Assembly: GCA_973895155.1 (NCBI GenBank)
Contig: OZ316893.1
Location: 16,026,645 to 16,090,644, forward strand
Reading direction: 5' to 3'
DNA length: 64,000 nt
Source: Marsupella aquatica
Taxonomy: Eukaryota; Plantae; Marchantiophyta
Shown here one piece after another: positions 1 through 64,000 of this stretch (its first letter is position 1; every line of letters starts with the position of its first letter). Both the position numbers and the translations under genes were made by a program. Below the pieces are notes generated by a model, which was not told the origin of the DNA, ran no database searches, and saw only the letters and a program-made list of their open reading frames with translations.

Positions 1-3000
1 ATGTGGCAAGTCAGTATTTCTGAGTGCCTATGGTTTTCAGTTGTTATGCTTTATTCTGCTTTAGAGTTATTGATTGCCTCCCGTGTCCGTATTTATCCCC
101 TCTACTTCCTCTCGTAATCTTGGACCACATAACAGTCCTGAGATAAATTACGTCTCATGCCATCTAAAATTAGAAGAGACCCGTGTTTTGGAAGTTGCAG
201 TCGACTTTTCTAGATTTATTGTTAGCTTGCCGAGCTAGTTTCCTGTGAAGGTAGTCTAAAGAGTTTCGCTGAAATTAGCACAGAAAACATGTTCTGTTAT
301 AGCCGAACAGCTAAGTCTTGGGATTGAGAATGTCTGGTTGCCACTTCTTCAGATTCCATCCCATCTGTGATTTCGATGAAGGAAAGAGAAGTTGTAGAAG
401 GAAACTGGAAAAGCATAACAATCGGAGGCGAAGGAAAGCTGGTGAAGATAGTCTACCGGCTTCAGATTATGGGGACACGGATACTCTTAACGAGGGCAGC
501 CCTGGAGATGGTACGTTGACGTCGGGACCTCTGCCTTTGGTGCGATTGGTCGGAATGGTTGGTAATTACCTTGTATGTTTGCTCAAGTATTTGAGCAAGT
601 GGGTCTTAGAGAAGACCAAGCAAGCCCTCCTGCAAAAGTACTTCTCATTCTGGAGTTTTACAGCGAATAGGTTCGTGTTTGCTGGAATTGCTTCTTTGAC
701 ACAAAGCACTGGATTTCTTACCAGGCACAAAAGGTGATGTACTGAGCGAGATGTATGTGAAAGTGTCGGAGACATCCGGTTTGTCACAAATTTCCTCAGA
801 CAGTCCATCGCAAACCTTGGAGCCGAGTGTGGCAACAGGTGGACAGGGTATTCGTTCTTCTTTTATACATTAGTTTTAGGACCCAATTCTGTTGTGTTGA
901 AGATGAATATTCATGTTCTCTTAGGATGTCACTTGATGATTAATTGTCTGTCGGATTTTTTTCAGAAAATGCGCCAACTGGCGAAGATACACTGAAAGAT
1001 TCAAAGTTTTCCCAGCATGTGGAGTTGCAATTTGTTCAAGAACAACCTTCTTCGTTTGCTGAACAAGCTCCTGTCATTGCGGAATCTCATGAACAAAGCA
1101 TCCATGTCACCGGCCCAAATAACTTCTCACTGCAAGACAGTCCCCATACAAGAGATACAGGAGTTCAGATTAGAAGGGAAAATGACGAAGAATCTTTACT
1201 GGCTTTGCTCATGGATGAGAATGGTGTAACAGAAGGCTCTCAATTTTCTGAAAGGAATGGTGAACATCTCGTCCTTGACCCAATACATTTGTGGGAAACG
1301 TCCACATCACCTAAGGATCTCAGTAAAAAAGTGGCATACTCTTCTCCGGTGAGTCTGATTTTGCTCTTGGCTAGCAGTGCAATAGGTGATCAATTTAAGA
1401 TGAGTCTTCAATTGGAAGTAGATGTCAAAGCAAGAGTCAGTTGTGTATCGGAGTTCGTTGAGTTTTCTTAAGGTGGCCTTATGGTCTTTCTAGTATGGGA
1501 TGCCTGGAATCCAATCCTCATAGGCATTCGACGTTTAGGTGTTGCTTCTGTACTCTTCTCTTCTTGAATTCTGATCAGGTGTATTATACCACAGCTTCCA
1601 ACTGGCCGCATTTCCTTCAAACTTTACGACTGGAATCCCGGTGACTTTCCTCGGCAGCTACGGCAACAGGTATGCGATTCACGATGTTTCCCCGGGGTTT
1701 CTCCCAACTGTTTCAGCTCCTGACATGATGGCTCAGATCTCAAATGTAGAACACTTTGCTTTATCACTTATGAATGCTTGGTTTTCTTATGTTGATGTGG
1801 ATGGGGCAGATGCTTCACAGGTCCTAACCATTATTTTGTGATGCTCCAGGTGATGGAGTGGTTGTCAAACATGCCTGTTGATCTAGAGGGGTATATTCGA
1901 TCGGGATGCACCATCCTAACAATTTTTATTGCCATGCCTCAATCAGTATGGGAGGAAGTGAGTTGATGTCCTCTTTGCTTGACTTTTCTGGCCTCCTTGC
2001 AATTACCAATTGCGTGTCCACCTGTCACGTGTGTCAATTGCTCCCTCCCTTTTCTATATTGAGGTCTTAACGTGAACATCATCTGAAGTAGCTTGTACGA
2101 ACCACTGCCAGAGATCGGGCCCCGCAAATGCAGTAGCTTCTCTTACCGAAAATACTTTTTTTCCATTGCATGCATTTTGTTATTAATTTCTGAATATCTG
2201 GAGGGTGATGTGTATTTGCTCTTGATCTTTGCAGCTGAGCGCAGATTGGGCACGCTCGGTGCTCAAGCTTGTCAAAGCAGAGCACAGTCTGTCTAGATTC
2301 TGGAGTTCGGGCTACCTTATAGCTCGCATGGATGACCATGAGGTGCACATTAACAATGGTATGTGGCTACACCTTCCGTATTTCAGCCTTACGTGCCTAC
2401 CGTGCGCATGTGTAGGACTCAGTACGTGAAAAGAGCTCGAGTTCTAAAATTGGGCTGGTCATCTAAAGAGCGACCTTGACAACCTTTACTGTACGTATGG
2501 CTGCAGGTGACCTGGCACGTCCTTTCTCTGAAAAACTTTGTGAATCACCTATCTTGGGTAGAGTGCGACCTCTATGTCTCGAGGCAGGAAGTGATGGAGA
2601 GGTGGTGATCACTGGACGGAATTTTCAACAACCACAGTCCAGGTATGAATAGAGAGGGACGTTTCTTTGACTTTAAAATGTGCTTTAGCTTATCAAACTG
2701 TATTATGATATATTTTGAAGAATACGTGAGCCCTGCCTGTGTTGGGGAAATCTTAGTCTTGCCTGTTTTCTTAGTTCTCTGCATAGTTTGGTTGTATTTT
2801 TACATGATCGCTTTGTACCGAGGTGTCGCTGTTCGATAAATCACAATGTTTGACGCGGTAGGTTTGACTGCAGGCTCCTGGTGTCTTTCGAGGGCAAGTA
2901 TATCGTGAATGATTCTTATCAGTCCCGTTTGCAAGGGAAGAGGAAAGGTGTAGTTACTCGAGTTCATGATGCTAACAATGGGGAAGAGGACACGCTCTTT

Positions 3001-4559
3001 GTTAGCATTCCTGCTCTTCCCTCTACGACGTCTGGAACGGCTTATATCGAGGTAAGTCATTTTCTCTTTTGAGATAATGTCTTGCGAAAACATCCAGTCT
3101 GATTTGAGGGCAGATTTAATGCGCACAGGACACAGTTGTGCACTAGCAGTGGACTTCAGAAGGAGCAGTGGATGTCAAGACTTTTTTGCATTTATTGGTT
3201 TGCACCTAATCAATTGTAGTTCCTGTCCTGGCAGGTGGAGCATATATCTGGAACTAGCAACTACATTCCTCTGTTAGTTGCCGAGAAGAACATTGCTGAC
3301 GAAGTAAGGAGTCTTGAGAAGGACATGGACAAGCCGAGCAGTTGCTGTAATCCAAATTTAGACGGCAGCTCAGGTTTCCCGCATCTCAGTCAGAGGAGAG
3401 CACACAGCGTGCTCATGGATCTTGGATGGATTCTAAAGAACGTCTATTTGGAAAACTTAGAGTCAGACTTGCGGGCCGAGATTTCGGAACTTCATTTATT
3501 ACGGCTACGAAGGCTTCTATTCTTTGGAGTCAAGAGAAGCTGGTTTAAAATTGTTGAGAAAGTGCTTCAGCTCTCAAATAGATCAGGATTGTTAGAGAGG
3601 ATCGGTATTCTGGAGAATGGGTTGAGCGCGCTACAGGTTGCCGTCTTGTATCACAACGACGTGATGGTGGAGCATCTGATGAGGTGCACTGAATCACTTC
3701 GTGCAAGCAACAGAGAATGCAAGTTTTGGTGGAAGCTTGGCTTTTCTGGTCCAAAAGGACTGACAGCTTTGCACATTGTAGCTTTGAAACCAGGAGGGCA
3801 GGGTCTGTATACTTCGGTATACAAGAAAATGGTACACTTCCGAATCCCTTTTCAGTCTCTTATAAATGTCTTTGAATGGGTATGAATTGGTCCAGTCGTT
3901 GCTTTGTATGCTGTTGCCCTAATATCAAAAGGATATGTTTCTTTCGTGGTCGTCTCCATCCACTAAGCTCTAGCCGATCAAAGCATCCTCGTATTCCTAT
4001 GTAGTAATTATTGGACAGGATTAGATGTTTTTTAATGTATTTCTGCTTGCAGGGTGGTTCTTCCCTGTGGAATCATATTCAGGATCACCTGGGACATACT
4101 CCACTGGAGTATTCTACACGCAAGAAAATGTGTCAAGGAATTGAGATAAGAGACTTGACAATCCATACTGAACAAAATTCAAAGGACGTAGATCCCAGTT
4201 TAACCTCGAGCGATGTTCTGGATGTTCAATACGAGGACAAGTATGGACCAAGACTGAAAGGTGAAACAAGTATCTCACTTCCAAGTCTACCATATCGTTC
4301 ATGGAAGGTCACACGAAGGGCAACAGGTGGAATGACGCATCGAAGGTTGTCTGGACCGTTTCGATTCTCGGGTCATCACGGGTTGACCATGTACATTAGT
4401 AGCAGTAGGAAACAAAGCTATGAGATGCTAAGCGTTGTCACCATTTTACTCGTTTGTGCGGGTCTATGTGTGGTGATGGTGCAGAGCCCTAAACAGGTTA
4501 TGATGTCCTCCCTTCCTTTACAGCGGTGTCGCTTTGGTCTGGAAAATGGATCTCAATGA
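1..4559 (+). CDS. SPL7: SQUAMOSA promoter-binding-like transcription factor, SPL7/CRR1 (copper homeostasis) type; 5'-partial, spliced
   Basis: GT-AG exons join in frame: <1-9, 353-510, 966-1348, 1595-1669, 1850-1957, 2235-2358, 2507-2642, 2874-3051, 3235-3831, 4053-4559 (TGA). The protein has the SBP C-half CGKFHPICDFDEGKRSCRRKLEKHNNRRRRK, the SPL7-diagnostic PTGRISFKLYDWNPGDFPRQLRQQVMEWLSNMPVDLEGYIRSGCTILTIFIAMP, LLVSFEGKY, SNYIPLLVAEK, ankyrin-like repeats and a C-terminal TM helix (VVTILLVCAGLCVVMV). Confidence 0.93.
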
Positions 4560-5699
4560 TCTTCGTTTTCACAAATACATTCCAGTAGTCCATTCCGTCC
4601 CCGCTTCTCCTCAGATTATTAAAAACTTAGTCTTATTTGCATTCTTCCTTTTAACAATGGTAGCTCTTCCTTTATTCCACCTCATAGGATGCAAGTCTAA
4701 TAAGCTGGGCTAAGGAAGAATTTTTTCTCAATGGGAATACTTCTAGGGATTACTTCAAATAGATTTAGGTCCCAAAAGGGTGGATAATAAGTTACACTTC
4801 GCACCCTCGAGGTATGAGCCACGATTCATACTTTTTGTTGTGATATCTCAGTATTGCACAACTTGTGCTTGTAGTAAAACCTTGGCTGCGTTCTGATGAC
4901 GTAAATCTATCAGGCCATGCATTGAGTCGTATCTTGCTTTCTCCCTAGATGATTCGATCTGCCGAGCTGCCACGACTACTTGCATCGAGCTCCCTCTGGT
5001 TTCTCACTTTGACAAAGTTTGTGAATGCGTTGCGAGGCTGCCCAACTGCCTCAGCGATCGGCCTTGGAAATAGCACGTCTCGTCGGCATCGAGAAATATG
5101 TCAGCATTCAGTTTTTATGGAATAACAACTGATTGGATGGACGGATGTAAATTTGTCAGAGGAGTGATGTAATGAAAGGAATCCCTAAGTGTACATGCCA
5201 GATAGTAGTGATACCCTAGTGCAACACTACAGGACAGTTCTGGTCATTTAGAAATCAAGCATGATCTAGGTTCATATATTGCTTAGAAAAATCACAAAGA
5301 ACATGGTTATTCTAGAGAGAGATCGATAGTGAGAACAATACCCAGAGTCAGTCGGCTATTAAGTAAGGAGCGTTTTGCAAATTTTCGATGCCAGACCTTT
5401 TAGAATTACCCCTGGGTAAGCACTGCGCTAGACATTTTTTTAATGCGTCATCAGGGCTCTCAGGATCTTCCTTTATCACAATAATTATTATGTAGTTTAT
5501 GATGAAAAAACGATCCCAGGATCTTCCTTTTTAACGGTTAAGTGCGTACTCTATCAAATCGGCTCTTTGGGTCTTCCTTTGAAATCGATGCTAGGATAGA
5601 TCACCATGTTTGACCAAAGATCTGACTAAGCAGTTTTTGACACCCAGAAGATGTGGAGTACCCTACAATCGACTTTAAGTCCGTCGTGGAGTCTTGTTT

Positions 5700-7300
5700 C
5701 TAATGGTGAAGATGAACACGCATTGAAGGAGTGCACTACAGCTTTGTTATCATTCTTTGCCTTGCTCTCCTTAATTAGCATCATCGCCTATAATTTGCAG
5801 CTGACCATGATTTGGGGATGACGAAATATTTGCAGAATGATCTGTCGTGTGAAGCTAATGAATCCTTGCACCAGATGGAGGCTGGTTCAATTTTGTGCAA
5901 TTACACTGATATGATTTCCCATCTTAGATGCCTTCCATTCAACTTATTCTTGATGTTCAAACGCTGATTTTGGCGAAAGCCCCGAACGTAATTTTAGGGT
6001 AAAGAAATTCAAAATGAATTCTTGAGGAAATGGACACTGTCGCTTGAGTAGACATTTGGTCGCCAGAGGTTGGGAGCAGCACCTTTCAGTTCAAAAATGG
6101 AGAAATCAGTTAATCACCCTTCAGAATTTTGATGCTCAATTTTATAGATTGAGAAAATCTCATGCTCACCTTGATTCACTAACTCCTGTGCTATCTTCGC
6201 ATCTGTTCAGCCATTTAACTTCTTGAAATGCAACTTGAGATATCTTGCAATGCAGGGGAAGGAAAATAATGTTTGTGCTATAGTCTACAGGGAACTGGTG
6301 ATGGATATGACAGTGTATGTGATACCTGCAGCTCATCACTCTATTGGCATGAAACGCCAGAGTGATACCTTGAATTGGGAGCGTTTCCGTGGCAAAAGCT
6401 GAAGTGGGTCATAAAGTGGAATCTAGTCTGGAGACCGATGCATGTCGAAGCAGGATTCCCTTTAAGGTTCTTCTGCCAACTAATCAAGATGCTTGTGTTT
6501 TTGAAGAGAATTGGAAGACGGATTAGTTTGAAGCTTTCTATGTGCCTACGGTTTAGCACGAGGTTGTACTGATATTTCTTTCAGGAGTCCTTCATGGTCA
6601 TGGCGCAGGTCCTGATCAACTAGGTTACACAAAATCCCTTATTGAGGACAAAAGCCATCGCCTGCCAGTGCTTTATAGTGGATTTGTCTTGTCCGTACTG
6701 CCTCTTTACTTGCTAACTAGCAGCTTGCAGTGGCAGGCAAGTTGACTCAGAAACACCTCAGTCAACTTTCAGCGCTTCGTACTCTCGTGACCAGGGAGGG
6801 TGTTCCGGAGGACAGTTTTGTCTCTTCAAATGTTGAGTATTTTGTCTATTTCTCTACCCCAAAAGAAAGGCATGTGATATAATGACAGTGGAGGTTGTTC
6901 ATTCCAGATGAGTGTACAACTAAGTCACTTCGACAAGAAGATGTTCATCTGTGGGCCAACATGCCCGATAGAAAGTGGAAGAGTATGCATCCTGTTGAAT
7001 ACTTCACATTGAAGTGGTTCTTGTGGAAAGAAGATGAGAGGATATCCAGTTTTGGGAGATGGGGAGGCTGACCGTCTAATGTAAATACGCTTGACTGTTT
7101 TGTTTTTTCTTTGTGGGGTGGGGCCGCGGTGACTTGGAGAGTGAATGCTCTCCTTCAGGTCTTGGAGATAAATGATCAGCTTTTGCAAGGCGTTGTTAGC
7201 TGCTAAAAGGCTGAGGGACACCCAACAAATTCTGCATGCATCCATGGACCTTTCGCTCATCTAAATACGAGATTACATCTAACTATTTGTGATAATCTAG
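5700..7300 (-). pseudogene. possible highly degenerate LINE reverse transcriptase remnant
   Basis: Scattered minus-strand peptides (e.g. ILFKNTSILISWQK) weakly resemble the LINE RT F...SGL.INW.K region. Many stops; boundaries approximate. Confidence 0.25.
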
Positions 7301-10300
7301 AAAAGTATTTCCTCTCGTGAGGATATTCTTCGCCCCTGACAAAGGACTTTGAAGTGCGAAGAATCCTCCAAAACGATTTCAGATTTCTGTCCACAACTGT
7401 GCAGTCAATGTACATTTGAACCAAATGTGATATGTCCCCTTTTCCATTTGTGATTGAATACTTTGTATGAGTTTGTTATGCGTCTTATGGCCATTGTAAA
7501 GTAGTGCCAGGCCCATAAAGTTGTCCATGATTGGATTGAAAATTTGCATCCTGAAGGTCAGTGATCTTGATGAGTGTGTGTGGTGTTGCTGATTAGGCCA
7601 CAAGTTGCAAATAAGGGGGAGGTATCTAGTTGAGCTGGCTTTCTACCTAGTTTTAAGAAAAATGGGTGTTTCTCGTACTTTATTAACGGCTGAGGACGTG
7701 AGAGAGGAATGGAAGTTCTCCGGTTGATCCTCCTTTATCTGCACAAATTTAATCGTCTTCGAGACCATGTTTTCTTTTCTAGAATGCGCTCCATACAGAA
7801 GGACTGAGGAGATAGAAGTCATGCATGCAGACACTGTAATGGGAAATGTAAGAGCTTCCTGTGCTTTAATGATCACTCATGAGGGAGACTCAGTTCCAAA
7901 GGCAAGAGAACCAAATGAAGGGGGGGAAACAAGGGGAAAGCCCCATGAAATCCAATTGCCCTACAATAGTAAACTAAAATCCACAGGCTACAACCTTACG
8001 GTGGCAAATTGAAAAGCCTAATAGAGCTCCTTTTCACAAAGACAAATATAACTAGAGTCCCTAAAACCAACAGTCTTGGCCCTTTGAAAAATAGTGCATG
8101 ACTGCCTTTGGTGCAACAAACACTTGTCTGAAATATCTCATGAGGACAGAAATGGGGGATAAGGCCTCCACTCTACACAAAAGACCACACATGCCTGCAA
8201 GAATCACACAAACCAAGAGGTGATTGAGCTACAATGCTAGCATAAGTACCTCACATAACACACTGGTTATTTTGCAAATTTCCCAAGTTATATTTCAAGA
8301 GACGGCCCTCTCATGCTTTGTGATAGCAACCAAATGTTCCATGTGCCTATTGGTGCACTGGGAGCTTAGTTGTCAACAAACATGAACAAACTGCCCCAAC
8401 TAGGGCCCTTTTCCACTTGGCCTTGCCCGGCCTAACATGCACATGCAAACTAAGCACCTACTTAAGTAATCCTCCTCTCCACAATCATTATGAAAGTAAG
8501 GAAATTTTTATTCATCAGAGTGTAGACTGATCCATGATCTCTCAACCATTTCAGTGACTGACTAGGATCCATACCATGCCCCTGATTTTGGGCCTAGTGA
8601 CCTAAGGTTATTTGTGTGCTGGAGCGTGGCATTTGGTGACCAGTCTTTTGCCCCCGAAGCTTCTACACATATTGGAGGGAAAACAATTTAAGATATTGAG
8701 ACTTTTGGCGGGCCTTTCTATCCTGTTGTTAGCATTAGATTAAATAGATAATGCTTGGTTTGAGGTGGAGAAGGGTATCTGACAAGCAAGTTGGTCAACA
8801 AAGCAAAGCCCTAAGTAAGCCTAACTAAGAGCCATCTCACAATCCTTGGCAAAACCCCCTTAACCGCAAGTTGTGGTGAAACATTGTTTTCACTTTAACT
8901 TACTCGTTACATAGAAAGTGTAGTGTTCCTAAACGTTAGTTAGTATTGGAGAATATGCAGGGTGTACGGTGAACTTCTGTCCTCAAACGTGGCCTCAAAC
9001 GTTCTTCTCAAGAGAAATCAAGGCAAGAAACATGATTACAAAGCAAGATGCAAACTTTTAATTGCCACTTTGCTATGCTTAAGGGCTAGTTACTCACCTC
9101 GAGACAGAGTCAGGGCTTGAAAATGGCACTTTTTGAAAGGGCTAATTAGTTGTAAGAGCCACTTTTGGAAAGATCAGGTCCATGTGGAATTAACCCTAGA
9201 TCAATCACAAGTGGTCCAAGGTACTTCCTGTTTCAAAAGACCTCTTGTAGGCATGGCTTGACTTTCAGAATATTTACAATACCTTTCACTTATTATTTAG
9301 GGATGCACAATTTTCCACACCATAGGAAGAAATGCTAAAGTTACTATACAAAAACTTTGCTTGGGTAAGTTTTTCCCCAAGGTCCAAAGGTCTCAACCAG
9401 GGGGAGAGTTATTTCATGTCAGAGAAAAGGCCCAAAACCAAGCATATCATGTTGTTCATATTTCTCGTAACAATTGAACTGGACCCACATACTAGTTGGA
9501 ATTTTGATTTAGGAAACTCAAAATGTGGGAAAACTAAGGTGAAAGGGAAGATAAGTGAAGTTGTCACTCTTGAAAGCTTATAGTCACTCAGCACAAAAAA
9601 ATTGAAATTACTGGCAGGATTACTGGAGAGCATTAGAAAGTAGCGCAAAATTCAGTGTAGAGGGTAGGGAATTCCCAACAGCATTTGCAAAACAGATGAA
9701 ATTGAAAAAAGAAAATTCAATAATTCATGCGAATTTGACCATGATTGATTCTGAAAATTCCAAAGTGAATATATCAACGTGATATTAAGTGACATCGGCG
9801 ATAAAGTACAAGAAACCTACATTAGAAACCTCATTGGCCTACTCAACCGCACCAGGATCTTTATTGTATGTTTTGGTGGAACCCTGTTCACGCTCAACAG
9901 TGTTGAACGTCGCTACCTACACACAGGTAGTAATTTTCCAGAACAGTAAGCAGAGAACATTATAAATTTACTATTCATACTTTGTCCCATCACTTTAACT
10001 GTACAAGGCGTAGAAGCTATTGTGGATCTCATCAAATTTATAGGGTGTGCAATAGCTTCACCGACTGAGGTTTTGATGAGGATTATTCAAGGAGCTGAAT
10101 AGGACCCCACTCAAAATAACATCTTTTACTCAGATTTAGATTGACTTCAAAACGTAAAAGTAGCACTCTCTCTTTTTCCTAATGCTACAGGTGCTTAACT
10201 AACAGTGACTGGCAATAGGAGACACAAAGGAACCACACCGGGTTTTCCCCTCTAAACTCTAGACACAAATCCTTGTTCAAGCAAACTAATGGTAGGTTTT

Positions 10301-10863
10301 GTTTGGAGTTGCTTGCACCTTGAATGTGAGCTCTTGGTCCATGTCCCTTTTGTTGAGAGGGTCCTATTGTCTAATTACACAATGGTACACTACACAAATT
10401 TGTTGTCTGTCCTCAAGGATATTGTGACTGCGGCAGCAAACAGCTTTAGTGGTACCAAGAAAAATTTCCTGATACCAGCACAAATGATGGTCAAAAAACA
10501 TACCATTTAAACTCTCATTTTCCAAAATATTACAAAACATGACATCTTCTTGCTAGCGCCAGGTAATATGATGTTGACTTAAAAAAAAATTCTTTTCATT
10601 TCCAGAAATTCCAAATTAAAAAAAAATCTCAAAGAATTGTACCACTCATTTTCCTATTTGTTGTTACTATTATTTCTTGTTTCTTGTTGTTTGTAAATAC
10701 CTTGTACTCAGAAGACAATGAATGCAAGGTCAATCTTCTTCATGCGTATTCCAATGAATGTTCTTCATACATGAAATGTGGATTGTCCTTTCCCTTCCTT
10801 CATTCTCTGTTCATCATTTTGCAAGATGGCTGATCAAAGTATAATTTGATCTAGTTGCCTTAA

Positions 10864-11323
10864 TGTTGCCCCCTAAATCTGTCGTGCACATACACATCGT
10901 TACACAACATGCATCGTTTGTCACATACATCCGATCCAGACATAGTCACAATGTCACATCACAAACACAAGAGAATGGAATACAAGTGGAACTCATGTTC
11001 ACACATGTCCAAAACCCACAATAATCTTTTCAAGTGCAGAAAATGCAATAACAATCGACGCCAATCCGACAACGATCCGTCCAATGCGATCACACACGTA
11101 TGTCAAGCCCAACGCACCTTGTGCTTCAAGGAATCCACGTTACATAAGAGAGCTCTCAGCCACCATAGCTAAGCTCTCAACTTCAGGCTCAACATCGAAA
11201 GATAACCCTTTCGATGCCTCACAAGAGAGAACTACCCTCTCACACAAACCTAATAGAACCTTATCTTCTCATATAGCACACATACTAAACATACGGATCT
11301 AGATAGTACGATACACTCTAACA
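10864..11323. mobile_element. possible old solo LTR
   Basis: TGTT...TAACA termini around LTR-like composition; no matching TSD found. Confidence 0.25.
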
Positions 11324-12765
11324 CTGCCTAGAATGGTGTGACAAATCTCACTGGTTCTATTCGTTCACACTTCCATTGCGCCCCAGAAAATGACTAACCA
11401 ATCACAACAAATTGCCACAAACTCCGCCTGAGGTTTACACACAATGAGGGTCACAAGGTTTCAGGCAGTTTCACGAAGTGGTAATTTGTTGCCCATGCTC
11501 AAACAACTCAGGGCAGTTGGCAAACGTGTATAATCATTTTTCAGTTGATTTATAATATTTAACCACCCTTTTGCTTATTGGAAATGGAGAAAATGATCTC
11601 AAGAAAGTCTCAAACTGAGGTGATAGAATGGATACTAGAGAACATAATGGCATGGCAAACTTTGAGCTTAACCAAGATATATATTTTTCAAAAACTATGA
11701 AACAAGTCTGCCAAACCCAATAATTTCACTTGGTAGGGGTGCTTAAAAAAACTAATTAGGATGTCCTTTCCAGAACTAGTTGGTTCTTTTTTCTTTCCAG
11801 TGTAAACGGGCTGATGACTTAATGTAGTCTATGGGGATGGGCATGGAAAAGATGGTTGTCCATCAGTGCTCCAGTTTCTAGTATATGTACTAAGGTGAGT
11901 TGGGATCTATTTTCTTCCTTCCTTCAAAAACAAGCAAAAGGATCGCTACTTGACTCTAATGTTGTGGTTGATGGACTTTGTTTTTTTGTTTTTTGTCTTT
12001 TTCGAACAGGAACCCCGCCTTAGCCACGGAACTGGGTGGACTTTGCTCTTTTCTGCTCTTTGTGTGTTGTGTTCCACATGTCTAATTGCAATGAGTAAAC
12101 AAAAGGGGGACTCTCCCCCTAGTTCTTGGCAAATCTGAACCTAGGATGGACCAAGACATTGTCTGTCAAACGTGGATGAACTAACAACGCTCTGATGGAC
12201 TTTCTTAGAACTTTCAAATGGACTCGGACAGCAATTTTACACTTTTGACTCAAATGTGGCCTGTAAACAATCTCCTGGCATTTTTGCCACTTTTAGTTTG
12301 TTTACCTGGTGTTCTGTGCATCGGCTACTGGTGCTCGAACCACTTGTTTACACAGGCAAAGAACCAGAATCCATCTCTGCTGAGAATTGCACCAAATTGA
12401 CCCCGTGCTCAGTGCAAAGTTGGATTGCTCAACCATGTTTCTTGGAGAAGGATGCAGCTTCTTGGCCTTGCTATGGCCTCAGCCCAATTGGAATTGAGCC
12501 AGACGGGTCAGCGAGCTGGAAGGTGCCATCAGAAATATTTGTGCCACTCCATTGCTCCCATAAAGCAAATTTGAGCTGGCTGCCCGCTTCAGAAAATTGT
12601 CACTCCGTCACCAATTTTGCAAATACTTAGGGCATTTTTAAGAATGTGACTTGATATCTTGATGATTTTACTCAATAGGGCCGTGAAGTTGTCAACTCCT
12701 TTGTGACTGAAATTCTTTGTGACTGGAGATGGAATTTGACGATCCAATTTCCTCCTTTGTGACTC

Positions 12766-12916
12766 AAATTCCATCCAAAACACAGGCAGTCCCTTTTCTT
12801 TTTCAGTGTAAGCTCGCTAATCACCTTTCGCAGTCCGTTGAATTGCCAAATTCCATCCAAAATGCAGGCAGATCCTGTCTTTTCAGTGTAAACTCGCTAA
12901 TCACTTTACGCAGTCC
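12766..12916. repeat. imperfect ~82-bp direct tandem duplication
   Basis: AAATTCCATCCAAAA..CAGGCAG..TTTTCAGTGTAA.CTCGCTAATCAC.TT.CGCAGTCC occurs at ~12766 and ~12848. Confidence 0.7.
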
Positions 12917-14908
12917 CAGTGGATGGGCAGGGACAACATCTGGATCTATCCAGGTTTCTGCTTGGTTTCTTGGAAACAGTGTCCAAATCCCAATTCTGGG
13001 GTTTCTGAGATTTTTACCACTTTAGTAGATGCGCCCTCTTTCCTTGAGTGTGAATGACGCTCTCCTTTTCAACCCAACAAGCTAACAAAACCTTGCACAA
13101 GTCAGAAAGGTGATCCAATTCTACCCGAATAACTCCATTGGAAAAGGAGGAGTTGGTGAGACGACCGTGGGAATCTTTAAAAATCAACTTTGGTGACGTA
13201 TTCATTGAATAAGTTTTAAATGTCAAACTGGTGGGCCTGCCCATATCTCTTAAATCTTCCCTTGTAGTGACAGTGCTCCCCGACAACGCTGCAAACGATT
13301 TAACAAAATGTCAAATATTTTAAGGACAAACAATGGATTCTTCTTGGATTTGGGTGTGGGTGTGGGGTGCGTAGAGAGATTCGAACGAAGCATTTCGTCG
13401 AGCATTAAAGCGACAAGCTTGAAAGTTCAACCTCGCCTGAAGGCTTACTATCTTTTTTGTGTCACGAATCTACTGTCATAGAAACTCCACTTTTTTGTTG
13501 AGTCAATGTACAGAGTTGAAGTTATAAGCTGTTGCGTGGGTGCAGCGCTGGCGCACCAGGGAGCTCAACCTTTGCCATGCAGTCAAATCGGTACTGATTA
13601 GTTACTTGTTCCTAGACTTCCTACAAAAGATCGTGTACAAACATGGGTATCGGTACCATGCGAGCAAACACGAATTTTCCTGTTGTGAGAAAAACCCTTG
13701 ACTGGCATTTCGCATATTTTTTTCTCTTGAAAAAGGAAAAGCACGAAGTAGATACCACTCCCCTAGCAAACTTGATCACTCCTTAGCCAAAATTTCCATT
13801 TTTTTCAGAAAACCTAACTTTTTTACTCGTTTTCGGACAAGCAAACTGGCTGGTCATGTGTACTGTTACAAATGCATTAAAACTCCTAAATTTTTCCAAA
13901 AGAACATGCGAATAAGAGATACCTTTCCTCTCTGGCGAAAATTGTTCTTTGCTCGCATCTTACAAGCCCACTCTACTAGATTGGCAGTATTGTAAAAGGC
14001 TCAACAGGAGTACGGTCGTTGATTTGTCGTCTGAACAGTGATGTCAACGTTGGTGCTCGCTACAATCTGATAATGAAAGTAGTTGCCACACTTGAGGCAC
14101 GAGTCTGACTGTAGTGAGAAACAGAGCCAATATCAGAGGTAGAATTATATTCACATGGCATGGCATGACATGTCAACCTCTGCTGAAGGTGGTGGTCCCT
14201 GCAAGTGCAGACTAAGGTCTTGCACACGTAAGGAATCCAATTCCGACCTCACCTTTTGGTTAATCTCGATCTACATCTAGCCATGGCAGTCTACACAACA
14301 TACAAATACAATGACTTGAGAGCACACTCCACCGCCACCCCCACCTGCTATATATTCCCCAGCAAATGCACATGACCAGCTGATCGATTATTCCTTCTTT
14401 CTAAGTGTACAGTTGGATGTATATACCTGGTCTCCAAATCAGTACCATTGGCGTTCATTCCCATCCTCGCATCAATCCATTGGTTGTCCATTATTCTTAA
14501 CCTCATAAACAGAAAAACGTATTTCCTAAGGTATCAAGCTACTTGTTGATTTTGGAGTAGGTGAGGTGACATTCTAGGATGGTTTGGAATTTCCCGCATG
14601 TAAAGGAGTACAATGGAGAGAATGCGGGAGAGAATGTTTCCAACATGTGAACCTGTGCATGGATAATTGGACGACCATCTCGATTAGTGAAACTATTAAT
14701 CTACAGAAGGGACACTTGTCACTCTCGGGGACTACATTTTTCCAACCCATGGGCCATACATGTAGGCATAGGCTTCGTCATGAAGCTAATCTGGACCCAA
14801 AGGATCAACTTACACTATTCTGGGACCCTGGTGGATTAGAAGATAGTGGTCAAAGAACTTCAAAATTTCCAACCTTCTCATTGGCTACATGTTTTACTAA
14901 GCAACTCT

Positions 14909-15291
14909 TGTTAGGTTATGCCTCTATTATAACCTATTTACTTCCATAGTACTAGTTAGACTTTAGCAGACTAGGATAGGACTCGTTTGAGTTCCAAGCT
15001 CTGATAGACCATGGGATGGGGTATACCCAAGAGGAACCCAAATGTGTGCCGCACAATTGAGAGTTCAGTCTTCTATCAAATGTGTTGAGGTGGAGGGTGA
15101 GAGAGAGATCAGGTCATAGTGGAGCTTGTGGAGCTAGGCTATGGTGGATGTTAAGTTCATATTGATTCTTCTCTCACGGTCGTGGACGTAGCCCAGACGG
15201 GGTGAACCACGTGCTCTCTTTGTCGGTGTTGATTTGTGTTGTATATATGCCAGTTCCTTTGCTGTCATGTTGTTCGATTATATACTCAACA
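14909..15291 (+). mobile_element. diverged Copia-family LTR followed by degenerate PBS
   Basis: TGTTAG...CTCAACA. The 3' half aligns with the reverse complement of the LTR at 30245-30683 (CGTGGACGTAGCC..GGTGAACCACGT; ends CTCAACA) and is followed by PBS-like ATGATCAGAG. Left boundary tentative. Confidence 0.5.
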
Positions 15292-15368
15292 AATATGATC
15301 AGAGTTGGAATCGTGAGCAGTTGATGGTTTGGAATTTCCATGACCAATTTATGATGTTTTGGTGGGCA

Positions 15369-15612
15369 CTTGGGGGGTCACTATATGAAGGGTCATACAT
15401 CACGTGCGACGGTTTGGGTCATTTATGACCCCCGTAAGTCACTTTCTAGAAAGTTGTACGGCACCAATCATGTGATGACACGTATGCATTTTGCAATTAA
15501 ACAACCCTATATTTCCATAGAAGACTTAATAAGTCTTCCGCCAAAACCATTTAAATGACTCTATACTTCGTCGCACATGATATGCCACTTCCATGGAAGT
15601 GACCTCCCCGAG
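15369..15612 (-). mobile_element. MITE (non-autonomous DNA transposon), copy 1
   Basis: TIRs CTTGGGGGGTCACT / AGTGACCTCCCCGAG; perfect 8-bp TSD GGTGGGCA (15361-15368, 15613-15620); reverse-complement similar to the copies at 46641 and 47455. Confidence 0.85.
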
Positions 15613-15858
15613 GGTGGGCAGTTACTTGAATCATTGAGCTGATGAAATTGTTGTTCTTGGTTCAGAAAACAAAAATTTATGCTGGCAAGAAGTTCACACA
15701 AGATCAAGAAATTTTGTTTTGGATTTTTCACAGTTTTTTCACCATTTTTTTGTGGTGGTTTTTAATTCCTGAAAAATTGAGGCGTTGACGGGTGCAATCA
15801 AATTTTTCTTGATGGGGTTGTGATCTTGGCAATCTTTGCTCAAGGTGGAGTAAAAGTT

Positions 15859-18204
15859 TCATGCAACGGGACAGTAGCAATTGGCCGCTCTTTTGCATCT
15901 GTTGAATTCTGCATCAACACTCAACAATGGCAGAACCTCTACTACTTTCTTCCAGTCGGTATCTGACGGAAAATTCCTTGCATCCTTGCTAAAGTAGTAT
16001 TCTTCAATAAGAGACTTGAGCTTCCTCACTCTTTTCACATCCTTTGCAAGCTCCTCTATTGAGGGGATGTCAGATTTATTTGTGGCATCTTTCTTCAGCA
16101 ATGCCTTTCCTGACTTCACCTGTGTCAAGATTTTTGTGATGTCTTTGTGTGAGATCAACTCACCATCAAAGGGACAAAACATGGCAACGGTAATTGCTTT
16201 TTTGGACTTGTCATTTCCTTCCACCCCAGCTCCATCAGGAAGTTTCCCATGCAACCACATCTCACATACTAAACGCCACAACTCAAAAAGATCGTTGTCC
16301 GCAAAAAGTAGCCAGTATACATTTCGCAAGTCCTTCCTCCCCATAGACATTCTTGCCAAAGCCAACCAATCCTACAATCCAAAAGGAAAGCTAGTTAGTT
16401 ATCCCCAACTCAAGCGTTGGAAACAAATAGGATTCTAATGTGCAATAATAGTTTTGGATTCAGATGGTCTCAATCAAAAACAAAACTCAAACCAAACATT
16501 CCAAAAATTCCAATACTCTGTGACAAATCGTGTCGGACTGAGACCATCCAAATCCAAAATAGAGTTACTCTCTATGGTAGAGAAATACACACAAAGCAAT
16601 CACATTTCTTACCTGAAATTTTTGGTTGTCTTGAGCATTTGTTTTGTTGTCGCCGTGTTTTGGTTTGTTTGGTCTTCCACATTCAACAAACTACCGCCTC
16701 GCATGGACAACTGTATCTTAAAGCACGGTTGAAACACCACTGTGCTATTGATGGCATTTGATCTCATGGAGTGTTCAACAAGAATTGTAGACGATGTGCG
16801 ATCAGACAATATTCTGGATTTCCTGAATTCTAACTTCTTGGCCAACTGGGTGAGCTTGGCATCCTTCTTTGCCCAATCACGAATCCATCTCACAGCTCTC
16901 GCAGAGTGCTGACCACTAACGGCCAGAAATTGGACCTCGCCCTTTTTCACTCCGGCCAAAAAATCCTTCCGGTCCAACTCCGTATTCTTATAGTGGAGTA
17001 CCTTTCTTCGCTTGGCGTTAAAAGGAATCAAATCCGCAACATGTGGCTCGTGCCCAGGTGTTTTGACCATGGAATAAGCAATGTCTTGCACATGATCAGA
17101 ATTCATCATCCGATAGCACAGTCTCGCTGGTGCTGGAAAAATACTTTCGACCAAGATCAGAAAAATTCCATTTATCCCAAAAGTATAGTACTGCTCCATT
17201 TGTTGCAGAACCTCATTCCCTTCTAAGACATTTTTCTCCTCTGGAGCATGTGGCATATCACCCTCATCTTCAGCATGTAACAAAAAATCTACAGCCAGGA
17301 GTTGAATCCATGACTATGGTGTCTTTTTTGTTTCTTCTTTTCCCTCAACTTCTTTTCGACTGGAAGCTTCTTCTTCTCCACCGGAGTCGAGATCTTCTTC
17401 TCAACTGAAGCAGGTTTCTTGACCGGAAGCTTCTTCTCCCTCTGCTTTTGCTTCCCTGTCACTCTCTCCATGGTTGTTGCTAGAGTAGTTTGTGTTGTCT
17501 CCGTCATAGTTGTTGGAGTTCCTTTGGCTGGCATAGACTCAATTATGTTCCGTGCTTGTGTACTTTTCCTCAATTTCACCAAAGACTCTACCCATAGATT
17601 TTCTTTTTCCAGGTCAAGCGTTTCTGCAAAGGCTAGTGCCTTGTTGGTCCAAACATTTGAGTCTGGTGATAACAAACCTGCTTTCTCAAGCAAATTGTTT
17701 AGAGTCCATGTGGCTAGAAGAAAGAACTTTGATGGCAGGGTTGTTTAGAATTTTGAGTTTCAAATAAAGAAACCCATAAAGAATGTCCAATGGAAGCATT
17801 CCCTTCAGTCCTCCAATAATCTTCTCCTTTGTGTAGGATTTTGGAAAGAATCCCATCGATAACACACTTAATTCCCCACTTGCATACCATTCCACATTGA
17901 ACTTGACCGAGAATGCCTTTGACGGGAGCTGCAATTTTGCCCACCTCATCATGTCAGCCACCTCTACAATGATAGAATTCATTCTTCTTCCTATCATTCC
18001 CACAGAGACCATGGGTCCAATGACCAATGTTTGATTGTTGCCTGTCCTGATCTTGACACACAAGATTGGATCCTGGCAATTAGTTGACTGCAGCCAGAAA
18101 TTTACTTGTGAGAACTCAAGTCCCCACCAAAATCCTGGATCGCGGTCCTCCAAAATGAGCCCATCATCATAATCTGCCGCTAAAATGGCGAGATTTGTAT
18201 TCAC
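15859..18204 (-). pseudogene. intron-containing, frameshifted gene with ParB/Srx-like domain (probably TE-borne)
   Basis: Consecutive minus ORFs 18204-17686, 17693-17289 (Lys-rich linker), 17283-16609 (CYRMMNSDHVQDIAYSM...FLAVSGQHSARAV...LVEHSMRSN) and 16365-15859. GT-AG intron 16612-16372; a frameshift and a TAG lie just before the donor. Confidence 0.6.
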
Positions 18205-18572
18205 CAGATCACTCTTTGCATTGGAGAGTGTAAATTCATATTAGACTTCAAATCCATGAAATTAGTTTCAAGAAATCACTGACAAAGTGAGATTGAGGGC
18301 TCTTGGATTTGGATGGTCCGAATCCAATGACTCAATATGCATGAATAAACCTCTAGAAACTTACTTTGGACTTGTGATTGAAATTTTGGGAATCCACAAG
18401 CGCTATGGCCACAAGATCACCAACAGAGGAGAGATCCAAGTCGTCGGATTCTTCCGCTAGGTTTTCTTGGCAACTTCCATTTTTTAGAGTGACACGTGGC
18501 AGGATATAGTGATGACACATCAAGATGGGCAAGATCTAGGGCATTGCAGCAGATTAGGGCAAGAAGGCAGTT

Positions 18573-18610
18573 AGGGCAAGGGCAAGGGCAAGGGAAAGGG
18601 CAAGGGAAAG
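18573..18610. repeat. GGGCAA/GGGAAA hexamer microsatellite
   Basis: About six tandem hexamers. Confidence 0.7.
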
Positions 18611-21024
18611 TGGCGGCAAGAGTGAGGAGGAGTGAGTGAGAGCGAGGAGGAGCAAGCAAGAGCAAGAGCGAGGAGAGAAAATTAACAATGAGGTCTATGG
18701 AAGACCTCATCCTCCCTTTACCCCCTCTTGAAAGGTGTGTCCGCATACGGAGACTCTCTATATGGATGATCGTTGTACGGAAGCTTGTTGTACGGATAGA
18801 GTCTGAGAAGGGATCTTGTCCTATGAGTTTGGGTGGGACGCTAGCTATACTGTCTGACACAATGGAGTGAAAAAGGATTGGATGATGGTTCTAACCGCGA
18901 TACTCAATGTTGCCTTATGTAAGATTTTTGGGAAACCTGACCCACACATCTGGAACATTCGCAAAGTTGACGGGTGGACCACGAGGAGGAGGTGCGGTCG
19001 TGTGATGTTGAGGTGGAGGTGGTGTATCTTCATCAGAGGAGGATGAGTCTGTGGTGGAGATTTCAGAAGATGAAGACATATCCCCTATAACAAGATATAA
19101 TCAAAAGGGGCACGTTATGACCAAAACATGCCACAAAATGATATAAATCAAAGTTCCCAAATAATGATGACAAGAAACCCAAACCAATCTTACCATAGCA
19201 ATAAAAAAGGTACCTTTGTGAGACCCGGGCTCAGTAGTGCCAATAGGTCTTGTGGCTCTAAGATAATCAATGAACCCAATCTGAAAGTATGAGGGAAAAG
19301 CTGCAAGCATTCCATATAATTATATGTAAGCCCAATAATCTGGACCATAAAAAAACACCCTATATAGACATGTCCCCTTTACACTGTATAGTGGTAACGC
19401 AAAGTGTTAAGTACATGAAAGGGACACTTGAGCTGATCATGCAATGTTTACCTTTCAGATGCCCGGGCTCTCACAATGCATATGCATAATTAGTATCAAA
19501 TCATCAAAAAGTGCCGCACCCTGCAATTAGCTATCATATATTCCCCTCCTTTGTTAGCAAAACCCATGCCAATCCCTTTCTGATTCATAGACCAATTGAA
19601 ACCTCTCTTAAACCCAATGAACCTCATGTAATCTTACTTTGTCTTATCCAAACCCTCAACCCCAAACCGCGTCCTACATGTTAAACCTAAAATTAATGTG
19701 ACTTACACACAAACCCAAACCTTTCTTCTTGACCCTAGAGACCTTCCTATTTAAAAAGCCCAAGCAAACCCTAAACCCAAACCTTACTTATTTATTGTAA
19801 ACCAATGTAAACCTAAACCTTCGCCTAAACCAACACCATACATAACCCATTAACCTGAAATCGGCCTAACCCTTCAAACATGCCTTCAAGTATTATCTAA
19901 CACCCAAAACATGGCCAAAAAGCATACCAAATATGAGTATAGAGGGGTCCACTTTACCTTAAAAAAAAACCCTTTCAAATGAAACCCTCGATGAAACCAA
20001 CACCCCCCCTAGGATGAGATGCCAATGTCTTGCAAACCAATTCCCTTCGCAAATACCATCACAAATTAGAATTGCATTTTGCGAAGCATCCACTTTCACA
20101 CTACCTTCAGAAAAACAGAGCCCAAGAGCATTTATGTGAGAGAGCAAAGGTGTTGTGAAGCCTTTTGCTTCTCAATGGTTTTGCAAAATTGAGAAACTAA
20201 AACAACAATGGTGTTTGTAGAGAACCTTGTATACTTGTGGGTTGGTATGATTGGCCCTGAATATGCGATCCGATAAGGTTGTGGGTATAGTTTGTGTTCC
20301 GCCGCCGGAACATACCTTAAGTCGATAGCTGGATCGACCTTGGCTTAAGGGCTTCTAAGCCTTTGTGCTGTCCGTCTCTGATCCGGATCCGATTTAACGG
20401 GTATCCAACCCGGGCTCGTAACCACTATCCGCAGCTGACACCCCGTGCACGGCTCGGATAATGCGTTTGGCCAAGCATTCTCTACCCATATACAAGATTC
20501 ATACATGCAACTGGACTCACAAGCACTCAATCTTGGTTTACACAAAGGAAATGGTGGGAAAAGACTTTACTTCATAATCTGTCACACACATATACATGGT
20601 TGACTTGACATTTCTTGAGTGAACAGGCCCAACGGCAGAGAGGCATACACTACAATGGAGCCCGGCTCCGCACTCGCCCAACAAGCTTAGTTGTACCCTC
20701 CCTCCTTGATGCTCTTTCACTCACAAAGTCCGGGACTCCCCGCACATCCTGTGGATACCCGGTTGTGAAAGCTAAAATCCCACTTGCCTCTACCGGGGGT
20801 GTACTAAATACTAAGAGCCGGGGCTCGAAGCCGCCACATGCTCAAATCTATGCTATCCAAGATTCTAAACTCTGCTAACTGTTAGGCCATAAAACAACGT
20901 GTCTTATTCTAAGATTCTAACTACGAAGGTCGGTCGGATAGGACAGCGCTGCTAACTGGTTTTGGCGCTTGTCCTTATTGTCTGACTACTCTACTCCTAA
21001 CTCTATCCTAAACCTACTCCGCCG

Positions 21025-22126
21025 CTAATGTCTGGCACACTTGCAAGACCTGCCTGAGTTGGATTTGGAGCGGACATCCCGTTGCCTCTTGAGCCGGTCA
21101 GCGTCCTGCTTGAGCAGTTGGACCTGGTCCAGCAGAGATTTGTTCTCTCGCTTTGCCGCGTTCGTCTCCTCCGCGGCTTCTTGGCATGCCTCTTCCAATT
21201 GCTGGGCATTGCTCGTCAGCTTGTCTACCAATTGGGCTTGCTTCGTGGCTTCTCCTTGAAGTCGTCCCACTTCCGTCTTCAGGGCGTCTATCTTGACTGC
21301 GTCTCGCTAGGCCCGGGCGTCGGCCTCCTCCACATCTTTTTTCCAAATGATGGCTTGTCCCTTCATACCGTCAATTTGGGTTTGGAGCCGTGCAATCTTG
21401 GCATTCTTCCCGACTTTGGCCTGTTCTGCCAAGGCTGCCCGGGCCCTAGCTTTGGCCACCTAATCTTCTATGGCCACTAACTGAGGTCAAAGCAATTGAA
21501 GTTTGGTCTCCCCGGCTGAAACTTTGTCTTTCAGGTGGGTAGACTCAACCCAATACCGCTCTATCCTTTGCATGGCCTCAGCCTGCGCATCCCCCGCTTG
21601 CATGGCTGCAACCAATTCCTAGTTGAAGAAGTAGGCCACCTTCCGTGCCATGAACTCCCCGGTATCCCGCGCAATTTGTTGGGAGAAGTCACCCAGCAAC
21701 CCATTCAAAAACGTGTCTGGTGCAAAGAGTTCCGGGTACTCCAGATTATGCTCACTCGGTTCAAGCAAGTACAAACCCCAGCTCGTGCGGGAGTCGGAGT
21801 GCTGATGTCCAGCCCTTGAAATATGATGGCAAAGGGGGATGGGTTTGCACGGGATGGGCGGTTCTCCTGGACAGTCGTGGAGGGTACCGGGGTATCCTCT
21901 GTAACCGCAGTCTCGGGCCCGAGGCCGGTTTGTGCCAGCCCAGCTTCAATGGCCGCGCTGGCCTGGTTGATCGAATCCAGGGTTGCGATAACCGCATCGT
22001 CCGGTACAGACGGAGGGGCGGCAACGGTTGGTTGTGGGGCCGGGTAGTTGTGGGCCTCACGGTGTGCTGAGGATAAGCAAAGAGGTGGGAAAAGAGGCTC
22101 AAGGACACACCGGGTGCATGGCTGCA
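21025..22126 (-). pseudogene. C-terminal coiled-coil part of TE accessory protein
   Basis: RANPSPFAIIFQGL...GRLQGEATKQAQLVDKLTSNAQQLEEACQEAAEETNAAKRENKSLLDQVQLLKQDADRLKR, with stops and frameshifts. Confidence 0.55.
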
Positions 22127-23967
22127 TGAGAAGATAACCAATTGTGAGAACAATCCTTTATAGCTTTCAACATATTAAGCATCAACATACTTTTGACTTT
22201 GCTCATGGTTGCCTTGGTTTGGTCAACAAACTCCTTAAAAAACATCAAGCAACCTTAAACTCGTCACTCTAGCAACCCTCACAAGCTATAAGCAATCATA
22301 AGCTACTTTCTCATTCAAAGAGTCCTTCCAACTCAAGCACCTTACTTCTGAAAATGCCTTCACCATTCTACTTTCAAAAATGTCTTCAAACATCATCAAA
22401 AACACCCATTACATCACATAGCTTTCACAAATGATCCATTCATCCTTCATTCATACCCAAAATAATCCTCCTACACCATCTTTCAAAAACCAAGGAGTCC
22501 ACTCCTCTAAATGCATGGCAAAAGGCACATGAAAAGCATCATGGACTTTTCTAAGTCAAAATATGGGTCACAAGCAAGACCCTCCTAGCAAAGAAGAACC
22601 AAACAAGCTCAAACACCAAGTAAGACATTATCTAGCCTCCAAACTACCACCATAGCCATCTCAAGACTTCAAAATAGCTTTGTCTCCCTTCCTACTCCCT
22701 TACACCTACCATCCTCCTTCAAAACCCCCAAGCCATGGTGTTTGCACTTAAGTAGGCCTTCTTAATGAGCCCTCTCTCATGAAACACACACAAGCTCAGA
22801 AATGTTTTGTTACATATCACCACTAAGGCTTGAATCAGCCCTACTACTTCAAACCCTTCAAAACTTGGAGCCAAGAGCTTACATTTGAGTATGTCTTCTT
22901 GTGGGCAATCTCTCATGCATGCTCCTTAAGCTTCCTACTCATGGTCTACCTCCTTCCTAAGGCTTCGAATCAGCCTCTCCTACATTTGAAACTTCCCTCA
23001 AAATCCCTTTTAAAAATTGTCACAAGTGAAATGTGGCAACATTCCAAGTGTCCCCTCTCTCTTCTCCTTCTAAAAATGAGTTCTACATCTCCTACCCTCA
23101 AGAACCTAAGTCCACGGCCAAGGAGGAGGGCTCCTCCCTTACACATGCCTCATCCTCGAGCTCCCCTCTAGAGGTTCTCTCCTACAACTCAAAAATGGGA
23201 CTTAACACTCCAAAACGGCAAAACGATAGCACTTCAGCAGCATCTAACTTCCGAACCCTTGGCCACTCAAACTTAATCCTTTAGTACCCACGTGGGAAGG
23301 CCCAGGGCACCCACAATCTCCTCCACTTATTGTTTTAGTCCTTGTTGAATCACAGCCCTAGATCTCACACCAATTAGATCAAACGGCCAGAAATGAGCCA
23401 AAAAACCCCTCCTTAGTAACTTGCAAACCAAAAGAGCTTCGACCTTTTTGAAAAATCCACGACCTCCACCAAGCCCTAACTCACATCTCCACCTTCAATC
23501 CAAACCATCCATTAACCAAAACCAAGATCCACCGTTGAAGTAGATACATTGAATCTGGTCCATTTAACACAAAACTCTGAATCTGGTCCATATCTCACAA
23601 AACTGATGCACTTGGACCAAACCCTCTTACATGCCTTGAACCTGGTCACCTCCTTCATGTATTCAATGAACCTGGTCATCATGTTGCCAAAACCCTAAAT
23701 ACCTTGCTTGTCGAGCAAGCAACCTCCATTCCGCCGATCCGCCAAATGACAAATTAACCGCTGGTCACAAATGAAAAACATACCTCACAATAGTAACAAG
23801 GGTGGGTAGGCTCGACCTCATCCCTACCTTGACCCTCATAACTCTACTTCCTCCTTCACCTTGGTCAAGTTAGCTCAAGTCAAGTCAACTTGCCCAAGTT
23901 AGAAGCAAAAATGGTTTCAACTTCCTTCACAAAACATGAGGATTCCTCCTTTAGGATGGAAACCTCA
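22127..23967. mobile_element. AT-rich insertion, probable solo LTR
   Basis: Interrupts the GC-richer accessory ORF; TGAG...CTCA inverted termini; flanks only imperfectly duplicated (CTGCA/TGACA); internal TGAA(T/C)CTGGTC repeats at ~23550-23680. Confidence 0.4.
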
Positions 23968-25400
23968 TGACAACGGCCGCCGGACTTCTGGCCTTGGGCT
24001 GGGGTCGCCTTTCCAAGGCCGGGAATACCCATCGTGATGGGGTTGCTTGGGCTCGTTGAGTCGAGGGAGGCTTCGGCGGTCAAAATGGGCGTACCACTAG
24101 ATGATTATTTTGATGTGGCTTGCGAGGTACGCCTTTTTGCCGAGGTACAAGGTCTTCGTTCGCCGCTCCATCTCCTCGTGGAACTTCTTGACAAAGAAAG
24201 AAGCCACTTCCTAGGCCGGTAGTTCTTGACCTGGATTACTTGGGTGGCGGATATTTTGCCCCTTGGCTCCAACATGTGGAGGCCGTACCTCTAGAACTCC
24301 AGCCGCTCCGCTATCTTTGGGATGAGGCATGTCCTCATCAAGAATCCGTTATCCACTGCTCCTTTGGCCGGGAAGCTAGAAGACTGCTTGCCCCCGGGAG
24401 CCCGTGATTCCACCCGATTTACTCCTTTGGGTAGGCCGAAGATCATCTTGAGCCGTGCCTTGCTGAGGGACATCACTGTTCCATGCGCACGGGTTTGTTG
24501 GAGGGCCTCGTCAAAGTTTTGGATAAACTCCGTTATATCCTGCCCATAGTACTTGCTAGCATTCCAAGGGAGAGAGGCAAGGTGCTCAAACCCTTGGGTC
24601 TTCAGGTAGCATGCATGCTTGGGGTGGAGAATGTTCTTGTGGATATTCTCCCCCATGCGATGCATGATCAACTTGGCCACCGCAATTGTGGCCAAAGGCA
24701 GCCCGGATACAGCAGCGGGTTCCTTTCTCTTCCTACCCCAAGACTGGTTCCCTGGGTGACTTGTAGAGGGGGACATCTCCTCGTCCTCTCTATCGGGCGG
24801 CGGCACTGCTACCGCCGTAAGTACTGGTGCTGGGGCTGCCACTATCACCGTGTCATCTACCATAGCCGTCACTTGAGTCCGTGCTTGTGCAGGTGGTGAC
24901 GTACGTGTTGATTGGCTCGTGTGTGCTCGCCCCTTGAGGTCGCCGGTGCAGGGGAGGGTGAGCCTCTTTGTCCTTGGAACTGATGTTCACCGCGTTCACC
25001 ACAGATTGTAACCAGAGGGGTGGTGCGACCGGTGGTGGAAATTGGCTTGGTTGAGGCCGAGGTGGTGTTGGCGAGGGCACCGATGACTTGGCGACGGTTG
25101 TAGCTAGAGGAGGTGCCATAAGATTCAACAAGTTTGAGGGGAAGCTGAGTGAGGTCAGGAAGGATGTCTCACCCGTATCTGCATTACCAAACTGATAGTC
25201 TATGGAAGCCTGAACTTTGGCGGGGATATGGTCAAAGTGGTGCCGCTGCAAGTCTATCGTGCCAGGGAGTGTGAAAACCTCATCCGAAAGCCGAAGGAGC
25301 GCTTCCTGGAAGCCGACGTACTTTGGACTGTCAAAGAAGTATTTGCAGATCTTGTCGGCTCAACAGAGCTCACTCTGGAATGGGAGGTTGAAATTGCCGT
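23968..25400 (-). pseudogene. TE accessory protein (Pro-rich N-terminus + plant-mobile-domain/Transposase_32-like domain)
   Basis: LKTQGFEHLASLPWNASKYYGQDITEFIQNFDEALQQTRAHG...IFGLPKG; a close paralogue lies at ~62760-63960 (+). Confidence 0.65.
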
Positions 25401-26020
25401 TATAGTCAGAGAGCCCGGCTAGGCGGATGAGTTGTTCGTACTGCCTTTGGGTGTTGTACCGGCGTGGGTTGACTTTGGCCAGCGACTTCGCTAAATGATT
25501 TTCGACGGATAGAAATTGAAGCCAAAACTGAAGTGCCAAATAATTGTGACAGACATTCAGGAAACAACGGTGGATAACTAAGGAGCAAATGAGAAAGCTG
25601 GGATTGAAGCTGGCGCAAGGAGTGAAGTGTTGATGCTTCACGAGTGAATGGCCCGCCTTTTATTCCCTGAGGGCTCATCGGCCGAACGCCCCCTTCCTCT
25701 TTCCAATAGGCCAATCCTTTCACGCTTGTAGTGTACCGGGCACTCCGCAGGTCCGGGTCAGAGTGTGTTAGCGAGTCGCCCCCTTGAGTTGTTATACGGA
25801 CCCAAGGGGGCATCCCTACACGCTTGTAACCCGATGGTACGAATGGCGCTTTGCCGCCAGCCCAAGCGTAAATGCTCCTTATTGACTAATGATGTCCTAG
25901 TCGTGATTACTACCTACTTTAGTGTCGTTATGCTAATAACTACGGACTACTATGTCCATAGCGCGCGTGCTAAGCACGGATTAGACCGGATCACTTATTA
26001 CCCGCCGTGCTAACGTCACA

Positions 26021-26472
26021 CAAATGTGGATATTTGTTGTAATGCTCACCCTTGCGCTGCATGGCACCTCCCTCTCTATGTCCCATAAGATGCATTCCCT
26101 GTCATGAGGGAAGGAGCTATACTCTTCTATCTGGATGTAATGTAGTACCATCCCCAAAGACTCAACAATTTTCACCCTGCAGCCTTCAAGCACCAGGTCC
26201 CTAAAGGGGAGTTCAATCCACACCTGCAATTTTGTGAACCTGTCAAAATGAACATTAAATGATGGGTCCCATGGGAAGGTAAACACAAACTTACAATCCT
26301 GGAACCACGGGGCCGATGTTAGTGCCCAATCTTGGTGATCAGCATTTTCAAAGACTACCAAATAGTAGTTTTTCCCTACAAATTTCACTAGTACTGTGGA
26401 ATGGCTTGATATAGGTTTATGTAAGAAACTTGTATTGTAAGGTATTAAACAACTAACTGTTTCATTCATCAT
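26021..26472 (-). mobile_element. LINE ORF1 fragment (DUF4283-type)
   Basis: VKFVGKNYYLVVFENADHQDWALTSAPWFQDCKFVFTFPWDPSF...QVWIELP...VESLGMVL is the plant L1 ORF1 pattern. Confidence 0.75.
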
Positions 26473-26479
26473 CCCACCA

Positions 26480-27900
26480 TTACATATAGCTCCTACGGTG
26501 GCTAGGTAGTTAGGCGGTTGGATTTGGCCTAACTGTAGTAGGGTTTAACCCTAGGTAGGGTAGGTTTAGGTATGGGTTATAACACTCCCCCTTGGGTGTA
26601 ACATGACCCGGGGTAATGTTGCAACCATCTAAAAACCTACTCTAATGTGTAATACATCCTAGTCATTTAAAGATTTATATTTAGGGAGGGAAATGTAACC
26701 TCATTAAAACCCCCTCTCGTTTCTTGTAGGGGGAAAGAGTGTTACCATTTCCTCCGAGCTATATTGTAATGTAAAGTTATTGTAGTATGTCAAAGAGAAA
26801 ATTGTTTAAGTGGGTTGTCACATAGACTATGTACCCATATCATTTTGGTCAGTAGCCATATTTTGTATGGTTCTACTCTAAGTTTCGTGTAAGTCCTTTG
26901 CAGTTCCAAAGTCGATCGTAGTGTGGGCTTAGGGCAGTAGAACTATGTGGGATTTGATAGTTAGTTTTGTTTACTCAAATTGTTTTGATGTAGTGCTCGA
27001 TGTTCGGGCCGCGTTTGTTGCCGTGTTTACGGTTATAGGGTGGAACGTGTGAGCTACTGCATTGGGGATGGTCGTTCTTGCTGAGGGCGGGCGCTTCTCC
27101 TCTCGGTGATGAGCTCGATGATTAGTGATCGAGATGCATGCGCGTCAAACGAGCTGTGATAAGGTTGGACTCTCGCTGCTTTGTAGTCGTGAATGTGTGT
27201 TGTGTGTATTCTGGTGACAAGGGTCGTTTTGCTCCCCCTGATGTGGTGTCTTCTTGTTGCTCCTTTGCGCATCTTGTTTGGTAGGGACTGATGGCTGTGT
27301 TTATAGTCTCATTATCTTGATCTTTGTGCAGCTGCGAGTTTTGCTATTATTCTCCCCCTAGGAAGAAGGCAAGTAGGTCGGCTGTAGTCCGAATACCTGG
27401 CGGGCTATCAATGAGTCCAATTCTAAGTGAATGGCCTGTTTCCATTCAGGCCAGTTGGGTTGAGCCTCAGCTTCTTTAATTGTTCGTGGATCCAGCAGTT
27501 CATCTTCGATCTACTGTGCTATGTGAAATGCAAATTGTTCATCTATCGTGGTATGCTCTCTGTCCCATACATGCCCGATTCTACCATAGTTGATTGATAT
27601 CTCTGCATTGTCTTTTGGTACATTTGGTTGGCTTGGAGTTTGATCTCTGGTCAATGTATTTGGTGCAGATATTGGGGCGGCTCTACGCTGTCTTGGCTGT
27701 CTGTCTGCAGATCCCAGTGGGCGGCCTAAACCCTAAACTCTTTGCTTTCGGGGCAGTCGCTGATGCTGGTAGGGTCTCCATTTGGATTTTGGATGGTGCA
27801 TTTGTTGTTGGGATGTGGGAGCGCGTCACTTGGGCGGCATCCATAAAGAAGTCTGGTAGGTGTTCTACCGTCCTCACCAGGTGCAAGATTCGTTGTACTT
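26480..27900 (-). mobile_element. internally deleted Ty1/Copia remnant, Bianca-like
   Basis: Minus peptide IDYGRIGHVWDREHTTIDEQFAFHIA..DELLDPRTIKEAEAQPNWPEWKQAIHLELDSLIARQVFG; 3' UTR motif CCTCATTAAAACC..GGGGGAAAGAGTG; PPT AAGGGGGAG abutting an LTR start TGTTATAAC at 26584. Confidence 0.7.
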
Positions 27901-28060
27901 CTTAGTTGAGGATTTTGTAGAAGATGTTTTTTTGTAAGGATTGAGTATGCAATGAAAGGAGTATTCTCAATCTTCATTGTGACCATTAAGTGTGAGTGCA
28001 TTTGAAATGTATGAGAGCAAGAGAAGTGTCCATGTTTGGGTGAAATCTTGGTCTAAGCTT

Positions 28061-28330
28061 GAAGGGGATGTGCTGGTACACAACCAAGGCCAGGGAGGCA
28101 AGGTTAAGGTGGAGCACTACTTTGGGACTTAGAGAGGATTGTATCTTGAGGATGGAAAGTACCTTGCCTTGAGTGAGAACAAGAGGGAAGAGTCCTTAGA
28201 GAGAAGAGTTGTCTCTAAGAGCTCAAAGGGGATGTGTGAGCCCAAACCAAGGCCAGGGGGGCAAGGTTAAAGGGTAACACTACTTTGAGGGTCTAAGGGG
28301 GACTTAAGCTTGAAGGGGAAAGTACTTTGG
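28061..28330. repeat. imperfect ~165-bp direct repeat (2 copies)
   Basis: AAGGGGATGTG..AACCAAGGCCAGGG.GGCAAGGTTAA..CACTACTTTG..AAAGTAC.TTG occurs twice. Confidence 0.7.
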
Positions 28331-28599
28331 GTTCTTGGGTATTTTGTGAGGGTCTACTCTAAGGTGATAGCTTGGAGTCGATATCCCCCTTGCTACTCCT
28401 TGGAGTAGAGGAGAGAGGAAGTGGGAGAGTGCAAAAGTAGTCACGGGGACTACCTCTCTAGAAGTGGAGAGCTGAAACTACTTATGTATGGTGTGATTTG
28501 AATTTGCAAGCATATTTCAGAAGTTTTGTCAATCCTTTGTGACCCTGGTATGACACGGAGCAGGTATTAGATAGTTTTTTTAGGATAAAAGTCACTTAA

Positions 28600-30239
28600 G
28601 CTCCTTGACAAGTGTTTGACATCTATCATTGGCCAGTTTCTCTCTTCTACCATATGTGCTACCACCCACCCACAAAATGTAGGCAGCATCGGGGCACAAT
28701 CTGTAAAAAACATATCATGCCTCAGTTATATAGTTGTCTAACATTGCTTGTAGCCTCCTCTAGGCTCCATTGTACCTGTGTAAACAATTTGGTGCTCCAA
28801 TCGCCCGAGTTATTTGCAATTTCCTTCAGAATGTTAATGCATTCAACCAAGGCAGCCTCCGGCTTGATACTCTCCGACATCGCACTTGATGGGCCTGCAC
28901 CATCCGTTTGCACCTCAGATCTATCTTCCCAAGAGTCCTTGTTTCACTAGTCACTCCCGTGTGTCCAGCCTGGGAAAATTTGTCAACTTGCTCAGCATTT
29001 GCAATAGCTTGACCCCTCCCCGCTATTGTACAATATCGAGAGTTCTGGTAGTACCGTTGATTCTCAATAGCAGGAGTTGCCATAAGATCAAAAGGAGGCT
29101 GAATTGCCTGTGACAGGTGCCGTAGTGTAGGTGACATTGGGCCTCAACCACCTCCAAGAAACAGAGAGCTACAAGAGCCTTGCCTACTGAATTGCTTGAT
29201 GCTAGGCTCTCTAGCAGAGGAAGGTAGTTGTCGGCCACCTATAGCTTCTTGTGTCCCAAAGGATTCATCTCGTCGTCCCCACTCTGCCCCTCCATTCTGT
29301 CTGTTTATGTTCATCAGTCATTTTTTGCTTGTCATAGTGGAACTGATAGTTCAATGCACAAACTTTATCTTACCTTAATAAGGAGAATGACACCAGGCCA
29401 CCTTCTGTTGATCCAAATGTCTGGCTTGCTCAATAAGGGAACCCACCACCAACACTTCTATTCCCCTCTTATTTAGATAGCATGCATCACATCAGTTGCA
29501 ATAGCAATCAATTCTCTGCTTCCAAGTCCCCATGGCTCGACAGAAATAGAAATCACGGGCGCATCAGCAGTATATATTACCTGTCTACCACAGTGGAAAG
29601 TAGTGCTTTCTTACCAACCAAACTTGAAATCATGCAAGTTTCTAGCCGCCGCCACTCTTTCTGATCCCAAGGATTCAGCCCCCACCACCAATGCTGCAAG
29701 TTGCAGTTCATAGCACCACGCCAATACAGAAGAAGAAATGCTCCACCGTGATGTCAGTGGAAGGCTTCCTGGCTTTCCACAAAAATCCTAGTAAAGCACC
29801 TCTCCAAACTCAATCTTACAAAAGTTCCAGTCCTGCAAGTATGGCATTTGAGTCTAGCCTCAAAGATGAAATCATCACACTCTCAGCCTCTCCTTCCACT
29901 CTTTGTTACTCTTTGTCCGTCCCCTTGGCCCATAAACCTAAAAACCTTTTACCGTCATCTTGGTTTGCTAATATTTCTCTTTTATCACTCCTAACTTGCA
30001 CTGCTATCTCCTTCGTCTTAAGCTTTGCACTCCTCAATACTCAAACACTCTTTACTTGTTCCATGATAATCTCAAGACCACAAACAATATGCATGAAGCT
30101 TTTGATGGACGGGAGTACTTTTTAAACCCTGCTATTACCTTTGACTGTCGTTGCTCTAAACAAGGTCATCATATTGTCGCTTAACTTAGTGTTGACCAAA
30201 AATCACCAAACGAAGTTTGTTGGATAGCAGATCCTCCTC
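28600..30239 (-). mobile_element. degenerate LINE ORF2 (RT C-terminal region)
   Basis: SDNMMTLF...KSFMHIVCGLEIIMEQ resembles ADD..LF...F...SGL.IN..K, followed by LERCF/FLW/GGGL-like motifs; many stops. Confidence 0.45.
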
Positions 30240-30244
30240 CCATC

Positions 30245-30683
30245 TGTTGAGCATAGACGACGATCGCAACGGCAAGCCCATGAACCATCCAACGCACAAT
30301 AGTCGACACAAGAGATACGTGGTTCACCTCCTTGAGGCTACGTCCACGGGAACACACAAGAGAGCTTTACTGAACTCTAAGCCCGTCGGCTATACCGAGT
30401 CTCCACAGTGTAAGCTCTCCCTATCTCTCAAGTGGCTCCATAACAATGAGCCTTGGTTCTACCTCTCCAAGCACACATGCCTCTTATGATATAGTGTGCA
30501 ACTTAGTTGTACCTAACCACATAGTTGTACCTAACCACATAGTTGTACCTAATCACGTAGTTGTACCTAACCACGTAGTTGTACCTAATCACGTAGTTGT
30601 ACCTAACCACGTAGTTGTACCAACCCACGTTGTTGTACCAACCACGTCATACCTAACCTAGACGTAAGAGTAAATACCCAACA
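30245..30683 (-). repeat. Copia 3' LTR
   Basis: TGTTGAGC...CCCAACA; PPT (minus AAGGGGAAGAT) adjacent at 30684-30694. Confidence 0.95.
30504..30646. promoter_or_regulatory. U3 tandem array, 8 x 18-bp TAGTTGTACCTAACCAC(A/G)
   Basis: Eight units, each with a GTAC core; many also have ACCTAAC and CACGT. Lies at the U3 end of the LTR. Confidence 0.85.
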
Positions 30684-30874
30684 ATCTTCCCCTTGACTCT
30701 GGTCTAGGGGAGAGTAATACTGCCAATGTATATGATCCCTCAGCGGGAAGTTCTGGACAGAAACCAAACCGGTTTCCCTCTCTAACTAGAGCAAACCAGA
30801 ACTAAGCCGTAGCCTAATACATAGGAATGAGGAAGAGCATATATCAGTAATTACAATGAATGTTTAAGAAAACT

Positions 30875-33800
30875 CTACTTGTGATGCAATTGCAAAACCT
30901 GCAATACGTCACGGTGTCTAGAGAAACTCTCCAAAGGAATCACTTTGGTAAATGCGTCAGCCGGGTTGAGTTTACCATCAATCTTGACTAGCTCAAACAA
31001 ATTATCAGACACAGCCTGCCTGATAAAATGGTACCTGACGTCAATGTGCTTCACTCTGCTGTCCATCACCTGGTTCACAGCAAGGTGGAGCGCACTTTGA
31101 CTATCACAATGGAGCTTCACATTCCCCTGTGGCAATCCCATTTCAGTGATAAGTCTATCCAACCAAATCGCTTCCTTTGCTGCTTCCGCAGCTGCAACAT
31201 ACTCCGCTTCTGTAGTAGACTGAGCAATACACTTCTGCAAAGTAGACCTCCAACTTATGCATCCACCGCCAAGTGTGAACACGTATCCTGTTGTTGATCT
31301 CCTTCGGTCCAAATCTTGTCCATAGTCAGAATCTACATAGCCAATCAATGATCTAGATTTCTTTGCATTCGCATCAAATAAAAGACCATGATCCACGGTA
31401 CCCTTCAAGTACCTGATAATCCACTTCACTGCTTCCCAGTGTACCTTCCCTGGATTCGACATGTACCTGCTCACCTTGCCCATAGCCATGGCAAGATCAG
31501 GTCTAGTGCAAGTCATCAAATACATGAGACTCCCCACTGCCTTGTCATATGGAACCTTTGACATCAACCCCTTCTCTGTGTCATCCGTAGGACAGAACGC
31601 TGATGATAACTTGAAGTGTGGAGCCAACGGGGTACTTACTGGCTTGCTATTCTCCATGTTGAACCTTGCAATTACCTTCCTCGCATAACTGCTCTGCATC
31701 AACCATAGCTTGCCAGCCTCCAAGTCCCTAGTGATCTCCATACCCAAAATCCTCTTAGCTGGCCCTAAGTCCTTCATCTTAAACTCTGCACTAAGCAGTG
31801 CCTTGAGCTTAACAATCTCAGACCTATCCTTGGCTGCAATTAGCATGTCATCCACATAAAGTACTAAAACAATGAACCCAAAGACAACATTCTTCACCGG
31901 TTTCAAATACACACAAGGGTCAAATACACTTCTGTGAAAACCTTGTGACCGAATCCAATCGTCAAACCGCTTGTTCCACTGTCTTGGTGACTGCTTCAAC
32001 CCATACAAGGATTTCAGCAATCTGCAAACCAATTCCTCCTGTCCTCTCTTCACAAAACCTAGCGGTTGTCTCATGAAGATCACCTCTTCCAATGTGCCAT
32101 AGAGGAAAGCTGTGACAACATCCATCTGATCTAGGAGTAGACCAAACATTACAACAAGTACACACAATAGTCGTATTGTAGAGTACTTAGCAACTGGTGA
32201 GAAGACCTCATTGTAATCCACACCTTTCTCTTGTGTGAATCCCTTTGCTACCAATCTAGCCTTGTAGACCTTCGATCCACCTCCTATGGAATTATCCTTC
32301 AGCTTGTAAATCCACTTGCTGTCCACCACTTGCTGACCCTTAGGCAGCTTAACAAGCTCCCAAGTTTTGTTGTCCTTTAGTGACTACATCTCCGTTTGCA
32401 TTGCTGCAGTCCACTTCTGCTTCTCCTTTGAAGCACTTGCCTCATGAAATGAAGAAGGTTCTCCTTCTTCCAAAATTAACGCATCACCCTCATCATCAGC
32501 TGTAAAATCATCCTCTTGCAGTTGAGATGAATCAACCCACTGTCCATACCTTGATGGAGCGCGTACAGTGCGACCAGATGTTCTTCTAGCCGATGACTCC
32601 GGTTGATCTACGTGTGCTGGTACAATTTGAAGCTCAACAGCATCCACTTGATGCTCACCAGCATCAACAAACTCCTCTGGTTCCTTTGGCACAGGAACCA
32701 GCTCCATAATTGGAGCAACTCCTTCTCTCCGGTCATGCACCTCATAACCAATCTCCCCCTCAACGAGATCCGGGATAGGAGATTTTCCTTTGTCAGTACG
32801 GGAGACCTGAGTATGCTCCCCCTCCTTTAATAATCTGGATTCATTGAAGGAAACATCCCTACTGACAACGAGCTTACAGGCAATAGGATCCCATAGCCTA
32901 TAGGCTTTCACACCACTCTGGTACCCAAGAAAAACACATTTCCTGGAGGTAGGATCCAACTTGGTCCTATTCTGCTTTGGTGTGAGAGCATATGCATCAC
33001 TTCCAAAAATTACCAAGCCATGATAGTCTGCTTGCCGCTTATAGCGCATCTCAAACGGCGTTTTGAAATTGATAGCACTAGAAGGAGAAAGATTTACCAA
33101 ATAAGCTGCGGTATTGACAACTTCTGCCCAAAATTCTTGTGGTAAACCTGATTGGCTCAACATACTCCGTGACCGCTCCAACAGTGTCCGATTGAGCCTC
33201 TCAGCGACACCATTCTGCTGCGGAGTATAAACTGTGGTGAGATGGCGAGTTATCCCCTGTTCTGAACAGTACTCTTCAAATTCCATTGAAGTGTACTCCC
33301 CGCCGTTGTCTGACCTCAGACTCTTCACCCTTGTATCCAAACACTTGATCGTGTTTCCAGTCTGATTCTCCACCTGGGCCTTCCACTTCTTAAAAATGGA
33401 CAAGACATCAGACTTATGCGTCATGAAATAAATCCACACAAATCTTGAGTAATCATCAATAAATGATACATAGTACAACTTTCCAGAGTGTGAGGGAGTC
33501 GGGGATGGACCCCACACGTCACTATGTATGTACTCAAGAACCGCTTTGGAACGATGAGTTCCAACACCAAAAGCACGACGATGCTGCTTTCCAAGAATGC
33601 AATGCTCACAAAACTCTAATTTACAAGATTGCAAATCAGAAATGAGTCCATTCTTCCGTAAGATAGCCAAACCCTTCTCACTCATGTGGCCTAGCCGTGA
33701 ATGCCACAGTTGAGTCATCTCCTCGTGAGACTTGGTTACATTGGCCTCTCCACATACAGTATTGCCCTGTAACACATACAAATTCTTTTGTCTACTCCCC

Positions 33801-34147
33801 TTCAAAATCACTGTCTCTCCCGACCTGACTTGAAGTTCACCATCAATAACGCTCCATTGATGACCATTTGAATCCAACACACCGAGTGAAATCAGATTCT
33901 TATGCATGCCAGGTACATACCTGACTCCGGACACTGTGCGCACAGCGCCATCAAACATTTGAATCTTCACAGACCCAATTCCCTCAATTTGACAGGAGTG
34001 ATCATTTCCCATCAGAACTGAACCGTTTGAAATAGAGTAAGAACTGAAAAACTCACGAATGTAACAAATATGAAAAGAGCAAGCACAATCAAGAATCCAC
34101 ACATCATCTGCTCTCCTAGATGACGTGCACAGGGCATACCCCCGGCT
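30875..34147 (-). CDS. pol: Copia Pol (protease, GAG-pre-integrase, integrase, RT, RNase H) with one internal TAG
   Basis: WILDCACSFH, LWHSRLGH..CEHC, IHSDVWGP, LRSDNGGEY, QQNGVAER, YKARLVAKG, LYVDDML, GYVDSD, NPADAFTK. Single in-frame TAG at 32384-32386 in EM*SLKDNKTWELV. Confidence 0.9.
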
Positions 34148-35182
34148 TCATAAAACATACTCATCATTGAGTAAATCAGCTTCTCCATCAGCCCTAGCCA
34201 CATTTGCCGATGAAGTTTCCGCTGCCTTTCCCTTACAGTCTCGCTTGAAGTGTCCAACTTGGTTGCACTTCCAACATGTCACCTGCCTCCTCTGAGGGGA
34301 TTTACCCTTGGACTTAGATCTGGATTTAGATCTAAACTGGGTTCTACGGTCCCCAGTTGGTCGCTGCATACTCCTCCCACGGTTAACATTGAGGGCAGCA
34401 CCAGATGATGAAGGCTGTGACGTGATGTGCATGTTCTGCTGAAGATCATCACTAAGCAGAGAACTTACCACGTCATTGTATGAAATGGTATCCCTATCAC
34501 GATGCAACAACACTCGTGATAGGGACTGGTAAGATGGAGGCAATGAACTAAGAAGCTGCAGAGCCTTCGTCTCATCATTCAAAGTCTCCCCAAGGTTTTC
34601 CAAGTCAACGACCATGTCGTTGAAAGCATCCACATGGTCTTGCAACTTCGTACCAGATTCCTTCATCCTGAAACTCATCAGTTTGTAGGAAGTGTAGAGC
34701 CGGTTCGACAACTCCTTGCGGTGATACTTGCTCTGCAATTCCGCAAATAAGGACATGCAATCCTTATGTGCACCCAACTGCTTGATGATGGGAGGCATGA
34801 GATAGAGTGTAACACACCACACTCCCTGCTCCTGCATGCGGTCCCATTGTTTCTCATCAACATCGTCTTCACGAGGGCTCAACAGTTGGCCCATCCCTGA
34901 CGCATAAAGCACTCCCTTCACCTGCTTCTCCCATAGCAAGTAGTCAGAGCGCCCATCATACTTTGTCACTTCATACTTGGGTCCCCCAAGCTTGAAAGTC
35001 CCCATCTTCTTCTTTACCGTGAGCTCCGGTAGTAGTACTGCTTCCTCCACCACACGCCGCACCGGTGATGGTATCGGTGTCACGTGCTCTTCCTCCTGCT
35101 CCTCTCTCTGCCCCTGAAACCTCCGCGGTGATCCTCGTGCTTCAAGTTCCACATCTTCGAAAAACTCCTCCGAATCACTCAT
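34148..35182 (-). CDS. gag: Copia Gag
   Basis: KYDGRSDYLLW, UBN2-type region (LQDHVDAFNDMVVDL..LLSSLPPSY), zinc knuckle CWKCNQVGHFKRDC; ends in a TGA in frame with pol. Confidence 0.93.
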   Translation of the reverse strand: MSDSEEFFEDVELEARGSPRRFQGQREEQEEEHVTPIPSPVRRVVEEAVLLPELTVKKKMGTFKLGGPKYEVTKYDGRSDYLLWEKQVKGVLYASGMGQLLSPREDDVDEKQWDRMQEQGVWCVTLYLMPPIIKQLGAHKDCMSLFAELQSKYHRKELSNRLYTSYKLMSFRMKESGTKLQDHVDAFNDMVVDLENLGETLNDETKALQLLSSLPPSYQSLSRVLLHRDRDTISYNDVVSSLLSDDLQQNMHITSQPSSSGAALNVNRGRSMQRPTGDRRTQFRSKSRSKSKGKSPQRRQVTCWKCNQVGHFKRDCKGKAAETSSANVARADGEADLLNDEYVL

Positions 35183-36322
35183 ATGAGAAAGTCACAAAAA
35201 ATGTTGTTTTTCACAACTTCTCAAAAAACTCGAAACTCAACACCGCCGCGTAGCCCACAAAGCTAGGAGTCCAATACTGAAAACCGAAATCAAAATCGAA
35301 ATTTGACGGAAAAGTTATTCAAATTTCGGTCGAGGTGGGTAAAACCTTGGGAAACTCCCCCGTTTTGACCACCTCAGGGAATAACCGAAATACCAAGTAC
35401 AACCCGTTGTCGGAATTGCGATGTGATTGGTGCGCTGCATTGCCAACTTCAATGGCTACGACCTCGCCGAAAAATAACCAAAAAAGTTACCGTTCGGCGG
35501 ATGAAATCTTTGTCGGACGGTCAAAAAATAGCTCTCTGGTTTTTTGGAATATTCTATGACCCTTGTACAGGCCCTATAGGAATTTTGGAAGAACAATCGA
35601 GGGGCTGACATGTGTCCTCGAACCCCCAAAACCCCCTACCACCCTTCGTCGTCGAAATCTGGTCGCGCGCGCAGAAAATACACACGGCAGAATGTACCCC
35701 TCGACACCAAACGCAAGATATCTCACTCGGGTTTTGACTAAATCAAGATCCGATTTCAGATTTGGAAACTAGACTCCGAGGTGATGAAGATCGATATAAG
35801 AAGCACCCAAAACGAGGAAAGAATGAGGGAGAAAAAAATTGGTAAAGATGACAGATTTCTCTCAATTGCCATAGCCAATTTCGAATCAGTTTTTCAAAGA
35901 GAAAAAAATGGTACCTTGTCAACAACGAATGTTGATCAATTGCACTTGGTGCCGTCACCAAGTCCAACAAGGTAATTGATTTTGCTTAGCCTTCCTCTTT
36001 GCATCAAAGAGCCAATCCCGGACTCAAAAACAATCGTCTTGCCTCAATCTCTCCGTTGAGTCAAAACACTTGACGATTCTCCCTCTGAGTCGATTGCCAA
36101 CTTTCTTCACAAAATCCAGAACGACGAAAACTTAGATCTCTCTGCACCACGAGCTCCGTTCAACGATTTCTTCACACCGTTAGAAAGCTCTTGCCCTGAT
36201 CTATCCGTTGAGCCCATAAACTCCAAGTTCCATGCGATGGAACTCTGGAAAATCCACCAACACTCAACGCTGGAAAAACCGTCATGAAATCCCGTCACGA
36301 ACACATGTCACCTCCCAAGCAT

Positions 36323-36334
36323 GCTCTGATACCA
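36323..36334 (-). other. primer-binding site (tRNA-iMet)
   Basis: Minus TGGTATCAGAGC, 2 nt inside the 5' LTR. Confidence 0.92.
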
Positions 36335-36336
36335 AT

Positions 36337-36775
36337 TGTTGAGCATAGACGACAATCGCAACGGCAAGCCCATGAACCATCCAACGCACAATAGTCGACA
36401 CAAGAGATACGTGGTTCACCTCCTTGAGGCTACGTCCACGGGAACACACAAGAGAGCTTTACTGAACTCTAAGCCCGTCGGCTATACCGAGTCTCCACAG
36501 TGTAAGCTCTCCCTATCTCTCAAGTGGCTCCATAACAATGAGCCTTGGTTCTACCTCTCCAAGCACACATGCCTCTTATGATATAGTGTGCAACTTAGTT
36601 GTACCTAACCACATAGTTGTACCTAACCACATAGTTGTACCTAATCACGTAGTTGTACCTAACCACGTAGTTGTACCTAATCACGTAGTTGTACCTAACC
36701 ACGTAGTTGTACCAACCCACGTTGTTGTACCAACCACGTCATACCTAACCTAGACGTAAGAGTAAATACCCAACA
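36337..36775 (-). repeat. Copia 5' LTR (with GTAC array at 36596-36738)
   Basis: Copy of 30245-30683. Confidence 0.95.
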
Positions 36776-38386
36776 CCATCTACTGTAGGAGGAAAACACT
36801 AGCAGATCACAATGATCGAGATTCCTAAACAAAACACCATCCCTACCTACACCATACCCTAGTTTGTTAGCTTTGCCAGTTCTTTAGTTCTTCAGTTTAG
36901 TTCTTTGAGACATCCAACTCTTACTACTCCTTTTATACTACTTATCTCCCTTTCTCTCCTTGTAGTTGGTGTGGGCAATCTTCACACAAGTTAATGCAAC
37001 ACACAAATAGAAAAATGACTCTAACTTATTGACTAAGTTATAACAGTGCAGCGTCCATCCAACCAGTACTTCTCATACACAAGATCTACAAACTAAGCCA
37101 AAAGGCCAACTCTATTCAGCTCATGAGTATGAGGAAGCCTTGGAGGAAACATGAATATACATAGGATCCACTGTATAACTAATCGATCTTGAGCTTCTTT
37201 TACTAAATGATCCTAGCCTAGCTGGTGCACTAAAAAACTTGCTTAAGAAAAAAGCACTGAACTCCCCACTACACAAGTATTTATCCTAGCAGCGCGCCTA
37301 CCGTCTCATTGTAGTGCAGGCCTAAGTCTATCCTAATTGTAATCTACCTATGTACAGCGGGGCATGAGCACAAGTGTTGCTTTTCTAGCGGACCGCAATC
37401 CCAACTAATCTAATGTCAGGGCCTCTTGTCCCTGATCTTAATCCTAATCCTAGAGGGTTGCGCCCGCCCTGCGCACTCATGCCTCCTTCTCCCATGTCCC
37501 GTCCTCCCTAAAAGAGATGGCCCTCCCCCACCGTCATGCCAGCGGTGGCTCATTCCCAATGGACGCCCCTAGTTCGCCTTCTTTGGCCAATGTCACAGGT
37601 CCGTCCTCTAAAAAATTACCTGCTTTTGACTAGGTCAACCCATACTTGGCGTTGTCTGGTTTGACCCCAGCCTTGGCCTCAAGTTTGGCTTCAGCTACCT
37701 TCTCGGCTTGTAGAAGTGGTGGGACCGTCATTGCAGTACTGGCCTTGGCAGTGCTGGCATCTGCCCCCTCCTTGTATTCGTCCTCCTCATAGGCTTGCCT
37801 ATGAGGTGGGTTGTTGCCTCCTCCCAAGGTTGCGTTTGATGAACATTGATGACCAACAACCTTGAGTTGACTCTAGTCATAGCCACTCCCAACTGGTCTT
37901 CCTGGCCAACTTCTACTACTGCCACCTTTAAGGCCACGACTTTGTATACTTAAGGCTGGTGCCAATGCTCTTTACCTTGGCCATGATGGCTTGGGGGAGT
38001 ACGGTTATTCCTGACCTAGAAGGTTTCCTCTTCTTCTTGTCCTTCCCTTCCAAGGCAGTCGACATGTACCCCTTGCCCTTTACTTCTCGCAAGGGTAAGG
38101 GTACCTCGACTGGTCTTTCAGCCAATACAACACCTGGAAACCTTGTTGTTGCCATTCGGGGTCTACTTGTTGGAGTTGGGCACTTCCTTTCTTTGGCTAG
38201 TTTCCTTAGCCGCTCCATTTGATTGTCCACCAGTCGCTGCAAGTTTTCCACCTTCCGCACGACGTCCTCCAACTCCTCCTAAGTCTTGTCCAACTCCTCT
38301 TGGGCGTCCTCCAACTCCTTCTCCAAAGCCGCCTTCTCCTCCTTGGCTTCCTTCAACTCCTTGTGGTGCATTGCAAGATTGAGGAC

Positions 38387-39144
38387 TACCGTTTTCTCCT
38401 TTTTTCTCCACAAAAAGGACTCGAGTCCTTGCCATTTTGCATTAAATGTGCAACATATCCCTCAATGGCCAAGATTGAGGATACGTATATCAAAGGCTAG
38501 ATTGATCATGCTTAGGTGTAGGATAGGCTCTTTGATTGAGTGATGTGGCTCTGGAGGGCCTGGGCTAGGCTCACCCTGGGCTGCTCTGTGTTTTGCTTTT
38601 GGGGCTGGCCCTTGTGTTATGGCTGTAGGCCTTTAGGTTGCTCATGGATGAGGCTCTCGCTATCTTTGACTGGTTGGCTGTGGTGGGGCTCTTTGCAGTG
38701 GCCGTATATGATGTCTGGGCGTGCCCTGATTTAGGGGTGCCCTGCTGGCCTCCTGTGGGAGTTGTCCTTTTGTGTGTGCTGGTGCTGTTTGCTTCCCCCG
38801 CCGTGGGGTTTTCACGGGTTATTTCTATAAAAAACATTTTCCAAGGAAAGGCTAGATTTGAACTGGTGAACTTATTCCATTAAATGAACTTTTTTGGATT
38901 TAGTAGGACCCTAATAAAGCTTGCACTCGTATCCTCATATAGAGTACTTATGATGTGTTTAATGTCCTCAAGGCGAGTAGCTGTCATTTACTTTTCAAAA
39001 AAAGGACTCGGAAGTCTCGGAAACCTACAATAAATGTCCTCGCAATCCCTGCCGGCTAGGACATTTGAAAACAAGGACTCCAAGTCCTTCCAACTTTGGC
39101 GCGATAGTCTCAACACTAGTAAGGACTCGAGGATAAAGGAGTAT
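38387..39144. mobile_element. possible non-autonomous DNA transposon
   Basis: Repeated AAGGACTC(G/C) subterminal motifs at ~38415, 39002, 39073 and 39121; weak inverted ends. Confidence 0.3.
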
Positions 39145-39854
39145 TATTGAGAGTTTTATGCCTGAGCTATCAAATTTTACGAAGTGTTTCATGGTGGACA
39201 CCAAGCAGCTTGAGGTCCATAGCCAAAATCAGTAGTGTTCAAGTGTTGGGGCAAGAAGAGAGAGCGACAAGAAATCACAAACGAGTAGGTATTTTGCTGC
39301 GCATTGCAAGATTGTCCATGTTGGCCCGGCCCATTCAAACCATTGAGATAATTACAGCCCGAGAGCTCTCGTCGCAGCAGAGTTTATTGGCAACAAAGGG
39401 AAGCTAGTGGAGGACGGCCAACTTACTTCCAGAAGCAATTTTGTTGTTTTTTTCGCAGCCGAGCACTCCGACGGGTCGCTGACATAGGTTTGGTTTGCAC
39501 ATGATCAAACTCTCAAAAATGATGGCTAGCATTCTTTCGATTCCTTTGCTGACTTTCCGATAGACCGTTGTATGTACCCCTATCTGTTCGCGTGCTATTA
39601 ACACGGGATTATCTGTCAGCTGCATTGGTTGGAGTAATGCAACCTTCTGATTCCGTTGTGTAATGCATGTAGGCCGAGCGGGTGGTTTGTTTGAAGCCAG
39701 CGGAGGAAATTTTACCCGAGTCATTGGTGATTGAATCCAACCAACATCCATTTTCAATCCGCAGCAGTCCTGAGGTAATAATGTAGGTGTTGGCCCAATA
39801 TGCTTGCTTATACTTTGAGTTTTCACCACAACTTTCCTCTGTACTAGCGTATTT

Positions 39855-40997
39855 TTGAATGCCGTCATGGATGCCTCAACTGATAATCTAGAAGCTCCTA
39901 GAACTTCTACTCTTGAGCTAGGAGAAATGGAGATAGTTACAGTCCCAGACCCTATTCTCCCTTGTACCAGTAGAGTCTGGTCCACTAGCAAACCAACAAT
40001 GTATGTCTCCCAAGCTACAGACCGTGCTTCTCCCGACTCTCCAGCTCTTGTAGAGAGTATCAAAACTGCAAAGCCAAAGACTAAGGTGGAGCCGCCTCTA
40101 GAGCCATGGGATCCTAAAGATCATGTGAAGGACGCAAAGCATTTCCATGTCACATTTGGTCTTCCAAATGAAGGTGTTAATCCTCATAAGATCAAAGACA
40201 TTTCCAAGGAGCAATTGGCCGAAGTGTTTGGAGAGAAAGACAGGAATGGGTATAAGTTGAGTGTCTGTGTGGGCCTCCCAATTGAGGAGGTTTTGCAGCT
40301 ATCCCAAGTTGTGGATGGTTATGATGCACCAATGAATGGATTCTTGTCTTTCACTTTCATCAAAGGGGCATATGCAGAAAGGATCCAAAGGCGAAAGGTG
40401 GACTGGGGTGTGTATGCGGTGTCAAAGCTGAAGGGGGAAATTGCCCAATGGGAGCGAGATGGCAAGGGTAAGCCAGATGGGCCTCCTTGCGTTAGGAGGT
40501 TGCATCTGTATTTGCCACCAGTGCCTCAGGAATTTAGTGAAGATACTCAGAATCGGGTTAGGAATAAAATTTGTATCAAGTATCAAGCGCCAGGGGACAA
40601 AGCTCATCCGGGGACAGCCGATTCAGGAGCAGATTTTGGTAGCAAGGGAAGCGCACACGAGAGTGCACATCCCAAACCATTGGAGGCTGCCCTTTTTGCC
40701 CCCGCAACAACGCTTCTCCCTGCCAAGCCTATTTCTCCTGTTGTTCCTATAGTGCCAAGAAGTCTTTTGCTTGCTATTATGGATGGGCAAATAGTCACGA
40801 TCAAATGCAGTCTTAGAGACACCCATGAGAGCATCAGTAAGGTTCAGAAGACTGTGCAAGACTTGGAGGCAGCAACCAAGGATCATCCAAGACTCAACTC
40901 TGGTATGGTGGACCAACTTCAGAAACTACAGCAAGAATTGCAAGATGTGAGAATTATAATTGAGTTAAATAGCGTTCCGAGATCGAACATTTCATAA
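39855..40997 (+). CDS. TE-associated accessory protein (related domain + coiled coil), open 380 codons
   Basis: FHVTFGLPNEG..DRNGYKLSVC..KVDWGVYA parallels AYAFGCPSKG..SKNGWNLSQC..KVNWALL of the LTR-encoded proteins. Confidence 0.55.
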   Translation: MNAVMDASTDNLEAPRTSTLELGEMEIVTVPDPILPCTSRVWSTSKPTMYVSQATDRASPDSPALVESIKTAKPKTKVEPPLEPWDPKDHVKDAKHFHVTFGLPNEGVNPHKIKDISKEQLAEVFGEKDRNGYKLSVCVGLPIEEVLQLSQVVDGYDAPMNGFLSFTFIKGAYAERIQRRKVDWGVYAVSKLKGEIAQWERDGKGKPDGPPCVRRLHLYLPPVPQEFSEDTQNRVRNKICIKYQAPGDKAHPGTADSGADFGSKGSAHESAHPKPLEAALFAPATTLLPAKPISPVVPIVPRSLLLAIMDGQIVTIKCSLRDTHESISKVQKTVQDLEAATKDHPRLNSGMVDQLQKLQQELQDVRIIIELNSVPRSNIS

Positions 40998-43900
40998 CCC
41001 CCTTCATTAAATATCCTCCGAGAGTGCAGCTGGTACAAATTATAGACTCTTCACAGCGCCCGGTGCTAGCAATAATCGTGGAGAGTTCCTACCGCTACGA
41101 GTTTCTTATATTTACTCCTGTTTGGTTTTTTGGTGTCTTTTAAAAAAACCTCGCCTTCGGTGCTATTTTTACCAACACCGGGTGCTACCAGAAAAAAATT
41201 TCAAAAGTAACTTTGCAAAAAAACATGGAAGAAAGAGTCATCAATTTTCCTGTTACCAACCTTTTTCCCTGTTACCAGTTTCTGTTATGAATGTCTGTTT
41301 CCTATTTTCCTGCCTTTTGTAAACACCTCGGAGAACCAAGAGCAGAACCTTCTTATTAACCTTCCTTCTCCTTGAGCACGTCCGCCAATTGCAGTTGGGT
41401 CTAGGAGATTTTACTCTTGATTAGTTGGTTATCAACTTTGGTTGTACCTAGCTGCCCTTGCATGATGCTAAGCTCATGCTTTCTGACTAGCAGCTGAACT
41501 TGAGCTTGCTTGGCTGCCCTCATGTCTCCTTTCTCGGCTGCCTTCCTTCTAAGCCGCCGGATGACTTCCTCTTTCTTCATCCTCTCCAAAGCCACCGCTC
41601 CCTCCAAACGGCTTTTATCTGATACCTCATTTTGGATAAATGGCCCCATCTCCAACTCTGCCCCAAAGATGCCCAAAGCTAGCAACCCACACATCTGCCC
41701 GTACTCCATGGCTTGGCCACATGCATACGTGGAGCATCCAGGAGAAACCGGCACCTGCCATCGCGGCCTTTGTTCCCATGCCACCTTGCATACATTGTCA
41801 AAATTTGGCATCAACTTGGCTTGTCTCTTAGTAAGCCATTGGATCTCATCTAGCCATTCTCCTCCCAACAAGTCCTTTTCCTGAGTCTGTGTTGCTTTGG
41901 CAAAATCCCTAAGCCACTCCTGCAGCTTGTGTGCGGCCCCCTTCATTTGATCAAATTTTGGAGGAGGTATCTTTGCTGAGGGAGACTCAGGGCTTACTTG
42001 ATGTTTTGGGTCCCCATGGACTACTCTCGGAAGTGTGGGGATGAACCGGCCAAAACTATTGAACCCTTGTACAGGCCGCTCGTCTACGTAGGTGAAGTCC
42101 TTGTCCTCGTAGTCCTTCACTCATACCCTCCCAGCTTGGAGTTTGGGTTCACCTCCTTCTTTCCCTTGACTGCCCATAAAGGCGGCCTCCTGTTGGAATC
42201 AGCGTACGGGTGCCAACTTTGGCTTTTGCTCCCATATTCACTTCTCCCTCTCTTTGCTTTGGCTTGGGATCTTGGCGCCTTGTTCCTCAAATTCTGACTT
42301 TGAGCCTCCGACGTACCATACCATTGCAATCCTTGTTCTATCACTAGCCTTCTCCTCTCAATGACTATGGCAAACGGATTTGCCCTTGTTGATCTTCTGG
42401 GGCCCGCCTCCAAAATGGTGCTCTGCGTAGGCATATGTACTGCAGCTGTCGGCTTCTCCTTCTACAACATCTATACAAGGTCCTGCACGGCCGGTTGCTT
42501 TCTTGGCATGGCTGCCGGCCTTTGCATGAGCAACTGATCGATAGTAGGGTTGCCAACCGGCTTGGTTTCCCTTGCTTCCGGCTTCTCTTTCAACTCCCCT
42601 TCAGGTGCTCTTGTCTGTAAGGGAAATATCGGCACAAAAGTCTGACATTGGGCATACTGGTACAACAACGGCATGTGATAAGCAAGTCAGGACACGCTCC
42701 ACTGGCCTATCACTTGTTATTCCTCCTTCAAGATCTTCTTCAATTGGGTGAGGAGAAACCCATTGTAGTCCTGGCTTGGGTCTGGTCTCTCGGCAAGGTA
42801 GACTTGCACCTTGCTGATCTCCAACCTTGCCAAATTGCAATGCAAGGTCACCCGCAAGAAGTCAATGATTTCCCCTATATACGGGTTGGTGCAAAAGTTA
42901 TTCTTCATTGTTGGCCCTAAGGACGATCTGAACTCCTTGTTTGACAGGTCCTTCCGGGAGTCCACCTTGGTCTTATTGCCTATTGGCAAAGCCAAATACT
43001 TCTACGATCACTTTGGGAATGAGATAGAATACCTTCTTGTACACCTTGGTTGCATTTGAATTGTGATCCCACGATCCCACAAATTCCAGCAAGTCTGAAT
43101 CCAACACCTCCTACTTCAGCCAAGGTAACCTAACAAAGGTCTCCAAGCTGGATCCGACCATGAAGCCTTGGTATTTTAGGGACTACTTGGCTATAAAACA
43201 TGCATCCTTGTCTCGTGCAAAATATAACTACACTCGGGACTGCACTTCCTTTGGCAAAACCTCCGCCCAACCCCTCCATGTGTCATCCTTTGTGGGGATG
43301 GCACTAGTTGTCTAGGTCGACCAGTCCTCTGGTTCTCCAGCCTCCTCTAGCCTTGTTCTCCCCTATTCGGCAATCTTTTTGGGTGTCACCAACCTAGTTC
43401 TTTTTGCCAAGGTGGCTTCAATTCTTTGATGATTGCTTCCTCTTCATGGTGGCCGCTCTTGACAACCCCCTCAACATAGTTGCTTTTGTCCATGCCGCCG
43501 TGCTCCCCTTCAGGTCCCAATGTTTGTCATTGCAAAAATTGATGGCCTCACATGCCAATGATTTTGTCTTGACAAAATAGTAGCTCGTTGAGTTGATTGG
43601 CAGAGGGTGTCCACAAGAACTTGTCCTTGACGAGTTCCACTCCGATGAAAGCAGACCACTACAGCTCTCACAGCCTAGCAAGCTCCTATCTCTCTTGAGC
43701 TGCTCTCTCTGACTCCTCATCCTTGTAGGTTCCAATGAACTCAGTTGCCCGTTTGAACAAGCAGCCCCCAAAATGTGCAGCTTGGTTGATGTTGCTCATC
43801 CTTGCTTAGTGTTGATACTCCGTGTCTGCTTCCGCCCAAAGTGCTTGTCTAAGTTGCTAACAGTTTGCTGGCTTCTCTTGTTCCTTTGTTGATTGGTGAT

Positions 43901-44360
43901 TGCGAATGAGCTGCCAATCCCGGTGTCTGAACAATCTTACCCCCACCGCACTACTTCTGCTTGAAATGCCCATTGATCGCTTATTGCCGATTGTGCTTAG
44001 CATGCAATAACCCTAATTGTACCTCTTTGTTGCCGTTACACCATCACTTCTAGCCTCGGCTCGGGTTCCATGGTTACACTTAAGTGTTTAAGTTTTTCCC
44101 TTTCCTTCCATGGACTAATGCAAATTAGTGTATACCACCCATATTTAGCCCTTAAATGCACTAGTGATTCATGGCTAGGCATCACAAAGCCAAAGCCTAG
44201 CCCTTAAGTATGCCTTAGGTAACAGCATCCCCGCCCAATGAGTCACCACCAGGCGGGTTAGAACTCAACAGTCAGCCTCTTGGTTGCCCAAAGGCAAACC
44301 ATCAACCTTTCACATTCAATCTATTTTTGCCTTCCAATGCTTTAGCTTTTGCATGTTCAT

Positions 44361-44628
44361 AACTGATCAAAAATGGAGCACCAATTGACACCCCATAAAC
44401 AAGCTCAGTGCCAAAAGGATTTGGCACTACAATGTTTGTAACTGACCGGAAATAGAGCACCAAGAGACACCCCAAAGACAAATGCAGTGATAAAATGATT
44501 TGGCACTATGATGTCCGTAACTGTTCAGGAATGGAGCACCAATCGACACCCCAATTAAGAAAAGCTTAGTGCCAAAAACATTTGGCACTATGATGTTTGT
44601 AACTAACCAGAAATGGAGCACCAAGCAA
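44361..44628. repeat. ~80-bp tandem repeat (3.4 units) with internal hairpin
   Basis: Units start at 44361, 44440, 44519 and 44601; AGTGCCAAA..TTTGGCACT inverted repeat inside units. Confidence 0.85.
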
Positions 44629-44819
44629 ACCTTGGAGTATAGAATCATCCCCATTCACTCATATCTTGACCTTAAATTTGTTTCACTCAACCACTATCAT
44701 AACTAGTACCTTGCCTCAAGAATCAATGTGAGTGCAACATGCACAAGCGCAACATCCAACAAATATACAAGGAGTAAACATAGGAGACATGTGGTTCACC
44801 TCACCAAAGGCTACGGATG

Positions 44820-46604
44820 AGTTGTAGAACTCGACTACCTTAACACTTAGCTCCGGCATCGCCGACTTCAACGCCGAGCTCCCTTATGGTCCACGACCGG
44901 ATAGGCCATGCGGGGAGGACTTAGCATGGGGAGACTTGTGGGCAATGAGACGTGGCACTAGCAAAGGCAAGGAGCCAAGCTGGTGACACACACTAAAGAC
45001 TTAGGTGAGTTGAGAGCTGCTCGGGTCAAGGGGAAAGGGGCCGGACTCAAAGTCAACCATCCGGGCCCCTAGACGGCCTTTGAGTTTTGAGGGCTTGAGT
45101 GTGAGCTCCTCCTGGGCCCAAGGCCAATGGAGTTGATGCCATGGGCAACGGACGCTTGGGGCGTGAGTTATGGCCCGATCCGGGTTTGGCCGATCGGGGA
45201 CCCCAAGCGGCAATGAGACCTGAGGGCCTAGGCATGAGCACTAGGTTGGCCCGATCACAACGGGCTAAGGCACTCCGCTTGCGGACGCCTAACGAGAAAC
45301 TTATGGGCGTTACCAGTTAGTGGCGCGCCCAATATGCGCGATAGGATCCGGGTTGGAGGCCAAATGTTTAGGGACCAAAGTTGGGCTGGGGGTGGCAGGT
45401 CTCCAGAAGCATATATGAGGGGAGTGGTGTCTCCTTGGTGGCCAAGGGTGAGCCAAAGTCGTGAGCCACGGCGGTTGCGACCCGGGGTCCTCACTTCTTT
45501 TCTTCCTACCCATCACGCGCGAATAAGTATAGGGTTTTTTAATTGGGTTTAGTGAAATACTTTTAAATTTTTGTTGAAGAACATTAGGGTTATTTTAATC
45601 CAATTTTGAGAATTCTAAAAATCATAGGGTTTTTTAAAATCAAATTTGGGAATATTCTTAGAATATTCCATTAAATTAGGGGTAAAACAATTCCTAAAAA
45701 AAACTTTATTGACTTAACTTTTAGGGTGTTTATTCCCCCAAAACTTCGCGCGTGATATGGAACACCCCTTGGATTGAGGCCCCCGAGGGTTGCGACACTA
45801 AGGGAAAGCACCAAACAGAAACGACGGGAAGTCCGTTGGAGGACTTCTTGGGTGCATTGGAAAGCTCTCAAGGAGGGCTATGTCCTCCCGAGCTCAACTT
45901 GGTCTGGGGGCACCATGGGTTCTCAAGGTTTGTGGGTGTTAGCTGGCCCGCTTGCCAAATCCTATCGAACAACAGCCAAGCCGTGTTCAGTCTCCCAAGG
46001 GAGCTTGCGTTAGGGAGGCAAGGCCAAGTAAGCGTGGAGGTTGAGTTCCAAGGGTGCTCGGCCCCTAGACCATCAATGGGGCAAACCGGGAGTTGGTTGC
46101 TAGAGTTGGGGTCATTTTGGTCCCGACGTGTTGGGACAAGCTTTAGGACAAGCTACGCTAGTTGGGCCATGAGCATGTCCTAGGGTTAGGGCGGTCAGTT
46201 GGTGATGGATAGGTACGAGTGGGAACCCAGGCCGTGCCCAAGGAAGGAGTTGTTCTGGACAAACAATGGGCGTGGGTTCTCGTTCCGGCTTATGGCATCG
46301 GGAGGACCTATCACTGACCTATTTACTAACGTCTGTTGAGCTTGAGTTAGGATGCTAGACTTGGCGAGTCTAGATCCTGAAAGGTTACTTACCGAGGTGC
46401 TTGGTTGCTTGTGCAGATAATGAGGACTGTTGAGTAGCGGTCGTTTTGGAGAGCAAGTACGGCTTCATACGGGAGGGGCCGCTAGCGGTGCAAGGGGCAC
46501 TAGGTTGCTTGCTCAAGGTATTCCGTGGAGGCGTTCGGGCACCAGGGGCACTTAGGCGTGAGTGCTGGGATTGGTGAGGGCGCTGGGTGACAAGGTCCAC
46601 CACT
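44820..46604 (+). mobile_element. solo LTR of the Gypsy family at 48106; AGT...ACT termini
   Basis: Colinear with 48106-49533; perfect TSD GGATG (44815-44819, 46605-46609). Confidence 0.92.
45481..45787 (+). mobile_element. MITE copy 2 (inside solo LTR)
   Basis: Absent from the homologous LTRs; TIR CCCGGGGTCCTCA / TGAGGCCCCCGAG; TSD GGTTGCGA. Confidence 0.88.
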
Positions 46605-46640
46605 GGATGTCCACAAGAACACATTAACAGTAGAGCTTAA

Positions 46641-46935
46641 CTCGAGGTTTCACTTCCACAAAAATGGCACATCATGTGCGATGAAGTATAGGGTCATTTT
46701 ATTGGTTCAAAGGGAAGACTTAAGAATTTATTGAGAAGAACAATAGGGTTTTTGAAATCTAATTTTGAGACTTATAAGAACATTAGGGTCCTTATAACCA
46801 AATTTTGGAATATTCCAAGAATATTCCAACTTTATAGGGGTTGAAAGATAATTGTTTTCTACATTTTAGGGGGTCCGAGGCCTACAAATGTCGCAGGTGA
46901 TGGGGAGGCATCCATATAGTGAGACCCCCCCCAAG
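46641..46935 (+). mobile_element. MITE copy 3
   Basis: CTCGAGGTTTCACT...AGTGAGACCCCCCCCAAG; TSD GAGCTTAA. Confidence 0.88.
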
Positions 46936-47026
46936 GAGCTTAATTTATAGAACTCTAAACCCATTGCCCATATCTATCAAATCTCCATGAACTAATCTTT
47001 CTCTATTTTTCAATTGGCTCCGTAAC

Positions 47027-48100
47027 TATGACGCCGCCAACACGATGGGTAATTAGTAATATGGCTTAATCCGTATAAGGTACGCCTTATGTAGACATAG
47101 AAGTATGTAGTTATTAGGATAATGACACTAGATTTATTAGTTAGTCATGATGATTAGACTAGGCATAGGAGAAGTTATTTAAGGTTCACACTCAAGCTGG
47201 CAACGTGGCACCTGACCTGCCACATGATTGGGAGTGTGTTATGGCTGTTAGTCTTGGGTCCTTATAATTACCCCATAATCAAATCCTTGGCACGCTCGGA
47301 CTCGGACCGGAGGAGTAAGGATGGAGGAAAGGATGAAGCTTTAACTGTGAACGGTTGAGTCAATCATCGTGCGAGGAGGGCCAAACGTTTGGGATGTGCT
47401 TGGGAGTATAACAGGGCAAACTCTCCTTCTCATTCCCTCACCATTTTGTTTCTCCTTGGGGGTTTCACTTTCACAAAAATGGCATATCACGTGCGACAAA
47501 GTATAGGGTCATTTTATTGGTTCTAAGGGAAGACTTAACAATTTTTGCACAAAAACAATAGGGTCTTTTAAATTCAATTTCGAGACTTACAAGAATATTA
47601 GGGCCTTTTTAATCCAACTTTACAGGGGTTGCAAAAATATTTTTTTCTTACATTTTAGGTGGTCCAAGGCCTAAAAACGTCGTAGGTGATGGGGAGGTCC
47701 CCATATAGTGAGACCCCCAAGTGTTTCTCACGCAAGCTTTGAGCTCATCACTCCTGACTCCACCAACTCCTTACTCCTTTGATGCACACTTCAAAGTCCA
47801 GCCAACCCTGGATACTTAGCCATCTGTTTGTCTTGATTATGTCCAGTTTTGATGCTTGTCTTTGGAACCAATTCCTCTTAACAGGTTGCCATCTCGCGGC
47901 TTCACTCATTGCACACAACCCGGGCATGTCCAAAGTCAAGAAATGTTATGGACGGTTTATCCGCATGTGCGACCACCATCATTGGAACAACAATCTTGGC
48001 CTCCCATTTGAGAGCAAATATTGTAGGGCCAACAAACTCACCAAATTCTTCTTCAAAGGAATTAAATACATCGGCTTTGGAGAAGCCATCCTTCGACAGG
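47027..48100 (+). mobile_element. 5' part of element related to 26020(-) and 62002(+)
   Basis: Starts TATGACG..CACG..GGGTAAT; shares GTAGTTATTAG, TAGTCATGATG, GTGTTATGGC and GGCTTTGGAGAAGC with the other copies. Confidence 0.55.
47455..47721 (+). mobile_element. MITE copy 4
   Basis: CTTGGGGGTTTCACT...AGTGAGACCCCCAAG; TSD TGTTTCTC. Confidence 0.9.
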
Positions 48101-48105
48101 GTATG

Positions 48106-49533
48106 AGTCGCGGAACTCGACTACCTTAACACTTAGCTCCGGCGTGGCTGACTCCGACGCCGAGCTCCCTTATGGTCCAGGCCCGGATAGGCCATCCGGG
48201 GAGGACTTAGCATGGGGAGACTTGTGGGCAATGAGACGTGGCACTAGCGAGGCAAGGAGCCAAGTTGGGGACACACACTAGGACTTGGACTAGCTGATAG
48301 CAGGTCGGGTCAAAGGGAAACGGGTCAGGCTCGAGGATGGCGGTCCGGACCTCCAGATGGACTTTGAGTTCTGAGGGCTTGAGTGTGAGCTCCTCTTGGG
48401 CCCAAGGCCAATGGAGTTGACGCCATGGGCAACGGATGCTTGGGGCGCAAGGTAGGGCCCGATCCGGGGCTCCAAGTGGCGATGAAACCTGAGAGCCTAG
48501 GCATGAGCACTGGGTCGGCCCGATCGCAACGGGTTAAGGCACTCCGCTTGCAGATGCCTAACGAGAAAGTTATGGGCGTTGCCAGTTGGTGGCGCGCCCA
48601 TTATGCGCGATAGGATCCGGGTTGGGGGCCAAATGTTTAGAGACCAAAGCCATGGGGTGGCAGGTCTCCAGAAGCATATATGAGGGGAGTGGTGTCTCCC
48701 TGGGGGCTAAGGGCGAGCTGAAGTCGTGAGCCGCGATGGTCGCGACTCTAAGGGAACCGCCAAACGGAAATGGTGATATCTTCCCAATGAGAAGTCTGTT
48801 GGAGAACTTCTTGGGTGAATTGGAAAGCTCTTGAAGAGGGCTACGCCCTCATGAGCCCAGATGGGTCTGGGGGTACCTTAGGGTCTTGGGGTTTGCGGGT
48901 GTTAACCTGCCCGCTTGCCAAATCCTGCCGAACAGCAGCCCAACCACGTTCAGTCTCCCAAGGGAGCTTGCGTTGGGGAGGCAAGGCCAAGTAGGTGTGG
49001 AGGTTGAGTCCCAAGAGTGTTTGGCCCCTAGACCATCTGTGAGGTGACCCGGGAGTGGATTCTAGGGTTGGGGCCATTTTGGTCCCGACGTGTTGGGACA
49101 AGCTTTAGGACAAGTTACGCTATTTGGGCCATGAGCATGTCCTGAGGTCAGGGTGGTCAGTTGGTGATGGATAGGTACGAGGGGGAACCTGGGCCGCGCC
49201 CAAGGAAGGAGCTGTTCTGGACGAACAGTGGGCGTGGGTTTGCTGACCTATTTACCAATGCCTGTTGAGTTTGAGTAGGATGCTAGACTTGGCGAGTTCT
49301 AGATCCTGATGGGTTACTTACCGAGGCGCTTGGTTGCTTGTGCAGATAGGGAGGACCATTGAGTAGCGGTCGTGTTAGAGAGCAAGTGCGGCTTCGTATG
49401 GGAGGGGCCGCTGGCGGTGGAAGGGGCACTAGTTTACTTGCTCAAGGTATTCCGTGGAGGCGTTCGGGCACCAGGGGCACTTAGGCGTGAGTGCTGGGAT
49501 TGGTGAGGGCGCTAGATGGCAAGGTCCACCACT
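48106..49533 (+). repeat. Gypsy 5' LTR (1428 bp, AGT...ACT)
   Basis: AGTCGCGGAACTCG...GGTCCACCACT, then TG and the PBS. Confidence 0.9.
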
Positions 49534-49535
49534 TG

Positions 49536-49547
49536 TGGTATCAGAGC
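49536..49547 (+). other. primer-binding site (tRNA-iMet)
   Basis: TGGTATCAGAGC. Confidence 0.92.
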
Positions 49548-49766
49548 GATTGCTGGCATAGACACCGGGCCGGGGTAGTGCTAAGTCGGAATCCAAAAAT
49601 CTTAACGGAATTTTGCAGGGACTTAGTGCTTCAACGTGCCTGACGGGTCGACTGCAGGCAGATTTGGTCGCTAGGAACATGGCTAAAAACACTCGATCAA
49701 AGAGTGGCAAATAGGCTCCCCCACTAAGGGGAGAGCCCAAGTTCAAGATGAACTGAAGGAGGACGG

Positions 49767-52700
49767 ATGTCTTCCCTAGATGAATGTTACAAGCAGGATG
49801 AAGAAGATGTAACGGCCAAACTGTCGACCGCAGCGGCAAACACGTCAAGTGCAGAGCGCTATTGACTTAAAGGGAAGGAGGTGGCTGATCCTTTAGAGGA
49901 TGGGTCGGATGATGACAACTCCGATGCAACTAGAAGCGAGGACGATGCTGAAGCGAAATCAAAGGAAGAGGGTTAGGACCCAGAAGAGGGACTGATCCCA
50001 GCCTTGAGAGGGTTGAACGCGAAACTAGAGGATGATGTCAAGCCGAACGTCATCGTGGATAATTTGACCAAGGAAAACCAGGGCAATGCGGGTGATGCCT
50101 CAGCCCCGGGAGGTCATGGTGCTTGCAAGATGCGGGGGGTGTCACCAAAATCCACGAGAGAACCTAAGGACAGGCGGCCCGCAAAGGAAAGACCGTTGGA
50201 GGACCGTCCTCATACAACCCGCAAGGGCCCAGCCGCTGACAATAGTCTGGGTCCGTTGACTCAAGACCAACGACTCATTTATGAGCAGTTGGAACACAAC
50301 AAGGGGGCCAGATTAAGTACTTACTTAGTCTGGGTAGTCAGAGTGAGATGCATCCCGAGGGGGGAATGGTAGTTGGACAGAGTATGTTCCAAGTGAACCA
50401 GCTACCGACTCCTCCAACTTACGACGGGGCCTACGAGCAGAGTGGACAAAATTTCCTGAGTTGGCTCTCCACAATGGAGATTCATCTCCAAGCGTGTGTT
50501 GAGCGTTCCACTTGGGCTACTGCAGCCGCTCTGTACCTGAAGGACTATGCCTTGACTTGGTACAAGTCATGGAAGAAGTCACAAGAGGACTCCTCCTTGC
50601 CGTTAACTTGGAAAAACCTGGTTGAGGGACTCCGTGCTCATGTCACCACTAAGTACCTTGAGTGGCACGCTCAAAAATGTGTAAACGAGATGAGCTTCAG
50701 TGGTGATATCCAAAAGTTCATCACTTATTACCAGAACCAGTTGGCGTGTATCCCGGCGGGACAAGAGACCCTACATACACAGCTTCACAACTTTATAGTG
50801 AAGCTCCTGCCATTGCTTAGGGAAAAGTTACAAGAAAAGCGTCATGAGTTCAAAACGCTTTCTGACAAGGCCACTACGTTGGTGAATAACCGATCAAACT
50901 TGGCAAAGGTGGGTGGCAAGGGATCCGAGGGGGAAACTGGGAAAGAAAAAGGTCCAAGGAATAAGTGTAAGCAACCTGAGGGGGCGGGGGCTAGTGGTTT
51001 GGATCCCTAGCCCTAGAATGGAGAAGCTAAGCAAAACCGGAAGGCCGACAACTTCAAGAAAGGAACCTCATCGGCGCAGAAAGCAAAGAAGCAGGCACTC
51101 ATGGAGTAGAGGCAAGCGGAAGGTTCGTGCTTCACGTGTGGTGCCATGGGCCATCAAAGTAAGGATTGTTCCACGAAAAGTGGCAAGCCGAGTGGAGATG
51201 GAGGGGCGAAGAGCATTAAGGTAAGTATCGCTCTAACCGAACCCTTAGTAGCTGACAAGGTCCCTGTAGGGGATGTTCCTGCCGGAGAGAAGGTGTTGTT
51301 GCGAGAGAAGATACCTAAGGTTAAGACAATGGATCCTGAAAAACTGATTTTTGTGAATGTCACTTCTAACGGTAATTTGGGTGTTGCTTTGGTGGATACA
51401 GGCGCGACCGCCTGCTTCATAACTGGGCAGGCGGTAGCACGTCTTGGGGTGGATGTGCAAGAGTTGCTACAACCGTTAGTGTGCAAGTTTGCCAATGACA
51501 CAAAGGGGATAGTGTCGAGAGTAGTACATAGACTTCAAGTAGAGGTCATAGGCGAACAACAAAATTTTGTTAGTTAGGAGATGTTCTACGTCCTAGACGG
51601 TCTAGCTGTAGACTTCATTTTATTGGTAGGTTATCTCAAAAAGTACAATGTTACCTTGAAACCGGGGGGTGAGGTGCTCCATTTTCCCAATAAGGGCGGT
51701 GAGCCCATCGTTGTACACAAAGTTACCAAAAATAAAGAAAGATTTCTTAAAGTAAGTAAAGTGTCGTGCTTGTTTCCGTGTGTATCGGCGAAGCAATGGT
51801 GGAAAGACTTCAAGGGTGGACATGAATGTTTATTCTTTCATCTCCACCCAACTAAGGAGGCTGCTTTGCAGCCAAAGGTCAAGTCAGCTAAGGTCGGGCC
51901 CGACTGCGGTTGAAAATTCCTGAAATTTTAGAGGAATTCTACGATGTGCTCTCGCAGAAGCTACCTAAAGGTTTACCCCTGCGGAGAGAAGTGGATCACC
52001 AAGTTGAGTTGGAGCCAGGTTCGGCTCCTCAGGCTAAAGCTCCTTATCATCTGAACCTGAATGAGCGAATGATGTTGAAGAACGCCTTGGAAGAGTTGAT
52101 CGACCAAGGGTTCATTCGCCCTAGTAAGAGTCCTTATGAGGCGCCCGCGCTGTTTGTGTCCAAAAAGGATGGTACTTTGAGATTGTGCGCAGATTACCGG
52201 GCCCTCAATAAGCAGACGGTAAAGAACAAGTACCCGTTACCTCATATGGATGACCACTTCAATTGCCTCTCTGGGGCTAGGAAGTTTTCAAAGGTGGACT
52301 TGCGATCGGGGTATTACCAGATCCACATGGCTAAGGGAGACGAGTATAAGACCGCGATGCGCACAAGGTTCGGATCCTATGAGTTTTTCGTTATGCCGTT
52401 CGGGTTGTGTAATGCAACCGAAACGTTCATGAAGATGATGAATACCATCTTCCATGACTTGTTGGACCAAGGGTGGTAGTCTTTATTCATGACATCCTAA
52501 TCTACTAAAAAACGTTGGAGGAACATGAGCAGTTGCTCAGAGAAGTGTTCTCTCGCCTTCGTAAGGCTCATCTCTTTGCTAAACCTAGCAAGTGCAAGTT
52601 TGCGATGAACAAAATTCAGTTCCTCGGCCATACCTTTACCCCGGAAGGGATTACGCCTAGTCAAGACAAGCTTAAGGAGATCAAAGAATGGGAACGCCCG

Positions 52701-54465
52701 TCCAATGTAAGGTAGGTTAGAGCCTTCTTAGGATTTACGGGGTTCTATCGGAGATACATGAAAGACTATGCGAGGATCGTGAGGCCCCTAAACGTGCTAA
52801 CGTTGAAAAACAAAGTGTTTTTGTGGACAGAGGATTGCGAGTTAGCATTCCTAGAACTTAAGCAGTTAATGATTACACCACCGGTTCTAAAGTTACATGA
52901 GATGGGGAAGCCGTCCGAGATTTGGACAGACGCAAGTGATTATGCCATTGGCGTCTATCTTCACCAAGATGGGCGTCCTGTGGCCTTCGAGTCATGCAAG
53001 TTGGAAAATCATTGGATCACACCGGAAAGGGAAATGTATGCTATGATCTATGTGTTAAAGAAGTGGGAGATTTACCTTAAGAACGGTCCCAAAGTGGTAA
53101 TCCACATAGATAGCTCGCCGGCCGGGTACTTGAGTTCTAAGCCAAGACTGAACCCCAAGGAAATGCGCTGGCAGATGTTCTTGGCGGATTTTGATTTCGA
53201 AGTCCGCCACGTTCCAGGGAAGACAAATACGGCAGCTGACGCATTATCGCATAAGGACCAACATCGTGTCAATGGGATCACGATGCTCGAATCCGAGTGG
53301 CCAAAGGTTTTGGCCGCAGCATATGGGGATGACAGGTTAGCTAAGGAATGGCAAAGCAATGGGGGTAGCCAAGGCAAGGTAAGGCACGTATTGTTGGGGT
53401 TGGATACGACGCATAATGTTCAATTATGGCAATACAAGCAGAGGCGTGTGTACATACCAGAGTCTCTAAGGTTAGAGGTTCTGAAAAAGTACCATGACTC
53501 GCCCTGGGGAGGGCATGGAGGACAAGCCGCTACGTATCGCAGCATGTCGCGAGATGTGTATTGGCCGGACATGAAGCAATCGGTCCTTCAACATGTGCAA
53601 AGTTGTTACTCGTGCCAAAAGAACCGAACAGTCTATAGGGCAAAAGGAGGACTGCTCCAACCCTTACCAGTAGCTGTGGCTCCATGGGAGTCTATCTCCA
53701 TGGACTTCATTGTTGGGTTACCTGAGTCCCACGGCAATAACTCCATCTTAACAATTGTGGATTGTTTTTCCAAGATGGCGTATTTCCTGCCTACTATGAA
53801 GATGGTTTTGGCACGAGAGGTTGCCGGTCTAGTGTTTGACAATGTCTTCCGACAGTGGGGATTGCCGTTGCATATCCTATCCGATTGCGATACCAAGTTC
53901 ACGGGCCACTTTTGGAAGGCGTTGTTCCGGTTATCCGGAACAGACCTGACTAGGGGATCATGAGATAGATGGCCAAACGGAACGGGTTAATGGTATTGTG
54001 GAGGACTACTTGCGTCACTTTGTGACGGCCAATCAAAAGGATTGGGCAAAGCACTTAACGATGGTCGAGTTTAGGTATAACTCGACCAAGCATTTGGAGA
54101 AGGGGTTTGCGCCGTTTGTGTTGGCCACAGGGAGGATGCCAAGGGCGCCCTCCTGGTTTATAAATCCTGAAGCTTGGCGGACGGAAAGCAAGGTCCCTTC
54201 TACGGATGATTTTATTCAAGAGCGACGCCTAGTTGTGGAAGCGGCTACCAAGGGTATGACCCTTGCCCAAAGTCGGTACAAGGAGCAAGGGGATAAACAT
54301 CGATGTCAGGTAAGCTTTGAAATTGGGGAGAGTGTCTGGTTGCAGTTGAGACCTGAGCAATACCACGGGAACATAAGTAGGAAGCTGGCTCCCAGATATG
54401 CGGGGCCCTATCGCATCATACAATGGGCCCACAAGGATAATCCGGTTTTGGTGGTGTTGGAATAA
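49767..54465 (+). pseudogene. Gypsy gag-pol pseudogene (gag, CCHC, protease, RT, RNase H, integrase truncated)
   Basis: [110 protein letters not shown]; multiple stops and frameshifts. Confidence 0.93.
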
Positions 54466-55102
54466 TCAGATGATTAAGCACCGAAAGACCACACCGTACA
54501 ACCCAAGAGCTAATGGGCTAACCGAAAGAGCTAACGGACTAATGGGAAAAATACTGAACAAAATGGTGGAGGCACATAAAACTGATTGGGACATTAAAGT
54601 CCACTCTGCTTTATGGGCCTACAGAACCGCAGAAAAGATTACCACCTTAAGGACACCATTTTATTTAACTTTTGGTATGCATAGTGTTACCCGCATTGAA
54701 TTTGAATTACCTACTGAGCGGCTTCTGATCTCCGAGAGATTACCTGAACTTGATAGTTTCCACACTAGGCTGGAAATTCTAGATGAATTGGAAGAAAATA
54801 GGCTTCTAGCCTTACAACATACTATTCACCAACAAGACAAACGGAAGATAGCCTATGACAAGAACTTAAAAGTACAGACACTGCAACCGGGAGACTTGGC
54901 TCTTGTTTATGACTCTAGGTATATGTTTTTCCCGGGGAAGCTTCACACTCACTGGATAGGCCCTTACAAAGTGGTTACTGTATGGCCAAATGGGTCTTTA
55001 ACCTTGGAAACCTTGGAAACCTTGGATGGAGAACCTCTTGCAACAAGAATAAATGGTTTCAGGGTGAAGAAATATTATTTACCTCATTCTGAAGGCTTGT
55101 GA
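54462..55102 (+). pseudogene. C-terminal integrase fragment of a second, non-chromovirus Gypsy
   Basis: KHRKTTPYNPRANGLTERANG..DWD..SALWAYRT..TPFYLTFG..GKLHTHWIGPY..NGFRVKKY; followed by PPT GAGGAGAGGG (55119-55128). Confidence 0.88.
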
Positions 55103-55131
55103 GGGCACGGCGCCGCTTGAGGAGAGGGCTA

Positions 55132-57254
55132 TGTAAGTAGTGGGTAATTCCAAAAGCATGAAGAAACTGAAAATTTTTAAATTTTTTATGGTGTTTAAAC
55201 TCTAATTATTGCTAACATAGCGGAGATAGCATTCTGTCTACAAGTTACGGGTTCCCAAGTTTAAAGTTACGAGTAAACTCCCGTTACGAGTTTACGAGTT
55301 TACGAGTTACTAGTTACTAGTATCCTGGTTTACGAGTTTATGAGTTAGCGATTGATTACTAGTTACGACTTTACTAGTTACGACTTTACTAGTTGTGCCT
55401 TGCGAGTCGGCGACTGGTGATCGCGACGTCTTACGGCTACTTTCAACGGGACTTAACAACGGGATGGCGAGCGCGTATTGAAGTAAAGGCAAGTTAGACC
55501 TCGGGCGCTCACTCCTGACTTAATTCCTGCCTTCTCCATTGATTATCCCGGCCTCCCCATTTCTTTGCGCTACTACAAGAAACAATTTGAGCTATGGCTG
55601 ACCTGGGAGTTGATGAGCAGTACCGAGTTGATGCATTGGCAATTCCTAAGAGCGTAGTCGCTCGAATCCCACAAGCGCCCGATAGTTATGCGAATTTATA
55701 GACTTCATTACAACAGCTAGGTTTGGGGCATCTACTTGTCGTTCCTTGGGAAGTAGAGCTCGACTCATACTTGCAAGATTTTGTGAAGGGATCAGTGCTT
55801 GCTCCTGAATTTCGACAGACTATTCGAGCACGACCCAGCTTATGGACTGTGGAGCAAATTGCTCATGCCTTTCGCTGCCCTTCAGAAGGAGAAGGATTGT
55901 ATTCGAAGAAGAAAGATTTATCTACACCCTACTTCTCTGGGATTCGCAATCTCACAAATGGCTGGAATTTAACACAGTGTACTTATCCAGATTTGAGAGT
56001 GCTTCTGGAATTTCTAGTACCCATTTTACACCCGAAAAAGCCAACCATCTGTCCAGTGGCTTTGGTGAATACAATTGTAGCTGCACACAGTGGAGCCATC
56101 CAGGTGAATTGGGCCTTGTTAATTTTCAATGTGATGAAGGATCAGGTGAGGACCATGAAGGCAGGCAGACCCACTCATCTGCAGGTTTATTTGTCCCAAC
56201 TCTATCAGTCTTATGATTGTTTATACCCAGAGGAGAGAACGGAAAGAGGGTTACTCCTGATTGAGTTAGGCATTGAAGAAGACATAAGTATGGAAGAACC
56301 AGTGGATGCTATTCCCCTGGATTCTCATGATCAGAATGTGGATGAGATGGAATTTGAAGGTACACCTGCTCATAACTTAGAGTTGGTTCGACACCCCCTG
56401 GATAACCTGGTGTATTCACCAGGAGTTAATATGAGAGATCAATCTGGAGCTGAAGGAGATGAATACTTCTCTGAGCAACAAGAAGGTGTTGCAGATCCAA
56501 CTACTGCTGTCGACCTAAGGACCAGTTTATTCACACCTTCAAAAGCACAATCGAATCAGCAACTCATTGATAAGTTGACATCTCTTCTCAGTTGCAGTGA
56601 TGTTGGTCTTTATGATGCTTTCAATAATTTAAGAATGGAAGCTGTCAGTTTGAAGTCACCATTCCCTGACCAGTTAAGCCCTATTAGGATGACCTCTCCC
56701 CCAAGAGAGTCAACACCAATGGAATATGTGACTCTCGCCCCTACTCCTCAACAGGTCCCCCTTCTAAAATCAAGTGACCCTGTTCCAGTAACAGACAATA
56801 TCAGCTGTGCAGCTATTGTGGATGAACTACTGGAGATACTACAATGTGAACCTCAACAGATAGTGTCTGTAGTTAGCAACTTGGTGCAGCAATGTCCCAC
56901 TCCTACCCCTTCTCCTAGTACAAGATCCCACCCTTACAGTCCTGATTCCAATTATGAACCCACAGAAGGACCGCCCTACCATCAGTCACAATATGAGCCC
57001 CCTTATGTTCGAGAGGACCTACCTGAAGATTCTGATCCCCCCTCTAATTTTGATTCCATTCGATCCTATGATAACACTTTAACACCATCACCAAGGCAGG
57101 GATTTGAAGATGTTGACACTACCCTAAGGTCTAATCCCAACTTAGTAGCAATTGTCACCTCATCTACTCAAACACCCCGGAATGCCACCATCGAGAACAG
57201 ATATCCGAGACCTCCAGAGTTCAAAGTACGCAGGTATGTGGAGACTTGTAAAAT
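55132..57254 (+). repeat. 3' LTR (truncated) of the second Gypsy, copy X
   Basis: TGTAAGTAGTGGGTAATT begins 3 nt after the PPT; homologous to 60591(-) TGTGAGTATTGGGTAATA. Confidence 0.75.
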
Positions 57255-57279
57255 TGATCTCGAACTCATAGATTCATGA
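55594..57279 (+). pseudogene. LTR-embedded accessory protein, copy X (TAG at 55699, 3'-truncated)
   Basis: MADLGVDEQYRVDALAI..LEFLVPILHPKKPTICPVALVNTIVAAHSGAIQVNWALLIFNVMKDQV..RYVETCKI; paralogue of copy Y. Confidence 0.8.
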
Positions 57280-60200
57280 TCAACTAGTTTAACACAAAGA
57301 AGAGGCAAAAATGCATAACTTTACCATAGACTACACTAGTGGTGGAGGGGTTTTATAGTAAAAAACCTACAGGGTAAGAGGTCATAGGGTCGAAGAGACA
57401 TGCCTCTTCATACCTCTCAAAAAGTTAAAATGGCAATTCAGTAAGTGAAAAGCCGGAAAAGTGGCTAAGTATGAACCCGTAAACCCTTAGAAGCGTAAAA
57501 GCGTAAAAGCGTAAAAACGTATAAGCGTAAAAGCGTATTCCGGTACACTTAAAAACTTACAAATTCAACTATTTTTAACTTTCTACTCCTGGTCCGAAAA
57601 ACTCTGAAATTTTGCCAGTAGGGTTTTCCTAGGTACAGACTACCTATTGAAGAAGTCTCATAGCTTTTAAAGCTCTATAACACATTTTGAAAAATAGGGA
57701 AAGATGCACTATTCTTAAAACTAACTAAAAACACTTAGACTACTCCTCAAGCTTGTTGTCGGATGTCTTCTGGTTCGAGAAGCTCCACGAGGGTAACAGT
57801 CCGAGCTTGAGTAACTTCCATCAGCTCAGCCTGGCGTGGGGATCCTCGAGAGTAGGGTAGGCATCTCAGTTGCCTTTCAGGATACATCAGGGGCATTCTC
57901 TTCCTTAGATAACATATGTCTATTTGAAGAGCTTCTCTATACATCCCAATCACGTCATAATTATTGCAAGTAGCAGCATATACTTGGGGATAATGGTATA
58001 GGAATTCATCAGAGTTCAGCATCCTGGAATAGAAAGGGTGAAGCCTCCATTTGACATCTCTGAAATACCGGTTGAAGTTGGCTAGAGTTTGAGAGGTGAC
58101 ATTGTTCCAGATTCTTTGTTTCTCGGCTAATGAACTGGTTGAAACAAGGGTAACCTTGGGCTCTCGAGGAAGGTAAGCGTTCTGGGGAGAAGTAGATTTC
58201 TTACTCTGCATGAGAAAAGAAACCACAAAATCTAGGGCATAAGCTACCAAATTTCCAAAATATGCCAGAACTAAATCTGGATCCTCCACCTCTACATCAC
58301 CCTGAAGTAGCATCACAACAAGAATAGGTTGGAAGTAGAGAGAGTCAGTCCAGAACTCATTGAATTGTGCCATCTCTACTCTGGAAGTTCCAAAACACCT
58401 GAGGTCGAAGATATAACTGGCCTCTGTCTTCTTGAGATAGTAGTATCTCCAGAACTCTCCAATCGGTGGTCTGTTGGCCTGCATTATCTTACAGGTCTCC
58501 ACATACCTATGCACTTGGGACTCTGGATGTCTCGGGTATCGACTCTCGATGGTGGCATTCCGAGGTGTCTGAGTAGATGAGGTGACAACTGCTATTAAGT
58601 TTGGATTGGATCTTAAGGCAGTATCAACATCTTCAAATCCCTGCCTTGGGGATGACTCAAGAGAATTATCATAAGATCTATAAGTTTCACCATCTGAGGG
58701 TGGATCAGAGTCTTCAGGTAGATCCTCTCTGCCGTAAGGGTGCTCATATTGTGACCAATTGTAGTGGGTCCTTCTGTGGGTTTGTAGTTGGAATCAGGGC
58801 TGTAAGGTTGCGAACCTGGGCTAGGAGTGGGACTAGCAGTTGGACATTGTTGGATCAAGTTGCGGACCACGGATGCTATCTGTCGAGGTTCACACTGAAG
58901 TATTTCTAGCAAGTCATCCACAATGGCCACACAGCTGGTAGTATCTGCTACTGGAACAGGTTCACTTGTTTCTAGGGGAGGGGGCTGACATACAGTGATA
59001 GAAGTACAAATCACAAACTCCATTGGTGCTGGTTCTCTTGGGGAAGAGGTCATTCTGACAGGACTTAGCTGATCATGAAATGGTGATCTCAAACTAACAG
59101 CCTCCATTCTCAAATTATTAACAGCATCATATAGTCCATCATCACTGCAACTGAGGAGAGATGTCAACTTATCAATAAGCTGCTGATTCGACTCTGCCTT
59201 CGAAGGAGTGGACCTGGTGGTCACATGAGGAGTAGCATCAGTTGGTGTAGCAACATCGTTGTTGATGAATGTTCCTTACTCCTTCAACTTCTAGTGGATC
59301 TGCACCTATGGTCCGACTGGGAGAATGCTCATCACTCATTGGATAGTAATCGACTTCCCTGCTATGCATAGGAGAATGTGTAGGGACTTATAATGAAGTA
59401 TCCTCCATAGGAACATCAGCATTCTCCTCAACGTTCTGATCATTCGAATTCAATGGGGTGACATGTACAATGTCCTCCATGGGAATTTCTTCTTCAATAC
59501 CCAGGTCAATCAGGAGTAACCCCCTCTCTGTCTCTTCCTCTAGATATAAACAGTCATGGGTATAATAGAGCTGAGAGAGATAATTATGTAAGCAAGTGGT
59601 CCTCCCTGCTTCCAAGCTCCTTACTTGATCCTTCATTACATTAAACAGAAGTAGGGCCCAATTTACTTTTATAGCTCCACTGTGAGCAACTACAATGGTG
59701 TTAGCCAAGGCCACAGGACAGAGAGTTGGCTTTTTCGGATGAAGAATGGGTACCAGAAATTCCATGAGTACCTTCAATTCAGGATAAGTACACTGGGACA
59801 AGTTCCAACCATTCTTGGAATTTCGAGTTCCTGAGAAGTATGGAGTAGATAAGTCCCGCTTCTTGGAATATAATGCCTCTCCTTTTGACGGGCATCCAAA
59901 GGCGTAAGCAATTTGCTCAACAGTCCATAGGCTGGGGTGAGCTCGAATCATTCGCCTGAATTCAATCGGGATGATAGTCCCCTTCACAAAATCCTGCAAG
60001 TAGGAGTCGAGCTCGACATTCCAGGGGATCTTGAGCAAGCGCTCCAATCCTAAGTGTTGTAAAGAGTCTTGTAAATTAGAAAGACTATCAGGCGCTCGTG
60101 CTATACGAGCTGCCACTACTTTTGAGACTGCTAGAGCTTCAATTTGATACTGTTCCTCAGCACCCAGGGTCGCCATTGCTGCGATGGTGATTTGCGTGCT

Positions 60201-60591
60201 GCAAAGGTTGCTTTCGAAGAGAAAGAGCAAGTGAATAGGGGTGGTGAAAAGACAGGACTGAGTGCCTGAACTCTGTGCTTGATTCCTATCAAGGCATGAA
60301 GTCCCCGTTCCATTGCTAAGTCCCGTTGCGAAGTTAGCCGTAGCGCCGTAACGTGAACTTTCCTTAAAAGCGTAAGGCGTAAGCCGTAATCCCGTATTGG
60401 CGTAAACTCGTAATATCATAAACCTGTAAACCCATAAACTCATAACGCTTATACGCGTAAATGCATAATCCCGTTATAAAGTATACCCGTAGTTTACACT
60501 TGGCACTTTAATAGCAACAGTAGGTTTAAACACTGTAAAAAGTTTAAATTTTTCAGTAATTTCAGGTTTTCGGTATTACCCAATACTCACA
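57255..60591 (-). repeat. LTR of same family, copy Y, inverted, inserted in the host 3' LTR
   Basis: Starts TG at 60591, exactly where host LTR homology resumes (TAGGCCATCC); left end tentative. Confidence 0.7.
57747..60176 (-). pseudogene. LTR-embedded accessory protein, copy Y (about 800 codons, disrupted)
   Basis: ATG 60176 MATLGAEEQYQIEALAV..; pieces 60176-59388, 59224-58613 and 58514-57747 are colinear with copy X and extend it by a ~250-aa C-terminal domain. Confidence 0.8.
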
Positions 60592-61996
60592 TAGGCCATC
60601 CAGGGAGGACTTAGCATGGGGAGACTTGTGGGCAATGAGACGTGGCACTAGCGAGGCAAGGAGCCAAGCTGGGGACACACACTAGGACTTGGACTAGCTG
60701 ATAGCGGGTCGGGTCAAAGGGAAATGGGTCAGGCTCGAGGATGGCGGTCCGGACCTCCGGATGGACTTTGAGTTCTTAGGGCTTGAGTGTGAGCTCCTCT
60801 TGGGCCCAAGGCCAATGGAGTTGACGCCATGGGCAACGGATGCTTGGGGCGCAAGGTAAGGCCCGATCCAGGTTGGGCCGGTCGGGGGCCCTGAGCAACG
60901 ATGAGACCTGAGGGCCTAGGCATGAGCACTCGGTCGGCCCGATCGCAATGGGCTAAGCCACTCCGCTTGCGGATGCCTAACGAGAAAGTTATGGGCGTTG
61001 CCAGTTGGTGGCGCCCATTATGCGCGATAGGATCCGGGTTGGGGGCCAAATGTTTAGGGACCAAAGCTGGTCCGGGGGTGGCAGGTCTCCAGAAGCATAT
61101 ATGAGGGGAGTGGTGTCTCCCTGGGGGCTAAGGGCGAGCCGAAGTCGTGAGCCGCGGCGGCGCGACTCTAAGGGAATCGCCAAACGGAAATGGTGATATC
61201 TTCCCAACGGGAAGTCCGTTGGAGGACTTCTTGGGTGCATTGGAAAGCTCTTGAGGAGGGCTACACCCTCATGAGCTCAGCTGGGTCTGGGGGTACCTTA
61301 GGTTCTTGGGGTTTGTGGGTGTTAACTTGCCCACTTGCCAAATCCTGCCAAATAGTAGCCCAGCCACATTCAGTGTCCCAAGGGAGCTTGCGTTGGGGAG
61401 GCAAGGCCAAGTAGGTGTGGAGGTTGAGTCCCAAGAGTGTTTGGCCCCTAGACCATCAATGAGGTGAACTGGGAGTGGATTCTAGGGTCGGGCCATTCTA
61501 GTCCCGACGTGTTGGGACAAGCTTGGGACAAACTTTAGGACAAGCTACGCTATTTGGGCCATGAGCATGTCCTGAGGTCAGGGCGGTCAGTTGGTGATGG
61601 ATAGGTACGAGGGGGAACCCGGGCCGCGCCCAAGGAAGGAGCTGTTATGGACAAATAGTGGGCGTGGGTTCTGGTTTCGGCTTATGGCATCGGGAGGACC
61701 TATCGCTGACCTATTTACCAATGCCTATTGAGCTTGAGTAGGATGCTAGACTTGGCGAGTTCTAGATCCTGATGGGTTACTTACCGAGGCGCTTGGTTGC
61801 TTGTGCAGATAGGGAGGACCGTTGAGTAGCGGTCGTGTTAGAGAGCAAGTACGGCTTCATATGGGAGGGGCCGCTGGCGGTGCAAGGGGCACTAGTTTAC
61901 TTGCTCGAGGTATTCCGTGGAGGCGTTCGGGCACCAGGGGCACTTAGGCATGAGTGTTGGGATTGGTGACGGTGCTGGGTGGCAAGGTCCACCACT
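60592..61996 (+). repeat. Gypsy 3' LTR lacking first ~82 bp
   Basis: Highly similar to 48188-49533; ends GGTCCACCACT. Confidence 0.9.
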
Positions 61997-62001
61997 GTAT
62001 G

Positions 62002-64000
62002 GCACGCGTGATGTAATACCGCTTAACCCATGCTAAGCACTACAAAGTAGACTTAGAATCCGTAGTTATTAGCATAGCGACACAAATTAGCTAGTCATGA
62101 TGTTTAGGAGCGTGTTATGGCCGTCTACCTTGGATCCGTATAACTGATCCAGAGGCGGCGCTCTAGCACGCCCTGACCCAAACTTGAGGGGTGGTTGGTA
62201 CACTTTGGGCGTGAGGGGCTCGGCCTATCAGAGTAGGAGGAGCTGATCGGTCGATGCACCACAAGGGTATAAAAGGCAAGCTCTTCCCCGCCTCTAAATC
62301 ACTAGTTCACTCTCCGCGCCAGCTTTGCTCTCATCTCCTCTATTTTCCCCTTAGTAATCCTGGGCACACCCTGCCATATGTCTGTCACGATTATGTCCAG
62401 TTCTACCATTTGCTTTTGGTTTCAAGTTTTAAGCGTTGGTAACCATCTTGCGGCCTCGCTCGCAAAGCACAATCCACGCAAGTACAAAGCCAAAAAGTAG
62501 TACAAACAACTTATATGTTTGAACGGGCATTCTCACTACAACAACAACCTTAACCTTCCATTCAAGAGCAAGTATTGTCGGGACGACAAGATAGCCAAGT
62601 TCTTCTTTGAGGGAACAAAGTACCTTGGCTTTGGAGAAGCACTCCTCCAACTCCCGGACGAGGTTTACAAGATCCCGGGCATAGTGGACTTATAGCGCCA
62701 TCACTTTGACAACATACTTGCTCGGGTGCAGTCCTTCCTTGATTGTTGGTTTGGTAATGACCTAAACCCGGGTGGACCATCGTCAACCTCAGCATCGCTC
62801 GGCTTCCCTGCTGGAATGTTGGGCCCTATGGCACCTCCTCCAGCAACACCGGCGGCCAGTGCATAGGCGCAGACCCCACCCCGGGCATCCTCAAGCCGCT
62901 CCCCACCACCAGTCGCACCGCTCGCTTGGGTACGATCTGTGGTGAATGCGGTGAACCTAAGCTCGGAGGATGAGGAGGTTCCTCCACCTCTTGTCTAGAA
63001 ACCACCAGGGATGCACCAACCCGGGATGGGTAACACATTGTCATCCCCACAAGCCCGAACCCGAGAGGCGGCCCCAGTAGACAACACGGTGACGGTTGCA
63101 GCCTCGACACCAGTTCTAACGGCGATAGCAATACCACCGCCAGATAGGGAAGAGGGGGAGATGTCCCCCTCCATGAGCCACCCCAAGAACCAATCTCGAA
63201 GTAGGAAGAGGAAGGAGCCAACTACAATATCTAGCTTACCCGTGGCCACCGTCGTAGTGGCCAAGTTGACCATGCAACGCATGGGGGAGAATGTCCACAA
63301 AAACATTCTCCACCCAAAGCATGCATCTTACCTGAAGACCCAAGGGTTTGAACACCTTGCCGCCCTCCCTTGGAACACTTGCAGGTACTACGGGCAAGAT
63401 ATGATGGAGTTCATCTAGAACTTTGACGAGGCCCGCCAACAAACCCGTGCGCATGGACGGGTAATGTCCCTAACCAAGGAGCGGCTGAAGCTCATCTTTG
63501 GTCTACCTGAGGGACAAAATCGGGTGGAATCACAAGCCCTGGGGGCAAGGGAGCAAAGTACCAATCTTCTAGCTTCCTGGCTGAGGGTTCGGTGGACAAC
63601 AGCTTCCTGATGAGGACATGCCTCATCCCAAAGATTGCAGAGCGGCTGGAGTTTCAGAGGTATGCCCTCCACATGATGGAGCCACAGGGTGAGATATTCG
63701 CCGCCCAGGTGATCCAGGTCAAGAACTACCAGCCTAGCAAGTGGGCTTCTTTCTTTGTCAAGAAGTTCCACAAGGAGATGGAACGACAAAGGAAAACCTT
63801 GTACCTCGGGGGAAGGCGTACCTTGCAAGCCACATCAAGATCATCATCAAGTGGTACGCCCGTTTCAATTGATGAACCATTCCGAGGTGCAACGAGCCAA
63901 ACTCACCCCGGCCAGGTGGGTCTTCCCGGCTTAGAAGAGGCGGCCACAACCCAAGAGCCAAAGACCAGCGGTTGTGGTGTCCACCCCGACCCCACAAACA
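62002..64000 (+). mobile_element. element related to 20264-26020 with degenerate accessory ORF (about 62760-63960); runs off window
   Basis: AIPPPDREEGEMSPS..RKRKEP..MGENVHKNILHPKHASYLKTQGFEHLAALPWN closely matches 24291-24872; the upstream non-coding region is also homologous. Confidence 0.75.

Follow-up and report, generated by a model that had tools for sequence, protein, structure and literature searches.

Our preferred reading of two related units in the window, the 64,000-nucleotide stretch of Marsupella aquatica DNA that was analysed, is that they derive from a liverwort Ty3/gypsy family with an ~808-aa gene in the U3 of an ~3.35-kb LTR, and that this gene encodes a predicted VANC/PMD-like DNA binder, likely an antagonist of host silencing directed at its own family. 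We assign this combined reading a probability of roughly 0.47. Considered by itself, the placement of the accessory gene inside the LTR, in its U3 part, is probable. More tentatively, a VANC-fold gene and its target repeats may have moved into a liverwort Gypsy LTR, each LTR or solo LTR then being a self-contained cassette that would maintain the activity of the family in trans. An intact 808-aa homologue (P0002) was found in public data, while the gene copies in both units, X and Y, are broken.

Architecture of the locus

The two copies are nested in a Gypsy element, H (48106-61996, TSD GTATG), which is different from the X/Y family. A block containing both copies (54463-60591) stands in place of the H integrase end, its PPT and the first ~81 nt of its 3' LTR. 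The features are as follows, in window coordinates.

48106..54462, + strand: 5' part of host Gypsy element H, with degenerate gag-pol
48106-49533, + strand: 5' LTR of H, with AGT..ACT ends
within 48106..54462, + strand: PBS-like TGGTATCAGAGC of H
54463..55102, + strand: integrase C-terminal fragment of the X-type Ty3/gypsy element, fused to H at ~54462
55100-55102, + strand: integrase stop TGA
55119..55128, + strand: polypurine tract GAGGAGAGGG, followed by CTA and then TG at 55132
55132..57254, + strand: copy X, likely the U3 (5') part of a 3' LTR, cut at 57254
55594..57254, + strand: accessory gene copy X, interrupted by a stop at codon 36 and truncated ahead of the C-domain; identity to P0002 is 70%
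57255..60591, - strand: copy Y, likely an LTR without its 3' end; a 3337-nt unit with TG at 60591
57351..57357, - strand: TATA-like motif ~390 nt past the gene stop, a candidate genomic-RNA promoter
57747..60176, - strand: accessory gene copy Y, ~810 codons, disrupted by one stop and, judging from the tblastn pieces, by two or more frame changes
60592..61996, + strand: rest of the H 3' LTR, 94.5% identical to the H 5' LTR, with the TSD GTATG after it

X and Y are truncated relatives with 73-79% nucleotide identity that lie in inverted orientation and join tail to tail at 57254/57255, and they are therefore not two LTRs of one element. Alignment of sequencing-run contigs to the window showed the X/Y family to be repetitive. 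No RNA data set was among the sequencing runs listed, which has no bearing on whether the gene is expressed. Among the aligned contigs, loose ends were observed at 54461-54462, where the integrase fragment is fused to H; none of the loose ends listed (24/8413 and 12/501) fell at either TG start.

The nearest named relatives of the integrase fragment are from Calypogeia fissa (60%), Riccia sorocarpa (55%) and Marchantia (51%), and 115 integrase homologues, with top identities of 50-72%, carry Gypsy-type RT, RNase H and integrase Pfam domains. By its sequence the X-type element is a member of the Ty3/gypsy superfamily, and we infer that its integrase is of non-chromovirus type. Summed contig depth, which is not a copy number, was several-fold higher over the gene than over the integrase, and the same contrast in summed depth, again not a copy number, was observed for H, with its LTR above its interior. 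Of the majority variants within X among sequencing contigs, 5 of 17 were synonymous, a small, tool-chosen set that is unsupportive of selection.

Position of the gene relative to the LTR

As the first-pass annotation had reported, the X unit opens with TG 3 nt past the PPT, and the ATG codons of X and Y lie 462 and 415 nt inside their units. The alignment of the two units begins at the first TG, with 80% identity over 75 nt (E 1.7e-10), and it is possible that X may start 2 nt earlier, at TA 55130. A purine tract is present 15-35 nt past the integrase stop in X and in three distant relatives (L002, L003 and L004), and TA follows it within 0-1 nt in all four, whereas TG is absent after the tract from each of the three relatives. 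Given that TA is conserved after the PPT but TG is not, the LTR may begin at either dinucleotide. In L002, the arrangement is integrase (58% aa), PPT, ~180 nt and ORF (41% aa); the sequence of another relative, L001, opens only ~80 nt ahead of the ORF and gives no information about gene position.

Copy Y had been taken to start exactly at an insertion junction. The homologous TG is indeed present at 60591 on the minus strand, and Y starts within 0-3 nt of the junction with foreign DNA, but this is not a clean integrase junction. Four nucleotides at this point, ATAG, are common to H and to the CTA-T after the PPT of X, and the other end of Y is lost, leaving no checkable TSD; the microhomology and the lack of a checkable TSD together make the junction weaker proof than had been assumed. 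It is possible that the junction arose from a deletion or from cDNA capture, and a random deletion would be expected to land only rarely on the homologous start base of Y. At its other end, Y is considered to be cut at 57255 because two contigs of sequencing run X4 continue past this position with different letters, and a candidate CA end is possible ~9 nt beyond it.

A sequence-motif scan of the interval between TG and ATG detected no CA+TGG site in X and one in Y, at 60315, without a counterpart in X, and neither a Met-type PBS nor a conserved LTR end or TATA was found there in X or Y. The sole TATAWAW match in the non-coding flanks of the two copies is the one after the gene, and a TATA-like word is also present at the corresponding position in a related subfamily (loose end 57367). 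The gene is thus likely in U3, since the ATG has no PBS-like site ahead of it and the one TATA-like motif of the flanks is found past the gene.

Searches for full-length elements gave no match among viral contigs, only two integrase-end contigs of ~2.2 kb among genome contigs, and only two contigs of ~1.8 kb among metagenome contigs; none of the three sets yielded an element with both LTRs, an LTR 3' end or a PBS. The five members of the intact P0002 cluster are on contigs of 3376, 3376, 3494, 3513 and 3869 nt, and these lengths, near that of the unit of at least 3337 nt, weakly suggest assembly breaks at LTR ends. The proposal of an LTR of at least 3.3 kb holding the gene stands as likely, as an extrapolation from X and Y, since the LTR 3' end, the PBS and a second LTR lie outside the window.

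Several other arrangements would place the gene elsewhere. The common layout of extra ORFs, according to the available portion of one paper, is a sense-oriented position between pol and the 3' LTR (PMC7264820), and an Athila-like ORF of this kind would be internal, before a short downstream LTR, with the purine tract not a functional PPT and the Y junction a microhomology deletion. The 4-nt microhomology and the lack of TG after the tract in 3/3 distant relatives are consistent with this layout, but the position of the tract 15-35 nt past the integrase stop and the TA after it in 4/4, with Y breaking exactly there, argue against it, as do the ~3.4 kb P0002-cluster contigs, which fit a bounded unit, and the sequence of Y between gene stop and TATA, in which no second PPT+TG was seen; we consider it improbable. 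It is also conceivable, if highly improbable, that the LTR is short, at ~0.4 kb, with the gene as an ORF of Ogre type located upstream of gag, in which case X would be a tandem junction sharing one LTR. Both Tat elements with extra ORFs upstream of gag (PMC4408406) and tandem elements (PMC11042837) are described in the accessible parts of these papers. However, X and Y have no conserved LTR end, PBS or TATA where such a model would place them, and L002 would also have to be a tandem junction, with only ~180 nt for LTR and PBS. We give very little credence to the possibility, named in the first-pass annotation as one that would overturn its reading, that the unit opening with TG is a separate mobile element inserted by chance after the PPT. 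Y is without its own integrase in the window and the region is heavily nested, but the same integrase-PPT-ORF order in L002, with parts that have diverged in step, makes such an insertion unlikely.

The accessory protein and the TTACG clusters

With residence in the LTR as the preferred placement, the gene itself could be described from Y and P0002. The Y gene consists of a predicted VANC/PMD-like N-domain (~codons 1-235), an acidic/Pro-rich linker that holds the repeated helical units, and a helical C-domain; its 810 codons, ending at 57747, agree with the ~800 first estimated. The C-terminal domain of ~250 aa is seen in the intact P0002, and of the helical unit reported as repeated, L..L..(I/L)L.C, two occurrences are present in each of X, Y and P0002, compared with one in each of the distant homologues P0007 and P0028. 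The family comprises 308 cluster representatives at E<=0.001, and in the window HMMs of both domains matched only X and Y. In a plain hydropathy scan for an env-like transmembrane segment, the highest 19-residue value was 1.73, inside the helical C-domain.

The accessory gene evolved under purifying selection: dN/dS was 0.169 (bootstrap 0.123-0.223; 504 codons), and 0.116 for the N-domain. Selection had been suggested earlier on the grounds that similarity between the copies was strongest in the domains, and the dN/dS check bears out the suggestion; the similarity claim was only partly upheld, with pN of 0.153 in the N-domain versus 0.150 in the alignable rest.

Structure prediction had been proposed as a check, and it gave a candidate relative for one domain. 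The AF2 model of the N-domain (pLDDT 94.4) had VANC21-DNA as its top Foldseek match, at a non-significant E of 0.38. VANC21 was also top in a VIA structure search, with Z 7.3, rmsd 5.4 and 216 residues aligned (the next row had Z 4.2 and 60 aligned), and a second VIA search gave Z 7.5, a moderate result given that Z 7-8 with this tool is typical of best matches without a clear relation. Across searches, 208-216 of 235 residues were aligned, with rmsd 5.1-5.4 and 9% identity. A profile search of PDB sequences with the N-domain did not return VANC21 at E<=1. By language-model features, the nearest families to the N-domain are Transposase_32/ATHILA, with 22 of 30 ESM Atlas matches carrying Transposase_32 (score 0.90). 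Pfam searches returned no family at E<=0.05 for P0002, X or Y; PF20167 (Transposase_32) matched 2 of 114 homologues at E<=1, the best at 0.005, and PF10536 was absent from the 25 families listed for these 114. The N-domain is predicted, on modelled structure and language-model features, to most resemble the VANC / PMD / Transposase_32 / ATHILA group.

The C-domain, by contrast with the N-domain, matched no fold. It had no match among PDB sequences and none at E<=0.001 in PDB and BFVD by Foldseek; its best VIA Z was 4.0, its ESM Atlas matches were all <0.9 and a homologue search returned one homologue only, results that do not in themselves establish a new fold. The first-pass description of the gene as an undescribed system does not hold in that form, as the N-domain is predicted to resemble a group already carried by plant Gypsy elements in internal regions; what is new is the likely LTR position together with the unplaced C-domain.

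Short TTACG words cluster on both sides of the gene.

55244..55440 (approximate), + strand: upstream cluster of X, with 9 copies over 462 nt, against a mean of 1.6 and a maximum of 5 in shuffles
60340..60500 (approximate), - strand: upstream cluster of Y, with 7 copies over 415 nt, against a mean of 1.1 and a maximum of 4 in shuffles
57475..57540, - strand: downstream cluster of Y, with 5 copies over 492 nt, against a mean of 0.7 and a maximum of 3 in shuffles

Each of these counts (9, 7 and 5) exceeded all 300 shuffles, for a motif that was picked by eye rather than blind. Of the 51 TTACG words of the window, 21 fall in the 1.37 kb of flanks, all on the coding strand, and the 182-nt spacer of L002 contains 7 TTAG words. 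By analogy, the clusters around the gene resemble VANC target arrays; in U3, short repeats also commonly serve as enhancers for host factors.

Proposed function and relation to known systems

Under the preferred reading, the genomic RNA would have its start close to the TATA past the gene and would hold the gene once, in the 3' U3; reverse transcription would then copy it to both ends of the element, and solo LTRs would keep it. Expression of the gene would require a separate transcript, made either from a promoter without a TATA within the first 0.4 kb or by splicing, the latter possibly using the pyrimidine tract before the ATG. If the gene does reside in the LTR, there is a slightly better than even chance, judged by analogy, that the N-domain binds the TTACG arrays of the family's LTRs and keeps off DNA methylation or H3K27me3, in a manner modelled on VANC and MAIL1/MAIN at their motifs. 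The C-domain might recruit or block a chromatin factor.

It is also possible, though rather unlikely, that the gene is in the LTR and its protein is not anti-silencing, acting instead as a transactivator, an integration-targeting factor or chromatin tether, or a particle scaffold. The N-domain fold match is moderate, function does not follow from a shared fold, and the C-domain matched no fold. Moreover, the accessible parts of the literature predict that Athila-domain/VANC proteins oligomerise and have many host contacts (PMC13547354) and state the role of the Tat/Retand extra ORF as unknown (PMC4408406, PMC11963269). In favour of an anti-silencing role, however, the structural relatives whose function has been tested, VANC and MAIL1/MAIN/MAIL2, counter silencing at short DNA motifs in the accounts available, and TTACG clusters adjoin the gene.

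Among plant non-chromovirus Ty3/gypsy elements, the consulted portions of four papers describe the Athila ORF (PF03078), Transposase_32 (PF20167), Ogre PMD (PF10536) and Retand TRP28 (PF04195), as well as LTRs of up to ~5 kb (PMC6317226, PMC7264820, PMC4408406, PMC11963269). As described there, these extra ORFs are likewise large, in sense to pol and downstream of integrase, but they are internal-region ORFs with named Pfam families, whereas that of the X/Y family follows the PPT and probably belongs to U3; for P0002, Pfam gave no match and the C-domain is unplaced. For moss Tat-like elements, the available text reports no extra ORFs (PMC4408406). VANC, encoded by VANDAL Mutator-like DNA transposons (VANC21, PDB 9LNJ/9LNK), recognises short motifs within non-coding tandem repeats and removes DNA methylation from its own family, according to the accessible part of PMC5735166. 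It resembles the X/Y family in short-motif arrays in non-coding DNA around the gene and, with a moderate match, in the predicted N-domain fold, and differs in being on a DNA transposon rather than a retrotransposon, in being described in the accessible text as dicot-specific (PMC13547354) and not from a liverwort, and in its motif, YAGTATTAY versus TTACG; protein identity is 9%, and the X/Y activity is predicted only. VANC shares structure with MAIN/PMD (PMC13547354; 10.1101/2024.09.27.615353), and its structural group includes the PMD proteins MAIN/MAIL1/MAIL2 and the Gypsy-encoded PMD-A, with PMD clades described from angiosperms in the parts available (PMC5418596; 10.1101/2024.09.27.615353); the X/Y homologues, in contrast, are without a listed PF10536.

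LTRs are normally non-coding. Among retroviruses, MMTV sag and the overlap of HIV nef are U3-encoded genes, likened here by position alone: residence in U3, and hence doubling at both ends by reverse transcription. The X/Y gene, at ~2.4 kb, makes up most of the repeat. Solo-LTR formation is the usual host way of disarming LTR elements; if the gene is in the LTR, this process would leave it behind, and each remaining solo repeat would hold a putative counter-defence gene. Annotation pipelines that seek extra ORFs only in internal regions would be expected to miss such genes. Our literature search, within the portions of the papers available, found no description of an accessory ORF inside a plant LTR, a statement on which the REXdb supplements may bear as regards ORF positions, and none of a retrotransposon VANC-like factor.

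If correct, the more tentative reading, in which a VANC-fold gene moved into the LTR with its target repeats, would make this the first VANC-like system described from a retrotransposon and would date the VANC/PMD anti-silencing fold to the retrotransposons of early land plants. Whether PMD originated in Gypsy elements or in host genes is presented as an open question in the accessible text of PMC5418596, and finding a member of the VANC/PMD group in a bryophyte retrotransposon would be relevant to it. The function of plant Gypsy extra ORFs is likewise treated as a long-standing open question in the parts at hand of PMC4408406, PMC7264820 and PMC11963269. Here ~3.3 kb brings together the gene, a fold proposed for its product and a possible target motif, and with P0002 as an intact homologue this question becomes directly testable in a liverwort model.

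A rearranged locus with two broken gene copies

Self-comparison of the window revealed that X and Y, two truncated copies of one Gypsy family unit that each carry an accessory gene, are inverted relatives: they are 80% identical in the first 75 nt, and two coding blocks show 73% and 79% identity. Both lie within a different Gypsy element, H, as follows.

48106-61996: Gypsy element H; LTR ends AGT..ACT, TSD GTATG, LTRs 94.5% identical
54463-60591: X+Y block inside H, replacing the H integrase end, the H PPT and the first ~81 nt of the H 3' LTR
55132-57254, plus strand: copy X, inverted relative of Y
60591-57255, minus strand: copy Y, inverted relative of X

The copies meet tail to tail at 57254/57255, where the gene of X is cut just before its C-terminal domain (C-domain) and the downstream non-coding DNA of Y begins. 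Beyond 57255, two contigs of run X4 carry different letters, indicating that Y is truncated there as well. Because X and Y are inverted, cut and embedded in H, the locus is a rearranged relic and not a two-LTR element. The X gene (ATG at 55594) reaches a stop at codon 36, and the Y gene (60176-57747) has a single stop along with two or more frame changes; with both gene copies broken and no LTR end present, the locus alone is a poor exemplar of an accessory gene in an LTR. The H family has LTR ends of AGT..ACT rather than TG..CA and 5-bp TSDs, and an H solo LTR at 44820-46604 (TSD GGATG) is split by an insert of ~300 nt near 45482-45780.

Conservation and predicted fold of the accessory protein

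P0002, a homologue of 808 aa with an intact reading frame, matches the X and Y pieces at 57-74% identity, and three of the five members of its cluster are 808 aa long. A search of 1.84 billion representatives returned 308 matches at E<=0.001; among the 150 matches listed, the majority were to the N-terminal domain (N-domain) and 13 to the C-domain. One homologue is named from Calypogeia fissa, and the closest named relatives of the X integrase are from Calypogeia, Riccia and Marchantia, which makes a liverwort host likely. Comparison of X with Y over 504 aligned codons gave a dN/dS of 0.169 (bootstrap 0.123-0.223), with 0.116 for the N-domain and 0.222 for the remainder, confirming the selection suggested in the first-pass annotation. 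The accessory gene is real and conserved, and it has evolved under purifying selection.

Pfam had no match for P0002, X or Y, and Transposase_32 was weakly matched in 2 of 114 homologues. In the ESM Atlas, the N-domain adjoins Transposase_32 (22 of 30 matches, 0.90) and ATHILA clusters. Structure prediction, also proposed in that annotation, yielded a confident model for the N-domain (pLDDT 94.4) and a helical bundle for the C-domain (pLDDT 79). The best Foldseek match to the N-domain was VANC21 bound to DNA (E 0.38). VANC21 also led a wide VIA search (Z 7.3, rmsd 5.4, 216 aligned; runner-up Z 4.2, 60 aligned), and a second VIA look gave Z 7.5; the match spans the whole N-domain and stands above the other matches, but its Z falls in the tool's middling range. 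The C-domain had no match in the ESM Atlas, PDB sequences, Foldseek or VIA.

Position of the gene relative to the LTR

X shows the integrase stop, then the PPT, CTA and finally TG, the point at which the gene-bearing LTR had originally been proposed to start. L002, a metagenome contig from a distant relative (integrase 58% and ORF 41% identical), has the same integrase-PPT-ORF order with a spacer of ~180 nt. This retained order disfavors chance insertion of an independent element behind the PPT, the alternative raised at the outset. A motif scan found no conserved LTR end, PBS or TATA in the TG-to-ATG stretch of X and Y, and its sole TATA-like motif lies about 390 nt downstream of the gene, together suggesting a long-U3 layout. 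Contigs encoding the P0002 cluster are 3376-3869 nt, near unit length. We estimate a probability of roughly 80% that the gene resides in the LTR, which would be an unusual position; its place behind the PPT is directly visible, and the surrounding DNA would be U3. The proposal of an LTR-internal gene draws support from the order in X and L002, while the Y junction is ambiguous and searches of viral, genome and metagenome contigs found no full-length element of the X/Y family.

The TG of Y had been placed exactly at an insertion junction. Its start does adjoin H, but ATAG is common to Y, H and the post-PPT letters, and loss of the far end of Y precludes a TSD comparison. Y may have been inserted by integrase, or a cDNA end may have been joined through short homology, as has been described for Tf1 (PMC11042837); both routes treat the Y start as a natural DNA end. 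Plain deletion is also possible, but needs a coincidence of position.

The dinucleotide after the PPT is TA in all four integrase-linked copies (X, L002, L003 and L004), with TG only in X, so the LTR terminus may lie 2 nt upstream. This TA (window 55119-55133; L002:859-875; 3' ends of L003 and L004) hints at non-TG LTR termini. L003 and L004 are two contigs of the genome collection that belong to a cyanobacterial MAG; both encode a plant-type Gypsy pol, 53-55% identical to the query, and are likely host-plant contamination.

TTACG motifs, known counterparts and neighboring repeats

The three non-coding flanks contain 9, 7 and 5 copies of TTACG, all on the coding strand, each count exceeding 300 of 300 shuffles; they hold 21 of the window's 51 copies. 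The L002 spacer is instead rich in TTAG (7 in 182 nt). Short motifs within non-coding tandem repeats are the binding sites of VANC proteins, which demethylate the family they belong to (PMC5735166); MAIL1/MAIN/MAIL2, which are structurally related, counter Polycomb at short motifs (10.1101/2024.09.27.615353; PMC13547354). The most likely reading is that the accessory protein would be a family-specific DNA binder opposing silencing, with the same LTR holding both its gene and its TTACG targets; we infer its expression route, motif binding and anti-silencing activity.

It is well established that non-chromovirus Gypsy elements of plants can carry additional ORFs with PMD, Transposase_28 or Athila domains; published descriptions place these either ahead of gag or between pol and the 3' LTR (PMC7264820, PMC4408406, PMC11963269), in contrast to the probably LTR-internal ORF of X and Y. 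Within the openly available main-text literature, we found neither an account of an LTR-internal ORF of this type nor one of a retrotransposon-encoded VANC-like factor.

A second repeat family occupies about 62012-64000 (plus strand) and about 26000-23970 (minus strand), with a start-like piece near 47030. Immediately after its TATA-like motif comes a long, degenerate ORF, which the domain HMM search of the window did not find. The middle of this ORF weakly matches the profile of the accessory N-domain (hhalign probability 44%, E 2.4e-4), and the ORF may represent a further accessory gene within or beside an LTR. Adjoining the start of this family is a DUF4283 fragment (25984-26544, minus strand), which we take to be LINE ORF1-type. 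The window also contains a 79-nt tandem repeat of about 3.4 copies (44353-44624) and a young Copia element (30245-36775, minus strand) with gag-pol broken by in-frame stops and 439-nt terminal repeats that are 99.8% identical and contain an 18-nt tandem array.
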